Shown here: positions 1 through 64,000 of the stretch, one piece after another
Numbering within the stretch: the stretch's first letter is position 1
Layout of the letters: each line of letters begins with the position of its first letter
Source: Gammaproteobacteria bacterium
GTDB lineage: Bacteria > Pseudomonadota > Gammaproteobacteria > UBA4575
Direction: 5' to 3'
DNA length: 64,000 nucleotides
Assembly: GCA_963422595.1 (NCBI GenBank)
Contig: OY730298.1
Location: forward strand, 612,861-676,860
Program-made: the position numbers and the translations under genes
Notes under the pieces: model-generated
Database searches by the model: none
Told to the model about the DNA's origin: nothing
Seen by the model: the letters and a program-made list of their open reading frames with translations, nothing else

Positions 1-37
1 CCATGTAAATTAAAATGCGCAGTTAAAGAATATAATA

Positions 38-862
38 ATGAGTTGGTGGGGTAAATTAGCAGGGGGCAGTTTAGGATTTGCCTTAGGCGGACCTATTGGC
101 GCCATGATCGGTGCCATGCTGGGGCATCAGCTCGACAAATCTGCCGCAAGTCAACCAGGCCCTGGCGGTAATACATTTGATCTCGGTTCGCAGGAACGTA
201 CTCAGGCAGCCTTTTTTGCTGCAACCTTTTCCGTCATGGGCCACATTGCAAAAGCTGATGGGCAGGTATCTCCTCAGGAAGTTCAGCTTGCTGAGCAGGT
301 TATGGAAGAGATGCAGCTGAATAAAGAGCAGCGCCAGGCTGCCATCAAATTATTTAATCAGGGGAAGCAAGCCGATTTTTCATCGGATGACGTACTTGAG
401 CAATTTCGCAAAGAATGTCATCGTAAAGTTACGCTCGTGCAGATGTTCATCGAAATTCAAATACAGGCGGCATATGCAGATGGCAAAAAGCATCCCGCTG
501 AAGAGCGTGTCTTAAAACATATTTGCAGCATGTTAGGATACCCACATGCTTTGCTTTCACAGTTAGAATCTTTAATATTCGCAGAACGACGTGCTTATCA
601 ACATTCAGGTGCGCAGAGTTTTCACACCTCTCCGGAATCTGAACTGAAAAATGCGTATAAAATTTTAGGCGTTAATGCGTCTGTAATGGATGCTGAGCTA
701 AAGAAAGCCTACCGCAGACTAATGAGTCAACACCACCCGGACAAATTAATATCTAAGGGATTGCCTGAAGAGATGATAGAAATCGCCACGAAAAAGGCCC
801 AGGAAATACAAAAGGCTTACGATTTAGTTAAAGAGGCACGCAAGCAGCATAAAGCAGCGTAG
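38..862 (+). CDS. djlA: Co-chaperone DjlA (N-terminal TM segment, TerB-like middle, C-terminal J domain)
   Basis: 274 aa. Gly-rich N-terminal TM stretch. C-terminal J-domain signature YKILGV...AYRRLMSQHHPDKL with the HPD tripeptide. Confidence 0.85.
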   Translation: MSWWGKLAGGSLGFALGGPIGAMIGAMLGHQLDKSAASQPGPGGNTFDLGSQERTQAAFFAATFSVMGHIAKADGQVSPQEVQLAEQVMEEMQLNKEQRQAAIKLFNQGKQADFSSDDVLEQFRKECHRKVTLVQMFIEIQIQAAYADGKKHPAEERVLKHICSMLGYPHALLSQLESLIFAERRAYQHSGAQSFHTSPESELKNAYKILGVNASVMDAELKKAYRRLMSQHHPDKLISKGLPEEMIEIATKKAQEIQKAYDLVKEARKQHKAA

Positions 863-1001
863 ACTTTAAACCTCAATTGAAAAAAAGGGTTATTATAGTG
901 CTTGGAAATACAGTCAGTTTTATGAACACTATAGAATAGAGAGACTGAAATATAAGTAAGCATACAAAATGAACATAACGACGTAAAATTTCATACTGCC
1001 G

Positions 1002-1982
1002 ATGACCAGACCCTACCTTATTTTGACATGGATGGCGGTTTTTGTACTGAGTGCGGCAATAGCGCTTACATTTATATATAACCCCGTAATCTTCGCTTTC
1101 AAAACCAATCCCTGGTTTAACGCCCTAATTGCCCTCGTTCTGATTATCGGGATAGCGTATAACTTCCGACAGGTTTTTAGTCTGTATATAGAGATTGATT
1201 GGATCGAATGTTTTCGTAATGCAGAAGATTTCAACGCCTCTGAAATGACTACGTCGTTACTTGCGCCCATGGCGCGCATGCTGTCAAAAAAAGAAAGTGA
1301 TCAACTAACGTTATCTGCGACGTCGACGCGATCTTTGTTAGACAGTATCAGTAATCGACTGGAAGAATCACGTGATATATCACGTTATTTAATTGGGCTA
1401 CTGATTTTTTTAGGGCTACTTGGTACCTTTTGGGGTTTATTAGCTACGGTAAGCTCAGTAGGTGACATCATCAAAGGAATGTCCGGGCAAGGTACAGATA
1501 GCCTGGCATTATTTGAAAACCTTAAATCAAGGTTACAACAGCCTTTATCAGGGATGGGCGTTGCTTTTAGTTCTTCATTATTCGGCTTGGCTGGTTCACT
1601 AGTGCTGGGTTTTTTAGATCTACAAGCGGGACATGCGCAAAGAAGATTTTTCAATGAGTTAGAAGACTGGCTTTCAGAAGTAACGCATCTTTCGTCAGGA
1701 TCCTTACTTGGAGATGGCGAGGTACCAGTGCCGGCCTATGTTCAGGCGCTGCTTGAGCAAACTGCTGATGGCATCAACAGTTTACAAAGAACGCTAAACA
1801 ATCAGGCCGATGAACAGTCTAGACTGGATGCACATCTACTTACCCTTACCCGACAGTTGGCTGAGATTGGCGAGTATTTAAAGCGCGATCAACGGCCGTT
1901 TTCAGAGGAGCTGCGCAAGGAACTCCGCGTTCTTACCCGCACTATTGCTGCGTCTTTAGCCAATAAGCCGCCGCAGAAATAG
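1002..1982 (+). CDS. MotA/TolQ/ExbB-family proton-channel protein (stator-like)
   Basis: 326 aa. Predicted 2+2 TM helices separated by a cytoplasmic loop, typical of the MotA/TolQ/ExbB family. Ends 8 bp before an OmpA/MotB-domain gene. Confidence 0.6.
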   Translation: MTRPYLILTWMAVFVLSAAIALTFIYNPVIFAFKTNPWFNALIALVLIIGIAYNFRQVFSLYIEIDWIECFRNAEDFNASEMTTSLLAPMARMLSKKESDQLTLSATSTRSLLDSISNRLEESRDISRYLIGLLIFLGLLGTFWGLLATVSSVGDIIKGMSGQGTDSLALFENLKSRLQQPLSGMGVAFSSSLFGLAGSLVLGFLDLQAGHAQRRFFNELEDWLSEVTHLSSGSLLGDGEVPVPAYVQALLEQTADGINSLQRTLNNQADEQSRLDAHLLTLTRQLAEIGEYLKRDQRPFSEELRKELRVLTRTIAASLANKPPQK

Positions 1983-1989
1983 TTTAATT

Positions 1990-3027
1990 ATGCAATTAAT
2001 TTATGCTCATCGCCGTCGCGGCGTGAATATATGGCCAGGTTTTGTAGATGCCTTAGCCGCTTTATTAATAGTCATAATATTCCTGCTCCTGATATTCACA
2101 ATCGGGCAGTTTTACTTAAGCCATGCCTTAAGCAGTAAAGAAAAAACATTAACGCAGCTTGACAAGCAGGTTGCTCGGCTTGCCGATTTACTTGCCCTTG
2201 AGAAAACCACCAGCGTAAATTTACAAACGGAAGTTGGTGAATTAACTGCGCAGCTGGCTACCAAGAGTGAAACCCTTGAATTATTACAAGTCGATATAAA
2301 GTCACTAACGGAATTGCGTAAACAGCTAGAAAAAGACGTTACAAGTCTTACCACCAGGCTTCAGCAGAGTGATGAAACTTTGCGCGTGGAGAAGGAAATC
2401 TCCGCAGAATTGATTGCGCGGGTAGGAGTACTCAATTTTCAGGTAAAGGCCCTGAGGGAGCAGCTTGAGACCATATCAAAAGTTTTAGGGCTTGAGTTAG
2501 ACGCGGGTAAAGAAGGCATAGAAAGACTGGCAGAACGCATAAATATTGCTTTAGCCGAAAAAGCGCAGGAATTAGCCCGTTACCGTTCCAATTTTTTTGG
2601 TCGTTTACGAGTGGCATTAGGAGAAAATCCGGATATCCAAATAGTCGGTGATCGATTTGTTCTACAGTCAGAACTGCTATTCGATAGTGCTTCAGCCGAA
2701 CTGGGTGAGCGTGGCAAGCAACAAGTGAAAAAACTGTCTCAAACTCTTAATTTACTTGCTGCTGATATACCAGGTGACATAGAGTGGATAGTACGTATTG
2801 ACGGACATACTGACAACAGACCGATCAGCACGGAAAAATACCCTTCAAACTGGGAGTTATCAACGGCGCGTGCCTTGGCGATTGTAAGATACATGATTAC
2901 TCAAAGTGTTCCGGCAAAGCGGCTTGCTGCAACTGGATTTGGCGAATTTCATCCTTTAGACGTGGGTGAGACTGCCGAGGCATACGCAAAGAATCGACGG
3001 ATAGAGATTAAACTAACAGCAAGATGA
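1990..3027 (+). CDS. MotB/OmpA-like protein: N-terminal TM anchor, roughly 150-aa coiled coil, C-terminal peptidoglycan-binding OmpA domain
   Basis: 345 aa. C-terminus IDGHTDNRPI...NWELSTARALAIVRY...GFGE matches the OmpA/MotB peptidoglycan-binding motif. Heptad-rich middle region. Confidence 0.7.
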   Translation: MQLIYAHRRRGVNIWPGFVDALAALLIVIIFLLLIFTIGQFYLSHALSSKEKTLTQLDKQVARLADLLALEKTTSVNLQTEVGELTAQLATKSETLELLQVDIKSLTELRKQLEKDVTSLTTRLQQSDETLRVEKEISAELIARVGVLNFQVKALREQLETISKVLGLELDAGKEGIERLAERINIALAEKAQELARYRSNFFGRLRVALGENPDIQIVGDRFVLQSELLFDSASAELGERGKQQVKKLSQTLNLLAADIPGDIEWIVRIDGHTDNRPISTEKYPSNWELSTARALAIVRYMITQSVPAKRLAATGFGEFHPLDVGETAEAYAKNRRIEIKLTAR

Positions 3028-3425
3028 TCCTGCACACGCGGTTATTTTCTCTCAATTACATATAAGTATAACTATATCCGCATCGGTACAGGGGCCTGTC
3101 CTGAATAATAATTATTGCGTAATATCCTAAATATCCTGTGTATCCATGTTCATAGTGCCGTAAGTTTCGACGAGGGTTCAAGGCGTTGCTTCGCCGAACA
3201 GAAATTTTTTTGGGGGAGGAGGGGTAAGGACGTGGCGAGAACCCGAAGAACGGGGCATTGTTCAATATACTAAAGACACTAAACTAAGGATACTAAAGAA
3301 ATTTTGTCGTTGGTTCATCAAGGCTTCCATCCATTTTTGCGCGCGCGGGATTGTTCATTACTTGGTGCATTTATCTTAGCCGGTCTTAATATCCGCGCGG
3401 CAATATCATAAAAGAATGAAAACAC

Positions 3426-3620
3426 GGATGTACAAGGTATTCAGGGTGCAGAGAAACTGCACGATGCGTTGACGCATTCGATTATTCCTATGTCTTTGAG
3501 CTATCAATGATCTGGGAGGCGGGTTTTTGGACAGTGTACGAAAAGGTTATGATGATCACGGTTATAGACAAAGCAGGGTACGCAAGACTCAGGATTTAAT
3601 TATCCTGTCCATCCACGTTT
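3426..3620 (+). repeat. MITE/REP-like dispersed repeat, copy A (core AAAGAAACTGCACGATGCGTTGAYRCATTCGATTATTCCT; ends resembling GGATGKACAGGAT...TTAATTATCCTGTCCATCC)
   Basis: Shares the conserved core with copies at about 39851-40105, 44935-45100 and 47025-47143. Imperfect terminal inverted repeats. Its right end overlaps the last codons and stop of the RND permease gene. Confidence 0.55.
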
Positions 3621-6600
3621 ATATTCTTTGTTTATACCCAGCTGTAAAAGACTGGGCAATAAAATCAAAGTAAAGACGGTACTTACCGCCATACCGCCCA
3701 CAATCACTGCTGCAAGACCTTTATAGAGTTCTGAGCCCGCGCCTGGAATCACCAACAAGGGTAACATGCCAAAGATACTGGTTAGGGTACTCATCAGGAT
3801 AGGACGTAGTCGCACGCGCACCGACTCTTGCACTGCTTCACGACGATCTTTACCATTGCGTTCCGAGGTGCGCGCCTGATGTACTAACAGGATGGCATTG
3901 TTCACCACCAGTCCTAATAAAATAATAAAGCCAAGCATAGTCAACAGATCTGCGGGTAAGCCCAGTAATCGTAACATCAGAACGCCGCCTACCGTAGCCA
4001 GCGGTAAAGCCAGAATAACCAGGACGCTGTCAAAAAAAGATCGAAATAACGCGCTAATTAGAAGGTAGAGGATAATCACCGCCAGGATAAAACTATTGGT
4101 AAAACTTTTTATAGCGGTTTTTAAGTTATCTGCCGAACCACTAAGTCTGATTTCACCATCCTCGGGGAGTTGTTGCTCCATCAGCGGTACCACTTCCTGT
4201 TTTATTTTTTCAATTGCCACCTCCAGCGGCATTCCCGAAGGTGGTCGCAACTCCAGGGTAATGGTACGTCGTCGATCCAAACGACGTATGACGTCCGGGC
4301 CCGCGGTACGTTTAATATCAACAAGCTCGCTCACGGGCAATACGCCTCCTTTAGGTGTGTGCATAGGGATAGCAGCTAGTTTTTCCGGCGTATTCCATGG
4401 TTGTACGCGCGCAATGATGTCCAGCTTTTCTTCGCCATTAAAATATTCCCCCACAAATAAGCCTTGTCCCAAAAGCCTGGTTACTTGCGCCATTGTGGCG
4501 CGATCCCAACCGGCCTCTACCAAACGATTTTCTTTAGGTGCCAGTTGTAGTTCAGGTTCAGCTAATTGCAGACCAGGACGTGGACGTGCTCGCACGCCAC
4601 TGAAGATAGTTGGAATTTTGAAAAATCCGATTTGCGCAGCACGCAATAAACTTTCTATATCATTTCCCTGAATATTAATGTCGATCTCCGTGCGTCCACC
4701 GACGCCACTAAACAAAGAAGCCTTTTGAACGATTGGGAAAGAGTCCGGAAATCCAGCTATTGCTTTATGCACTACTTCCATTACCTGATTCACTTGTTTT
4801 TTATTTGCTTTTGCGGCACGCGCACCTAAAAATATTGACCCCGAGCTTGCGACAAAAAAGTAATGTTTGATGCCTGGGGTTTTTGTGCCGTCAATATAAG
4901 GTTGCATATGCTCTGCAATGACCCTTCCCATTTCTGTTTCAATATGGTCTATGTTGACACCTGGTGGTGGTATCACAATGCCAAATACTAAATTTCGATT
5001 TCCTGTTGGTAAGTAGTCTGTTTTTGGAAACACAAGCACGGTAATTACAACAGAGATTGTTATTAAACCGATTATCCATGACCAACGTCGTACAGTTGTA
5101 CTGGTGATACTCATGATTGCAGAGGTAACGTGATTCCACCATACGTCATGTTTATCTTTCAATTTCAGACTCGAGGTAAACTTAAACATGGCGGTAGGAA
5201 TCACTACACTCGCCACTACCAGCGAAGCGGCTATAGCTGCTGATATCGCGATCGCAAGATCTGAAAACAATTGCCCACTTTGATCTTTTAAGAATATTAT
5301 CGGTAGAAAAATCGCTATCGTCGTTAATGTGGATGCCAATAGCGCAGGCCACACTTGCTTAGTGCCTTCAAACGCCGCTTGTTGAGGAGACAAGCCCTGC
5401 TCACGCATGCGCACGATATTCTCCAGCACTATAATTGCGGCATCCATAACCATACCAACTGCAAAGGCCATACCTGCCAACGAAATGACGTTTATGGTGC
5501 GGCCTGTTGTGTTCATTACCATAAACGTTACGAATAAACAAAGTGGTATCGTTACGGTAACAATCAAAGTTGCGCGCAGTTTTCGTAAAAACCACCACAA
5601 GACTCCAACGGCTAATAAAATCCCTAATCCCAGGTTATTGCGCAACAGTTCAATCGCGCTATTGATATACACGGTTTCATCGTAGACTTGTTCAATAGTA
5701 AGCCCGGCTCGTTTGAATGCACCCTGCTCAATTTCTTTTACTGCGGCACGGATGTCACGCATGGTTTCAAGGACGTTAACGCCAGCTTCGCGATAAGCGT
5801 TTACCGCGATGGATTGATCGCCCTTGGTAATTACAAAGTTATTGCGATCTACTGTGCGTATCTCTACTTTTGCGACATCGCGCAACGCAACTGGTTTATT
5901 TCCGCGCCATTCCAGGATGAGTTCACTGAGCTCTGCAGGGCTTAGCGCCCCTGTATAGCGTAATGTATAACGGCGCTTGCCAACGTCTGCGGTGCCACCC
6001 GAAATATCATTATTTCCACCCGCAAGTATTGCCGCTCTGGGTAATTCGATGCCAAGTCCGGCGGCCTTGTATGCGTCCACAGTGATGCGCACCTCGTATT
6101 TATGGCCACCACGCACTTCCGAAAGTGCCACCCCCGCCACCCGTTCAAATCGGGTTTGTACGACTTCTTCCACAAAATCACGATAAGTTTCAATTGCGCG
6201 CGAGTTGTCTTTATGTGGCTTGATAATAAACCACGCGATGGGACGTCCTCGCCCGCCTGCGGTACTTAGTACGGGTTCGTCCGCGTCCCGCGGATAACTG
6301 GGCACCCGATTGAGACGATTGATGACCTCGATTAGTGCTCGGTTCAAGTCATAATCCACCTCAAAGGTGATAGTAATCTTACCGCTGCTGCTACTGGCTT
6401 CGGAAAGTAACTCCTTCATGCCCGGCAAGCCCCGTAATTGTTTTTCCTGAGGCTCTATGATTTCCGCTTCAACTTCTTCAGGCGCCGCCGCGCGCCACGT
6501 TGTGGTAATAACAATTTCAGGTTGTTCAACTTCAGGTGTAAGTTGGATAGGCAGATGAGTCAGGGCAACCGTTCCGAATACCGCGGCCAACAGGCAACCA

Positions 6601-6647
6601 ACCAAGGTAGCCACCGGGTTTTTCAGTGCCAGCTGGATAAAATTCAT
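3600..6647 (-). CDS. RND efflux transporter permease (AcrB/HAE1 family)
   Basis: 1015 aa, 12-TM architecture with two large periplasmic loops, typical RND motifs. Overlaps the upstream adaptor gene by 4 bp. Confidence 0.9.
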   Translation of the reverse strand: MNFIQLALKNPVATLVGCLLAAVFGTVALTHLPIQLTPEVEQPEIVITTTWRAAAPEEVEAEIIEPQEKQLRGLPGMKELLSEASSSSGKITITFEVDYDLNRALIEVINRLNRVPSYPRDADEPVLSTAGGRGRPIAWFIIKPHKDNSRAIETYRDFVEEVVQTRFERVAGVALSEVRGGHKYEVRITVDAYKAAGLGIELPRAAILAGGNNDISGGTADVGKRRYTLRYTGALSPAELSELILEWRGNKPVALRDVAKVEIRTVDRNNFVITKGDQSIAVNAYREAGVNVLETMRDIRAAVKEIEQGAFKRAGLTIEQVYDETVYINSAIELLRNNLGLGILLAVGVLWWFLRKLRATLIVTVTIPLCLFVTFMVMNTTGRTINVISLAGMAFAVGMVMDAAIIVLENIVRMREQGLSPQQAAFEGTKQVWPALLASTLTTIAIFLPIIFLKDQSGQLFSDLAIAISAAIAASLVVASVVIPTAMFKFTSSLKLKDKHDVWWNHVTSAIMSITSTTVRRWSWIIGLITISVVITVLVFPKTDYLPTGNRNLVFGIVIPPPGVNIDHIETEMGRVIAEHMQPYIDGTKTPGIKHYFFVASSGSIFLGARAAKANKKQVNQVMEVVHKAIAGFPDSFPIVQKASLFSGVGGRTEIDINIQGNDIESLLRAAQIGFFKIPTIFSGVRARPRPGLQLAEPELQLAPKENRLVEAGWDRATMAQVTRLLGQGLFVGEYFNGEEKLDIIARVQPWNTPEKLAAIPMHTPKGGVLPVSELVDIKRTAGPDVIRRLDRRRTITLELRPPSGMPLEVAIEKIKQEVVPLMEQQLPEDGEIRLSGSADNLKTAIKSFTNSFILAVIILYLLISALFRSFFDSVLVILALPLATVGGVLMLRLLGLPADLLTMLGFIILLGLVVNNAILLVHQARTSERNGKDRREAVQESVRVRLRPILMSTLTSIFGMLPLLVIPGAGSELYKGLAAVIVGGMAVSTVFTLILLPSLLQLGINKEYKRGWTG

Positions 6648-7705
6648 GAACCCGCTGGTGGCGGTTTTACTGTGACCATCATGCCAGGTTGCAGGTTTTC
6701 ACCGCCGCGCGTCACCACCAGGTCATCAGGCCGAATCCCTCCAATTACCTCAATGCTGGTAGTTTCTGCGACTCCGGTTTCCACGTTGATTCGCTCGGCT
6801 ATTAATTGTTCATTAATACGAAAAACGTAAATTCCTTCTCTGCGCAACACTAAGGCATCGCGCGGTACCAGCACAGCCTCTCGCGTATGCGCGGTTGGAA
6901 TAGCAACACGTAACAGATTGCCAGCGCTTAATGAATGAGTGGCGATGGATATGCGTAACTCATATAATCGTGATACGTCACCTCCTACGGGGACAAGCGC
7001 GCGAACTTTACCTGCTCCTGTTAATTTCCCGCGCGTATAGGTTAATGGAGTACCGATAGTGATAAATTGCAGGGAAGTTGCCGGAACGCGCGTTTGAATT
7101 TCGAGGTTGCTGGTACTTACCAGGCGCACAATGGTATTACCATCTTTAGCCCATTCTCCCGCCTGCAACAGCTGTTCCGATACCACGCCATCAAAGGGCG
7201 CGAGCACCTTGGTTCGTCGTAGCCGTTCCTGTGCCTGAACCAGTCGCGCTGTTGCCGAAACTATATTGCTACGCGCCACGGACTGATCCGCAATGGCCTG
7301 ATCAAGCTGGCTGCGCGCGATATTGTTTTCTGAAACCAGCTTTTGAAATCGCTCAACCTCTTTAGAGTGAAAATCAAATTTAGCTTTTTCACTTTGAATA
7401 GTAGCTCTTTCTTCTATGATTTGTTGTTGAATAAATACATCATCCAGCTTTGCGACCACAGCATCTTTGCTGAAGCGATCGCCCACCTCCGCAACCCTAA
7501 TCAAACGTCCGGATATTTCCCCGGCCAAATTGACGTCATCACGACTGATCACCGTAGCACTATACAAAGCGGTGGGCGCAATGCTTTTTTGCACCGCTTG
7601 CTCTGCTACCACGAATATAGGCGGGGGCCTCTTTTTATCTTCCGCGTGGCATACAGAGATAAAGAGTATTAACGTCAATGCGATCTTTAAGAATGGACGA
7701 TTCAT
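6644..7705 (-). CDS. RND efflux periplasmic adaptor (membrane fusion protein, HlyD/AcrA family)
   Basis: 353 aa. Signal/lipobox-like N-terminus (LILFISVCHA), coiled-coil hairpin and beta-barrel regions. Translationally coupled to the RND permease. Confidence 0.85.
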   Translation of the reverse strand: MNRPFLKIALTLILFISVCHAEDKKRPPPIFVVAEQAVQKSIAPTALYSATVISRDDVNLAGEISGRLIRVAEVGDRFSKDAVVAKLDDVFIQQQIIEERATIQSEKAKFDFHSKEVERFQKLVSENNIARSQLDQAIADQSVARSNIVSATARLVQAQERLRRTKVLAPFDGVVSEQLLQAGEWAKDGNTIVRLVSTSNLEIQTRVPATSLQFITIGTPLTYTRGKLTGAGKVRALVPVGGDVSRLYELRISIATHSLSAGNLLRVAIPTAHTREAVLVPRDALVLRREGIYVFRINEQLIAERINVETGVAETTSIEVIGGIRPDDLVVTRGGENLQPGMMVTVKPPPAGS

Positions 7706-7745
7706 AAATATATGGTTGATTAATTTCAGATACTAAAGCTATACA

Positions 7746-8705
7746 TTAACTAAGCGTTCCATTGCAACTGCTACCCTGTCCAGCGGTACAGCCATAACAG
7801 TGATCGGCGACCGCAATCTCGTTATTTTCCAGATCCACGTCGATTAGTTCTGACAAATGTGTACGCATTTGATCATTATGCCGTACAGCGAGTCCAAGCA
7901 TCTGATTAAAATCACAGTCATACACGTAACCCCTCCAATCTACGCTTATTAAAGAGCGACACATCACCGACTGTAAGTTTTTCTCGTAATAGGAGTCGCG
8001 TAATAACTGCATATACTGGTGAAATTTCCCCTGGCTGATCAGGCTACTGCCAAATCTCTGAATTGGCATGTTCGTGATGGTAAACAAGTGATCAAAGCTT
8101 ACGTCATATCTCACTAAAAACTCATGGTACTCTTGTTCCAGTGATTCCTGTGGGGGGGGCAGCTGTGCACCTTGCGGATTATACACCAGTGTTAATTTCA
8201 GCTGCTCGTGGTTGCTGCCATAACCCAGGTCATTAAGTTTTTTTAGTGCACGTATACTTTTCCAAAACACACCTTTGCCACGTTGTCTGTCTACGTTTTC
8301 TTTAAGGTAGCAAGGCAGCGAGGCGACAATCTCCACTTGGTGGTCAGCCAGAAAGTCTGCCAAATCTTCCTGGCCAGGTTCTTCAAGGACAGTCAGGTTG
8401 CAGCGGTCAATCACTTGTCGTGATTGACCGCGCGCAGTTTTTACCAGTTCCCTGAATAGTGGGTGCAACTCAGGAGCGCCGCCAGTAATATCAAGTAGTC
8501 GTATATTTTGCGTCAGCAGATAATCAATGACGATACCTATGGTTTCAGGCGACATCATCTCATTACGGGTGGGGCCAGCGTTCACGTGACAATGCACGCA
8601 AGACTGGTTACAGCGATAGCCAAGATTGACTTGTAAAGTTTCGACTTTACGACGGTGAATTTTGGGAAAATCGGTTGGTTTTAGTAAATGTACAGTTGCG
8701 TGCAT
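7746..8705 (-). CDS. Radical SAM protein with Cys-rich C-terminus, ArsS-like (arsenosugar-biosynthesis radical SAM family)
   Basis: 319 aa. CNQSCVHC radical-SAM cluster motif near the N-terminus. C-terminal CYGCTAGQGSSCNG Cys-rich tail characteristic of the ArsS/rSAM-Cys-rich family. Confidence 0.65.
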   Translation of the reverse strand: MHATVHLLKPTDFPKIHRRKVETLQVNLGYRCNQSCVHCHVNAGPTRNEMMSPETIGIVIDYLLTQNIRLLDITGGAPELHPLFRELVKTARGQSRQVIDRCNLTVLEEPGQEDLADFLADHQVEIVASLPCYLKENVDRQRGKGVFWKSIRALKKLNDLGYGSNHEQLKLTLVYNPQGAQLPPPQESLEQEYHEFLVRYDVSFDHLFTITNMPIQRFGSSLISQGKFHQYMQLLRDSYYEKNLQSVMCRSLISVDWRGYVYDCDFNQMLGLAVRHNDQMRTHLSELIDVDLENNEIAVADHCYGCTAGQGSSCNGTLS

Positions 8706-8740
8706 GCTATGCTCATCAATTATGAGGCCATAAAAATGGC

Positions 8741-10870
8741 TTAACTACGCTGCCAAGCGTGGTATTTTTGTATCCAATATAATAGTTTTTCAGGCGCGTG
8801 CGTTTTTTTCCACGCCGCCGCCGCATACTTGTTTGCCTCGGCCAAAGTTGGATAAATATGGATGGTGCCAAGTATCTTATTTAAGCCTAGTCCATGTTTC
8901 ATCGCCGCAATATACTCTGTAATCAGCTCTCCTGCATGACTGCCTGCAATGGTTACGCCAAGTATTTTATCTTTTCCTGCGGGTGTGATAATCTTTACTA
9001 TGCCACTTGCACGTGCGTCAATTATGGCGCGATCCAGATCAGAGACGTCATATCGCGTCACTTCAAACTCAATGTTTTGTGTGCGTGCGTCCTGCTCGTT
9101 CAAGCCCACTCGCGCCACTTCCGGATCAGTAAAAGTGCACCAGGGTATTATAGAATAATCGACGCGGAATTTTTTAATGTGCCCGAATAAGGCATTAACG
9201 CTGGCATACCAGGCCTGATGCGCCGCGGCATGCGTAAACTCATAGCGGCTGGCAACGTCCCCGCAGGCATAAATATTAGGATAATTCGTTTGTAAAAATT
9301 CATTTAATTCTAATTTTCCATTTTTAGTAAGCCTGATTTTCAGGTTCTCATCCCAGACACTATGCGTAGTCGCACGGCGTCCTGTTGCAACCAGTAAGAT
9401 GTCAAATGGCACCTCAATGGTTTTGTTTTTATGCTCGCAGTGCAATAAATTTGAACCTTTATGCCGTGTCACCTGCGCGGCAGTATGACGGGTGAGAATT
9501 TGAACACCATCTTTATTAAGGCTATCGGCAACCATGGTGGAAATTTCCGCGTCTTCGCGCGGCATGATCCTGGGCGTCATTTCAATTAGCGAGACTTGTG
9601 TGCCAAAGCGCGCGAAGCACTGCGCCAGTTCACAACCAATAGGGCCTCCTCCCAGTATTACCATGTGTCCTGGCAACTCGGTTAAATTCCAAATTGTGTC
9701 CGAAGTGCGAAAATCTACTGTTTCCAGACCCGGGATGTCAGGAATAAAAGGTTCGGCGCCAGTAGCGAGAATAATATTCCTGCCAGTTACTGTTGTTCCA
9801 TTCACCGCAACTGTCCACGGGTCTTTTAACGTTGCCTCTCCATGAATACATTCGACCCCTAATTTTGTATAACGTTCGACAGAGTCATGAGGTGCAATTT
9901 TTTTAATCGTTTGATGCACGTGCTGCATGACATCCTTGAAATCGAATTCTATATCCACCGGTTTACAGCCATATTGCGTGGCCCGTTTCACTTGAGCAAT
10001 AAAGTTCGCTGATTGTATTAACGCCTTTGAAGGCACACACCCTGTATGTAAGCAGTCACCCCCCATTTTATGTTTCTCAATAAGGGTAACCTTAGCCTTA
10101 ACCGCGGCAGCAATATAAGCCGCAACTAATCCCCCTGAACCGGCGCCAATTACGATAACGTTACGATCAAATTTTTTAGGCTTGGTAAAATTCGCATAGC
10201 TATGCCGAGCTTTAATTATTGCTATCATTTTTCTACCCAGCCAGGGGAAGGCCGCCAATAGTACCAACGCAAATATAATTTCTGGTGCTAATATCCCATG
10301 CAGTGAATCAAGTTTTGCAAGCTGGGTGCCGACGTTTACAAGCACCAGTGATGCTGCGATCATGCCGAGAAAGCTCACGACAAAAAAATGTAGCGTACCC
10401 ATGCTGGTAAGTCCCATGACTAAATTAATAACCATGAAAGGAAAGACAGGGATTAAGCGGAGGGTAAATAAATATAGCGCGCCATCTCTTTCAATACCTT
10501 TATTAACGGCGCGTAATTTGTCGCCAAAATGATGTTGCGCGAAATCACGAAAAATATAACGTGAAAGCAGGAATGCAAGCGTTGCCCCTATGGTTGCTGC
10601 GGGTAATACAATAAATACGCCTAAAAATAATCCAAATATTGCCCCCGCGAGTATGGATAGAATCCCTGCCCCTGGCACAGACAAGGCAGCGGTGGCAGTG
10701 TATATCAGGAAAAATATCAGGATAGTCCTGACAGGATAGGCATGAAAGTAGTCGGTGATAAGTTGCTGCTTTGACTTGACATAGGCAAAGTCAAGATACT
10801 GCTGCAAGTCAAAAATGAGAAATCCGGCAACTAAAATAGCAATAACCAGCAGAGCAATTACTTTTTTCAT
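8741..10870 (-). CDS. Bifunctional TVP38/TMEM64 (DedA-like) membrane domain fused to a class I FAD-dependent pyridine nucleotide-disulfide oxidoreductase (mercuric reductase / dihydrolipoamide dehydrogenase-like)
   Basis: 709 aa. N-terminal roughly 220 aa with multiple TM helices of DedA/TVP38 type. Then GAGSGG FAD motif, GGDCLHTGCVPSK redox-active disulfide, and a C-terminal HxYPTLxE dimerisation motif. No MerA C-terminal Cys pair. Confidence 0.85.
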   Translation of the reverse strand: MKKVIALLVIAILVAGFLIFDLQQYLDFAYVKSKQQLITDYFHAYPVRTILIFFLIYTATAALSVPGAGILSILAGAIFGLFLGVFIVLPAATIGATLAFLLSRYIFRDFAQHHFGDKLRAVNKGIERDGALYLFTLRLIPVFPFMVINLVMGLTSMGTLHFFVVSFLGMIAASLVLVNVGTQLAKLDSLHGILAPEIIFALVLLAAFPWLGRKMIAIIKARHSYANFTKPKKFDRNVIVIGAGSGGLVAAYIAAAVKAKVTLIEKHKMGGDCLHTGCVPSKALIQSANFIAQVKRATQYGCKPVDIEFDFKDVMQHVHQTIKKIAPHDSVERYTKLGVECIHGEATLKDPWTVAVNGTTVTGRNIILATGAEPFIPDIPGLETVDFRTSDTIWNLTELPGHMVILGGGPIGCELAQCFARFGTQVSLIEMTPRIMPREDAEISTMVADSLNKDGVQILTRHTAAQVTRHKGSNLLHCEHKNKTIEVPFDILLVATGRRATTHSVWDENLKIRLTKNGKLELNEFLQTNYPNIYACGDVASRYEFTHAAAHQAWYASVNALFGHIKKFRVDYSIIPWCTFTDPEVARVGLNEQDARTQNIEFEVTRYDVSDLDRAIIDARASGIVKIITPAGKDKILGVTIAGSHAGELITEYIAAMKHGLGLNKILGTIHIYPTLAEANKYAAAAWKKTHAPEKLLYWIQKYHAWQRS

Positions 10871-10973
10871 TATAATTAAAGCGCATCTGTGGGGTTGATT
10901 AATTAAGCAAAAACATATTCAGTCTGTAAGCTATGGCTGCGATACCAAGCTGCATTCACAATATACCTCTGTT

Positions 10974-11918
10974 ATGCGTTTAGCCACCTGTAAATACAAC
11001 AATCGCGTCCATCTTGCCGTGGTGCGCGATGATCTTGTGCTGATGCCAACAACGAGTTCTGATTGGCCAACCGGTCTGCACGGCATGCTACAACTAATCG
11101 ATAATTGCGAACGGGCCTTACCGGATTTGCGTGCATTTATTAATCAGGCCAACCCTGATCAATGGCTGCCTTTATCGGAGATAGAACTATTGTCACCGAT
11201 TCCAAGACCACGGCAAAATATCATGTGTCTTGGTTGGAACTATACAGAGCACGTCGAAGAAACCACTGGCAACCCATTAGAGGCGCCCAAGCTGCCCAAA
11301 TACCCCATTGTGTTCACTAAAGCTGTGTCAAGCATGAATGGGCCCTATGCCGAAGTTCCCGTGAACCTTGAGGTTTCAAATAAAATGGATTGGGAAATTG
11401 AGCTGGGTGTCATTATTGGTAAGGGTGGCAAGGGAATTTCACGCGCGCGCGCGCTTGAGCACGTGTTTGGGTATACCGTCATTAATGATATATCGGCCCG
11501 CGATTATCAAAAACGGCACCAGCAATTTTTTATCGGCAAGAGCTTCACTGGGGCCTGTCCAATGGGCCCATGGATAGTTACTGCCGATGAAATTCCTGAC
11601 CCGCAAACACTCGATTTACAAAGTCGGGTAAATGATCAGATTAAGCAAAGCTCGAATACAAAATATCAGATTTTTGACGTTGCAACGGTTATTGCAAGCC
11701 TGTCACAGGGCATGGTACTGGAAGCCGGGGATATTATTGCCACGGGCACGCCAGGTGGTGTGGGATATGCGCGTAACCCACCGGAATATCTAATGCCAGG
11801 CGACGTGGTGGAATGCGCAATAGAATCTATTGGAGTGATACGCAATGTAATTACCGCGGCAAATCCGGACCACGACCATAGTAAATCTGAAGTATTATCC
11901 CACCGTATAACTAAGTAG
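10974..11918 (+). CDS. Fumarylacetoacetate hydrolase (FAH) family protein
   Basis: 314 aa. FAH-domain pattern (…GKSFTGACPMGPW…GTPGGVG…). Confidence 0.75.
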   Translation: MRLATCKYNNRVHLAVVRDDLVLMPTTSSDWPTGLHGMLQLIDNCERALPDLRAFINQANPDQWLPLSEIELLSPIPRPRQNIMCLGWNYTEHVEETTGNPLEAPKLPKYPIVFTKAVSSMNGPYAEVPVNLEVSNKMDWEIELGVIIGKGGKGISRARALEHVFGYTVINDISARDYQKRHQQFFIGKSFTGACPMGPWIVTADEIPDPQTLDLQSRVNDQIKQSSNTKYQIFDVATVIASLSQGMVLEAGDIIATGTPGGVGYARNPPEYLMPGDVVECAIESIGVIRNVITAANPDHDHSKSEVLSHRITK

Positions 11919-11925
11919 CTGAACA

Positions 11926-12516
11926 ATGAACATTAAAGAGCGTATAAGAGCGATACTTTTACAGGAAGCACAGGCAATATCGTCAATTCCGGTAACGGAT
12001 GACTTTGAGCGTGCCATCCATCTGCTAAAGGACTGTAAGGGCAAAGTGCTCACTACTGGCATGGGCAAGGCCGGTCATATTGCCAATAAATTTTCGGCAA
12101 CCCTATGTTCAACCGGAACCCCTGCATCATTTGTACATCCGGGAGAAGCCGCGCATGGAGACTTGGGACTAATTGGGGAAAATGATGCCATTGTAGCGTT
12201 TTCGACGAGTGGCAAAACCCGGGAAGTCTTAAATATGTTAGTTGCAGGGCGTGAACTTGGACTACGTACCGTAATTGCGATCACTGCGCATCCGCAGTCC
12301 ACGCTACGCGAATTAAGTGATGTAGTCATTGACATGGGCGTGATTAAAGAAGCCTGCCGACTGGATTTAACGCCAACCTCAAGTACGGCGGCGATGCTCG
12401 CGATTAGTGATGCACTGGCCCTGGCGTTAATGGAACTCAAAGAATTTACTCGGGAAGATTTTGGCATGCGTCACCACGGTGGTTATCTTGGCAGGAAAGC
12501 CCGTAATGCAGACTAA
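11926..12516 (+). CDS. SIS-domain sugar-phosphate isomerase (KdsD/GutQ-like, lacking the CBS pair)
   Basis: 196 aa. GMGKAGHIANKFSATLCSTGTPASFVHPGEAAHGDLG is the arabinose-5-phosphate-isomerase-type SIS motif. No CBS domains follow. Confidence 0.7.
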   Translation: MNIKERIRAILLQEAQAISSIPVTDDFERAIHLLKDCKGKVLTTGMGKAGHIANKFSATLCSTGTPASFVHPGEAAHGDLGLIGENDAIVAFSTSGKTREVLNMLVAGRELGLRTVIAITAHPQSTLRELSDVVIDMGVIKEACRLDLTPTSSTAAMLAISDALALALMELKEFTREDFGMRHHGGYLGRKARNAD

Positions 12517-13034
12517 TGCTTCCCGTATATTATATGGCGCGTAAACTAACGCTTGTTCGTCATGCAAAATCAAGTTGGGACAATGCGGATCTGCGGGATT
12601 TTGATCGCCCGCTTAACAGGCGAGGATTTAAGCATGCGTCTGCAATGGGTAACCGCCTGGCAAACAATAACTATAGCGTTGACGTTATAATTTCGAGTCC
12701 TGCGGTTCGGGCGATCATTACTGCTGAATTGATCGCTGGCGAAATCGGTTTTGATAAAAACAATATTCTTTGCAAGCCGGAGATTTACGCAGCTGGATTA
12801 CATACGCTACTAAACGTAATAACTAATATAGATGACAAACATGAGCACGCCATGTTGGTGGGGCATAATCCCGGGTGTACGTGCTTATATAATTATCTGT
12901 GTGATGCTTGCGTTGACAACGTGCCGACCTGTAGCGTGGTTCAAATCGCATTCAATACGCATACGTGGCAAGGTACTTCTGAGCACAGTGGCAAAATAAT
13001 TGACTTTGATTTTCCCAAAAAAACAAATAAGTAA
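12516..13034 (+). CDS. Histidine phosphatase superfamily protein (SixA-like phosphohistidine phosphatase)
   Basis: LTLVRHAKS (RHG-type catalytic motif) near the N-terminus. The true start may be the ATG at 12534. The start overlaps the upstream stop (TAATG). Confidence 0.65.
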   Translation: MLPVYYMARKLTLVRHAKSSWDNADLRDFDRPLNRRGFKHASAMGNRLANNNYSVDVIISSPAVRAIITAELIAGEIGFDKNNILCKPEIYAAGLHTLLNVITNIDDKHEHAMLVGHNPGCTCLYNYLCDACVDNVPTCSVVQIAFNTHTWQGTSEHSGKIIDFDFPKKTNK

Positions 13035-13145
13035 CGTAGACAAATCTAACTACTTATCGTGTTACGACACCTTCTGGCTAATTGTGCAAACGCTCCGAAA
13101 AGCACAAGCCGGCAATAATGTTGAGTATCAGCACTGAACAGACCA

Positions 13146-13889
13146 TTACCAATAACTTTCAGTGGTGATATGCCCCGGGCTTCTCCTCAGGTTTTTCTGC
13201 AAGCCTTTTTCTTTCAGCGCGTTGCGCGTATCAACAAGCATGTTTGGATTACCGCACAGCATCACTTGAGAATTGTCAGCATGGATTGTCATACCTGCTT
13301 TACTTTCAAGTGTGCCGTTGTTAATTGCGGCGGGAATGCGCCCGCTCAATGAAAAACCCGTTGGTTCCCGACTCACAAAGGTTATCATCTTAAATCGTTC
13401 TTTATATTCCTCACCAAATTGCAGGATAGTGTCCTGATAGGTTAATTCTTTTACATATCGAACCGCATGCACCAGTACTATGTTTTCAAAACGCTCCCAG
13501 GCTTCGCCAGATTTTAATATGGATAAAAAAGGCCCGATTGCAGTACCCGTGGACAACATCCAGATATCTTTGCCATGCGGAACCTCATTCAAGGTGAAAA
13601 AACCGTTTGCGCGTTTATCAATCCATATTGAATCGCCAGCGCGTAATGTGCATAGCCTGGGCGACAGCACTCCTTGTGCAACTACTACGGAGTAAAACTC
13701 ATAAATATCTTCATCGGGGGAATTCACAAAGGAATAAGGTCGTCCCACAATTTGATTATCAATGTTCAGGCCCAGGCGACCATACTGACCGGCAATAAAT
13801 GGATCAATCTTTGCCTCTATACGTAAAGAATAAAGCAGATCAGTCCAATGCCTGTTTTCAACTACCTTCCCTTGAATCCAATTACCCAT
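13146..13889 (-). CDS. fpr: Ferredoxin-NADP(+) reductase (Fpr-type FAD/NAD-binding)
   Basis: 247 aa. RPYSF FAD-binding motif and GTGIGPF NAD-binding motif. Confidence 0.8.
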   Translation of the reverse strand: MGNWIQGKVVENRHWTDLLYSLRIEAKIDPFIAGQYGRLGLNIDNQIVGRPYSFVNSPDEDIYEFYSVVVAQGVLSPRLCTLRAGDSIWIDKRANGFFTLNEVPHGKDIWMLSTGTAIGPFLSILKSGEAWERFENIVLVHAVRYVKELTYQDTILQFGEEYKERFKMITFVSREPTGFSLSGRIPAAINNGTLESKAGMTIHADNSQVMLCGNPNMLVDTRNALKEKGLQKNLRRSPGHITTESYW

Positions 13890-14212
13890 TCAGATTTATC
13901 TTGATTAAATACGTATGAACTGCAACGTAGTGATGCAATAAGTAACACAACTATTTGCGCCGTGCTGCCGCTTTAGTGGCAATTAAATATCCAGGCAACC
14001 CAGTCTATCACGAGCCAGACAAAAGTTTTGATTGCTACCAAGATGTCTGTTTTGGTAAAGCAACCTTCAGACGCAATACCATCACTCCCCATAGTAACCG
14101 TAAATTCCTGCCACCATAAATACCCCTGATTTTACCTGCTGTCAGCGCCCTCCTGCGGGCGTGCTCACAAAGGTATGCAGCAGGCCCTGAAATCCATTCA
14201 CGTCATCCCTGC

Positions 14213-14548
14213 TTATGGTTCTTTGGGCTCATTCGGACAAATTTCAATTCGGTCATTGTTGATGCGGACGGCATAACGCCTTAAGGCCTCTGTTGCGGGC
14301 TCTTCCGTGGGTCGTCCGGTACACACGTTAAAGCGGCTGCCATGCAGTGTGCAGCTGATTAACTCACCCTTGAGGCAACCGAGAGACAGAGAAGAATCTT
14401 CATGGGTGCACATATCATCAACGGCATATATTTTGCCTTCCACGTTGGCAAGTAAGATAGCGCCTGTCGGCGTGGTAATTTTTAAGGTGTGCCCCGGCGA
14501 AAGCTCTGCAAGTGACGCAACGTCGATGTATTTCGATGGCGAATTCAT
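14213..14548 (-). CDS. Rieske [2Fe-2S] ferredoxin-like protein (NirD / dioxygenase ferredoxin type)
   Basis: 111 aa. CTHEDSSLSLGC … CTLHGSRF = CxH…CxxH Rieske ligands. Confidence 0.75.
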   Translation of the reverse strand: MNSPSKYIDVASLAELSPGHTLKITTPTGAILLANVEGKIYAVDDMCTHEDSSLSLGCLKGELISCTLHGSRFNVCTGRPTEEPATEALRRYAVRINNDRIEICPNEPKEP

Positions 14549-14598
14549 TTAATCTGATCAAGGCTTATAATCATTGGTAAAGTAACTCAAAGTGAATC

Positions 14599-14838
14599 AT
14601 GCCGTACTTTATTTATAAAATCACATCAGGTTCTACCGGGCGCATTAAAAACCTTGAGCTTATTGATAAACATGATGCCTTCAAACAAGCCAAAAAATTT
14701 ATTCGACAACAGCGCGCCGCATCTGCAATGGACAACAGAACCGCGATTAAAATGGTATTTGCTCAGCATGAGCTTGAGGCCGAACAACGGCTGCGTGAAC
14801 CACGCAATGCACCAATCTTAAGGGAATGGGAAAAATAA
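14599..14838 (+). CDS. Hypothetical small protein
   Basis: 79-aa ORF in an otherwise gene-free gap. No recognisable motif. Confidence 0.3.
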   Translation: MPYFIYKITSGSTGRIKNLELIDKHDAFKQAKKFIRQQRAASAMDNRTAIKMVFAQHELEAEQRLREPRNAPILREWEK

Positions 14839-14886
14839 CAGACGTGTACGTATTCAACGCCAGCTCTTATATAGCACCGAAGTCAA

Positions 14887-15348
14887 ATGGATGAACAACA
14901 ATACAAAGCTACTTATAACAGTATTAATCCGCAACGCTGCGTGTTTGAAAAGGCAATTAACTCCCGTGTTTGTAATTGCAGTAAGGCACAGCGTTTCAAT
15001 CTGGCAGATCGTGAAGGTGTCGCCTGTACCTCCATACAAGGGCTGGAACGCTGTAGCCAGCTTATTTCCTCGCTGCGCAACAACGCCCGTTTTGCCTTAC
15101 GACGTTTAAGCGTTGACAAAGCACTGGCACATACGGAAGAGATTAAAGTGCAAAATGGTGGCTTACTGGGGCTGCAATCCAAAATTGAAAAGCATGCGCA
15201 TCCTACCGTTACAGATATATACGCCCTTATCACCAGTGCCAGGAAAAAGTTTAATAATTTGCAGGATTTTCCGTATTCAAAACTTATGCAAGTAATCGCT
15301 ACCTATAAAATTCGTAACCGCCGCAACCCGCCCCGACCCAAAAAATAG
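14887..15348 (+). CDS. Hypothetical protein (Cys-containing, basic C-terminus)
   Basis: 153-aa ORF, no recognisable family. Confidence 0.35.
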   Translation: MDEQQYKATYNSINPQRCVFEKAINSRVCNCSKAQRFNLADREGVACTSIQGLERCSQLISSLRNNARFALRRLSVDKALAHTEEIKVQNGGLLGLQSKIEKHAHPTVTDIYALITSARKKFNNLQDFPYSKLMQVIATYKIRNRRNPPRPKK

Positions 15349-15370
15349 CGACAGCCGAGCAGGGGCGACG

Positions 15371-15952
15371 TTGACAAAATTAGATCGATTATTGGCACAA
15401 GTACGATCCTGTACCGTTTGCGAATCCACGTTACCGCTGGGCCCCAATCCGGTTTTACGCGCTAAACGCAGTGCCCGGATTCTTATTGTCGGGCAAGCCC
15501 CCGGTATTAAAGTACATGAGAGCAGCATTCCCTGGAATGATGCAAGCGGTAAGCGTTTACGTGAGTGGATGAATATAAATGACGCGATATTCTACGACGA
15601 GACCAGAATCGCCATCATCCCCATGGGTTTTTGTTACCCCGGCAAAGGTAAGTCAGGTGACCTGCCGCCACGTAAAGAGTGCGCGCAGTTATGGCATCAG
15701 AAATTACTCAATTTATTGCCCAATATTCAACTTACCCTACTCGTGGGCCAGTACGCGCACAAACATTATTTAACCGATATTGGGGCTACACTTGCCGAGA
15801 CCGTTAAAAGCTGGCGAACATATGTGCCCGAATATTTTCCTTTGCCTCACCCGTCGCCCCGAAATATAAGATGGATGAGACAAAACAGCTGGTTTGAATC
15901 CGAAACTGTCCCGCAATTACGCAAACAGGTTCGTTCGACATTAGGTGCGTAG
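15371..15952 (+). CDS. Uracil-DNA glycosylase superfamily protein (family 4/5-like)
   Basis: 193 aa. CTVCE…ILIVGQAPG (GQAPG-type motif A) and a C-terminal HPSP motif. Confidence 0.8.
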   Translation: MTKLDRLLAQVRSCTVCESTLPLGPNPVLRAKRSARILIVGQAPGIKVHESSIPWNDASGKRLREWMNINDAIFYDETRIAIIPMGFCYPGKGKSGDLPPRKECAQLWHQKLLNLLPNIQLTLLVGQYAHKHYLTDIGATLAETVKSWRTYVPEYFPLPHPSPRNIRWMRQNSWFESETVPQLRKQVRSTLGA

Positions 15953-16208
15953 CGTGTGTTAAATCGAAGCTCCGCGAAATATGTTTTTGGGAATGCGGCA
16001 GGCGCGACCAAAGCGTGTTCGTCACTACTGCCAACTTCACAAGTTCCGTCAAAGATTACGTGACGAAAGTCCAAAACGCATAATTCTGATAGACGGTAAA
16101 GAACTCGCTCGTCCCATGGTCAGGTACAATATCAGCGTGCACTTAAAGATAAGTCATCAAATCAAGCGGATCGACGAAGACTACTTCGATCAGGAAACCC
16201 TTTAGATC

Positions 16209-18968
16209 ATGCGCCTGTCGTGGAACGAGGTTCGCGCACGCGCCGCTGCCTTTGCAGATGACTGGCGCGAAGCGGCCTACGAGAAGGGCGAGATGCAAAG
16301 CTTCTATAACGACTTCTTCAAGGTGTTTGGGGTCCGCCGCCGCACCGTGGCGCGCTACGAGGCGCATGTCGCCACACTGGACAACCGCTCGGGCTTCATC
16401 GATCTGTTCTGGCCCGGCGTCCTGATCGTCGAGCAGAAGAGCACCGGGCGCAACCTGAAGGCGGCCTACGCGCAGGCCGGAGAGTATTTCGACGCCCTGC
16501 CCGAGCGCGACCGCCCGCGTTACATCCTGGTCAGCGACTTCCAGACCTTCGAGCTTCACGATCTGGACGAGCGGGATGTCGTCTCCTTCGCGCTGGCGGA
16601 ACTGCCTGCCCATGTCGAGGCATTCGGCTTCATCCTGGGTGTGCAACGTCGTACCTTTCGCGACCAGGACCCGGTCAATGTCCAGGCATCGGAACTGGTG
16701 GGGCATTTGCATGATGCCCTCAAAGCATCCGGTTATGGCGGCCATAATCTGGAATTGTTCCTGGTGCGGATCGTGTTTTGCCTGTTTGCCGACGATACGG
16801 GCATATTTGAACCGCGCGATATTTTCCTCGACTTCATTGAGACTCGCACGGGCGAGGATGGCGCCGATCTTGGGCCGTGGCTATCGCAACTGTTCCAGGT
16901 GCTCGATACGCCGGAGAACAACCGCACGGCGACGCTGGACGAAGACCTTGCCCAGTTCCCCTACGTCAACGGCGATCTGTTCGACGGGCCGCTGCGCATC
17001 CCGTCATTTGATGTTGCCATGCGCGGAGCACTGCTCAACGCCTGTCGCTTCGACTGGTCGAACATCTCGCCCGCGATCTTCGGCGCGTTGTTCCAATCGG
17101 TGATGGACCCGAAAGAGCGTCGCACCCAGGGAGCGCACTACACGACCGAGAAGAACATCCTGAAGGTGATCGAGCCGCTGTTTCTGGACGACTTGCGTGC
17201 CGAATTCGAACGTCTGAAAGCACTGAAGCGTGGCCGCAGGGACAGGCTACGCTCGTTCTGGGAGAAGCTCGGCCGGCTCACCTTTTTTGACCCCGCCTGC
17301 GGCTGCGGTAACTTCCTCATCATCGCTTATCGGGAATTGCGTAGCCTGGAAATAGATGTTATGCGCGAGCTTGGAGAGCTTAATCTGTCGCAGGTGAATG
17401 TCGATCAGTTCTACGGCATTGAGCTTGGCGAGTTCCCGGCCCGCATCGCAGAGGCCGCACTGTGGATGATGGACCACATCATGAACAACCGATTGAGCCT
17501 GGAACTCGGCCACAACTATGCCCGTATCCCGTTGGTAACCTCACCACACATTATTTGCGGTGATGCCCTGGAGACCGACTGGGCAAGCCTGCTGCCGTCG
17601 GAAGACTGCTCGTATGTGTTCGGCAATCCACCTTTTGCGGGTGCGAAATTCCAGACCGCGGAACAGCGCGCCCAGGTGCGAAAGATTGCCGCGCTGGGCA
17701 AGTCCGGCGGCACGCTCGACTACGTGAGCGCGTGGTTCATCAAGGCGGGGGAGTACACCACGCGCGGCCATGCCCGCGTCGGCTTCGTCGCCACCAACTC
17801 GATCACCCAGGGCGAGCAGGTGGCGCAACTGTGGCCGATCCTGTTCGAGCGCGGCGGGCTGGAGATCGCCTTCGCACACCGCACCTTCGCCTGGGGGTCG
17901 GACGCGCGCGGCAAGGCGCACGTGCACGTGGTGATCATTGGTCTCAACCGGCGGGAGGCGGCCCGGCCCGAGAAGCGTCTGTTCAGCTATCCCGATGTCA
18001 ACGGCGAATCGGAGGAGACCCGCCACGCCGTGCTGTCGCCCTACCTGTTCGACGCTGGCGGGCTCGCCGATCCTCATCTTGTGGTGCAGGAAGAAAGCAG
18101 GCCGATCAACGGGATGAAGGCTCTTGCGTTTGGTACACAGCCTTTGGAAGATGGGAATCTTACATTTTCGACGGAAGAGAAAAACTTGTTCATCGAGACG
18201 GAGCCAGAGTCAGTTTCCTACTTCCGACCGTTCGTAGGATCTCGCGAGTTTCTTCAAGGGAAGGAGAGGTGGATTCTCCATACAGCGGATATTCCGATTC
18301 AAAAGCTGCGCCGTATGCCACGGGTTGTTGAAAGACTGGAAGCGGTTCGTAGGTTTCGTTCAATCAGCAGGCGGAAATCTACGCAGCGCTTAGCTGATTA
18401 TCCAACAAGTTACGGTGTAACGATGGTGCCGAATACGGCCTTTCTTGTTGTTCCTCGAGTAAGCTCAGAACGCCGGGACTATGTCCCGACCGGATGGTTA
18501 GCGCCGCCCACGATTCCCAGCGAAGCAACTCTTATGCTGGCGAATGCCACCCTTGCCGATTTCGCCCTGCTGACCTCGGCTATGCACATGGCCTGGCTGC
18601 GCCATATCGGCGGACGGCTGAAGAGCGACTACCGCTATTCCATCGGCCTCGTCTACAACACCTTCCCGACACCGCCCGAAGGCGCGGACCTGTCGAGGTT
18701 GGAGCCGCTGGCCCAAGCCGTGCTCGACGCCCGCGCCGTGCATCCGAACGCGACCCTGTCCGACCTCTACGACCCCGACCTGATACCGCCGAATCTGCGC
18801 CGGGCGCATCAGGCGCTCGACCGCGCCGTGGACCGCCTCTACCGGCGGGGCGGCTTTGTCTCCGAGCGCGAGCGGGTCGAGCATCTGTTCGCGCTTTATG
18901 AGAAGATGCGGTCTCCCTTGGTATCCCGGTTGTCGGCCAAAAAACGGAGGCGACAGAAGGTCAAATAG
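16209..18968 (+). CDS. MmeI-family Type IIL restriction-modification enzyme (single-chain endonuclease + N6A methyltransferase + target-recognition domain)
   Basis: 919 aa. Collinear with the remembered MmeI sequence: N-terminal PD-ExK nuclease (DLFWPGVLIVEQKSTG), FDPACGCGNFL (motif I), FGNPPF (motif IV), and C-terminus …YDP…AHQALDRAVDRLY. About 62% GC versus about 47% in the flanks. Confidence 0.85.
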   Translation: MRLSWNEVRARAAAFADDWREAAYEKGEMQSFYNDFFKVFGVRRRTVARYEAHVATLDNRSGFIDLFWPGVLIVEQKSTGRNLKAAYAQAGEYFDALPERDRPRYILVSDFQTFELHDLDERDVVSFALAELPAHVEAFGFILGVQRRTFRDQDPVNVQASELVGHLHDALKASGYGGHNLELFLVRIVFCLFADDTGIFEPRDIFLDFIETRTGEDGADLGPWLSQLFQVLDTPENNRTATLDEDLAQFPYVNGDLFDGPLRIPSFDVAMRGALLNACRFDWSNISPAIFGALFQSVMDPKERRTQGAHYTTEKNILKVIEPLFLDDLRAEFERLKALKRGRRDRLRSFWEKLGRLTFFDPACGCGNFLIIAYRELRSLEIDVMRELGELNLSQVNVDQFYGIELGEFPARIAEAALWMMDHIMNNRLSLELGHNYARIPLVTSPHIICGDALETDWASLLPSEDCSYVFGNPPFAGAKFQTAEQRAQVRKIAALGKSGGTLDYVSAWFIKAGEYTTRGHARVGFVATNSITQGEQVAQLWPILFERGGLEIAFAHRTFAWGSDARGKAHVHVVIIGLNRREAARPEKRLFSYPDVNGESEETRHAVLSPYLFDAGGLADPHLVVQEESRPINGMKALAFGTQPLEDGNLTFSTEEKNLFIETEPESVSYFRPFVGSREFLQGKERWILHTADIPIQKLRRMPRVVERLEAVRRFRSISRRKSTQRLADYPTSYGVTMVPNTAFLVVPRVSSERRDYVPTGWLAPPTIPSEATLMLANATLADFALLTSAMHMAWLRHIGGRLKSDYRYSIGLVYNTFPTPPEGADLSRLEPLAQAVLDARAVHPNATLSDLYDPDLIPPNLRRAHQALDRAVDRLYRRGGFVSERERVEHLFALYEKMRSPLVSRLSAKKRRRQKVK

Positions 18969-18970
18969 AT

Positions 18971-19861
18971 ATGAGACTCGCGTTCGTTGACGAGGTTCGT
19001 ACCGACCCCGCACCAAATCTGCGGGGCAAATGCTGTCTCTGTGGCGATGACATGATCGCGAAGTGCGGCCAGTACGTTCGGTGGCATTGGGCTCACAAAG
19101 CCAGGATCACCTGCGACCCTTGGCACGAATCTGAAACTGACTGGCACCGATACTGGAAAGACGCCTTTCCTGCCAATTGCCAGGAAGTGCTGCACGTAGA
19201 CGACAGAACGCATGAGAAGCATATAGCGGATGTCAAGACTCCCAGTGGATTTGTCGTTGAGGTTCAGCATTCCCCCATCACAGAACACGAAGCGCTAAGT
19301 CGAGAACGCTTTTACAAGAACATGATTTGGATTGTCGATGCACGACACCTTGTCGGTTGGTTTTACGTAGGGATGGCTCATGATCTCGCAACTTGTAGTC
19401 CGATGATGTATCAAATCGAATGGCGGGGAACGAGTAGACTGTTGGAAAAGTGGTCCAACTCAGGAGTTCACGTTTATTTCGATGTCATGAACAGTGCAAG
19501 AGAACATGAGGACGATGATGGCAAATTGTGGTTCTTACCGCGCGAAACAATAGTTCCGGTACAGAAGCGGTTCCTATGGCGGTTGTTGGAATTCGATGCT
19601 ACTGACGGAATAGGATACATCGCGCCTGTCCAAGTGGAAGCGGTAATCGAAGCAGTCATGGATGGAAATTGGCCGCCATTGCATGAATGCGAAGAGGAAG
19701 ATGCTTGGCGATACCGGAGGGAGCTTCGAGAAGTGGCCGGTCGCATAGACGAACAAGGCAACAGAATACAATCAGGAAAATCGCGGCCTAGCCTCTCACA
19801 TGATCGCAAGTCACCTGAACGATCACGTACGCCAATAGATGAGGATGATTTGCCATTCTGA
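18971..19861 (+). CDS. CoiA-like (competence protein CoiA family) nuclease-domain protein
   Basis: 296 aa. N-terminal C-x2-C … WHWAHK…C…ESETDWH resembles the CoiA HFAHK…C…ESxEH signature, followed by an EVQHSPI…WIVD nuclease-like core. Starts 3 bp after the MmeI-family stop. Confidence 0.55.
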   Translation: MRLAFVDEVRTDPAPNLRGKCCLCGDDMIAKCGQYVRWHWAHKARITCDPWHESETDWHRYWKDAFPANCQEVLHVDDRTHEKHIADVKTPSGFVVEVQHSPITEHEALSRERFYKNMIWIVDARHLVGWFYVGMAHDLATCSPMMYQIEWRGTSRLLEKWSNSGVHVYFDVMNSAREHEDDDGKLWFLPRETIVPVQKRFLWRLLEFDATDGIGYIAPVQVEAVIEAVMDGNWPPLHECEEEDAWRYRRELREVAGRIDEQGNRIQSGKSRPSLSHDRKSPERSRTPIDEDDLPF

Positions 19862-20162
19862 ATGTTCCTGACGGAGTCCACAATCACCCACGAGCTTTCC
19901 ACACACTGACGGGATACGGGCCTTTATTGGAATCTCTGTTCTCCAATGGCCTGGGGTTACTACGGAGTTGGAATAGTGGTTGACACCAAACCTCACATCG
20001 CGCTGCTTCACCATAGCGAGGTGCCTGCCGGGCTCCTAAATGAGTTTTGTACCAGTGCGAACGCCGACTCTCTCAGACTCGAGAGGGCAGTTCTGAGGAA
20101 TCTCTGAATTCATCAGAGATTCTCTGATGTTGCGGTGGCCCGTGATAGTCGCTTCGGATGAT

Positions 20163-20744
20163 TCAAGCGCCTCGTCTTCGGCGCAACTCCGCCTCGGCCC
20201 ACTCTACCAACTGCAATCCGAAGTTTGGCACTTTGTCCTTTGGAAGGATCCAAATCGTTTCTCCGTCCCACATTGCCCCGGCTGGTACGGTCTTCCCACG
20301 TGGAGTCAGGTCGTACTTGAAGTGGATCATCGCGTTCGCGTTCCATTGCAGGGCCTCTTCAAGCGATGCCATCTCGACTTGGAATCTCTCTTTCCCCAAC
20401 TGCCGTCTCCCTTCCGACAGGACAAGTGCGTAGCGCTCGCAAGCACTCTCGTAGATTCTCTTGATTTGTGTTTGTGTGCCATGTTGCAGCTTGTTGAAAA
20501 TATTCGCGATGTGGTGCGTGTGCTCGGGCTCCGCGTCGCGGTTCTCATACGACCAGATCCCCTTGATCGTCAGCTCCACGATTAGCGCGTAGAGAACGAT
20601 GCTGGTCATCCCGAAATCGAGCCTTGATCTGTCCTCTGCATCTTCCCGACTCTCTCCGGGTCGTTGGATCGCAATTTCCAGTAGAACCCTCAGCGACCTT
20701 CCGAGTTGGCACGCCGTATCGATCATGTTCCTCTCGTTTTTCAT
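20163..20744 (-). CDS. Hypothetical protein with a putative HEPN-like R-x5-H motif (RDAEPEH)
   Basis: 193-aa ORF in the high-GC island. Motif assignment is by eye only. Divergent from the 20804 gene. Confidence 0.4.
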   Translation of the reverse strand: MKNERNMIDTACQLGRSLRVLLEIAIQRPGESREDAEDRSRLDFGMTSIVLYALIVELTIKGIWSYENRDAEPEHTHHIANIFNKLQHGTQTQIKRIYESACERYALVLSEGRRQLGKERFQVEMASLEEALQWNANAMIHFKYDLTPRGKTVPAGAMWDGETIWILPKDKVPNFGLQLVEWAEAELRRRRGA

Positions 20745-20803
20745 CTCTTACCCTCCCTTATGGCGTTTGTACCCGTTTCTGACTCAGTCTAGCACAACGT
20801 ACA

Positions 20804-21169
20804 TTGGACAGCTTGGCAGCGTGGAATAAGAACAAGGACTTCAAACCACTGGCCGATGTTGCAACCGTGCTTGTTTCGACTGCTGATCGTGTCGAAGGAA
20901 GGGTCTTTATCGATGTTGGTCTCGACATTCCAGACGACCACTTCGGAACGCAGATCTCCACCGAGTCTCGCGACCCCTTGGAGGTGGCGCGTATCCTGGC
21001 GTCTTTCGTCGTGCGTGCGGAGAAGATATCCGACGCGGTACAGGCCGAGATCGAATGCGGGTACAAACCGCTCGGATCGTTCGTCATGGAGATGGAGCAA
21101 GACGGAAGCGTGACGATCCGATGGCGCGCTGCGTCCGACTCCAAGACCTACGAGAAGCACATACCGTAG
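20804..21169 (+). CDS. Hypothetical protein
   Basis: 121-aa ORF starting 60 bp from, and divergently transcribed from, the 193-aa gene. High GC. No family recognised. Confidence 0.35.
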   Translation: MDSLAAWNKNKDFKPLADVATVLVSTADRVEGRVFIDVGLDIPDDHFGTQISTESRDPLEVARILASFVVRAEKISDAVQAEIECGYKPLGSFVMEMEQDGSVTIRWRAASDSKTYEKHIP

Positions 21170-21228
21170 ATAACTGTCAGTGGACGTTTTAGGATGGGAT
21201 CACTCTGCGACCAACCCCAGCCCTCGCT

Positions 21229-21423
21229 AGGCCCTCGGCCGCGCCGTGGACCGCCTCTACCGTCGCACCGGCTTCGCCTCCGAACGCGAGCGGGTGGAGC
21301 ACCTGTTTATTCTCTATGAGCAAATGCACGCGCCTTTGGTGGTTGCGGGTGAAAAGAAAGCTGGGAAGGAGAAAGAGTCGCAACCCCAAGGATCAAAGCC
21401 AGACGCTAACGACAATGCGGCGT
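21229..21423 (+). pseudogene. 3'-terminal remnant of a second MmeI-family RM gene (C-terminal roughly 58 codons only)
   Basis: Translation ALGRAVDRLYRRTGFASEREWVEHLFILYEQM… parallels the C-terminus of the intact enzyme (ALDRAVDRLYRRGGFVSERERVEHLFALYEKM). Nucleotide similarity to 18812-18905 is obvious by eye. An in-frame TAG lies immediately upstream. Confidence 0.7.
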
Positions 21424-21527
21424 GAATGGGAAGAAATGAGCTTGCCATAAACGATTCACATCTGATTTTACTGCTCTACCGCCTCCGCGGCCGAAAAATG
21501 TTATTCAACCGAGCCAACGGCAGATCA

Positions 21528-21956
21528 TCAGGCGGCATTACTATGGTAACAAATTATCGCCAGCGCGAACACAATCAAGCAAGCCACGATTGCTAGTGTT
21601 AGGTAGACACCCGGCTGGATGATGGCAAAAATTACTGCCAACACGGTCACAACCAGGCCTCCGACCCGAAACGCCAAATCAATCCAGTAGGGCCGGTTCA
21701 AGCGCCGTATGACGACTTCAACAGAGTCTGGGGACTTTATCCCAATTGGAGTTACTCCGTTTGAATCAGGGTGATGCTTATCAGGGACAACCTTTGCTGT
21801 TTTCTTTTTTCTTGTTACAGTAGCTTTATCTTCGAATGCGATGTAAGAACCACCATCGGGGTCCGAATAGACATAACAAACGTGTGCGGCATTCACGGCT
21901 GCGTTTCGTACATCTCTGTTTGATCCTTGTCGCCGAACTTCTGCCGGTTTTTGCAT
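21528..21956 (-). CDS. Hypothetical membrane protein (two C-terminal TM helices)
   Basis: 142-aa ORF. Hydrophobic C-terminal roughly 50 aa. Confidence 0.4.
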   Translation of the reverse strand: MQKPAEVRRQGSNRDVRNAAVNAAHVCYVYSDPDGGSYIAFEDKATVTRKKKTAKVVPDKHHPDSNGVTPIGIKSPDSVEVVIRRLNRPYWIDLAFRVGGLVVTVLAVIFAIIQPGVYLTLAIVACLIVFALAIICYHSNAA

Positions 21957-22903
21957 AACGGCCTGTATAAAGCGGTAAAAAGCTCAACTGGACATGGTGC
22001 TGGCTTATCTGTTTCACTCGTCCAATCTTGCAGACACTAAGGAGGGTAAGCGGCAAACTGTTAATCTGATGCGGCAGAATTCCGCCTCAATTCCGCATGA
22101 AGGCCCCTCAAGCAAAGCTACCAGAGCCTTCTCATATAGCGGCAGCACTAGTCCCGCTTCCTAATGTCAACAGGTTATCTATATTTTTAAGAATATACCT
22201 ATATTGGTATATTATAAAGTATTAATATACTTGTTTATAATGCCCCTCATTGATTTTTAACAACTATGAGGATACAAATGTGGACAAATTTATTACAAAA
22301 GTCGACAATTTTATAGTTTCGCTATGGGTAGAAACTGCACTTTTTATTGTAATGTTATCGTTAGTATTTTTACTAACGATTAAATTTTTATAAGCGAGTC
22401 TAAATTGCAAACACTCTTGTAGAATGGCGTGAAAGACATCTGCATATTTTGATAAGCAAACATCAGTTTAGTGCAGCACTTCAAACTCCTTCACGCAAAC
22501 ACTCGTTTTTACTGCACTGCTTCACTTCGTTCGCAATGATATAACTTTTATCATTGTGCGAAGTGAGGCCATGCGGCAATCGTGATGACCAGCATATTTT
22601 ATCGTTTCAATGCAGGAACAGCACTGCGTAAAATCGTTTCTTCCCCTTAATCGTTGCAAGGCACCTCAGCTTTGCTGCAATTCGAGAGACGTAGTCCCTA
22701 TAACCATGGATGGTAAGCAGACGTTAATCTGCGCATAACCTCTCTTGCCGCCCGACAATTTTCGCTGATAATTTCCAGTAGCTTCAGTGGGGTCGTTACG
22801 TCATAGTGATTGACCGATGGGGCAGATAGTCGAAAAATACCCGCGGTACAGTATTTGTTAAAGTACCTTAAAATCCGTAAAACCTGGCAATAAAACGCCT
22901 GGT

Positions 22904-23221
22904 TCAATCGCGTGCCCTGCCCAGCGCATCCTTAGCAATATCGTTGGCGTAGAATTCGCGAATTTGTGCAATAGGTTCAATACGATTCGCGCCAGAACCC
23001 GTCAGACAATTCTCACTTTTATCCACCGCCCAGATAATATAAGCAGTAAACCCCTGTAAATCCTCTGGAAACCGGTCTTTATGCGGAACCCCCGTATGTT
23101 CAACGCGGTCGCCCTGCAACTCTCTTTTTATACGTGCCAGCTCATTCTTTAAGTCATTTACGTCATTACCGTCCCACTGGCCAACGACCTCACCTTTTCT
23201 GCTCACGATATCGTTCGACAT
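22904..23221 (-). CDS. Hypothetical protein downstream of the cbbQ-like gene (possibly a fragment of a decayed partner gene)
   Basis: 105-aa ORF. A 69-aa ORF in another frame overlaps its 3' end. About 900 bp of AT-rich DNA with no ORFs follows. Confidence 0.35.
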   Translation of the reverse strand: MSNDIVSRKGEVVGQWDGNDVNDLKNELARIKRELQGDRVEHTGVPHKDRFPEDLQGFTAYIIWAVDKSENCLTGSGANRIEPIAQIREFYANDIAKDALGRARD

Positions 23222-23527
23222 GTGATTTCCTCCTCTTTTGTAGTAACTAAGTTATATCAGAGAATCAATTTTGTATGTCTGCATGATAGAGACAGCCTAT
23301 TTCAATCAATATTGACTAAAATACTCCTGATTATCATGATTCGCACGCGCCGCGTCTGATTTTTACGATTAATCTCGTCAGCACAGTGGAAGAATTTAAC
23401 AAGGATAAACCCCCGGGCGCATGCATGATTCACCGCAGTCTTTAGCGAAAATACCTTAACTACTAAATTATGGGCAGGGTTATATCGTTGGGGATAACCT
23501 TTTGCGACGTGGCAGGTGTGTAGTGAA

Positions 23528-24340
23528 CTAAAACACAGAAGCACTCAACTCGTTTACTGCGGTTAACATCTCAGCATCGTCAGTAAGTGCCAGGGAGATG
23601 CAACTCGCGCATGCGGTAACGGGATTTACCCCTGTTACAATCAGCTTGGCGGCGTGCACCAGCAGGCGAGTGCTGGCGCCCTCATCCAGGCCACTGCCTT
23701 TAAGGTTGCGCGTCATATGTGCGAACTTTACTAATTGTTTTGCCGTGTTGCTATCCACGCCCGTCTCCTGCTCAACAATTTTTTGCTCAACTGACGCCTC
23801 CGGGTAGTTAAATTCTAATGCGACAAAGCGTTGTCTGGTGCTCTGTTTCAAGTCTTTCAACACGCTTTGATAACCGGGGTTATACGAGATAGCCATACAA
23901 AACTCCAAGGGTGCTGTCAGCAATTCACCCAATTTTTCCATCGGTAAAACACGGCGATCATCACACAAAGGGTGAATCACCACAGTGGTATCCTTTCTGG
24001 CCTCAACGATCTCGTCCAGATAGCAAATGCTGCCTGCGCGCACTGAACGCGCCAATGGTCCATCGACCCATACAGTTTCTCCACCAGTTACCAGATAGCG
24101 ACCCACAAGATCAGACGCAGTTAAGTCATCGTGACAGGAAATCGTGATTAATGGGCGTTTTAATCGCCAGCTCATATACTCCATAAAGCGAGTTTTACCG
24201 CAACCTGTAGGGCCTTTCAGCAGCATTGGCAGTTGATTTTTATAAGCTGACTCAAAAACCTCAATTTCCTCGCCAACTGGTGCGTAGTAAGGTTCTACCT
24301 CTACGAAATATTCTTCAGGCTTAAAAGATTTTGCTTTCAT
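23528..24340 (-). CDS. CbbQ/NirQ/NorQ/GvpN-family MoxR-type AAA+ ATPase
   Basis: 270 aa. Walker A GPTGCGKT, …ICYLDEIVEARKD… Walker B/sensor region. Closely parallels the remembered CbbQ length and motifs. Confidence 0.85.
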   Translation of the reverse strand: MKAKSFKPEEYFVEVEPYYAPVGEEIEVFESAYKNQLPMLLKGPTGCGKTRFMEYMSWRLKRPLITISCHDDLTASDLVGRYLVTGGETVWVDGPLARSVRAGSICYLDEIVEARKDTTVVIHPLCDDRRVLPMEKLGELLTAPLEFCMAISYNPGYQSVLKDLKQSTRQRFVALEFNYPEASVEQKIVEQETGVDSNTAKQLVKFAHMTRNLKGSGLDEGASTRLLVHAAKLIVTGVNPVTACASCISLALTDDAEMLTAVNELSASVF

Positions 24341-24678
24341 CTTAATTATAGTTTAGACATGGGCAGCCCGACTCTGCCGATGACCGAATCATGACGCAAG
24401 CGTTCGATATCATAAGGTTTATGCGTGAATTTATGGCAAGGCTCAAATATTTCAGCTGTCCTATGCACGCGGTAACGCTCAATCTTCAGCATAGCCACAG
24501 CCCCTGGCAACCATATAAACTCAGGGTATCGTATATGATTAAAGCGTGAACGGGTAGCTTAACAAATGGTTATAAGGCCACCTTAAACTAGTATAATTTT
24601 ATTTTTGTTGAATCATTGTTGCATCGCCAGCACACTTACACTACCAAAAAACAATAACTTTACGCGGAGTTCTGAATA

Positions 24679-25458
24679 ATGTTCACCAGCAATCCCTTTG
24701 CTGAGCTTTCGGTGCACGTAGCTTCCGGAGTCACACAGACCTATGTCGTGATCATGCTCGTTCTGGTCGTGGCCGGCACCCTGATTGACGTCATACACAA
24801 AAAAAGTGCTAAATACTTCTTTGAAGACTGGCAAAAGTCGAAGCACAAAGGGTCGAAGCAAGTCGGTGGTGGGGAAGTCATGGCCATGGCGGCACAAACC
24901 CTGGCAAGTGAGGTATTAACGTCATCGGAGTTTTGCACCGCCAGGCGCAGAATTGCCCATCTGCTGACAATGTACGGTTTTGTCGCATATCTGATTGCCA
25001 CCGCCATCATGGTGTTTGGATACCCGACCGCCACCAATCCGACGCCCGTTATGTGGCCGCTGTTATGGCATCTCGGGGCATTGATGGTATGTGTTGGCGG
25101 CTACTGGTTCTGGTTCTTCATTCGGGTTGACGTCGTGGCCGAGGGCAATTCACCGTTTCACGTCATGCGTGCTGACCTGTTTATACTCTCACTGGTTGCC
25201 AGCACCACGCTGGCCTTGGCATGGTCATGGTTACAGGGGTCAATCATTGGGTGGCTGATTTTCGGGCTATATGTACTTGCCACCACGATATTATTCGGTT
25301 CCATACCCTGGTCCAAGTTCGCGCACATGTTCTTCAAGCCCGCTGCCGCCCTGCAAAAAAGAGTAGCCGAAGCAGACGGTTCAAGAAGCAACTTACCGGC
25401 GCCGGCTGACAAGCCTGAAACGTTTGGTAAAGCCAGCGGACTACCGCAGAATTATTAA
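24679..25458 (+). CDS. aprM: AprM, membrane anchor of adenylylsulfate (APS) reductase
   Basis: 259 aa. About five predicted TM helices. Immediately upstream of aprB-aprA, as in AprM-type sulfur oxidisers. Confidence 0.7.
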   Translation: MFTSNPFAELSVHVASGVTQTYVVIMLVLVVAGTLIDVIHKKSAKYFFEDWQKSKHKGSKQVGGGEVMAMAAQTLASEVLTSSEFCTARRRIAHLLTMYGFVAYLIATAIMVFGYPTATNPTPVMWPLLWHLGALMVCVGGYWFWFFIRVDVVAEGNSPFHVMRADLFILSLVASTTLALAWSWLQGSIIGWLIFGLYVLATTILFGSIPWSKFAHMFFKPAAALQKRVAEADGSRSNLPAPADKPETFGKASGLPQNY

Positions 25459-25562
25459 GTTAGATTGGTTGGTCGGATACGGGCGGGTACTGGTGCAGGT
25501 GATCACCTGGTCATCAGCATCAGCATAATTGTATACACAACAACAGGAGATGACAGAATAAC

Positions 25563-26027
25563 ATGCCTACTTTCGTTTATATGACCCGTTGCGATGGTTG
25601 CGGTCACTGCGTTGATATTTGTCCATCAGATATTATGCACATCGACAAAACCTATCGCCGCGCCTACAACATTGAACCCAATATGTGCTGGGAGTGCTAC
25701 TCCTGCGTAAAGGCTTGTCCGCAAAACGCCATTGACGCGCGCGGCTACGCCGACTTTGCGCCTCTCGGTCACAGTGTCAGAGTGCTGCGTGAAGAGGAAA
25801 AGGGCACAATATCCTGGAAGATCAAGTTTCGTGATGGCCGCGAAAAGAATTTTGTCTCGCCCATCCGCACTACAAAATGGGGGACGATTCCATCACCGGC
25901 TGATCTGCAAGTGCCTGGCGCGGAAGCGCTGCAATCCCAGGAACTCGCGCACGAGCCGGACGCGCTCAACGTCAGTAGTGGGTTACCCGCATTGAAGCCG
26001 GCTCAACTCAAGCAGGGAGCGGTCTAG
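25563..26027 (+). CDS. aprB: Adenylylsulfate reductase beta subunit (iron-sulfur)
   Basis: 154 aa. Two ferredoxin-type Cys clusters (CDGCGHCVDICP; CWECYSCVKACP) and an AprB-type C-terminal tail. Confidence 0.9.
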   Translation: MPTFVYMTRCDGCGHCVDICPSDIMHIDKTYRRAYNIEPNMCWECYSCVKACPQNAIDARGYADFAPLGHSVRVLREEEKGTISWKIKFRDGREKNFVSPIRTTKWGTIPSPADLQVPGAEALQSQELAHEPDALNVSSGLPALKPAQLKQGAV

Positions 26028-27871
26028 TGGGATGGTTTAATCAAAGAAAAACAGTGTTCGTGGATTCCGACGTGCTCGTCGTTGGTGGTGGCATGGCCGG
26101 TTGTGGTGCCACCTATGAGTCCAAATACTGGGGGCGCGACCTGAAGGTAGTTTGTGTTGAAAAAGCCAATATCGAGCGTAGTGGTGCGGTTGCGCAAGGT
26201 CTTTACGCCATCAACTGCTACATGGGCATGCAGTGGGGCGAGAATCAGCCGGAGGACCACGTCCGCTACGCGCGCAGCGACCTCATGGGGCTGGTGCGCG
26301 AAGATCTGGGCTATGACATTGCTCGGCACGTAGACTCCACAGTGCACAAATTTGAAGAGTGGGGGCTTCCCATCATGCGCGATCCGGAGACCGGACGTTA
26401 CCAGCGCGAAGGCAAATGGCAGATTATGATTCACGGCGAAAGCTACAAGCCGATCGTTGCCGAAGCTGCCCGCAAGGCTGCTAACGAAGTTTACAACCGC
26501 ATCATGGTGACCCACCTGCTGATGGACGAAGCCAGGCCCAATCGCGTGGCTGGTGCTGTTGGTTTCAACGTTCGTACTGGAGATTTCTACGTCTTTAAGG
26601 CCAAGGCCGTAATCGTTTGTGCTGGTGGGGCATCACACATTTACAAACCTCGCGCGGTGGGAGAAGGCATGGGACGCACCTGGTATGCCCCGTGGAGTAG
26701 TGCCTCGGCCTACGCACTGCCGATTCTTGCTGGTGCTAAAATGACACAGATGGAAAATCGCATCGTCCTGGCCCGATTCAAAGACGGTTATGGCCCGGTC
26801 GGAGCCTATTTCCTGCACCTCAAGACCTACACCGAAAATGCGTATGGTGAAGAATACGAATCCAAATGGTACGAGCAAACCAAGCAACTTGTTGGAGACT
26901 ACATAGACAATCATCCGGTGCCGACCTGTTTACGTAACCACGCCTTTCTTGAAGAAATGAAAGCTGGTCGAGGCCCCATTCGCATGGTGACCAAAGAAGC
27001 CTTTCAGGATCCGCACAAGGAAACCGTGGGATGGGAAAACTTTCTTGGCATGACCATTGGGCAGGCGGTCGTTTGGGCATCGCAAAACATCGATCCCAAG
27101 CACGTCAACCCGGAACTGACCACCTCTGAGCCCTACGTCATGGGGTCTCATGCGACCTGCTCGGGTGCTTGGGCAAGTGGCCCCGAGGATTGTGCGCCTG
27201 CTGATTACCAGTGGGGATACAACCGCATGATGACCGTCGAGGGGCTATTTGGTGCCGGTGACACCGTTGGTGGTAGCGCGCACAAATTCTCGTCGGGGTC
27301 CTACACCGAAGGTCGCATTGCGGCCAAGGCAGCGGTCAACTACGTAAACGACCTGAAGAATGAAAAACTGCGAATAAGCGAGAAACAGTATCAGGACCTG
27401 AAGGAAATCATCTACCAGCCCCTGGAGAACTACGCAGTTGGTCGTAACGAGATCGTAGCCGGAACTGTTTCGCCAAGCTATATTTTACCGCTGCATGGTC
27501 TTCAGCGTCTGGAAAAAATCATGGACGAATACGCAGGTGGGATTAGTGCCAACTACATGACTAATGAGCCCCTGCTCACTCGCGGTCTGGAGCTGCTGGA
27601 CATGCTGAAGGAAGACCTTAACCACATTGGTGCCGAAGACCTTCACCAGCTGCAAAGAGCCTGGGAACTTCAGCACCGGTTTATAGCCTCACAGTCGGTA
27701 GTCCACCATACCATGTTCCGCAAAGAGACGCGCTGGCCGGGGTACTACTATCGTGGCGATCATCCAAAGCTGGACGATCAGGACTGGCATTGCCTCACCC
27801 TGTCCCGTTATGACCAGGAATCCGACAGCTGGGATATGGAGAAAGCCCCCGTTCACCACATAATCGACTAA
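26027..27871 (+). CDS. aprA: Adenylylsulfate reductase alpha subunit (FAD flavoprotein)
   Basis: 614 aa. N-terminal DVLVVGGGMAGCGA FAD motif. Start overlaps the aprB stop (TAGTG). AprA-like length and architecture. Confidence 0.9.
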   Translation: MGWFNQRKTVFVDSDVLVVGGGMAGCGATYESKYWGRDLKVVCVEKANIERSGAVAQGLYAINCYMGMQWGENQPEDHVRYARSDLMGLVREDLGYDIARHVDSTVHKFEEWGLPIMRDPETGRYQREGKWQIMIHGESYKPIVAEAARKAANEVYNRIMVTHLLMDEARPNRVAGAVGFNVRTGDFYVFKAKAVIVCAGGASHIYKPRAVGEGMGRTWYAPWSSASAYALPILAGAKMTQMENRIVLARFKDGYGPVGAYFLHLKTYTENAYGEEYESKWYEQTKQLVGDYIDNHPVPTCLRNHAFLEEMKAGRGPIRMVTKEAFQDPHKETVGWENFLGMTIGQAVVWASQNIDPKHVNPELTTSEPYVMGSHATCSGAWASGPEDCAPADYQWGYNRMMTVEGLFGAGDTVGGSAHKFSSGSYTEGRIAAKAAVNYVNDLKNEKLRISEKQYQDLKEIIYQPLENYAVGRNEIVAGTVSPSYILPLHGLQRLEKIMDEYAGGISANYMTNEPLLTRGLELLDMLKEDLNHIGAEDLHQLQRAWELQHRFIASQSVVHHTMFRKETRWPGYYYRGDHPKLDDQDWHCLTLSRYDQESDSWDMEKAPVHHIID

Positions 27872-28257
27872 GCACGCGGGCGGGATAAAAGATAAATTGC
27901 TCCATCCGAACTCGCGGACAATGCCCATTGACTTCAGCGCGCACCAGCGGTGCGCGCCGTATTCTCCTGCTGCAAAATCCTCATCTCATAATCGTCCAAC
28001 CAGAAACGACAATCGCGAATAATTTTTTATTACGTGCCGGGCAATACTAACCACAAAGCGCGCATACAACTGATTACCTCGCGTGCGGTGTTATCTACAA
28101 TCGGGTTAAGAAAATACAGTGCCATCAGTTTGGTCATTAGCCACCAGTACCTGGCACTGATGCACTCACAACTATAGAGTGGCAGCGTTATAAGTTTAAC
28201 GTTATAGTCAAAAAATCAACAACCCCCAACAAAAACCTGCCAATTATCCAACAGCTT

Positions 28258-30117
28258 ATGCAACAGGCCCTGCCAACCGCAGACGGTGAGATAGCGACAC
28301 CCAGCCATCCGTTAGCCGGTACCAGAATGATGGGTTCCGATATCATCATGCAAGTACTCGCTCAAGAAGGCAGCGAATTCATATTTGGTTATAGTGGTGG
28401 TGCCATACTACCCACTTATGACGCGGTGTTTCGTTTCAATGCCGAGACCAATGATTCCATACCTTTAATTGTACCTGCCAACGAACAGGGTGCGGGTTTT
28501 ATGGCATCCGGTTACGCGCGCGCCAGCGGCAAAGTTGGGGTAGTAATGGTAACTTCGGGTCCAGGTGCCACCAACACCGTAACCCCGGTGCGTGACTGCA
28601 TGGCGGATTCCATTCCCATGGTTGTGATCAGTGGCCAGGTGCCAACCCCCGCGATTGGCAGCGATGGGTTTCAGGAAGCTCCCGTGGCCAACATCATGGG
28701 TGCCGTGGCCAAGCACATCTTTTTAGTTACCGATGCGGAAAAATTAGAAGCCACGGTGCGCACGGCATTTGAAATAGCGCGCACCGGGCGTTCTGGTCCG
28801 GTGGTCATAGACGTTCCCAAAGACGTGCAAAACTGGGAGGGAATTTTTCAAGGCCAGGGCCGGCTTCCCATACGCGGTTATCGCGAGCGCATTGAAGAAA
28901 TCACCAAAAGTGTTTTAACCGATGCAGATTGTCAATCTTTCTTTAATGCCTTTGGGCAATCAAAGCGTCCCCTGATTTATGCAGGAGGTGGCGTTATCAA
29001 CGGCAATGCGGCAGCGGCGGTACGCGCCCTTGCGGACCAGTTTCAAATACCCGTGGTAACCACGTTAATGGGCATTGGTGCCTACGACACCACGCAAGCG
29101 CGTTCACTACACATGCTGGGCATGCACGGCACCGCCTTTGCCAACTACGCGGTTGACGATTGTGATTTTTTAATTGCCATAGGCGCGCGTTTTGATGATC
29201 GTGTTGCGGCAGTACCGGATAAATTTGCGCCCAAAGCGAATTTTATCGCACATTTCGACATCGACCCTTCGGAAATACACAAGGTAAAAAGTGTCGACTG
29301 GCATCACATCGGCTTATTACCGCAAGCGTTACATAAACTATTGGACTATGGAATCAACGAGTATCAATTTTCTGGTGATTTTACCTCCTGGAACGCGCAC
29401 GTTACCGGCTTAAAAAGCACCTATGCAATGAATTATGATACCCAAAGTCATCTGCTTCAGCCCTACGCCGTCATTGAAGAAATAAACAAACACACGAATG
29501 GTAAAGCCATCATCAGCACCGGCGTAGGTCAGCATCAAATGTGGGCGGCGCAATACTTCGACTTTAAATCGCCGCGGCTATGGCTAACGTCGGGCAGCAT
29601 GGGCACCATGGGTTTTGGTTTGCCCGCGGCCATCGGCGCGCAATTCGCCAGGCCCGATTTAGTCGTCATTGACATTGACGGTGACGCCAGTATACGCATG
29701 AATATAGGTGAGCTTGAAACCGTGACCACCTATAAGCTACCCATAAAAATCGTCGTATTAAATAATCTTGGTGACGGCATGGTGAAACAATGGCAAAAGC
29801 TTTTCTTTAAGGGAAGACTATCGGCCAGCGACAAATCCCTGCATAAGAAAGACTTCGTAAAAGCCGCGCAAGCGGACGGCTACGAATATGCCGTGCGTTT
29901 AGAAAAAAAATCAGATCTTACACGGGTGATAAAACAATTTATCCACTTCCCAGGCCCCGCCTTTCTAGAAGTAATGATCGATCCTGACGCAGGCGTATAC
30001 CCCATGGTAGGTCCCGGAATGAGTTACGATCAAATGATCACCGGTGACCACATTCCAACACGCAGTGTGGTAGCACCAGAGACCCAAACCGACGTCGATT
30101 CATCGGAAATGTTTTAG
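28258..30117 (+). CDS. Thiamine-diphosphate enzyme, acetolactate synthase large (catalytic) subunit-like
   Basis: 619 aa. GYARASGKVGVVMVTSGPGATN…ISGQVPT…GSDGFQEAP…GPVVIDVPKDVQ follows the IlvB/IlvG pattern. No small-subunit gene adjacent. Confidence 0.8.
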   Translation: MQQALPTADGEIATPSHPLAGTRMMGSDIIMQVLAQEGSEFIFGYSGGAILPTYDAVFRFNAETNDSIPLIVPANEQGAGFMASGYARASGKVGVVMVTSGPGATNTVTPVRDCMADSIPMVVISGQVPTPAIGSDGFQEAPVANIMGAVAKHIFLVTDAEKLEATVRTAFEIARTGRSGPVVIDVPKDVQNWEGIFQGQGRLPIRGYRERIEEITKSVLTDADCQSFFNAFGQSKRPLIYAGGGVINGNAAAAVRALADQFQIPVVTTLMGIGAYDTTQARSLHMLGMHGTAFANYAVDDCDFLIAIGARFDDRVAAVPDKFAPKANFIAHFDIDPSEIHKVKSVDWHHIGLLPQALHKLLDYGINEYQFSGDFTSWNAHVTGLKSTYAMNYDTQSHLLQPYAVIEEINKHTNGKAIISTGVGQHQMWAAQYFDFKSPRLWLTSGSMGTMGFGLPAAIGAQFARPDLVVIDIDGDASIRMNIGELETVTTYKLPIKIVVLNNLGDGMVKQWQKLFFKGRLSASDKSLHKKDFVKAAQADGYEYAVRLEKKSDLTRVIKQFIHFPGPAFLEVMIDPDAGVYPMVGPGMSYDQMITGDHIPTRSVVAPETQTDVDSSEMF

Positions 30118-30217
30118 CCCGGCCGTCTTTAATCCCATCCCTGTCAACCGTTGAAGAATTCACAGTGGCCAAGCTATAGCAGAGCATATTGTTTGTGATG
30201 CTTTAGAATGATCGGCT

Positions 30218-30739
30218 ATGGACGACAATCCTCAACAACAAAGAAAACGCATAGGTAAAGGCATGCTCTATGCCGCGTGGATTTTAGTGCTTGGCATGAT
30301 GGTTTGGTTTTTTGGCGTGCTGGAAACGAACAAACGCAACCCCAATCAAAATGTACATACGCATATCCTTGAAAGCGGTGAGAAAAAAGTAGTATTGCAA
30401 AGTGGCAGATACGGTCATTACGTTACCACCGGGAGAATTAACAATCAAAAAGTTACGTTTTTAATAGATACGGGCGCCAGCCATGTTTCCATACCGTACC
30501 GCGCAGCTAAAAAATTAGGACTTAAACAGGGTGCTCCGTTATTAGTTTCGACTGCCAACGGCACGGTTACGGTATACGCTACAACGCTGAACACCGTGAG
30601 TATAGGAGAGATCACGTTACATGACATTAAAGCCAGTGTTAATCCGCATATGCAGGGCGAGAAAATTTTATTAGGGATGTCTTTTCTGCGATACCTGTCC
30701 GTCGCTCATCAAGGCAATCAGCTAACGCTTAGACAGTAA
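30218..30739 (+). CDS. Retropepsin-like (clan AA) aspartic protease with N-terminal TM anchor
   Basis: 173 aa. FLIDTGASHVSIP = D(T/S)G active-site motif of bacterial retropepsin-like proteases. Confidence 0.75.
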   Translation: MDDNPQQQRKRIGKGMLYAAWILVLGMMVWFFGVLETNKRNPNQNVHTHILESGEKKVVLQSGRYGHYVTTGRINNQKVTFLIDTGASHVSIPYRAAKKLGLKQGAPLLVSTANGTVTVYATTLNTVSIGEITLHDIKASVNPHMQGEKILLGMSFLRYLSVAHQGNQLTLRQ

Positions 30740-30856
30740 TATTTTTTTGGGAACTACACACTTAATTTGACGCGGGTATCACAAAATCCGTCGCACCCAT
30801 ATTACGGATATTACGCTTTGCCACAAACTCGTTCATATAACGACGCGGGTTTTTTC

Positions 30857-32119
30857 TTAAAGATCAAAGCTCTTGTTCAATATTTTAGGTGCCTGGACAT
30901 TCTTTAGCCGAATATAATTCGGCAAGCCGGCCTTATAAGGTGGATAAGCCTCGCCCCTGATTAACGGTGCCAAATAAGTCCTGCATCGTGAAGTAATGCC
31001 GAATCCATCTCTGCTGATATAACCGCGCGGCATCGCCTTTTCTACGTTAGCCACCTTCGCCAGCGGCGTACTGCCAATTTTCCACCTATAAGGTTTATCA
31101 GACGTGCGCACGATAGTCGGCATAATGGCGGTTTTGCCGCGCAGGGCGAACTGCACGGCGGCCTTGCCCACCGCATAGGCGTGATCCAGGTCCGTCTTTG
31201 ATGCGATATGTCTGGCGGCGCGCTGTAAATAATCGGCCACTGCCCAATGATACTTATACCCATACTCCTGCTTAACCATCTCGGCGATAACCGGTGCCAC
31301 GCCGCCCAACTGCCTATGTCCAAACGCATCGGTGTTGCCGGCTGCGGCGACAAATTTTCCATCTGCGAAGCGTGCGCCCTCGGAAACGCAAATAACGCAA
31401 TACCCATACTCCTCCACGCATGCCTTTACGCGCCTCAGGAACAACTTTTGATCAAAAGCAATTTCCGGAAACAGGATAATATGTGGTGCCTCATCCGCAC
31501 GTTCTTTTGCCAGCCCGCTGGCGGCCGCAATCCAACCGGCATGGCGTCCCATAACCTCCATAACAAACACCTTAGTGGAAGTTTCCGCCATAGACCTCAC
31601 GTCAAAGGCCGCCTCCTTAATTGACACCGCGACGTATTTCGCAACCGAACCGAAACCAGGGCAACTATCCGTAATCGGCAGATCATTATCTACAGTTTTA
31701 GGAATACCGATACACTGTATTGGATACCCCATGGTTTTACTCAACTGCGAAACCTTATTTGCAGTATCCTGCGAATCCCCGCCGCCGTTATAAAAAAAAT
31801 AACCGATATTATGTGCCTCAAACACCGCCAGCAGGCGCTCATATTGCGCGCGATTCTCCTCAATAGTCTTTAACTTATAACGGCACGAGCCAAACGCCCC
31901 GGACGGAGTATGCTTCAATGCCGCGATGGCTCTGGCCGATTCCTTTGCAGTATCAATCAAATCCTCGGTAAGTGCGCCGATAATGCCATTGCGGCCGGCA
32001 TAAACCCTGCCTATCTTATGTTTATATTTACGCGCGGTTTCGACAACCGCGCATGCAGTGGCGTTAATCACTGCGGTGACGCCGCCCGATTGCGCGTAAA
32101 ATGCGTTACGTTTCTCCAT
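30857..32119 (-). CDS. pfp: Pyrophosphate-dependent 6-phosphofructokinase (PPi-PFK)
   Basis: 420 aa. GGVTAVINA…GGDGS…PKTVDNDL PFK motifs, with the longer PPi-type architecture. Confidence 0.85.
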   Translation of the reverse strand: MEKRNAFYAQSGGVTAVINATACAVVETARKYKHKIGRVYAGRNGIIGALTEDLIDTAKESARAIAALKHTPSGAFGSCRYKLKTIEENRAQYERLLAVFEAHNIGYFFYNGGGDSQDTANKVSQLSKTMGYPIQCIGIPKTVDNDLPITDSCPGFGSVAKYVAVSIKEAAFDVRSMAETSTKVFVMEVMGRHAGWIAAASGLAKERADEAPHIILFPEIAFDQKLFLRRVKACVEEYGYCVICVSEGARFADGKFVAAAGNTDAFGHRQLGGVAPVIAEMVKQEYGYKYHWAVADYLQRAARHIASKTDLDHAYAVGKAAVQFALRGKTAIMPTIVRTSDKPYRWKIGSTPLAKVANVEKAMPRGYISRDGFGITSRCRTYLAPLIRGEAYPPYKAGLPNYIRLKNVQAPKILNKSFDL

Positions 32120-32259
32120 AAAACTCCCGGTTTAATCGTTATTCAAGACACCCCCGGCGTCGACTTTTATCTATCAACGTCATGTACAAATGGTATTCCA
32201 ATTTAACCAATCAGAGTAGTAGGCGTGATACTGATTCTAGTGTACACAATATAAAATAA

Positions 32260-32931
<672 letters not shown>

Positions 32932-32953
32932 TATGTAGCTCATCAGGTAGCAG

Positions 32954-33295
32954 ATGGAAATCCTGTTAGCCCTACTCGTACTACTGGCCGCAGTCTGGTA
33001 TTGGCAGGACAGTTTACGCAGCCGTGAGATAACGCTTAAACATTGTCGTCAACTGTGCACCGAACACCAGGTTCAGCTACTGGACCAATCGGTACACGTA
33101 GACCGCGCAAGGCTTGGGAAAACCTCCGCCAACAAACTATGCATACGCAGATTTTATGCGTTTGAATTCAGCATCGAAGGCGTGCATCGTCACCATGGTG
33201 TGGCCGTAGTCGCTGCTGGTCAGGTTGAACACCTTGCCTTACTGCATCCCGAAGGACAAATAATCAAAAACAATCTGCCCGCCAACGTCAACTAA
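32954..33295 (+). CDS. Hypothetical protein (DUF3301-like, N-terminal TM helix)
   Basis: 113-aa ORF immediately downstream of adk. Confidence 0.45.
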   Translation: MEILLALLVLLAAVWYWQDSLRSREITLKHCRQLCTEHQVQLLDQSVHVDRARLGKTSANKLCIRRFYAFEFSIEGVHRHHGVAVVAAGQVEHLALLHPEGQIIKNNLPANVN

Positions 33296-33374
33296 ACCAT
33301 AGGCGCAAAGCCCGCGCGCAAGGCTTTATGCGGACCTCGTCAGCGCCCATATACCTAAAACGTGCCAGCAACAC

Positions 33375-33989
33375 TCAAGGGGCATTTGTGGCGCGAAACT
33401 CCGACAACTCCCACCCATCCTTAGCGGCAACCATCAACAGGCAAGACGCCCCGCCGCCAGTGCGCACCTTACCGGCCGCGCCGGGGTTCAACACCCAGGG
33501 GACAGCGTGTTGATCGCATACCAGCCGGTGAGTATGTCCATACACAACGGCCCTGGCGTACGGAAAGCATTGCCGCAGCCTTACATGCCGGTTCGCGGCC
33601 GCATCAAATTGATCCCCGTGCGTGAGTATGACGCTGCCGCCGGGGAGTTTAATCTCCTCAACCTCATGCAGCGTGGCCAATTCCACGTGTTCTGATGACG
33701 GCCATTTAACCGGAACGTCATTATTGCCGCGTACCAGCACCACCTCGTCGCCAATAGCCCGTAACTGGCTGATTACCTGTGCCGAACCGATATCGCCGGC
33801 ATGTAAAATCAACCGACACTTACGTAACCGCTGGCACACGTGCGGGTCAATATAACCATGCGTATCCGAAACCACGCCGACGTGCACGGAATCGTACTGA
33901 GAAAAATCTTTAGCCAAAGCAGTAGCGTGCGCGTTCACCCCAGCCACTGTAATACATACGGACATCCATCCGCAAATACAAGCTACCAA
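33375..33989 (-). CDS. Metallophosphoesterase (YfcE/MJ0936-like)
   Basis: GVVSDTHG … GDIG … GHTH calcineurin-like phosphoesterase motifs. Confidence 0.75.
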   Translation of the reverse strand: MVACICGWMSVCITVAGVNAHATALAKDFSQYDSVHVGVVSDTHGYIDPHVCQRLRKCRLILHAGDIGSAQVISQLRAIGDEVVLVRGNNDVPVKWPSSEHVELATLHEVEEIKLPGGSVILTHGDQFDAAANRHVRLRQCFPYARAVVYGHTHRLVCDQHAVPWVLNPGAAGKVRTGGGASCLLMVAAKDGWELSEFRATNAP

Positions 33990-34114
33990 TTCATGTAAAA
34001 ATATAACTTATTGACGCTTATCAGAGCCCTGAATTTTATAGTAAGCTCGCCATCAATATTACAGCAGCGACCATATACACCCATTCACTGGCACCAACGC
34101 ACGCACATCAAGGC

Positions 34115-35170
34115 ATGACACATCAGGTACAGTTAGCCTCCGGCAAGCATCTATTTAGTGCCACCGCGCACGAATCCATTCTGGACGCCGCCATCCGTGC
34201 TGGCGTACCGCTTAACTATGGTTGCAGCAATGGCAACTGCGGCCTGTGCAAGGCCAGAATCATTAGTGGAAAAACCCGGTTATTACGCGCCCACGATTTT
34301 GTCATCCGTGCTGCCGAGAAAATTCAGGGATACGCGCTAATGTGCTCTACCGCGTGTTGCACCGACGTAGTGATTGACGCGGCGGTGGCCGTCAACGTAA
34401 CCGACATTCCGGTGCAAAACCTGCCTGCAAAAGTCCGCCGCATAGAGCGCCTCAGTGACGCACTGATGATCGTTACCACGCAAGTTTCGCGTGCTGCGCG
34501 ACTCCGGTTTATCGCCGGGCAATACATGCGCGTTTACGACGACGACAATCGCTCACATGATTATGCCATCGCCAGTTGTCCCTGTGACGACAGGCGCATT
34601 GAATTTCACGTGCGCAAACTCCAACAGGACACATTTTCCAATTTCATGTTTACCAATCTCAACGTTGGAGACTGGTTAAACATACAAGGCCCGTATGGTG
34701 ACTTCGTAATCAACGAAGCCGACACAAGCCCGTTAATCATGGTCGCCTTTGATACCGGTTTTGCGGCGATTAAAAGCCTGCTGGAACATGTAACCGCGCA
34801 GGACAATGAACGCATGATCTACCTTTACTGGCTGGCTTGCGGCGCGGAAGGTCTATATCTGGACAACCTGTGTCGCTCCTGGGACGATGCCCTGGATCAA
34901 ATGCACTACACGCCCATTCCCCTATCCAAAGACATCAATGCTATTATAGACAGCCAATACCAGGGCATGATGACCATCGAAGCAAAATTTTCTGCGGCAC
35001 TGCGCCATATTAATCATCTTAAAAATGCTGCCATATACATCGTAGCGCCTGAACCCATTGCCAACCTCGTAAAACAACTACTCATGCACACAGGCTTACG
35101 CCCCAGTCAATTTCAGCACGAAGTCATTCGTGGCAACCCCAACCTGGAATGTATTCACCCCAGTGCCTGA
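34115..35170 (+). CDS. [2Fe-2S] ferredoxin-FAD/NAD(P) oxidoreductase (oxygenase-reductase / CDP-6-deoxy-3,4-glucoseen reductase-like)
   Basis: 351 aa. N-terminal plant-type ferredoxin Cys ligands (CSNGNCGLC…C), then FAD (RxYS-like) and NAD-binding modules. Confidence 0.8.
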   Translation: MTHQVQLASGKHLFSATAHESILDAAIRAGVPLNYGCSNGNCGLCKARIISGKTRLLRAHDFVIRAAEKIQGYALMCSTACCTDVVIDAAVAVNVTDIPVQNLPAKVRRIERLSDALMIVTTQVSRAARLRFIAGQYMRVYDDDNRSHDYAIASCPCDDRRIEFHVRKLQQDTFSNFMFTNLNVGDWLNIQGPYGDFVINEADTSPLIMVAFDTGFAAIKSLLEHVTAQDNERMIYLYWLACGAEGLYLDNLCRSWDDALDQMHYTPIPLSKDINAIIDSQYQGMMTIEAKFSAALRHINHLKNAAIYIVAPEPIANLVKQLLMHTGLRPSQFQHEVIRGNPNLECIHPSA

Positions 35171-35173
35171 AGC

Positions 35174-35587
35174 ATGGCAGATTGTAAATGCAGCTTTACA
35201 GCGACCTTAATCAGGCAAGACTACGCCTGCCAGAAGGCACGCCTGGTTACCAGGCGCGCCGGCCCCGATATTTCCTGTATCTCTGCCAGCGCCAGCCATC
35301 AATGCAAGCATTTATTAACCGCATTCAAACAGGTTGGGTTACCGGCATTTAATGCCACCGATGATTTACTGGCGACCCCGCACAGTGTTTTTGCTAAAAT
35401 TCAATATGGTGGCCTGCTTGGGATGGCGCGCGATATTGCCGATAACAATAGAGTGCAGCGAGTTACAAACATTTTTCAATTAGTGCAACAAGCGTTACAA
35501 TGTTACTCCTCTGTTGACAATATTCCACATGCGCGGTACGTATCGGCCATGACAGAATATAAACGTAAGCGTAGAAAAAAGGAGTAG
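35174..35587 (+). CDS. Hypothetical protein
   Basis: 137-aa ORF, no motif recognised. Could be non-coding. Confidence 0.3.
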   Translation: MADCKCSFTATLIRQDYACQKARLVTRRAGPDISCISASASHQCKHLLTAFKQVGLPAFNATDDLLATPHSVFAKIQYGGLLGMARDIADNNRVQRVTNIFQLVQQALQCYSSVDNIPHARYVSAMTEYKRKRRKKE

Positions 35588-35593
35588 TAAATC

Positions 35594-36457
35594 ATGCTAC
35601 CAATAACGGGCTACCGAACGATTATTTCAGCGCACGACCTGCATGAAAATATTCGTGATAACAGCTGGTTCGTGTTTGACTGTAGATTCATGCTGAAAGA
35701 CGCGCAGGGCGGGCTGCGAAAATTTAACCAGGGACACATTCCCGGCGCGCAATTCGCCAATCTGGACACAGACCTGTCCTCGCCGATGACCACATCCTCC
35801 GGTCGGCATCCTTTACCCGACCCGCAGGTCTTCACCGAAAAATTACGTTCCTGGGGAGTACGTAACGACTGCCAGGCAATTTGTTACGATGATTCATCCG
35901 GCGCCTTTGCGGCGCGCATGTGGTGGTTGTTGAACTGGGTTGGTCATCGGCGCGTAGCGGTACTGGACGGCGGCATCGACAAATGGAGCGAACTCGGGTT
36001 CGCGTTGGAGACCAAAACCACCGCCAGGCCAACCAGCGTATTCATTGCCGAAGTGGACGACTTCATATGGGTAGACACCAACTTTATACAGCGGCGGATG
36101 CAAGTGGGCGACATCACACTACTGGACGCGCGCTCCCATGAGAGATTTACCGCCATAGACCAGAAAACCGATCCGCGTCCAGGCCACGTGCCCGGCGCCA
36201 TCAACTACCCGTTTGCGGGAAATCTTGATAAACAGGGCATATTCTTACCCGCCGACGAACTGCAAAAAAGGTTTACGCCGGTATTTTCCAATCATCGGCG
36301 AGACCAGATTATTAGCATGTGTGGTTCCGGTGTAACCGCGTGTCACAATCTACTCGCCATGAGCATCGCCGGCTTTCCCAGCACCCGCCTGTATGTCGGC
36401 TCATGGAGCGAATGGAGTAAAGACGCCAATCGACCCGTGGCCACGGGAGAAGCCTGA
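35594..36457 (+). CDS. Two-domain rhodanese sulfurtransferase (thiosulfate/3-mercaptopyruvate sulfurtransferase, SseA-like)
   Basis: 287 aa. Tandem rhodanese domains. Active-site loop CGSGVTAC in the C-terminal domain. Confidence 0.85.
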   Translation: MLPITGYRTIISAHDLHENIRDNSWFVFDCRFMLKDAQGGLRKFNQGHIPGAQFANLDTDLSSPMTTSSGRHPLPDPQVFTEKLRSWGVRNDCQAICYDDSSGAFAARMWWLLNWVGHRRVAVLDGGIDKWSELGFALETKTTARPTSVFIAEVDDFIWVDTNFIQRRMQVGDITLLDARSHERFTAIDQKTDPRPGHVPGAINYPFAGNLDKQGIFLPADELQKRFTPVFSNHRRDQIISMCGSGVTACHNLLAMSIAGFPSTRLYVGSWSEWSKDANRPVATGEA

Positions 36458-36596
36458 TTGGCTGATTTACACCATCAGCAACTCGGGTTTCGGCCCCGGG
36501 CCCCATCCGCTTTGCCAGACCGATCACCGTTCGCACTGATTTTCAGCGTGCACCGCGGCTGCATCCAGCTTAATCCCTAAGGCAGATTCTGCTAAG

Positions 36597-37190
36597 GTGG
36601 CAAAAAAGCCACGAGGAAATCCTTTGAAATTTTGCAGCAGCTGTGGATCTGCGGAAATAACGCTGACTATTCCCAAAGGTGACAATCGACACAGATTCAT
36701 GTGCACCTCCTGTCAGGAAGTTTTTTACCACAACCCCAAAATCGTAGCCGGCTGTATTGCGGAATGGCAAGGCAAGATCCTGTTATGCAAACGCGCGATT
36801 GAGCCGCGTTATGGAAAGTGGACGTTACCGGCAGGATTTATGGAAAACGCAGAGACCATGCATGCCGCCGCGGCGCGCGAAACGCATGAAGAAGCCTGTG
36901 CGGAAGTAGCAAATCTAAGCCTCTATGCCCTGTACAACCTGCCACACATCAATCAAGTCTACATAATATTTCGTGGTCAACTGGTCGGTGGCAAAGCCAG
37001 CCCTGGCGATGAAAGTTTAGAAGTCGCGTTAATGGACGAAGCCGACGTTCCCTGGACAGAAATCGCGTTTCCGGTAATCAAAGAAAATCTAAAACAATAC
37101 TTCACCGACCAGTGCAACGACACCTTCGTCCTACACTATGGCGACATGCAGCGACTATCCGACAACAACTATCAAATCAAACGCTACTAA
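36597..37190 (+). CDS. NUDIX hydrolase with N-terminal Cys4 zinc ribbon
   Basis: 197 aa. CSSCGS…CTSC zinc ribbon. Nudix box GFMENAETMHAAAARETHEEACAE. Confidence 0.8.
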   Translation: MAKKPRGNPLKFCSSCGSAEITLTIPKGDNRHRFMCTSCQEVFYHNPKIVAGCIAEWQGKILLCKRAIEPRYGKWTLPAGFMENAETMHAAAARETHEEACAEVANLSLYALYNLPHINQVYIIFRGQLVGGKASPGDESLEVALMDEADVPWTEIAFPVIKENLKQYFTDQCNDTFVLHYGDMQRLSDNNYQIKRY

Positions 37191-37622
37191 GTGAACAACC
37201 TGTCCCATCAAGCCAACGTCAATCCCACAAACCCGCTACTCGCCATCGTTGAACTGGGCGGTTATCCCGACTTCAGCCGGCTATACAAACGCCATGGTTA
37301 TCAACCCATCATCGTATTCAGTATGCGCAAGGCGTTAGCGGCGCTGAAAACAATCACCCCCAGAGTAATAGTGGCGGAATTTAACTATCAATCTGACTTC
37401 AGAGATCGTACCAGCAGCCTCGAATCGCTTATCGCGGTCGCGCAGCAACACCCGCAGATACGACTAATCGTATTTTTTGAAAAACAACACGAGCACCAAT
37501 TACAACAACTGCGTGCCCGATACAAATTCTTTGCAACACTTGCCTATCCCGTGAATGAAGCAATGATGCAACAAACGCTGGCCCGCCTGGCCACGTGTCA
37601 AAATACCTCAAAGCCCGCTTAG
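37191..37622 (+). CDS. Hypothetical protein
   Basis: 143-aa ORF whose start (TAAGTGAAC... ATG context) overlaps the NUDIX stop. No family recognised. Confidence 0.4.
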   Translation: MNNLSHQANVNPTNPLLAIVELGGYPDFSRLYKRHGYQPIIVFSMRKALAALKTITPRVIVAEFNYQSDFRDRTSSLESLIAVAQQHPQIRLIVFFEKQHEHQLQQLRARYKFFATLAYPVNEAMMQQTLARLATCQNTSKPA

Positions 37623-37999
37623 CCGGCCTTGGAACCACCCAGACAGGGTGGAGACTTCCTGATTGCACCATCCCTTGCCTGCCACTCCGCTGGTGTCAGT
37701 GTGTGCAACGACAAAGCGTGTACTGGCCCTGCCAACTCCTCTTTCAACAATGCGTTAAGCAAGCGGTGGCGTGCCACCAATGCCCTATCATCAAACTCCG
37801 CGCTTACCACGGTAATCTTAAAATGCGATTCAGCACCGCGCGGCACATTATGCAAGCCACTCTCATTAACAACCTCCAGAAAAGCCGGGCGCAGCGCCTC
37901 CCGAATTTTACGCTCGATAATTGTTTGCAGGCTCATAGGGCGGGATAGAAATTTATACGTTACCTGAATACTACTAACTGCTACAGTTTCTGTCACCAT
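37619..37999 (-). CDS. bolA: BolA-family protein
   Basis: 126 aa. …SGLHNVPRGAESHFKITVVSAEFDD…HRLLNALL… matches the BolA fold signature. Confidence 0.8.
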   Translation of the reverse strand: MVTETVAVSSIQVTYKFLSRPMSLQTIIERKIREALRPAFLEVVNESGLHNVPRGAESHFKITVVSAEFDDRALVARHRLLNALLKEELAGPVHALSLHTLTPAEWQARDGAIRKSPPCLGGSKAG

Positions 38000-38139
38000 A
38001 ACCTACTACATGGCACGTTGACATATCTCATTGAGGAAATGCCGAACTCAACCACTTAAGCTCGGCAAATGTTAGAAATATCTTTGTACCGGGAATCCAT
38101 ACTTGAATAAGGTTAAGTATATGCCGCCTTGATTTTTTA

Positions 38140-38979
38140 CTAAATAGAAAAAAACTGCCTGGCCGTGCGCGTGGTTTCCATGGCGGTTTGTGCTATGGAA
38201 GTTTGTCTGCAGTTCGCCACCGTGGTCAATATATGCGGTAAATAAGCGGGTTCATTACGGCGATCGCGAGGTTTTGGAAATGCCGAATCCACTGGCAAAT
38301 CCCGGGGCAACAAATACGGTGCATCAGTTTCAATCATCAGGCGATTTGTTGGAATGCGCGCAATGATCTGCTGTAAATGCTGGCCGCGGCGTTCATCACA
38401 TATCCACCCCGTAATACCGATATGGCAATCCAGATCAATATAGCGATCCAGATGCGCGGCGTTGCCGGTAAAGCAATGCACCACTACACCTGCAAGCTGC
38501 TCGCGGAATTGAGAGACCAGCTTCACGAAGTCGTCATATGCGTCACGTTCATGCAGAAAAACTGGCAACGCCAGTTCAGCCGCCAGTTCCAGTTGCGCCG
38601 CAAACGCCCTTTTTTGTTGTGCCGCGTCCGAATAATTCCGATTGAAATCCAGGCCGGCCTCGCCTATTGCTACCACCTTCTCATGCGCCGCCAGTGCGCG
38701 CAATCGCGGCACCGTCGCATCGTCCCATTGTTTAGCCAGGTGCGGATGCACCCCTGCGGTTGCGTACATACCGGCATACCGCGTGGTCAACTGTAACGCA
38801 TATTCACTATCCTCCACGTTACAGCCGGTCACAACAAAATACCTCACGCCCACCTTATTCGCGCGCTGCACAACCTCGGCCGCATCTTTACGAAAAGCCC
38901 GGTTAGTAAAGTTAAAACAAACGTCTGCCAACTCCATACGTTGCGCGCCCCCTAAGCTGGATTCACGCATGCGGAGCAA
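38140..38979 (-). CDS. tatD: TatD-family metal-dependent hydrolase (DNase)
   Basis: 279 aa. HxH-type start (GVHPH), IGEAGLD, …HCF… motifs. Confidence 0.85.
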   Translation of the reverse strand: MLRMRESSLGGAQRMELADVCFNFTNRAFRKDAAEVVQRANKVGVRYFVVTGCNVEDSEYALQLTTRYAGMYATAGVHPHLAKQWDDATVPRLRALAAHEKVVAIGEAGLDFNRNYSDAAQQKRAFAAQLELAAELALPVFLHERDAYDDFVKLVSQFREQLAGVVVHCFTGNAAHLDRYIDLDCHIGITGWICDERRGQHLQQIIARIPTNRLMIETDAPYLLPRDLPVDSAFPKPRDRRNEPAYLPHILTTVANCRQTSIAQTAMETTRTARQFFSI

Positions 38980-39788
38980 AATCTTTCTGCATTTTTTGGT
39001 AACGGCGCCTGGCAGCTTCTACACAATTTCGCGTAAGTTGGATTAAGTCCGCTATCCAGCGAGACACGCTCATCAAACACAAAACAATCCCCATGCCAAT
39101 GATGGCCGCCAAACTTTGACAGATAATCAAGAATTCCGCCCCTTAGTTGATACACCTGCGCAAAGCCCAGAGTCGCCATTACAGGCGCCCCTTTCTCACA
39201 GCGAATGCCACCCGTGCAAAATGTAACCAACGGCTTATCCTTAGGAATTCGTGTAAGCTGGTTGACGACCTTTCTCAGCTCCCGAAAATGCCTCAACCCC
39301 AAATGTCTGGCGTCGGTAAAACTGCCCAATTTATACTCAAACCCGTTACGTAAATCCAACAAAGTAAAATCCCTGTCGTCATCCAGCCACTGTTTTAACG
39401 TCTCACTCGACAGGTACGCTGGCGCGCTGTATTTTGTAACCGTGGTAGCCGTCGTGCGGTCAGCCTGTGCAACTTTTTGCAGCGTCGAACTGGTAGCAAC
39501 TAACGTGTCACAAACCTTTACCAACAGGCGCTTAAATGGGATCGTATCAGAATAAGTACTATTCAATATCAGCCGCGTAAAGCCATATGCCGATTGCAAT
39601 TTATCGATCACAAAAGCAACGTCCGCGCCACTTCCGGCAAGGCTCAGATTAATACCTTCCGTGCTGACAGATATAGTACCCTTAAGATGCGTCTGATCGC
39701 CCATCGCCTGTAACTGTCGGCGCGCGCGCCAGACGTCGTCGACGTTGATAAACTGATAACCGGCAACGTTCGTAAATTGTTTTTGCAA
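38952..39788 (-). CDS. trhO: Rhodanese-domain protein TrhO/YceA-like (UPF0176; tRNA U34 hydroxylase family)
   Basis: 278 aa. Rhodanese domain with FCTGGIRCEKG active-site loop and a C-terminal CxxC…CxxC zinc-binding tail. Confidence 0.75.
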   Translation of the reverse strand: MQKQFTNVAGYQFINVDDVWRARRQLQAMGDQTHLKGTISVSTEGINLSLAGSGADVAFVIDKLQSAYGFTRLILNSTYSDTIPFKRLLVKVCDTLVATSSTLQKVAQADRTTATTVTKYSAPAYLSSETLKQWLDDDRDFTLLDLRNGFEYKLGSFTDARHLGLRHFRELRKVVNQLTRIPKDKPLVTFCTGGIRCEKGAPVMATLGFAQVYQLRGGILDYLSKFGGHHWHGDCFVFDERVSLDSGLNPTYAKLCRSCQAPLPKNAERFCSACVNPA

Positions 39789-39850
39789 CAGAGCATAAAT
39801 AGACTATTGAGATGGACTATTATAATAGACCTGAGTAAAAAATATTAAAC

Positions 39851-40105
39851 ATGGATGTACAGGATTTACAGGATAATTAAGCAATAGAAAAAAGCATGAA
39901 AACATGAATGGGCAGGATATTCAGGATGCAAAGAAACTGCACGATGCGTTGATACATTCGATTATTCCTGTGCCTGTCCAGTGTATATACCGACACATTG
40001 AGACCGTTCTGGTCAGCCTGTCCGAATAATTTTAGACAGTACAAAAGAAGGCCATGATCACGGCTTATGATCTCTAACCAGGCTGACTCATCACCAGGAT
40101 ACAGG
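39851..40105 (+). repeat. MITE/REP-like dispersed repeat, copy B
   Basis: Contains the core AAAGAAACTGCACGATGCGTTGATACATTCGATTATTCCTGTGCC. Begins with ATGGATGTACAGGATTTACAGGATAATTAA, the reverse complement of the end motif of copies A and C. Confidence 0.55.
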
Positions 40106-40217
40106 CATGACGACGTTGAGTTTGACAAATCTCAGCCCCCGATGGATACTCATTGTATCTAAAATATGAGCCTCAATAATTTGCATAAACCTCACTTCCC
40201 GGTAACACCTTTTAATC

Positions 40218-40637
40218 ATGAGTAACGGCAACATCATCACCCCGTTCGTGAATGGGCCATTACACATCACTGGCACACTGGAGTTAAAAAATCACCACGG
40301 TGAACTGCTGGCGGCAACCGAAGAGCTATACCTGTGCCGTTGCGGGCACTCCAACAACAAGCCCTACTGTGATGGCGAGCATAAAAAAATCGGCTTTCAG
40401 GATAATGGCACATTTAACAACCCACCGGCCTCCGAAGACAGCCTGCTTAACGAAGGCAGCCTGGAAATCAAAGTACAGGCGAACGGACCCTTGATTTTCC
40501 GCGGTGCGGTCTGCATTCAGGATACCAGACAGCGGAAAATTATGCGCAAAGTAGGCGGGCTATGTCGTTGCCAGCAAAGTAGCAACAGACCCTTTTGTGA
40601 CGGCACACACGCCAAAATCGGCTTTGTTGCCGAATAG
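40218..40637 (+). CDS. CDGSH iron-sulfur domain protein (two CDGSH motifs, mitoNEET-like)
   Basis: 139 aa. CRCGHSNNKPYCDGEH and CRCQQSSNRPFCDGTH. Confidence 0.85.
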   Translation: MSNGNIITPFVNGPLHITGTLELKNHHGELLAATEELYLCRCGHSNNKPYCDGEHKKIGFQDNGTFNNPPASEDSLLNEGSLEIKVQANGPLIFRGAVCIQDTRQRKIMRKVGGLCRCQQSSNRPFCDGTHAKIGFVAE

Positions 40638-40848
40638 TCTTGTTAAGGGAATTATACCCCCGGCGTACCGTAACCGCTTGCCACTATTATGAATTGTGTA
40701 TTGATTAAAGAGGCGCTAATGATCAGCGAGCGCAAGCACTTCATGGCATTGCTGCTCTCAACCCTTCCATCCGTTCCAACGCGCCGAAACACCGAACTCG
40801 AATAACTCTGACACTTTATTCTTTCGCGCCCAACAATTGCCGGCCGGC

Positions 40849-41364
40849 CTAAAAATCATGCGTGGACAAAAACAATCCCACGCGTAAATCCTTAGTGATA
40901 TAAATTTCTCTGCCATCCACCGACATGCGGCCATCGGCGATGCCCATGGTGACGCCGCGGCGCACCACCTTTTTAATATCCAATTGATAGCTCACCTTAT
41001 TGGCGATTGGCAACACCTGCCCGGTAAAACGCACTTCATTTACGCCCAACGCCCGGCCTTTACCCGGGTTACCCTGCCAGGCGATGAAAAATCCCAACAG
41101 CTGCCACATGGCATCCAGCCCCAGGCAGCCCGGCATTACCGGGTCTCCGGGGAAGTGGCAATCGAAAAACCACAGTTCCGGTTTAATATCCAGTTCAGCC
41201 TGAATTTCGCCACGCCCATAACGACCGCCATCTTCAGCAATCCTGGTAATTCGGTCAATCATCAACATATCAGGCATGGGTAATTGAGCATTACCGGCCC
41301 CAAATATCTCGCCCCGACCACAAGCGAGTAACTCCTCATATGAAAACGTGCTCTTCTGTGACAT
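40849..41364 (-). CDS. fabA: 3-hydroxydecanoyl-ACP dehydratase/isomerase
   Basis: 171 aa. …[24 protein letters not shown]… is the FabA active-site region (His, Asp). Confidence 0.9.
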
Positions 41365-41745
41365 ATTTTAAGCAACTTTACTCTTAGTTAGCGGCATCCA
41401 TACATGCCGGCGTGTTTGCAAGTGTAGCAAATATGGCGTCGCATGGTGGTTGAGATTAGTGCGCTTATGGCGTGTCGTATCAGCGTTGTGTTACACGATA
41501 CGGCGGCAAAATTCATGCTGACGGCGTTAGCAGGTACTCCAACAACAACAAAATCCCCGGCAAAATTGACGCCGAGCTTAACAAAGCGCAATAAATCCTC
41601 GCTATACGCGCGCGTATAGCGTTCCGGCAATTATCAATCAGTACTTTATTTTACATAACGGTAATTTATTTTGCATATTGTGATAACAATGGTATATTTT
41701 TAACACTGAATTACATAAGCAGGATTACGCGCCTGACGTAATGAA

Positions 41746-42903
41746 TTGAGGAGGTTAAAAATGGAGAGGTTTTTAATTAATGCGAGGTATTTTTTAGCGC
41801 CATTATTGATAGTGGCAAGTTTATTTGGGGTATTGGCGGGTGGCCCGTGGGTATGGACCGGGGTAGTACTATTAGGCGTAGGGATCATCATTGACACCCT
41901 CACCAAGGCGCGCACGCCAGGGGCGGGTTTCAATCGTGATGGCGACACCTATGGTGTAGTGCCGTTATTGAACGGCACCATGTACGGCATGTTAGCGATA
42001 TTCGTAGTATTACAGATAGCGTTAGCGTGGCGGATATGGCAATACGTCAATGGAGTACCGATAGGCGAGACCACCTTACTGGGGATGACAGTACAGGACG
42101 GCATCACCGGCACACAATTATGGGGTGCGGTACTATCGACCGGCATTTTTGCCGGCATAGGCATCATCTACGGTCACGAGTTGGCGCACACCAAGGGATT
42201 TAGTTTTGTAATCGCGCGTTGGATGATGGCGTTAAGTGGCAAGGCACATTTTTGTTATGCGCACGTATACAACCACCACCTGGAATTAGGGCATCAGGAT
42301 GATCCGGCCACCAGTCCACGTGGACGCAGCATGTTTATGCACTATCCGCTATCGGGTTTTGGGCAAAGCAAATTCTTATTCATGATGGAAAAGCAGCGTT
42401 TACAGCGTATCGGCGTACCGTTTCTATCCTGGCAAAACCGGTGGATACGGGGATACTTTATGGCCTTGCCGACGGTACTGCTGTTTTGGTTTGTAGGTGG
42501 TTGGTTAGGTATACTCTGTTTAGCCGCGGTATGGATCATGTCCAATTTCGAGTTAGAGGCGTTGAACTATCTTGAGCATTACGGACTGATACGAGAGAAA
42601 GGACAGCCGATAGACTATCGTCACAGCTGGGACAACAGCACCGCGTTTACCAGTTGGTTTTTCATCGAGATCGGTCGTCAGGCGGATCATCACGACCGGG
42701 GCGAGACGCACTTTTGGGAACTGGATGAAGTAGGAGCGCCCAACTGCGGGCGGGGATACTTTACCCTGTATGCGTTAGCGTTACTGCCGCCGGTATTTCA
42801 TGCCTACATGAAGAGGCAACTCGCCAAGTGGGATGAAGAGATGGCCAGTGAGGGAGAGTTAAAAATTGCGGCGCGTCTGAACAAACAGGCCGGCTACGCC
42901 TGA
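41746..42903 (+). CDS. Integral-membrane di-iron histidine-box enzyme, AlkB-like alkane hydroxylase / fatty-acid desaturase family
   Basis: His boxes HELAH, HVYNHH, NYLEHYGL and DHHD in AlkB-like spacing. Probable true start at the ATG at 41761, after a GAGGAGG ribosome-binding site. Confidence 0.7.
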   Translation: MRRLKMERFLINARYFLAPLLIVASLFGVLAGGPWVWTGVVLLGVGIIIDTLTKARTPGAGFNRDGDTYGVVPLLNGTMYGMLAIFVVLQIALAWRIWQYVNGVPIGETTLLGMTVQDGITGTQLWGAVLSTGIFAGIGIIYGHELAHTKGFSFVIARWMMALSGKAHFCYAHVYNHHLELGHQDDPATSPRGRSMFMHYPLSGFGQSKFLFMMEKQRLQRIGVPFLSWQNRWIRGYFMALPTVLLFWFVGGWLGILCLAAVWIMSNFELEALNYLEHYGLIREKGQPIDYRHSWDNSTAFTSWFFIEIGRQADHHDRGETHFWELDEVGAPNCGRGYFTLYALALLPPVFHAYMKRQLAKWDEEMASEGELKIAARLNKQAGYA

Positions 42904-42926
42904 TAACCCCCTGCTTACACACAAAC

Positions 42927-42961
42927 CGCCCTTGACACATACAGCAAGGGCGGTTTTTTTA
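42927..42961 (+). terminator. Rho-independent terminator (CCGCCCTTG-loop-CAAGGGCGG + T7)
   Basis: 9-bp GC-rich stem followed by TTTTTTT directly after the AlkB-like stop. Could also serve the convergent methyltransferase gene. Confidence 0.75.
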
Positions 42962-43048
42962 TCTGTACCGGGTTCAGGAATACCAAACAGGCGTACGTAT
43001 TCCACCTGACACGTTTCTGGGTCTCGCGTTCTCTGTTCTCGCCATACT

Positions 43049-43804
43049 TCAGGCGTTTACATCGCAACCGACAAAATTTCTACGTGCCAGCCGTGCGGCC
43101 TCCATAACCGAAAACGAACCTGCTGCCGGGTCAATAACTATATCCTCCTCATTACTAACGGCCGCAATCAATTCACGTTGCAGCTCTAAGGGCTTTCTAT
43201 GGGGACTCTTATCGCCATTGGCCACCAGTTTTTCATCCCAGACATCCGGTATGTTATGCACTTTCCACGCACCTTTCGCCCGGCGCGGTGGTTTTTGCAA
43301 AACCATCAAATACTCACTCACTCGTCTGCTGCGATATCCCATACCCATGCGCCGTTTATTCCAAACTATCATATCAACTACATCAAAGCTGGAGTCGTCA
43401 AGCCACGCTGAAAATCCCTGGCACAGATGAAACTTATCAATCCACAGGAATAAATGCCCTGATGGAATAAGTACAGTATTGATACCACTAATAAACTCCC
43501 CGATAACCTGTTCACTCATCTGCGGAAGAGAGCAGCGACGCTTACCTCTTTCTTTGCCCTCATTGCCGTAGCCCATTTTATTCAGGACGCCGCGGTATTG
43601 CGGATCAAAGAACGCCACCGCGAACGATGCAGCCGGCAGCAGGGACAAAAATTGCAGGCCATCCATCTGCACACGCCTGTTTAGCGGTAAACTTTTCGGC
43701 AGAGAAATATCAGGTGCCTTGATAGTTCGGTGCGCCCCAAACACGCTGGCGGTAGCCTTACTGAAGGTATCTGGTATTGCAGTAAAGTTATCCGTTCCCG
43801 GCAT
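43049..43804 (-). CDS. Beta-class DNA N6-adenine/N4-cytosine methyltransferase (apparently orphan)
   Basis: 251 aa. DPQY (motif IV) precedes the FxGxG-type motif I (VIDPAAGSFS) = beta-class permutation. No cognate endonuclease adjacent. Confidence 0.75.
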   Translation of the reverse strand: MPGTDNFTAIPDTFSKATASVFGAHRTIKAPDISLPKSLPLNRRVQMDGLQFLSLLPAASFAVAFFDPQYRGVLNKMGYGNEGKERGKRRCSLPQMSEQVIGEFISGINTVLIPSGHLFLWIDKFHLCQGFSAWLDDSSFDVVDMIVWNKRRMGMGYRSRRVSEYLMVLQKPPRRAKGAWKVHNIPDVWDEKLVANGDKSPHRKPLELQRELIAAVSNEEDIVIDPAAGSFSVMEAARLARRNFVGCDVNA

Positions 43805-44175
43805 TGGTATCCCTTTATGATTCTGTGGCGATACAGGTTAGAGCCGCCTGATTTACTGGTACGGGTGTATCAAAGTCTCCGCGATTATACCTGGTTACAA
43901 ACCTGTTAGCTGCCACCATACGGGCATACCGACGCACCCCGATTTATAAGGAACAACGATCATTGCTCCTTAATGCTGGCGGACCGTGTGTCAGGCAATC
44001 TTGACATAAATTCCCACGCAGACATAACATGTGGTTTGCGCATGGGTAAACTCTGCTTCATGGTTAACCTTGATAACCCCCGGTTACAAACGGAAATAAA
44101 CAAATATATTTCAATTAAATCAACTGGTTACAATTATTTTGGTCAGAATCACATATTACTGGAAAAACTGCCCTG

Positions 44176-44886
44176 ATGGTTGAGAAATTTGATCCTCGGC
44201 AACGGCCGCTTGCCGACACCATCAGCGCCACGCAATCTGTTGATGAACGTGCCTGGTTTGAGAATGAACTGGTCAGACACCGGCAGAAACTAAGACATTT
44301 ACCAACCCAGTCAGGCAACCTTGAGCGCGCGCGCATCGAGCTTGAAATCGCGCAAGCGTTAATCGGCTTAAGCCGCCAGCGGGAAGGTTGGGATAGCGCG
44401 CGTCCACTGGTAGAACTATTTATCGCAGAACAAAAATTCGAGCACGCGGTGCAGGCCTGCCAGGTACTATATCGGGCCGATCAAAAACTATCGATTGCCG
44501 CGCTTGGGCAAGGTTGCTGGTTAGCGGTTACCTACCCCATAGACCCGAATTTATCGGTGGAAATGCTGCACAACATTGTGGACGAAACCCCGGATCAATC
44601 CGATGGCGCCGCCGTTGCGGCTATGGCGGCGCACTACATTGCGGATACGCGCGCGCGCGCGCAGCATAAAAACCTGACCTTTCTCACCATGCAAGTGCTC
44701 GCCAAAGTCGCGAAGCGTCATCGCAATATTGAAGACGAAGAATCCATAAAAATCTGGGTTGAGATTCTCGAACTTAACGACATTGACAAACTATTCGCGC
44801 GCCTGGCCAGAATTCTTGATGTAATGACGGGTGATGAATGGTGGTTTGACAAAGATCAACTACGTGCGCAACTGCCCGTCAATTAA
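44176..44886 (+). CDS. Hypothetical protein
   Basis: 236-aa ORF, no family recognised. Confidence 0.45.
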   Translation: MVEKFDPRQRPLADTISATQSVDERAWFENELVRHRQKLRHLPTQSGNLERARIELEIAQALIGLSRQREGWDSARPLVELFIAEQKFEHAVQACQVLYRADQKLSIAALGQGCWLAVTYPIDPNLSVEMLHNIVDETPDQSDGAAVAAMAAHYIADTRARAQHKNLTFLTMQVLAKVAKRHRNIEDEESIKIWVEILELNDIDKLFARLARILDVMTGDEWWFDKDQLRAQLPVN

Positions 44887-44934
44887 ATACAATCAACCCC
44901 CGTAGGGGACAGCCCGGTGCCTGTCCACACAAAC

Positions 44935-45100
44935 TTAATTATCTGTAAATCCTGGTCCATCCATATTTATATTCTTTCGTTGTTTCTGTAGGCTGCACGG
45001 TGCGTTAGTGCGCTATTGCCTGCGCCTTTGAAGTCATCAATGATCCGGGTAGTGGGTTTTCAGACGGTACACGAAAAGGCCATGATAATTACCCATGACG
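44935..45100 (+). repeat. MITE/REP-like dispersed repeat, copy C
   Basis: Starts TTAATTATCTGTAAATCCTGGTCCATCCATATTTATATTC (the same end motif as copy A). Shares the …GATCCGGGTAGTGGGTTTTCAGACGGTACACGAAAAGGCCATGATAATTACCCATG segment with copies A and D. Confidence 0.55.
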
Positions 45101-45113
45101 TGTAACAGCATAT

Positions 45114-46008
45114 TCATTCACGATACATCTGTTTTATCAGGTTTATAAGTTCCGACAAACCAGAAAATGCAAAGCAATAATCACACTCCTCAAATATTTT
45201 ACGCAGGTCATTTTTTCTGGCCAACCAGCCTCCGCCATCTATTACATTTATTAACTTTACCGAATTTTCAATATTACGACCACGCATTCTTCTATTGTAT
45301 TTTTGAACCTCCTCATACATCAGTGCCTGCTCATTTGCACGGCTACTCTGGGATGACGACGTAGTAAGTGAATAAGAACACATAATAAGAATCTGCGGGG
45401 ATGCAGTTCCGGGGTATTGCCACGTCTACTTCCTTATTGTTTACGAGTTCTACTGGCCCTTTCTGGCAATCAATTCCAATATTCTGTAATTCAGATACAA
45501 TGCTTCGCTCAATTGCATGCCCATTATCCACGGCATATTTTGACTGCATAGCGTTCCTTACTACGGCTTGCAGATAGTCTTTATCCTGTAGCAGCTTTAT
45601 CCAGTCTTTTGGCAAATAGAAACTCCTTCTGATAAATTCAGGTATAAAGACTTTTTCATTCTTTGGATCTATAAGGAAGGCAGCAATTCTTCTTCTGGTT
45701 TCTTCATCACTGTTAATCCTGCGCCACCTTTTGTTTGGGTAAATAGCATCGAAAACACGTTTTAATCTTTCTAACGAACCACCAGAAAATCCAATTATTA
45801 TTTTTAACCGGTCTTCCGTATCCGACCCTAAATAATCAGTCAATACATCAACTGGCGGACGCGCTCCATTTTCAGCTTTTGAAAGCAGAGTTTTAGATAC
45901 CAATTTCTCTATATCCTGTTGTATTAAATCCTCCACCTTTGGAACGTTGATAAAAATCCTCATAGCAGATATTAGTGCATCGAGTGTTACCTTCTTCGTA
46001 TCATTCAT
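45114..46008 (-). CDS. Putative Type II restriction endonuclease, split into two overlapping ORFs (221 aa and 89 aa; possible frameshift)
   Basis: AT-rich gene immediately downstream of, and co-oriented with, the methyltransferase at 46019-46969 (10-bp gap). ORFs 45343-46008 and 45114-45383 overlap by 41 nt in different frames. No known endonuclease motif assigned. Confidence 0.4.
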
Positions 46009-46018
46009 TTGATCAGGT

Positions 46019-46969
46019 CTATATCACGTATCGAAACAACTTTTTTAAGTGAACAGAACAATATATACCTTCGTGTTTTACTGGTTTGGCCTCATTCAGC
46101 TTCTTACCGGACGCAAGCCAATAACCCCTGTCAATTTCTGCTCCGATATATCTCCTCCCCATCTGTTTTGTTGCTACCGCGGCAGAACCGCCACCGCAAA
46201 AAGGATCAACAACAATATCGTTTTCGTCTGTCGTCATTAAAATCATGCGCTCAATCAAATGCACCGGAAGCTGGCACGGGTGATCATCGATTCTTTTAGA
46301 TGCGTGTCGTACCCTGTGAATATCTGACCATACGTCACTTATCTGATAACCGAAGCGATGGCGTAAATGCTCTTTGCCGCCATAATCTTTAATGTAGCCT
46401 TTACAAATCCGGCAAGTCTTATGTGGGGCGCGCACGTCATAGAACTTGCTGTTCCTGGTTTTGGAATAAAACAGAATCCCATAATGAGAAGGTTGCAGCG
46501 TTTTCCCGAGAGGTTTGCCATTAGAGTCCCATGCTATCCAGTGCCTGAACTCGGCAATTTCATTGAGGATAGAAGCTGTATGAACCAGCAATCTGGGTAT
46601 ATTGTATACAAATATACTCCCATCCGGTCTTAGTACTCTACAGGCTTGCTCTATCCATTGCTCTGTCCAACTTATATACTTTCTGAAGGGCAGGTGATCT
46701 TTATAAGAAGAGTATTTTTTATCAAGATTAAAAGGTGGGTCAGCAAACACCATATTCACTGAATCAGTGGGCATAGACGCCATTAACTCTATGCAGTCAA
46801 TGTTATGCACCTTGTTTGTTAATGCATGCAATTCACTATTTTCAGCATGGATATTTACACGCTTGGAATCATGCTCCGGCATACATTCCGGGCGGTCATC
46901 AAAACTGAGTTGATCGGCGGCAGGTTTCATGAAATACGGTACATTTTCTCTTTTTTGCCGGATACTCAT
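46019..46969 (-). CDS. Beta-class DNA N6-adenine/N4-cytosine methyltransferase (M subunit of a Type II RM module)
   Basis: 316 aa. FADPPF (motif IV) precedes VVDPFCGGGS (motif I). Confidence 0.85.
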   Translation of the reverse strand: MSIRQKRENVPYFMKPAADQLSFDDRPECMPEHDSKRVNIHAENSELHALTNKVHNIDCIELMASMPTDSVNMVFADPPFNLDKKYSSYKDHLPFRKYISWTEQWIEQACRVLRPDGSIFVYNIPRLLVHTASILNEIAEFRHWIAWDSNGKPLGKTLQPSHYGILFYSKTRNSKFYDVRAPHKTCRICKGYIKDYGGKEHLRHRFGYQISDVWSDIHRVRHASKRIDDHPCQLPVHLIERMILMTTDENDIVVDPFCGGGSAAVATKQMGRRYIGAEIDRGYWLASGKKLNEAKPVKHEGIYCSVHLKKLFRYVI

Positions 46970-47024
46970 AATAATACCTTAACAAGGAAACCAACCCCGT
47001 AACAATGTGAAATAAAGAATACGC

Positions 47025-47143
47025 ACGTGGATATACAGAATACAAAGAAACTGTACGATGCACCGACACATTCGATTATTCTTGTGCCCCTGAAGCTATC
47101 AATATAATTACCCATCTAACCTGTAAATCATGTCCATCCATGT
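47025..47143 (+). repeat. MITE/REP-like dispersed repeat, copy D (short form)
   Basis: CGTGGATATACAGAATACAAAGAAACTGTACGATGCACCGACACATTCGATTATTCTTGTGCC … ATAATTACCCATCTAACCTGTAAATCATGTCCATCCATG. Confidence 0.55.
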
Positions 47144-47447
47144 AAATTTAAAGGTAGTCTCCCTTAAAAAGCCTGACCGATCCGCTCCCAAGCGGTCAAA
47201 TTTGTTATTTTTTATACCCCGGTTTTGCCGTCTTTAGCACCGGCTTATGTTGTAGAGCGTAAAGGCTAGTAGTAATATTCACCTACAGGAAAGCGACTTA
47301 TACATTAAAACAGGCAGCTGGCTGATTATAGACGCGAACCAGACAGGCAGGAGGCACTGCATTATTGCTGTTCATGAACAAACCAACGCTTTCTTAAAGG
47401 TTACATCTATACACTCTACTCACTGAGTGGTAGCGGAGGATTACACT

Positions 47448-49742
47448 ATGCAAATTGACAAAATTAAAGCCCCTGAAGGGCACTCCATTCACCATGTTAC
47501 GTGCCCGCATGATTGTCCCGACTCGTGCTCCATGCTGGTTACGCGCGATGACCGTAGCGGCAAGGCAGTGCGCGTGCAAGGGGATCCCACGCATCCGATT
47601 ACGCGCGGCTACCTGTGTAACAAGGTGAACCACTATCTTGACCTGGTCTACAATGAAAATCGCGTGCTCTATCCGCACAAGCGCGTCGGGCCAAAGGGTC
47701 TGGGCGCCAAATTTGAACGCATTAGCTGGGACCAGGCCCTGGAAACCATCACCGACAACTTCAAAAGTGTTATTCAGGAATACGGCAGCGAGGCCGTACA
47801 GCCATACTCATATTCCGGCACCATGGGCATGGTCGGTTACTGGACCATGGACTATCGTTTCTGGAACAAAATGCAAGCTGCGGGATTGGTACAATCTATC
47901 TGCATTTATGCCGCAATGTGGGCTGGGTTACACACCTATGGTCTGGCGCATCCCAACATGTCGGTGCATGAAGCTGCCAAAGAAGCCGACCTCATGATCT
48001 TATGGGGTGCCAATTTAGTAAGTACCGGGGTGCACGCCATTCCCTTCATTCGCGAAGCCAAAGAACGCGGTATGAAACTTATCGTCATCGATCCTCGCGT
48101 TACACGCACCACCATGATGGCAGATTGGCACATACAACCGAGACCTGGAACCGATGCTGCGCTGGCGTTAGGGATGATGAAGATAATCGTAGACAAGGGA
48201 CTGCACGACGTTGACTTCCTGAAACAGCAAACTAACGGCTGGGAAGCGTTACTTGAGACCAAACTGCCGGACTACCCGGTAGACAAAGTTGCCAGGATCA
48301 CCGGGGTATCCGCGGCCGACGTTGAAAAGCTGGCTTTAGAATACGCCTCCACCAAAAAATCATTTATTCGCGCAAATTACGGCTTAAACCGTCATCAAAA
48401 TGCCGGTCAGATGTGCCGCTCGGTATTAATTCTTCCCTGCATCACGGGTGCCTGGCGCGAGCCTTGCGGGGGTGCCTGTTTTGGCAATCTGGAAGAAATG
48501 TGGCTGCGCTGGGACATGGACAAACTACATCGCACCGATCTTGGTAAACGCAAGCGGAAAATCAACATGGTACAAATTGGTCGTGCGCTGGCCGATGATA
48601 TTGACGCCGATGGCAACAAAATGGATCCGCCGATTAAAAGCATCTTCATCTACGACTCAGATCCCGCCAACTGCGCGCCCAATTCCAACAACGTGCGCAA
48701 GGGACTGATGCGTGATGATCTGTTCGTAGCCGTGCACGAGACATTTTGGACCGATACCTGCCAGTATGCCGACATTGTAATTCCCGCGGACACACAATTA
48801 GAGCGCACCGATCTGGTAGCCACCTATGGCAACTGGTACTTCACCATGAACAAACCCGTGATCGAACCGCTTGGAGAAAGCGTGCGCAACTCCGAGTTAT
48901 TCCGCATGCTGGCCAACAAAATGGGCTACGTTGAAGAAGGTGACAACGCCTTTACGCAGACCGACGAGGAAATCATTCGTGACATCATGTTTGACGAAGG
49001 CAAACACAACCCCTTAATGGAAGGCATAACCTACGAAGACATTCAAAAGAACGGCTTTGTGCGTGCCAACACCGGCTCGGAGAAAAGAAACTTTCTGAAG
49101 AATGGCTGGCCGACGCCATCCGGAAAAATTGATATATGGTGTGAGGCACTAAAAGAAGAAGGCGTCGACCCGTTACCTGCCTACGTGCCGGAGATAGAAG
49201 GTCAGGAAGATCCAAAGCGCAGTCAATATCCGCTACAAGTGCTGAGTAGTGCCACCCACTACTTTATTGGAGACTCGTTTCAATCGGTGCCACGGTTACA
49301 GGCGATGATGTCCCGTCCGACGGTTGAGCTCAACAAGGCGGACGCCTTTTCGCGCAACATTGAAGATGGAGATTTATGTCGTATGTACAATGATCGTGGT
49401 GAAACCTACGCTTACGCAATCATTATTGACGGCATGTTACCTGGTGTTTGCTCCACGCAAAAACAGATTAAAGGCAGTAATACGCCCAGTGGCATAAACA
49501 TCAATGCGTTGAATTCTGAAATGCTGACCGACTTTGGCACCAGTCCCACCTTTTACTCCTGTCTGGCGCAAGTTGAGAAAGCCAGTGAAGCCATGCGGAA
49601 GCAGGCCTTACTAAAAGAATGGGGTGGCAGGCAAGGCTACATTAAAAAGTGGCGCGAAGACCCTCGCAATCAGGAAGTTAAGGCGACCGATGCAGAGATT
49701 TTGGCGTTCGCTGAAGAACAACATCCAGGTATCTTCAGCTAG
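47448..49742 (+). CDS. Cytoplasmic molybdopterin-dependent oxidoreductase catalytic subunit (formate dehydrogenase / assimilatory nitrate reductase-like branch)
   Basis: N-terminal CPHDCPDSC…C [4Fe-4S] motif. FdhF-like AGLH region with a Cys at the expected Mo-ligand position. No Tat signal. Start set at the ATG after a GGAGGA ribosome-binding site (MQIDKIK…). Confidence 0.75.
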   Translation: MQIDKIKAPEGHSIHHVTCPHDCPDSCSMLVTRDDRSGKAVRVQGDPTHPITRGYLCNKVNHYLDLVYNENRVLYPHKRVGPKGLGAKFERISWDQALETITDNFKSVIQEYGSEAVQPYSYSGTMGMVGYWTMDYRFWNKMQAAGLVQSICIYAAMWAGLHTYGLAHPNMSVHEAAKEADLMILWGANLVSTGVHAIPFIREAKERGMKLIVIDPRVTRTTMMADWHIQPRPGTDAALALGMMKIIVDKGLHDVDFLKQQTNGWEALLETKLPDYPVDKVARITGVSAADVEKLALEYASTKKSFIRANYGLNRHQNAGQMCRSVLILPCITGAWREPCGGACFGNLEEMWLRWDMDKLHRTDLGKRKRKINMVQIGRALADDIDADGNKMDPPIKSIFIYDSDPANCAPNSNNVRKGLMRDDLFVAVHETFWTDTCQYADIVIPADTQLERTDLVATYGNWYFTMNKPVIEPLGESVRNSELFRMLANKMGYVEEGDNAFTQTDEEIIRDIMFDEGKHNPLMEGITYEDIQKNGFVRANTGSEKRNFLKNGWPTPSGKIDIWCEALKEEGVDPLPAYVPEIEGQEDPKRSQYPLQVLSSATHYFIGDSFQSVPRLQAMMSRPTVELNKADAFSRNIEDGDLCRMYNDRGETYAYAIIIDGMLPGVCSTQKQIKGSNTPSGININALNSEMLTDFGTSPTFYSCLAQVEKASEAMRKQALLKEWGGRQGYIKKWREDPRNQEVKATDAEILAFAEEQHPGIFS

Positions 49743-49768
49743 CCTGTTATCGGCCACAGACAAACATA

Positions 49769-50914
49769 ATGAGGAGTGAGCAACAGATGATAGCGGCACA
49801 CAAAAACTTTCACGATCCACTGGATCAATACATCAGAAAGTTACCAGAGCCTGATAGAGACATTAACTGTAGTCGCGTCAGGATCAACAAAGGGATAATT
49901 ACGGCCATAAACAAACTCACTTATGACACCTTTGAAATCGTCATCAAGTGTGACGCAGGCACTCCGCCCTTAACCGCCATTGCCGGTCAATATGGCGCGA
50001 TAAAAGTGCCCGGCGTCAAAAAGCCGCGCTCCTACTCTTTTGCCAAAGACCCGGATGACGAAAGCCCCGGCGAACACACCTTTTTTATCCGTCTTGTGCA
50101 TGGTGGTAAATTATCCGGTTGGTTAGCGGAACGCGATCGCACTGGTGAACAGGTAGAGCTAGCCGGCCCGTTAGGCAGTTTTCAATTAGACGCCTCCAGT
50201 AAAACCATGGTATGTATCGCTGGTGGCAGCGGCATGAGCGCCATTAAAGCCATTGTTGAACGTGCCTGCAACCTGCAAGCGCAGCGGGATTGCTATTTCT
50301 TTTACGGTGCACGCGCGCAGCAAGACCTGTATTGTCAGCGGCAAATGCAAACTGTGAAAGATCGCTGGCATCAGGACTTCACATTCCGGTTTATTCCGGT
50401 TTTATCGGAAGAAGCCGACGATAGTGACTGGACTGGGCCGCGTGGTTTTGTCACCGAATACTTCAAACAGGAATTTCTCGATAAAGGAAAAGTCCAAATC
50501 GGTGCTATCAAAAGTTATTTTTGTGGGCCTCCCCCGATGATCGATCATGGCATCAAAGTGTTAAGCCAGGCAGGGCTAAAAGAGCAGGACATCTACTACG
50601 ACAAATTTGAAGACTCCAGTTCTCCGGCGCCGGTGGTAGACAACACCAAGTGCGTGCTTTGTGATGAATGCTTATTCGTAAAGCCGGTAAAAAACTGCAT
50701 TGTTGAAGCCACCAATTTTAAGCTTAATGGCACTGATGGCGTGGCCTCGTTTGAGCGCATACGGCCGGCCCATACCTCCGGGCTATACTACAACTCTCTA
50801 TACATTGACGAAAATGAATGTATACGCTGTTTTGCCTGTGTGGATGCCTGCCCACATGAAGCCATCTCCGTGGGCTACGACAAGATCCCCAAAACCCTCA
50901 GGAAATACACCTAG
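49769..50914 (+). CDS. Electron-transfer subunit: FNR-like FAD/NAD(P)-binding reductase fused to a 2x[4Fe-4S] ferredoxin domain
   Basis: RSYSFA (FAD), GGSGMSAI (NAD). C-terminal CVLCDEC…C and CIRCFACVDACP clusters. 27 bp downstream of the molybdoenzyme gene. Confidence 0.75.
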   Translation: MRSEQQMIAAHKNFHDPLDQYIRKLPEPDRDINCSRVRINKGIITAINKLTYDTFEIVIKCDAGTPPLTAIAGQYGAIKVPGVKKPRSYSFAKDPDDESPGEHTFFIRLVHGGKLSGWLAERDRTGEQVELAGPLGSFQLDASSKTMVCIAGGSGMSAIKAIVERACNLQAQRDCYFFYGARAQQDLYCQRQMQTVKDRWHQDFTFRFIPVLSEEADDSDWTGPRGFVTEYFKQEFLDKGKVQIGAIKSYFCGPPPMIDHGIKVLSQAGLKEQDIYYDKFEDSSSPAPVVDNTKCVLCDECLFVKPVKNCIVEATNFKLNGTDGVASFERIRPAHTSGLYYNSLYIDENECIRCFACVDACPHEAISVGYDKIPKTLRKYT

Positions 50915-51012
50915 AGGAGTATACCTTGCCGGGACCAAAGCTGTCGTGGGGTTGTCCTGTAAACCATTGCCCGACTGCTGCCCGGCAAAAAACTTACTGG
51001 AGACTTACCACA

Positions 51013-52055
51013 TGAACGCAAGAGCAATGTTAACGGCATTCGTTACCATCACGTTGGCGACGTTATTAGCATATTCGGGGGGCATAAACATCGGCCAGGC
51101 GGTCGCCGCCGAACAAAAAATTCACACTCCGGTGGTTGAAAAAATAGGCGAGCTTACCGATGAAGGACTGCTTACGCTGCAAGCCGAACTGAACAAACCG
51201 AAACCAGAATCCGGCAGATTTACGCGCGGGGTGTTGTGGAAGATAGAAAAGGACAAAGAACTGATTGGCTACGTATTCGGCACCATTCACATGAACAACA
51301 AGCGCGTGCATGAAGTGCGTAAACACGTTATGGAAATCTTTAACCAGATGAACAGTTTTGCCATGGAAGCCTTCCCCAGCGATCACTACTGGAACCCTTA
51401 CCATGGTGGCCAAATGGTTAAAAAGGACATGATGCTGCCACCTGGGCAAACGCTGCAACAGCTAATCGGCAAAGACCTGTACCTGCGAGTCGAGAAAGTT
51501 CTGTTAGACGTAGGGCTTACCAAAGAAACCGTGTTACACCTAAAACCCTGGGCTGCCATGCGCAGTTTCGCGGTCAAGGCCGAAAGCTCCGATGGGCTGA
51601 TACTGGATTACGAGCTGCTGGACCACGCCGCGGCGCAAAGGAAAGAACTCTATCAGGTAGAAAGCATAGAAGAATTTTTAGCCACCTTTTACGCCATGCC
51701 GCAAGAAACACAAATCAAGCTGCTTGAGTTTACCGTAAACAGCTATGCCGACATGAGGAACACCATCAACACCATGCTTGATGCCTATTTGCAGGAAGAC
51801 CTGTCCAGGATGTACCAGATCAGTACCGACTTTATTCCTGACGAACCAGAGAACGAACATTACCGCCAACTGTACCTGAAACACGTCATCAAGGACAGAA
51901 ACGTCGTCATGGAGCATTACATGCGTAAGCCCATGCGCGAAAAAAAGACCTTTATTGCGGTAGGTGCTCTGCATCTTTATGGTGATCAGGGAGTTCTCGC
52001 CCTGATAGAAAAAGACGGCTATCAGGTTACGCGCGTACCGTTAGAGAAGAGTTAG
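51013..52055 (+). CDS. TraB/GumN-family protein (secreted or periplasmic)
   Basis: The six-frame ORF begins at 50700 but overlaps the upstream gene. The likely true start is the ATG at 51013 after a GGAGA site, giving MNARAMLTAFVTITLATLLA… with a signal peptide. The GYVFGTIHM region is typical of TraB/GumN. Confidence 0.7.
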
Positions 52056-52242
52056 CGTTACCTTTGCCACCTGCCTGCCCTCCCCCCGAATTAACCATCT
52101 CATGGGGAAGCCACTCCTTTTTCAAGCTGGTTTTATCGCGTTGTCGGATCGCCTTACTGGCTTTCTGATGCGCACCACCTTTACTCAACAGTGGATGGTC
52201 ATGTAATGGGTTGCGGCTGCGCAGTTTTACATTCTTTGCCAT
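52027..52242 (-). CDS. Small basic protein, possibly ArfA-like (alternative ribosome-rescue factor)
   Basis: 71-aa ORF. N-terminal LHDHPLL/basic stretch loosely resembles the ArfA HDPLFRQR region. Overlaps the TraB-family 3' end by 29 bp. Confidence 0.25.
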   Translation of the reverse strand: MAKNVKLRSRNPLHDHPLLSKGGAHQKASKAIRQRDKTSLKKEWLPHEMVNSGGGQAGGKGNANSSLTVRA

Positions 52243-52262
52243 AGCATCTCCTGAACCGCTGC

Positions 52263-52496
52263 TTATGCCACCTTCGCCTTATCCGGTTTTGCGGCCAGTC
52301 TTTCCGCATGCGCCTTAATGTATGGATAAAAACGCTTCGCGCGGTCCTCATTAAGAAACACCGATGGCCCCGATTCCCTGACGGGCACCGGAAACTTAAA
52401 ACCGCTTTCGGTGCGATACCACAACTTGCCGGACAGAAAAAACATGAAGCGCACGCTCTCGTTGTCCGTTACAATTTTATCTGTCTTTGTCATTAC
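52263..52496 (-). CDS. Small hypothetical protein (77 aa)
   Basis: The listed 116-aa ORF (to 52613) runs through a strong terminator hairpin. An internal ATG at 52496 is preceded by AGGAGG and is the likelier start. Confidence 0.4.
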   Translation of the reverse strand, partial: VMTKTDKIVTDNESVRFMFFLSGKLWYRTESGFKFPVPVRESGPSVFLNEDRAKRFYPYIKAHAERLAAKPDKAKVA

Positions 52497-52555
52497 GCCT
52501 CCTGGTTGCAAAAAGTTAATAAGCCCCTCTGGTTGGGTCCTGCACGCGAGCAACA

Positions 52556-52588
52556 AAAAACCCCGGTGCTCACGCTTCCGGGGTTTTT
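52556..52588. terminator. Bidirectional rho-independent terminator (A5-CCCCGG-loop-CCGGGG-T5)
   Basis: Perfect 6-bp GC stem with an 11-nt loop, flanked by A5 and T5. Confidence 0.7.
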
Positions 52589-53176
52589 GATAAGTTCGGA
52601 AGGTGAGCTGCAACCTTCCGCGTATAGTTAGAAGGTCACACCCTGCGGTTCGTTTTCACCTGTTGGAAAAAACCTGTAAAACCGCGAACCACCGTAGTTT
52701 CCTGCCACGTGCACAGCTGCGGTGCGCATAGTCGCCGCACACACAGTAAAAATTGTTGCATAAAAATATCCATCAATAGCCCGACTATACTCTTTATTAA
52801 AGCCAAATGCAATGCGTGCGGGTATAATCCCTCCGCTGATAACAGTCGGCTGTGGCATACACGCATCCCTAACGAAACTGGCAGATTACTATTCCACGAC
52901 CGATGTTGCTTAGATAAATAATGCTAATTCCCGTTTACAAAAGTGCAGAATTTATATGGCAATATTTCTCATGTTGACAAGCCACGTTGCATCTTCGTTA
53001 TCCACGCTGCAAAGGTCGGCAGGGTATGATAAGCGGCAACCAGTCAGGCCTTCACCGGCGCTTGTAAAAATTCCATTTAGCATGAGTGCCTGCATAGCAA
53101 GGCTGGTAAAATATGCCTGAACGGTCGTCAGGAATCACCCCAAAAGTAACCCCGGGAAGTACCCTTAGGAACAAGC

Positions 53177-54346
53177 ATGCGTAAAATTGTCATCGCACCC
53201 GACTCATTCAAAGGCAATCTCACCTCATCAGAGGTAGCCACATATCTTGAAAAGGGCATCAGGCGAGTTTTGCCTAAGGCCAAATGTATTAAAGTGCCGA
53301 TGGCCGATGGTGGAGAAGGCACGGTGCAATCCATGGTGGATGCAGCGCATGGTCTGATCATAAAAAAACGTGTAACCGGACCTGCTGGCAGGCTTATTAC
53401 CGCGCGCTACGGGTGGTTAGCGCAATCCAAAACCGCGGTTATAGAAATGGCCGAGGCTTCCGGCCTGCCCCTGGTACATGGGCGCGATCGCAACCCACTT
53501 ACAACCACCACCTACGGCACCGGGCAACTGATAGCAGACGCGATACGCAAAGGCGCGAAAAAAATCATCATTGGCATCGGTGGTTCCGCGACTAACGATG
53601 GCGGAGCAGGCATGGCGCAAGCCCTTGGGGTGAAATTCCTGAATACCAGTGGCAGCGAGATTAAGGCGCGCGGCTGCGGCGGGATGTTATCCAAAATTGC
53701 GGCCATCGACATGCGGCAACTGGACGCCAGAGTACCCGATACCGATATTATCGTTGCATGTGACGTAGAGAATCCCTTATATGGTAACAAAGGCGCGGCC
53801 CAGGTGTTCGCGCCACAAAAAGGCGCCACCCCGAAAATGGTGGCGCTACTGGATGCCAATTTAAGGCATCTCGGTAAACTGATAAAACGAGATCTTCACC
53901 GCAGCGTCGGTCGCATGCCCGGTGCCGGTGCTGCGGGTGGGCTGGGCGCCGGTCTGGTAGCCTTCGCCGGCGCCAGGTTACAAAGCGGTATTGACATCGT
54001 GCTGGAAGCAACCCAATTAAGTAAACACATAAAAGGTGCTGATCTGGTGATTACTGGTGAAGGTCGCATTGACTTTCAAACTGCATTTGGCAAAACCCCC
54101 GCGGGAGTCGCCAAAGCCGCGCAAAAATACAACGTGCCGGTCATTGCCATTGGTGGCGCGTTGGCAGATGACGCACGCAAAGTCTTCGCGCACGGAATTG
54201 ATGGCATCGCCAGTGCCGCCGTAAAAGACATGTCACTGGACGAGGCCATGCAAAATGCACCTGACCACTTGGCGGATGCTGCGGAACGCACTATACGCAT
54301 GCTGTTAATCGGAGCAAAAATAGCCCGCAACAAAAACCACCTTTAA
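53177..54346 (+). CDS. Glycerate kinase (GlxK/GarK family)
   Basis: 389 aa. MRKIVIAPDSFKG… N-terminus and the GGSATNDGGAG motif characteristic of glycerate kinases. Confidence 0.9.
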   Translation: MRKIVIAPDSFKGNLTSSEVATYLEKGIRRVLPKAKCIKVPMADGGEGTVQSMVDAAHGLIIKKRVTGPAGRLITARYGWLAQSKTAVIEMAEASGLPLVHGRDRNPLTTTTYGTGQLIADAIRKGAKKIIIGIGGSATNDGGAGMAQALGVKFLNTSGSEIKARGCGGMLSKIAAIDMRQLDARVPDTDIIVACDVENPLYGNKGAAQVFAPQKGATPKMVALLDANLRHLGKLIKRDLHRSVGRMPGAGAAGGLGAGLVAFAGARLQSGIDIVLEATQLSKHIKGADLVITGEGRIDFQTAFGKTPAGVAKAAQKYNVPVIAIGGALADDARKVFAHGIDGIASAAVKDMSLDEAMQNAPDHLADAAERTIRMLLIGAKIARNKNHL

Positions 54347-54421
54347 GTATTTGTGTATTGTACTCCCCGGACTTTCTGTAGAATGACCGTTACGACAACT
54401 TTTTAATATCAGGGAACCGCC

Positions 54422-55222
54422 ATGCGCAACCTCCTGTTTGCAGCCCTGTTACTCCTGACCATAAGCCCGGCACCTGCCGCCGACTTCGACGCGGGAGTGG
54501 AAGCATACCAGCAGGGCGACTACACAACTGCCTTGCGCAGGTTCCAACCGCTGGCCGAACAGGGACATGCCGAAGCCCGGTTCCTTCTGGGACTTATGTA
54601 CGGCAACGGCAGGGGTGTGCCCCGGGACTACCAACAAGCCGCATCCTGGTACCGCAAGGCTGCCGAACAGGGACATGCCAAAGCCCGGTTCTCCCTGGGG
54701 GTTATGTACGCCAACGGCGAAGGCGTGCCTCAAGACTACCAACAGGCTGTATTCTGGTACCGCAAGGCCGCCGAACAGGGATACGCCGGCGCGCAGAACA
54801 ACCTGGGAGTCATGTACGACAACGGCGAGGGTGTGCCCCAGGATGACCAACAAGCCGTATCCTGGTATCGCAAGGCCGCCGAACAGGGATATGTCGAAGC
54901 CCAGTCCAACTTGGGATTTATGTACCACAACGGCGAAGGCGTGCCTCAAGACTACCAACAGGCTGTATTCTGGTACCGCAAGGCCGCCGAACAGGGACTC
55001 GCCGGCGCGCAGTACAACCTGGGATTTATGTACCACAACGGCAAGGGTGTGCCCAAAGATGACGTTCTTGCCTACGCATGGTTCAATCTTGCTGCCGTCC
55101 AAGGCCATGAAGATGGGAAAAAACAGCGGGATTTGGTTGAGGAAGATATGACTGCGGATCAGATCGCCGCGGCGCAGGCCCTCAGCCGCAAACTTGCCGC
55201 ACAGATTGCCGGTGGTGACTGA
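54422..55222 (+). CDS. Secreted Sel1-repeat (SLR, tetratricopeptide-like) protein, about 6 repeats
   Basis: 266 aa. Signal peptide MRNLLFAALLLLTISPAPAA. Repeated 36-aa units …AxxWYRKAAEQGxAxAQxNLGxMYxNGxGVPxDxQQA…. Confidence 0.85.
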   Translation: MRNLLFAALLLLTISPAPAADFDAGVEAYQQGDYTTALRRFQPLAEQGHAEARFLLGLMYGNGRGVPRDYQQAASWYRKAAEQGHAKARFSLGVMYANGEGVPQDYQQAVFWYRKAAEQGYAGAQNNLGVMYDNGEGVPQDDQQAVSWYRKAAEQGYVEAQSNLGFMYHNGEGVPQDYQQAVFWYRKAAEQGLAGAQYNLGFMYHNGKGVPKDDVLAYAWFNLAAVQGHEDGKKQRDLVEEDMTADQIAAAQALSRKLAAQIAGGD

Positions 55223-55559
55223 ACCTGATTTCCTGTGCCTTGCAGTGTAATCATGGTGGCGTACTCACGGTTCTGAAATAAACGTATCAAACCCCTCGCA
55301 GAGATGCCCCAGCTCCCCAAAGGTTACAGTCGTGCAGTCACAATTCTGCAATAAGCGTATTCGTAGAGAACAACGACCATTATCCCGGTAGATTGGTACG
55401 TGTCCATGCGAGAAAATTCTGCAACCCGGTGATGGTAAGGATTGCCGCAAGTATTTTTTGTCCAGACACACAATCCATCTTTAAGTATTTGTGTATTGTA
55501 CTCCCCGGACTTTCTGTAGAATGACCGTTACGACAATTTTTTAATGTAAAGGCACCGCC

Positions 55560-57008
55560 ATGCGCAACGTCCTGTTTGCAGTCCTGTTACTCCTGACCAT
55601 AAGCCCGGCACTTAGTACCGACTTTGAGGTGGGAGTAGCGGCATACCGGCAAGGCGACTACACAACTGCCTTGCGCAGGTTCCAACCGCTGGCCGAACAG
55701 GGACATGCCGAAGCCCAGTTTCTCCTGGGACTTATGTACGGCAACGGTAGGGGTGTGCCCCGGGATGACCAACAAGCCGCATCCTGGTACCGCAAGGCCG
55801 CCGAACAGGGATATGCCAAAGCCCAGTTCAACCTGGGACTTATGTACGACAACGGCGAGGGTGTGCCTTGGGATGACCAACAAGCTGTATCCTGGTACCG
55901 CAAGGCTGCCGAACAGGGACTCGCTGAAGCCCAGTCCAACCTGGGACGTATGTACGACCTGGGCCGGGGTGTGTCCCATGATGATCAACAAGCCGCATCC
56001 TGGTACCGCAAGGCTGCCGAACAGGGAGATGCCGAAGTCCAGCTCGTCCTGGGGGGCATGTACGCCAACGGCAGGGGTGTGCCCCAGGATGACCAACAAG
56101 CCGCATCCTGGTTCCGCAAGGCTGCCGAGCAGGGACTCGCCGAAGCCCAGCTCGTCATGGGGGCCATGTACGTCGGCGGCAGGGGTGTGCCCCGGGATGA
56201 CCGACAAGCCGTATCCTGGTACCGCAAGGCTGCCGAACAGGGACTCGCCGGCGCACAGTACAATCTGGGACTTATGTACTACCCAGGCGAGGGTGTGCCT
56301 TGGGATGACCAACAAGCCGCATCCTGGTTCCGCAAGGCTGCCGAACAGGGACTCGCCGAAGCCCAGTTCAGCCTGGGACTTATGTACGCCAACGGCGAGG
56401 GTGTGCCCCATGACTACCAACAAGCCACATCCTGGTACCGCAAGGCTGCCGAACAGGGAGATGCCAAAGCCCAGCTCAACCTGGGACTTATGTACTACAA
56501 CGGCGAGGGTGTGCCCCGGGACTACCAACAAGCCGCATCCTGGTTCCGCAAGGCCGCCGAACAGGGAGATGCCGCAGCCCAGTTCAGCCTGGGACTTATG
56601 TACGACAACGGCGAGGGTGTGTCCCAGGATGACCGACAAGCCGTATCCTGGTACCGCAAGGCTGCCGAACAGGGAGATGCCAAAGCCCAGATCAACCTGG
56701 GACTTATGTACGTCAACGGCAGGGGTGTGCCCCAGGATGACCGACAAGCCGTATCCTGGTACCGCAAGGCTGCCGAACAGGGATATGCCGGAGCTCAGCT
56801 TGGCTTGGGAGTTATGTACTACTTGGGCCGGGGAGTACCCAAAGATGACGTTCTTGCCTACGCATGGTTCAATCTCGCTGCCGTCCAAGGCCATGAAGAT
56901 GGGAAAAAACGGCGGGATGTGATTGAGGAAGATATGACTGTGGATCAGATCGCCGCGGCGCAGGCCCTCAGCCGCAAACTTGCCGCACAGATTGCCGATG
57001 GTGACTGA
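55560..57008 (+). CDS. Secreted Sel1-repeat protein, about 12 repeats (tandem paralogue of the 54422 gene)
   Basis: 482 aa. Near-identical 5' flank, signal peptide and C-terminal 60 aa to the upstream gene. Twelve 108-bp units. Confidence 0.85.
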   Translation: MRNVLFAVLLLLTISPALSTDFEVGVAAYRQGDYTTALRRFQPLAEQGHAEAQFLLGLMYGNGRGVPRDDQQAASWYRKAAEQGYAKAQFNLGLMYDNGEGVPWDDQQAVSWYRKAAEQGLAEAQSNLGRMYDLGRGVSHDDQQAASWYRKAAEQGDAEVQLVLGGMYANGRGVPQDDQQAASWFRKAAEQGLAEAQLVMGAMYVGGRGVPRDDRQAVSWYRKAAEQGLAGAQYNLGLMYYPGEGVPWDDQQAASWFRKAAEQGLAEAQFSLGLMYANGEGVPHDYQQATSWYRKAAEQGDAKAQLNLGLMYYNGEGVPRDYQQAASWFRKAAEQGDAAAQFSLGLMYDNGEGVSQDDRQAVSWYRKAAEQGDAKAQINLGLMYVNGRGVPQDDRQAVSWYRKAAEQGYAGAQLGLGVMYYLGRGVPKDDVLAYAWFNLAAVQGHEDGKKRRDVIEEDMTVDQIAAAQALSRKLAAQIADGD

Positions 57009-57692
57009 ATCTGATGCTTCCTGTGCCTTGCAGTTTAATCATGGTGGCGTACTCACGGTTCTGAAATAAACGTATCAAACCCCTCGCAGAGATGCTTCAG
57101 CTTCGCAGTTAATGAACGCAGTGGAAATTATATTAGTCGAACGTTGCGGCTACTTAAACTACTGCTGCCAGGTTTTTTATCACAATTACTACAAGTCGCA
57201 GAAAACACCATAATCCGTACTCCCACCACCTTCGCGGGCATTAAAAATCTCTTGACAAACGGGTAACAATTATGATAAAAAGTGCGCGAGTATTTTCTGC
57301 GAAAGCCGCGCTAAAGATAGCTAAACCCTGACTACGCTCGCGATAACAAACTACCGTCATCATCGAAGTGCTTTGACATGGTTTGCCTGCCGTGTGCGCT
57401 TACCGCTACCCCCCATAACGAAGCACTATAACGTAGAGAAAATTACCAACATTTTTGCCGTATGGCGGCACGGTTAAATCTTTGTTAAATCAGGTGGTTA
57501 CGAGCTTAAGTCGTCAAATCGGCAACAGTTCGTAATGACAGCTGACGACGCAAAGGGCGGCTAGGGACGAAAAAAAATTGTTTTTTCGGCATTTTGAACG
57601 TCACCACAATTCGGCAAAGACGTTTCGCACTACCGCTTACGCTTATAATACCTGCTGAATGCAGGCAATCCATTTAGCCAGTACCACTGGTG

Positions 57693-58511
57693 TTATGGCA
57701 TGATTTCAATAGGCGTTCCAACTTCGACGAAGCCCCAGATTTCATCCATGTCATTATTACGAACCGCGATACTTCCATTAGTCCAATCCCATAAACCAAG
57801 TATCCACCAGGCCCAGCCGAAACCATCAGGTTGTCCGTGAATCATAATTGCGCCACCCGGGAGAACCCCAGCCTCCTGCGCCCGCTTGCGCTCCTCGTTA
57901 TTGGGGTACGAGACGTGTATGGACTTATAAAATCTGCTATTTTCGTTTTTGGCATCTAACACATACGAACCTTCAGGGGTACGTCCATCATCTTGTATTT
58001 GTTTAGGCCCCGCGGCATTAGCCCCCAGTTTGACGGCATAGGTGCGATACGCCTTGCCGTTTTTTATAAGATAGAGCCTGCGCTCATGCTTCCTGACAAG
58101 CACCGCATCTGCGGTTAGCAAATTAGTGAGTTCAGAAACCTCTTTACCGGAAGCATATACTCTGGTTCCCCACCGTTCTCCATAGGCATTAAAATATTTC
58201 CAGACGCCATGTTTTTTGCCGTCGGCATAATTACCCGAAATATGCAAATAGCCACCATCCCATGCCTGCCAGCTACCATGCTTTGCGCCGTCTTTTTCAC
58301 AAAAAACAGCGACCCCCAATTTACTCCAAACCTCACGTTTTTCACTACTGCCGGCACTGCACTGTAGGGCAACATCAGCAAGGGCGTGTTTGGTTTTATT
58401 ATGCTCATATTCCATCATCCAGCCGATCCATAGCGGGCTGGTAAGCAGCAACAACAGCGCGCCCGTAATCAACAGTGCTACAGACCTGCTAAAAAACTTC
58501 CTGATACACAT
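57693..58511 (-). CDS. YkuD/L,D-transpeptidase-fold protein with N-terminal TM anchor and MORN-like repeats; catalytic Cys position occupied by Ser
   Basis: C-terminal …GGAIMIHGQPDGF…TNGSIAVRNNDMDEIW parallels the L,D-transpeptidase SxGCI(R)M(x)NxD(I)xEL motif, with Ser (AGT) where Cys is expected. Confidence 0.55.
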   Translation of the reverse strand: MCIRKFFSRSVALLITGALLLLLTSPLWIGWMMEYEHNKTKHALADVALQCSAGSSEKREVWSKLGVAVFCEKDGAKHGSWQAWDGGYLHISGNYADGKKHGVWKYFNAYGERWGTRVYASGKEVSELTNLLTADAVLVRKHERRLYLIKNGKAYRTYAVKLGANAAGPKQIQDDGRTPEGSYVLDAKNENSRFYKSIHVSYPNNEERKRAQEAGVLPGGAIMIHGQPDGFGWAWWILGLWDWTNGSIAVRNNDMDEIWGFVEVGTPIEIMP

Positions 58512-58674
58512 GTAATTTTCGCGATTCGTTATACAGCTTATAAAATAGTATGTTGATTACTGATGTCCGAGCACGGCAGGTACACTGGCTATACTGTATA
58601 ATAATAACGTCCAGATGATAAATTGTTTACCGCCGGGCAGAGTGAATCATACACCAGTAAAGCATACCTCCTTA

Positions 58675-58875
58675 ATGAATAAGACCCTGATCACCATTGG
58701 CATCATCATTATTGCGGCGGGAATACTCTGGCCGATTATTAGCAAATTGCCCCTCGGCAGGCTGCCAGGCGATATTCTAATCAAAAAAGAGACGTCTCAA
58801 CTGTATTTCCCGATCACCACCATGATCATAATAAGCGTGGTTATCTCCCTGTTTATATGGCTGTTTAGAAAATAA
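58675..58875 (+). CDS. DUF2905-family small membrane protein
   Basis: …LGRLPGDILIKKETSQLYFPITTMIIISVVISLFIWLFRK matches the DUF2905 pattern. Likely start at the ATG at 58675. Confidence 0.7.
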   Translation: MNKTLITIGIIIIAAGILWPIISKLPLGRLPGDILIKKETSQLYFPITTMIIISVVISLFIWLFRK

Positions 58876-59022
58876 ACCAGCAATCTGCTTTGCCTGGTTA
58901 CGGCATCGCCGCGGCCAATTTTGCAGACCATCCTCAGCCACCACCATTCCGAAAACCATCTCGTCCCCCACCAGCAGTCCAAAAATAACAGGAAATCGGC
59001 ATTTTGTTTGCGTTATGAAAAT

Positions 59023-60471
59023 TCAGCGTACCGGCGCCGGAAGCTCCGAGCTTCCCATTAGATAGGCATCAATGCCGCGTGCCGCGCTTCTGCCTTCAGC
59101 AATTGCCCAGACGATCAAACTCTGTCCGCGCTGCATATCTCCGGCGGTAAACACACCCTTCACGCTGGTCATCCAGTTTGCACCGCGCACCACGTTGCCC
59201 CGCACGTTAAGCGCAACCCCCAACTGCTCCAGCATACCGGGTTTCTCCGGGCCCAGAAAGCCCATTGCCAGCAGCGCCAGTTCACAAGGTAATATTTCAT
59301 TACTTCCCGGCACTTCTTCAAAGGTCAGGCGGCCGCCATTGGCATTCACCATCTCCACTGTGACAAGTTCCAGGCCCTTGACGTCACCGTTTGCATCGCC
59401 AATGAAGCGTTTTGTAGATACCGAATAACATCGCTCGACGCCTTCCTCATGTGCGGAAGCAGTACGGAAAATGCGTGGCCACTCCGGCCAGGGATTGTCT
59501 GGCGCGCGCGTAGCAGGCGGCCTGGGCATAATCTCAAGCTGATGTACCGATTTTGCGCCTTGGCGATTCGCACTACCCAGGCAGTCGGCCCCAGTGTCGC
59601 CGCCGCCAATAATGACCACGTGCTTATCCTGCGCGCTGATAAAGTTATCCGGCCTGACGTCGCCTTCGCAAACCTTATTTTGCATAGGCAAATATTCCAT
59701 GGCCTGATGTATGCCTTTGAGTTCGCGTCCTTCTACCGGTAAGTCGCGTGCCGCGCAAGCGCCACCAGCCAATAACAGCGCGTCAAAGTCTGCTCGAACG
59801 TCATCAACGGATATATTGACGCCTACGTGCGCGCTAGTCTTAAACACTACACCTTCCGCGCGCATTTGATCCAGACGCCGATCCAGCGTCCGCTTCTCCA
59901 TTTTAAACTCTGGAATTCCGTAGCGTAACAAGCCACCGATACGATCCGCGCGCTCAAACACCGTAACCTCATGTCCAGCGCGCGCCAGTTGCTGCGCGGC
60001 AGCCAGTCCGGCAGGCCCGGAACCGATCACGCCAACTTTTTTGCCGGTTTTTTTGGTTGCGACTTCAGGCCGTACCCAGCCATTTTCCCAAGCCTTGTCA
60101 ATAATAGTGAGTTCCACGCCCTTGATAGTGACCGCATCATCATTGATACCTAAAACGCAGGCACCTTCACAGGGTGCAGGGCACAGGGTACCGGTAAACT
60201 CGGGGAAATTATTAGTCGCATGTAAGCGTCTGATTGCGTCCCGCCATTGATCCCGGTACGCCAGATCATTCCAATCGGGGATTAAATTTCCCAAAGGACA
60301 GCCCTCATGACAAAACGGAATCCCGCAATCCATGCAACGCGCGGCCTGCTCCTGCAGGGCATCAATTTGCCATGCTGCCATAACCTGGCGCCAGTCCTGC
60401 ACACGCTCTTCAATAGAGCGATAAGGTTGCGGTGCACGCGCGTACTCCATAAAGCCAGTGACTTTAGCCAT
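59023..60471 (-). CDS. gltD: Glutamate synthase small (beta) subunit, NADPH-dependent
   Basis: 482 aa. N-terminal Fe-S Cys motifs. Two Rossmann motifs ([10 protein letters not shown]; [12 protein letters not shown]). Confidence 0.9.
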
Positions 60472-63400
60472 GCGCAGCCTCCATCACGGCCTCATCTTCC
60501 GAAGTGCCTGCCTCCCTGGCTTTTTTAATTGCGGCCAATACCCGCTTATAATCTTTGGGCATCACCTTCACGAATTTAGCCTGATATTCGCGCCAATGTC
60601 GTAATATATTTTTTGCCACCGTGCTTTTGGTATATTCAACGTGTTGGATAAGTAAAGACCTGATCATCTCGGTGTCCTCATCATCACAGACTGCTTCTAA
60701 ATCAACCATATCAAGGTTACAGCAAATCCTGAATTGCTCCTTATCAGCCAACACATAAGCGATACCGCCAGACATCCCGGCTGCGAAATTTCTGCCGGTG
60801 GCACCGATCACGACCACGCGCCCACCCGTCATGTATTCACAAGCGTGATCTCCCACGCCCTCGACAACACTGTTGACGCCACTATTACGCACGCAAAAGC
60901 GTTCTCCGGCAATGCCGCGTATATACGCCTCACCGGCGGTGGCGCCGTACAGTAACACGTTTCCGACGATGATATTTTCTTCCGGCACAAAGGTTGAGTG
61001 CCGCGGTGGATAGACGATGATTTTGCCGCCGGAAAGGCCCTTGCCCAAATAATCGTTAGCATCGCCCTCCAAAGTCATAGTTACACCCTTGGGCACGAAG
61101 GCGCCGAAACTCATGCCCGCGGAACCGTTGAAGTGGATACGAACAGTATCTTCCGGCAAACCTTGCGCGCCGTAGCGTTTAGTAATCTGATAACCCAGAA
61201 TAGTGCCGACCGTTCGGTTAGTATTTTGTATCGGCAAAATAATATCCACTGGCTTACGCTCTTCAATCGCGTCTTTACAAAGAGGCACCAGCGTAGTGAC
61301 GTCCAGCGATTTTTCCAATCCATGCTCTTGCCTGGTGGCACAGTAAACGCCCACCCCTGGAGCCGCCTCGGGTTTATACAAGATATTCGTGAAATCCAAA
61401 CCATGTGCCTTCCAATGGTCAACGGCGCGTCTCGCGTCCACACGGTCAACCTGACCGATCATCTGGTCAATGCTCCTGAAACCCAATTTTGCCATATATT
61501 CCCTGACTTCTTCAGCAATGTACCTGAAAAAGTTCTCTACGAATTCAGGCTGCCCGCTGAACTTCTTGCGTAACCGTGGATTTTGCGTAGCTACGCCCAC
61601 CGGGCAGGTATTCAGGTGACAAACACGCATCATGATGCAGCCCATTACCACCAGCGGTGCTGTGGAGAAGCCGTATTCTTCAGCACCTAACAGCGCCGCC
61701 ACTACCACGTCGCGCCCGGTTTTTAGCTGTCCGTCCGTTTGCACTACGATGCGATCACGCAATCCATTTTGCACCAACACCTGCTGAGTCTCGGCGAGTC
61801 CCAACTCCCAGGGCAGGCCCGCGTGTTTTAACGAGCTAATTGGCGATGCACCGGTGCCGCCGTCATAGCCTGAGATCAATACCACGTCCGCATGCGCCTT
61901 AGACACTCCCGCGGCCACGGTGCCCACGCCCACTTCCGCCACCAACTTTACGTGCACGCGCGCTTGCGGGTTGGCATTCTTTAAGTCGTGAATAAGCTGC
62001 GCCAGATCCTCAATGGAATAAATATCATGGTGTGGTGGTGGAGAAATCAACCCCACGCCAGCGGTAGAGTGGCGCACTTTCGCGATCCATGGATACACCT
62101 TAGTGCCGGGTAATTGACCGCCTTCACCGGGTTTTGCGCCCTGCGCCATTTTAATCTGCAAGTCGTCGGCGTTCACCAAATATTCGCTGGTAACCCCAAA
62201 CCGGCCAGAAGCCACCTGTTTGATAGCACTTCTTCTTAAATCGCCGTTTTCATCTGGTACGTAGCGATGCGAGTCTTCACCACCCTCACCGGTATTAGAT
62301 CTGCCACCGATACGGTTCATCGCGATAGCGAGAGTTTCATGTGCCTCTTTACTGATAGAACCGTAAGACATCGCACCAGTTGAAAACCGTCTCATAATGT
62401 TTGCAATCGGTTCTACCTCTTCTATCGGGATAGGTCGTTTGGCAAATTTAAACTCAAACAACCCGCGTAATGTGGCCAGATTTTCATTCTGATCATTAAC
62501 CTTGTCCGTGTATTCCTTAAAAACACCGTACTGACCAGAGCGCGTGGCATGCTGTAACGTAAACACGGTTTCAGGGTTAAACAAGTGGTACTCACCATCG
62601 CGACGCCATTGATATTCCCCTCCCCACTCCAGATCCGGTCTTTTCACAGGCCGTTGCGGAAAGGCGTGGTGATGACGCAGGCACATCTCCCTGGCGACTT
62701 CTTCCAAGCCGATGCCGCCGATACGCGAGGCCGTCCAGGTGAAATATTTGTCGACGAATTCTTTATGCAGGCCAATCGCCTCAAATATTTGCGCGCCACG
62801 ATAAGACTGTACCGTAGAGATGCCCATCTTAGACATGGTCTTGATAAGCCCTTTATTTATCGCCCTGATAAAGTTTTTAACGGCCGTTTCGTGTTTCATT
62901 TTCGGCAGATAACCCTTGCCGATCATATCGCCTAAAGATTCAAATGCCAGATACGGGTTTACTGCCCCGGCGCCGTAGCCAATCAGCACTGCGAAATGAT
63001 GGATCTCGCGTGGTTCGCCTGATTCAACAATTAAACCGACTTTTGCGCGCGTACCGGCGCGTACCAGGTAGTGATGTACGCCGGCAGTGGCTAATAAAGG
63101 TGGTATTGCAGTTAGCTCATCATTAATCCCACGATCCGAAAGAATGATATTGGTGTAACCCGCATTGATAGCGGTATCGACTTGCGCGGTTACGTCCTTA
63201 AGTGCCTTGTCCAAACCGTCTCCGCCTTGTGCCACCGGATATAGAATGGGGATCATTTTTGTTTTCAAACCGGGCAAATTGACGTCGCGAATCCGCGCCA
63301 ACTCCTCGTTGCTAAGTATTGGTGACTGAAGCTTAATTTGTCGGCAGCTTGCGGGTGTAGGGTTAAGCAGATTTTTTTCCGGGCCAATATTCGTTGCTAT

Positions 63401-64000
63401 CTGCGTAACCAACTCTTCGCGGATGCCATCCAATGGCGGGTTAGTAACCTGAGCGAACAGTTGCTTGAAATAGTCGTATAATAAACGTGATCGATTGGAC
63501 AACACCGCGAGAGCCGTATCGGTACCCATGGAACCAATCGGTTCCATGCCGTTGGTAGCCATTGGTGCCATCAATATTCTTAAATCTTCATGGGTATATC
63601 CGAATGCCTGTTGTCGTTGCAGCAAGGTGTCATAATCCGAGCCATGAATTTGTTTTGGGTGTGGCAGGTTTTCCAGCGGTATCAAATATTCTTTTAGCCA
63701 ATCCGCGTAGGGGTATGCCTGCGTAAACTGCCTTTTGATTTCTGCGTCATCAATGATGCGGCCTTGTCTGGTGTCCACCATAAAAATACGTCCGGGGTGT
63801 AACCGCTCCTTAATCAGTACGTTTTCCGGGGGAATCTCCAATACGCCGACCTCGGATGCCATCACCACCATGTCATCTTTAGTCACGTAATAGCGCGACG
63901 GTCGCAAGCCATTTCTATCTAATACCGCGCCAATGATAGTTCCGTCGGTAAAGGCAATGGATGCGGGGCCGTCCCAGGGCTCCATCAGGCAAGAGTGATA
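60464..64000 (-). CDS. gltB: Glutamate synthase large (alpha) subunit, partial (N-terminus lies beyond the window end)
   Basis: More than 1170 aa of GltB central, FMN and C-terminal GXXDGG domains. The ORF is open to the window edge. Overlaps the gltD start by 8 bp. Confidence 0.9.

Follow-up and report, generated by a model that had tools for sequence, protein, structure and literature searches.

MmeI-type restriction-modification enzymes recognise an asymmetric site, methylate one strand and cut approximately 20 bp away. Members of the family (Type IIL) share a five-domain architecture in which a PD-ExK nuclease, gamma-class m6A methyltransferase motifs and a TRD are fused in a single chain (PMC2731913; Callahan et al. 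2016, PMC4833311). In MmeI itself, the catalytic residues are D70/E80/K82, plus E51, and only one DNA strand is modified (PMC2731913). Characterised members work alone, and no particular genes are consistent neighbours of the nuclease-containing homologues (Morgan et al. 2009, PMC2731913). A related arrangement is the YeeA(DnmA)/YeeB/YeeC putative 'Type I-like' restriction system (PMC2731913; PMC7261158).

CoiA (Pfam CoiA_N, PF25164, and CoiA_nuc, PF06054) belongs to the competence regulons of Bacillota and is a D-loop resolvase that acts with a helicase. Its architecture combines a zinc finger at the N-terminus, an atypical PD-(D/E)XK core whose D (strand b2) and E (strand b3) are separated by ten residues, and a lengthy extension at the C-terminus (bioRxiv 10.1101/2024.02.06.579203). 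We describe here a locus where an MmeI-family gene is followed directly by a CoiA-like gene. The preliminary description of this DNA held such coupling of an MmeI enzyme to a nuclease-fold protein to be undescribed, and our full-text literature search for an MmeI–CoiA association indeed found no description of one.

The window is the whole 64,000-nt stretch of gammaproteobacterial DNA that was analysed, and the island extends over approximately 15995–21425 of it, from the 3' relic of an Mrr gene at the left edge to a displaced MmeI 3' end (E) at the right. Open reading frames A, B, C, D and E were all verified at the coordinates given below. The GC content of the whole island is 0.568, compared to 0.43–0.48 in the flanking genes, and elsewhere in the window no 5.4-kb stretch exceeds 0.542. 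The island is therefore GC-rich as first described, but the range originally given for it (58–62%) fits only A (0.604, with GC3 of 0.74); the values for B, C and D are 0.507, 0.546 and 0.566. Horizontal acquisition of this defence island is supported.

Intact relatives of the cassette have the order HigB-HTH-Mrr-MmeI, and the 3' end of MmeI offers a slot whose content varies. On sequence evidence, the island appears to be a decayed, mosaic remnant of such an integrative-element defence cassette, with three open reading frames still whole (A, B and C) and four relics (Mrr', F', D' and E) in 5.4 kb. Mrr' (15995–16205, forward strand) preserves the final ~70 codons of a Type IV restriction gene of the Mrr type (PADLOC mREase_IV, E 2.9e-6; also matched by residues 265–307 of the L083 Mrr with tblastn). 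Its stop codon is 3 nt ahead of the MmeI start, the same spacing as in intact cassettes, and nucleotide homology to three related cassettes (L085, L091 and L092) begins at 15995–16005. Two of the relics, the Mrr 3' end (15995–16205) and the first 47 codons of F (19946–20086), had been overlooked in the preliminary description.

Gene A (16209–18968, forward strand, 919 aa) encodes a complete Type IIL restriction-modification enzyme of the MmeI family, as had been claimed. It matches all five Pfam domains (MmeI_N, MmeI_hel, MmeI_Mtase, MmeI_TRD and MmeI_C; E 1e-24 to 2.5e-85) and scores 1142 bits with the PADLOC Type IIG model REase_MTase_IIG. Nuclease residues read from the alignment are E51/D65/E75/K77, so E51 is common to both proteins and the spacing of D65/E75/K77 matches that of the MmeI triad. 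Methyltransferase motifs I (FDPACGCGNF) and IV (NPPF, 473–476) were read in the same way. As in the rest of the family, the TRD is fused and there is no second methyltransferase gene nearby; the TRD segment (18117–18461) is unalignable as DNA with the closest cassette. A is apparently an ordinary, competent MmeI-type Type IIL enzyme, and what sets it apart from the family members surveyed in 2009 is the gene that follows it.

That gene, B (18971–19861, forward strand, 296 aa), starts 2 nt after the A stop codon (TAG-AT-ATG), bearing out the tight coupling first reported, so A and B should be co-transcribed. B combines a zinc ribbon in its N-terminal part (C21, C24, C32, H39/H42, C48) with a PD-(D/E)XK core (H84 and D87 on strand b2, E97-x-Q99 on b3), a family-specific beta-rich middle domain (~125–260), a disordered linker (271–290) and a C-terminal EDDLPF tip. 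The invariant D87 and E97-x-Q99 fall on predicted strands b2/b3 with 10-residue spacing, comparable to D95/E105 of S. pneumoniae CoiA, and the zinc-binding N-terminus and long C-terminal extension are also CoiA-like. The original CoiA-family call holds at the level of the family: CoiA_N is found in 67/72 members (CoiA_nuc in 8/72), and RefSeq annotates homologues on plasmids as 'competence protein CoiA family protein'. It holds less well for B itself, which scores 24.6 bits with CoiA_N, slightly under the Pfam cut-off of 26.3, and has no match to CoiA_nuc in Pfam or to any PADLOC or NCBIfam model. B also differs from CoiA in having Q in place of K (E-x-Q), and in belonging to non-Bacillota lineages and mobile/defence contexts. 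We therefore read B as a distant CoiA-family protein with a zinc ribbon and a predicted PD-(D/E)XK nuclease.

The tip of B, a feature with no mention in the CoiA paper (bioRxiv 10.1101/2024.02.06.579203), resembles the SSB-Ct hexapeptide, DDDIPF (PMC5872125). Approximately 75/120 B homologues end in D-D-D-[LIV]-P-F after an unconserved, low-pLDDT linker. The likeness to SSB includes the disordered linker, the acidic motif, the Phe-COOH end and conservation of the tip while the linker drifts. However, the SSB tip sits on an OB-fold ssDNA-binding protein, whereas the putative docking tip of B sits on a nuclease.

Neighbourhood conservation, which the preliminary description proposed to check, is real: an MmeI-family gene lies immediately 5' of a B-family gene at 13 of ~177 loci (the window included), in two divergent lineages. 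The order is never reversed, and the two genes either lie 2 nt apart or overlap by 4 bp. In 80 species genomes, the MmeI domains also rank first among the Pfam families encoded directly beside B-family genes (7 loci); further neighbours include Eco57I-type methylases, Type ISP, OLD, HerA and TOTE genes. In clade 1, to which the window belongs, three loci (L083, L084 and L093) have an intact Mrr-MmeI-B-F operon with 3-nt and 2-nt spacers. At every clade-1 B locus, 13–248 nt of coding sequence from the 3' end of MmeI is still present ahead of B, suggesting that the linkage is ancestral in this clade.

Gene F (206–218 aa when intact) follows B in L001, L002, L081, L083, L084 and L093. In the window it survives as F' (19946–20107, forward strand), a 5' relic made up of the first 47 codons and a short tail from outside the family, where 19946–20086 is matched at 81% by residues 1–47 of the L083 protein (tblastn). 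In the window's clade, F is a steadier partner of B than MmeI is, and in the window it has been destroyed. Nucleotide homology to L081, L083 and L084 stops within F', at 20085–20087, and homology to L085 (94%) starts at 20069. These limits place a recombination junction at 20069–20087, which joins an L083-like segment (Mrr'-MmeI-B-F') to an L085-like C module.

The divergent pair of unknown genes reported beyond B exists as open reading frames, C on the reverse strand and D on the forward strand, but only C is whole. C (20163–20744) encodes an intact 193-aa protein with invariant residues E67, N68, E72, T76 and H77. The earlier suggestion that it is HEPN-like stands for its predicted fold and falls for the cited R-x5-H motif, as R69 is unconserved and the canonical R-x4-6-H of HEPN proteins (HEPN-MNT toxins, AbiV, TT1696, AF0298) is missing. 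C also carries an extra C-terminal beta-hairpin and helix, and it has no adjacent MNT partner. Elsewhere its module adjoins integrases and other restriction systems, and C is an unrelated, solitary gene of this predicted fold from a separate module, joined at the recombination junction.

D' (20789–21169, forward strand; open reading frame D, 20804–21169) is a 5'-truncated relic, the C-terminal 121–126 residues (3' ~60%) of a 203–212-aa family with one hydrophobic helix; P0151 residues 87–212 match 20789–21166 (tblastn). In L090–L092, the full D gene is an insertion within the MmeI 3' end, and window positions 20808–21334 are colinear with L091 8278–8804 (88%). E (21229–21425, forward strand; open reading frame 21246–21425) is the 3' MmeI relic already recognised at the island's end (Pfam MmeI_C, E 8e-4). 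Its first 112 nt (21229–21340) are a 79% direct repeat of the 3' end of A (18811–18922), and it meets the D cassette at the same junction as in L090 and L091.

The second lineage (clade 2, not sister to the first) comprises L017, L022, L024, L032, L033, L039, L043 and L152. Among its hosts are Alpha- and Gammaproteobacteria as well as two MAGs, one deltaproteobacterial and one of Terriglobus (Acidobacteriota). Here an MmeI-like gene overlaps the B-family gene (B') by 4 bp, and B' overlaps a helicase gene by 4 bp, recalling the helicase partnership of CoiA. By description, clade 2 resembles YeeABC in its MmeI-like protein, its DEAD/ResIII helicase and its T5orf172/MUG113 protein (GIY-YIG superfamily), which come in the order described for that system, except that a CoiA-like gene, unmentioned in PMC2731913 and PMC7261158, stands between the yeeA-like and yeeB-like genes. 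In the alignment, its MmeI-like proteins lack D...ExK, as does the set of YeeA proteins in Morgan 2009, and a nuclease acting in trans would therefore be needed there. The window differs from YeeABC in that its MmeI has the nuclease motif and there is neither a helicase nor a GIY-YIG gene. The SSB-like tip is missing from the helicase-linked B' clade.

Our preferred reading, which we hold tentatively, is a decayed mosaic cassette remnant in which B serves MmeI-family systems as a facultative accessory nuclease. Against this reading, MmeI and B each occur without the other, and no more than 13 of the ~177 B-family loci (the window included) adjoin an MmeI-family gene. A less probable but serious rival makes B (with F) a mobile cassette in its own right, either a free-standing homing-endonuclease-like gene or an independent single-gene defence/addiction module. 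The conserved 3' end of MmeI-family genes would then be a slot prone to recombination, and adjacency would reflect where B inserts, with no joint function. B and F keep an atypical GC of 0.45–0.51 (GC3 ~0.5) in hosts of 0.56–0.65, the GC of B' falls below that of the genes sharing its operon, and the L024 and L152 helicases are 96% identical while their B' proteins are only 55% identical, all of which suggest that B moves independently. B is also patchy across near-identical cassettes, short MmeI 3' fragments accompany it elsewhere (compare co-conversion tracts), and IMG/VR contigs yielded 39 B-family matches and plasmids 47. The slot takes other cargo too: the D cassette lies between duplicated MmeI 3' ends (L090–L092 and the window), and pCMU01 has a PLD-family gene 8 bp after MmeI. 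However, the overlaps on both sides of B' persist between loci whose MmeI-like proteins, and likewise whose B' proteins, are ~52–70% identical, which argues for long operon co-residence. Also against this rival, the clade-2 MmeI-like protein has no nuclease motif, most B-family genes adjoin no single recurrent target gene, and there were zero B-family matches in 50,697 deposited phage genomes.

It is unlikely that B is instead a repair or tolerance accessory, i.e., a CoiA-like D-loop/branch resolvase, docked on the SSB interactome, that aids RecA-dependent repair of MmeI self-cuts as Vsr accompanies Dcm. One-strand modification is documented (PMC2731913), so replication would give unmodified daughter sites and occasional self-cuts, CoiA is a helicase-partnered resolvase (bioRxiv 10.1101/2024.02.06.579203), and the tip hints at host genome-maintenance machinery. 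But B occurs without any MmeI and beside unrelated OLD, HerA and TOTE genes, the clade-2 system has no other PD-(D/E)XK nuclease, and MmeI autoimmunity in these hosts has no direct support. An obligate two-component (or four-gene) system, in which MmeI requires B and C and D are further effectors, would explain the 2-nt spacer, the recurrent adjacency and the predicted HEPN fold of C, yet we consider it improbable. A carries a complete nuclease motif of its own, characterised MmeI enzymes act alone (PMC2731913), related cassettes have MmeI without B (L085, L090–L092; four plasmid MmeI genes 61–65% identical to A are likewise followed by other genes), and close homologues of B or B+F occur without MmeI (L001–L004) or beside MmeI debris only (L081, L082). 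The supposed four-gene unit also dissolves, as only a fragment of the D gene is left and C derives from another module across the junction. Least probable of all is an inert passenger in a defence-gene graveyard, with A and B unexpressed and intact by chance. The four relics fit this, as do the absent HigB-HTH part and the lack of a recognisable promoter (sigma-70-like site) upstream in the window, but all 919 codons of A and 296 of B are open with every family-invariant residue kept, the GC3 of A indicates little amelioration and thus recent arrival, and a same-strand UDG gene ending at 15952 allows possible read-through. With the 5' operon part lost and F truncated, activity in the window is uncertain.

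If B is a facultative accessory nuclease, MmeI would introduce a sequence-specific break, and the tip of B may dock in the pockets that helicases and exonucleases (RecQ, PriA, ExoI) have for the SSB tip, bringing it to resected or recombining ends. There B, by analogy with CoiA, would cleave single-stranded or branched DNA, destroying the intermediates through which the cut invader is repaired, recombined or replicated. Where a YeeA-like MmeI lacking nuclease residues precedes B', an SF2 helicase and a T5orf172/GIY-YIG protein (the sister arrangement), the dedicated helicase may replace the SSB-like tip. We infer each of these steps, and our verdict is that B occupies the slot 3' of MmeI either as a facultative accessory nuclease or as a mobile cassette.

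All ORFs of the preliminary description were recovered: A (16209-18968, + strand, 919 aa), B (18971-19861, +, 296 aa), C (20163-20744, -, 193 aa), D (20804-21169, +, 121 aa) and E (21246-21425, +, 59 aa). A is, as had been proposed, a complete MmeI-family enzyme with nuclease and methyltransferase motifs. Its five Pfam domains (MmeI_N, MmeI_hel, MmeI_Mtase, MmeI_TRD and MmeI_C) are all above cut-off (E 1e-24 to 2.5e-85), and the PADLOC Type IIG model spans residues 2-902 at 1142 bits. In the alignment, methyltransferase motif I is FDPACGCGNF, motif IV is NPPF (within GNPPFAG), and 'GFIDLFWPGVLIVEQKS' gives D65, E75 and K77, with E51 also present. The PD-ExK catalytic residues of MmeI are D70/E80/K82 plus E51 (PMC2731913), and those of A follow the same 10+2 spacing, a match that rests on this spacing and on Pfam MmeI_N, MmeI itself being absent from the alignment. 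ORF calls and Pfam placed no separate methyltransferase gene beside A, whose neighbours are a UDG gene and an Mrr relic on the upstream side and B on the other. Enzymes of the MmeI family are taken to need no partner, each being a single-chain system, and serve as scaffolds for programmable restriction. As a family member, A would be expected to cut about 20/18 nt away from an asymmetric site and to methylate a single strand.

One segment of A, at 18117-18461 (residues about 637-751, inside the TRD), is the sole part of the gene with no DNA-level match to the related loci L083, L084, L085, L091 and L092, and both of its flanks align to these sibling cassettes at 77-83%. The pattern resembles an exchange of the target-recognition segment, in which case the specificity of A would differ from that of the siblings.

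The ATG of B lies 2 nt after the TAG of A. A CoiA-family gene 3 bp after the MmeI stop had been described here; the tight coupling and the CoiA likeness hold, but B falls outside PF06054 (CoiA_nuc) as modelled. Its sole Pfam match, to CoiA_N, scores 24.6 bits where the cut-off is 26.3, and CoiA_nuc gave no match to it at E<=0.1. Across the family, CoiA_N matches 67 of 72 members (E<0.01; best 7.5e-10), and CoiA_nuc weakly matches 8 of 72 relatives (best 6.7e-5). In the B model the fold is that of PD-(D/E)XK enzymes, the D lying on strand b2 and the E on b3, and conservation is 90% or more at the potential zinc-ribbon positions C21, C24, C32, H39, H42 and C48. Invariant or at least 90% conserved positions comprise C21-x2-C24, C32, W38-H-W-A-H42, C48-D49, E53, E55, W58-H59, K63, E72, H84, D87, E97-x-Q99-H-S101, E107, R111-E112 and further C-terminal residues. 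Given the near-cut-off CoiA_N score and the weak CoiA_nuc matches, we therefore predict that B is a distant CoiA-like zinc-ribbon PD-(D/E)XK nuclease.

B is not the competence protein of Bacillota. CoiA proper is a competence-specific, RadA-linked D-loop resolvase found only in that phylum, whereas B homologues occur in mobile and defence contexts in Proteobacteria, Acidobacteriota, Chloroflexota, Bacteroidota and other phyla, those on plasmids bearing the RefSeq name 'competence protein CoiA family protein'. The family is large, with 146 word-index matches and 4964 50%-identity cluster representatives by profile (E<=1e-3). The B-family profile found nothing among PDB sequences even at E<=10, Foldseek of the B model against the PDB gave nothing significant, and neither PADLOC nor NCBIfam gave a meaningful match for B, C, D, G65 or F (the 206-218-aa gene that usually partners B). 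Among 50,697 deposited phage genomes (INPHARED) there was no B homologue. B-family genes were seen on 39 IMG/VR 'viral' contigs (L146-L184) and 47 PLSDB plasmids, which suggests that they ride prophage-like or integrative elements and not bona fide phages.

The preliminary description missed the tail of B. Residues 271-296 are predicted to be disordered (linker pLDDT about 40) and are unconserved save at the extreme C-terminus, where the window's protein ends in ...DEDDLPF, its tip being EDDLPF. An [LIV]PF ending, mostly as DDD[LIV]PF, is present in roughly 75 of 120 B homologues. SSB docks to genome-maintenance proteins via its C-terminal tip, and the tail of B takes the form of that tip: an acidic D-D-D-I/L-P-F after a disordered linker. 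The tip of SSB itself is DDDIPF (PMC5872125).

We examined 80 species-genome, 4 close-homologue, 53 metagenome and 39 IMG/VR loci plus the window, and an MmeI-family gene lies directly upstream of B in 12 of them (the window, L083, L084, L093, L017, L022, L024, L032, L033, L039, L043 and L152). In L037 such a gene is nearby and not the immediate neighbour, and the metagenome scan added one further close relative only, L093. The MmeI-adjacent loci fall in two non-sister B clades (rough NJ tree); the pair does recur in other genomes. MmeI domains are the commonest Pfam families among same-strand immediate neighbours of B; others include Eco57I-type methylases, a Type ISP enzyme, OLD, HerA, a TOTE primase-helicase and SNF2. 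The B family is therefore largely resident in defence islands. Plasmid pCMU01 of Methylorubrum extorquens CM4 (L190, 4001-7866) has a further putative nuclease in the 3' slot: a phospholipase D family gene starts 8 bp after an MmeI-family gene whose identity to A is 63%.

The second clade has a different setting, a four-gene operon found in several phyla (L022, L032, L033 and L039, at about 7250-14000; L017; L024; L152). Its MmeI-like protein is ~32% identical to A, and its CoiA-like protein, B', is ~40% identical to B and has no SSB-like tip. The MmeI-like gene and B' overlap by 4 bp, as do B' and a ~690-aa DEAD/ResIII helicase gene, after which comes a ~386-aa T5orf172/MUG113 protein. The alignment shows no D...ExK motif in the MmeI-like proteins. 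YeeA, YeeB and YeeC counterparts are all present in these loci, so we liken the operon to YeeA/YeeB/YeeC plus an extra CoiA-like nuclease gene. Morgan et al. described a nuclease-less 'YeeA' set that always has a helicase (YeeB) and a GIY-YIG protein (YeeC) beside it (PMC2731913), and another paper saw no restriction phenotype for this system in B. subtilis transformation (PMC7261158); neither paper mentions a CoiA-like gene inside the operon. The window differs from YeeABC, as A has PD-ExK and there is no helicase or GIY-YIG gene. In L024, an AAA_15/AAA_21 (OLD/Gabija-like ATPase) gene at 10845-12401 sits between the CoiA-like gene and the helicase, so cargo is accepted at the junction 3' of the former as well.

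The island as a whole is 56.8% GC, against a maximum of 54.2% in any other 5.4-kb stretch of the window and 43-48% in the flanking chromosomal genes. The description of a high-GC island thus stands, but its range of 58-62% was too high for B (50.7%, GC3 51%), C (54.6%) and D (56.6%); A has 60.4% (GC3 74%). The remainder of the window is ordinary chromosome (AcrB, glutamate synthase, CbbQ, molybdopterin oxidoreductase and similar genes). The window's other GC peak (0.609), at 55560-57008, is a Sel1-repeat protein gene with 11 repeats and long overlapping ORFs in another frame and on the opposite strand; it is a repeat-composition effect and no island.

The intact cassette is found in L083, L084 and L093, in the order HigB-HTH-Mrr (309 aa)-MmeI-B-F (206-218 aa)-small ORF, with spacers of 3 nt (Mrr-MmeI) and 2 nt (MmeI-B). 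Identity to the window's B is 82% in L083 and L084 and 94% in L093. The L083 cassette adjoins TrwB/TrwC conjugation genes and a cas cluster. In L083 1-20888, intact Mrr-MmeI-B-F lies between TrwB/TrwC and Cas3 / GSU0053 / GSU0054, with a metallo-beta-lactamase-fold gene (Apyc1-like, weak) separating it from the cas genes; the whole looks like a defence-rich integrative conjugative element.

In the window, no ORF combines Mrr_N and Mrr_cat; the Mrr 3' remnant, Mrr' (15995-16205, +), holds the last 43-70 codons of a gene kept in full (309 aa) in L083, L085 and L091. F' (19946-20086, +) holds the first 47 codons of F. Homology to the L083 type ends at 20085-20087, and a 94%-identical match to L085 (HigB-HTH-Mrr-MmeI-...-C-integrase, without B and F) begins at 20069 and covers C. 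Window 20802-21342 is then colinear at 87-88% with L090-L092, in which the 3' end of MmeI contains a 211-212-aa gene whose right side is bounded by a duplicate of this 3' end. D, previously taken for a whole gene, is therefore the C-terminal ~126 residues of the 211-212-aa gene. E had been read as the 3' relic of a different MmeI-family gene; it is a displaced MmeI 3' end, and it forms a 112-nt direct repeat, 79% identical, with 18811-18922 inside A. The island is thus three joined pieces of sibling elements, with four relics (Mrr', F', D' and E) and three intact ORFs (A, B and C).

The 211-212-aa gene of L090-L092 (region about 7976-8698; 20789-21340 in the window) encodes a protein with one hydrophobic helix, and its right junction is identical in the three loci and the window, suggesting that a cassette inserts into, or is exchanged by recombination across, the conserved region coding for the MmeI C-terminus. 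We found no integrase in the island, no tRNA gene in the window and no direct repeats flanking the whole island, so no att sites were identified. About 0.8 kb to the right of the island lies a sharp AT-rich trough (22150-22450, GC 0.287) in an ORF-poor gap, containing an imperfect 23-nt inverted repeat at 22344-22393.

C has a four-helix up-down HEPN fold, in agreement with the preliminary description, but the R-x5-H motif noted there is not conserved as R-x4-6-H: at position 69 the majority of the 23 homologues have G, F, C, S, N, D or H, and H77 is invariant among them. Its 30 homologues have no constant neighbour; they lie beside integrases in L085, L087 and L088, and one is near a Type ISP enzyme (L086). 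A divergent toxin-antitoxin pair of C and D was ruled out, since D is 5'-truncated and C homologues keep no constant neighbour. Homology of D and F (both ~210 aa, 3' of MmeI or B) was also rejected, at an hhalign probability of 0.3%.

The synteny of MmeI and B is recurrent but facultative. The sibling cassettes L085 and L090-L092 have MmeI and no B, downstream of the four plasmid MmeI genes most similar to A (61-65% identity) there are unrelated genes, the phospholipase D family gene of pCMU01 among them, and no B, and close B homologues occur without MmeI in L001-L004 and beside MmeI debris in L081 and L082. An obligate multi-gene system, the first interpretation of the island, would suit the 2-nt spacing, but each gene occurs without the other and D is a fragment, so we consider it very unlikely. 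Better placed, though less likely than an accessory role, is an autonomous mobile or homing-like cassette using a hot spot at the MmeI 3' end, a slot that also hosts the D cassette. B and F are ~45-51% GC in loci of 56-65% GC, B' is below its operon partners, and L024 and L152 share a 96%-identical helicase with B' only 55% identical; together with the separation of B from MmeI, these fit a module moving by itself into the MmeI 3' slot. GC3 is about 0.43-0.54 for B and F (window, L001, L002, L081, L083) and for B' (L022, L032, L039), and their GC stays low whatever the locus GC (0.51-0.65), even within 4-bp-overlap operons; mobility, amino-acid composition or rare-codon selection could be the cause. 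Even so, every clade-1 locus (the window's branch) retains, ahead of B, 13-248 nt from the 3' end of an MmeI reading frame, which points to ancestral linkage with repeated MmeI loss or to co-converted flanks. A mirror-tree test (MmeI-like, B', helicase and T5orf172 proteins) gave star-like divergences and uninformative correlations.

Our tentatively preferred reading is that B is an accessory nuclease that finishes off MmeI-cut DNA, guided by its tip or by a helicase. B would cut DNA that is single-stranded or branched, its SSB-like tip would take it to the partners of SSB wherever DNA is being resected or recombined, by binding their hydrophobic or basic pocket, and its position next to an MmeI-family gene would let it complete the destruction of the cut DNA; in YeeABC-like operons, a dedicated helicase may take the place of the tip. 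A repair role for B, offsetting the self-cutting of a hemimethylating enzyme, is unlikely in our view, as B also occurs without MmeI and beside defence genes of other kinds. The window copy is a truncated remnant, and its expression is uncertain because no sigma-70-like site was found upstream of A; that it is wholly inert is nevertheless the least credible reading, with A and B intact. The functional link of B to MmeI is putative, and the genes are readily separated.

MmeI, HEPN and Mrr are already known, as is the YeeABC arrangement, but recurrent MmeI-CoiA-like coupling and a nuclease with an SSB-tip mimic were not found in the searchable literature or PADLOC. A wider and rather speculative proposal is that CoiA-like nucleases are widespread, unrecognised accessory effectors of MmeI-type and related N6-adenine restriction. 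They would supply the missing PD-(D/E)XK nuclease, with a dedicated helicase, in the YeeABC branch; in the window's branch, the SSB-tip mimic would replace the helicase and plug into the host SSB interactome or bait SSB-hijacking phage proteins, so that a single Type IIL cut, in itself open to repair, would end in the irreversible loss of the invading DNA.

The window illustrates how islands evolve: cassettes are swapped in and out between duplicated MmeI 3' ends, and layered relics stay behind. The MmeI-B association and the tail of B would matter to restriction and defence specialists. An SSB tip on a defence-island nuclease offers a concrete connection, easy to test, from anti-phage defence to the SSB interaction hub. 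In YeeABC-like operons, the B family is a candidate for the cutting step whose absence has, since 2009, deprived DnmA/YeeB/YeeC (a 'Type I-like' system) of any phenotype. If the second nuclease is recurrently and translationally coupled, in vivo restriction by at least some MmeI-family enzymes would be a two-step process.
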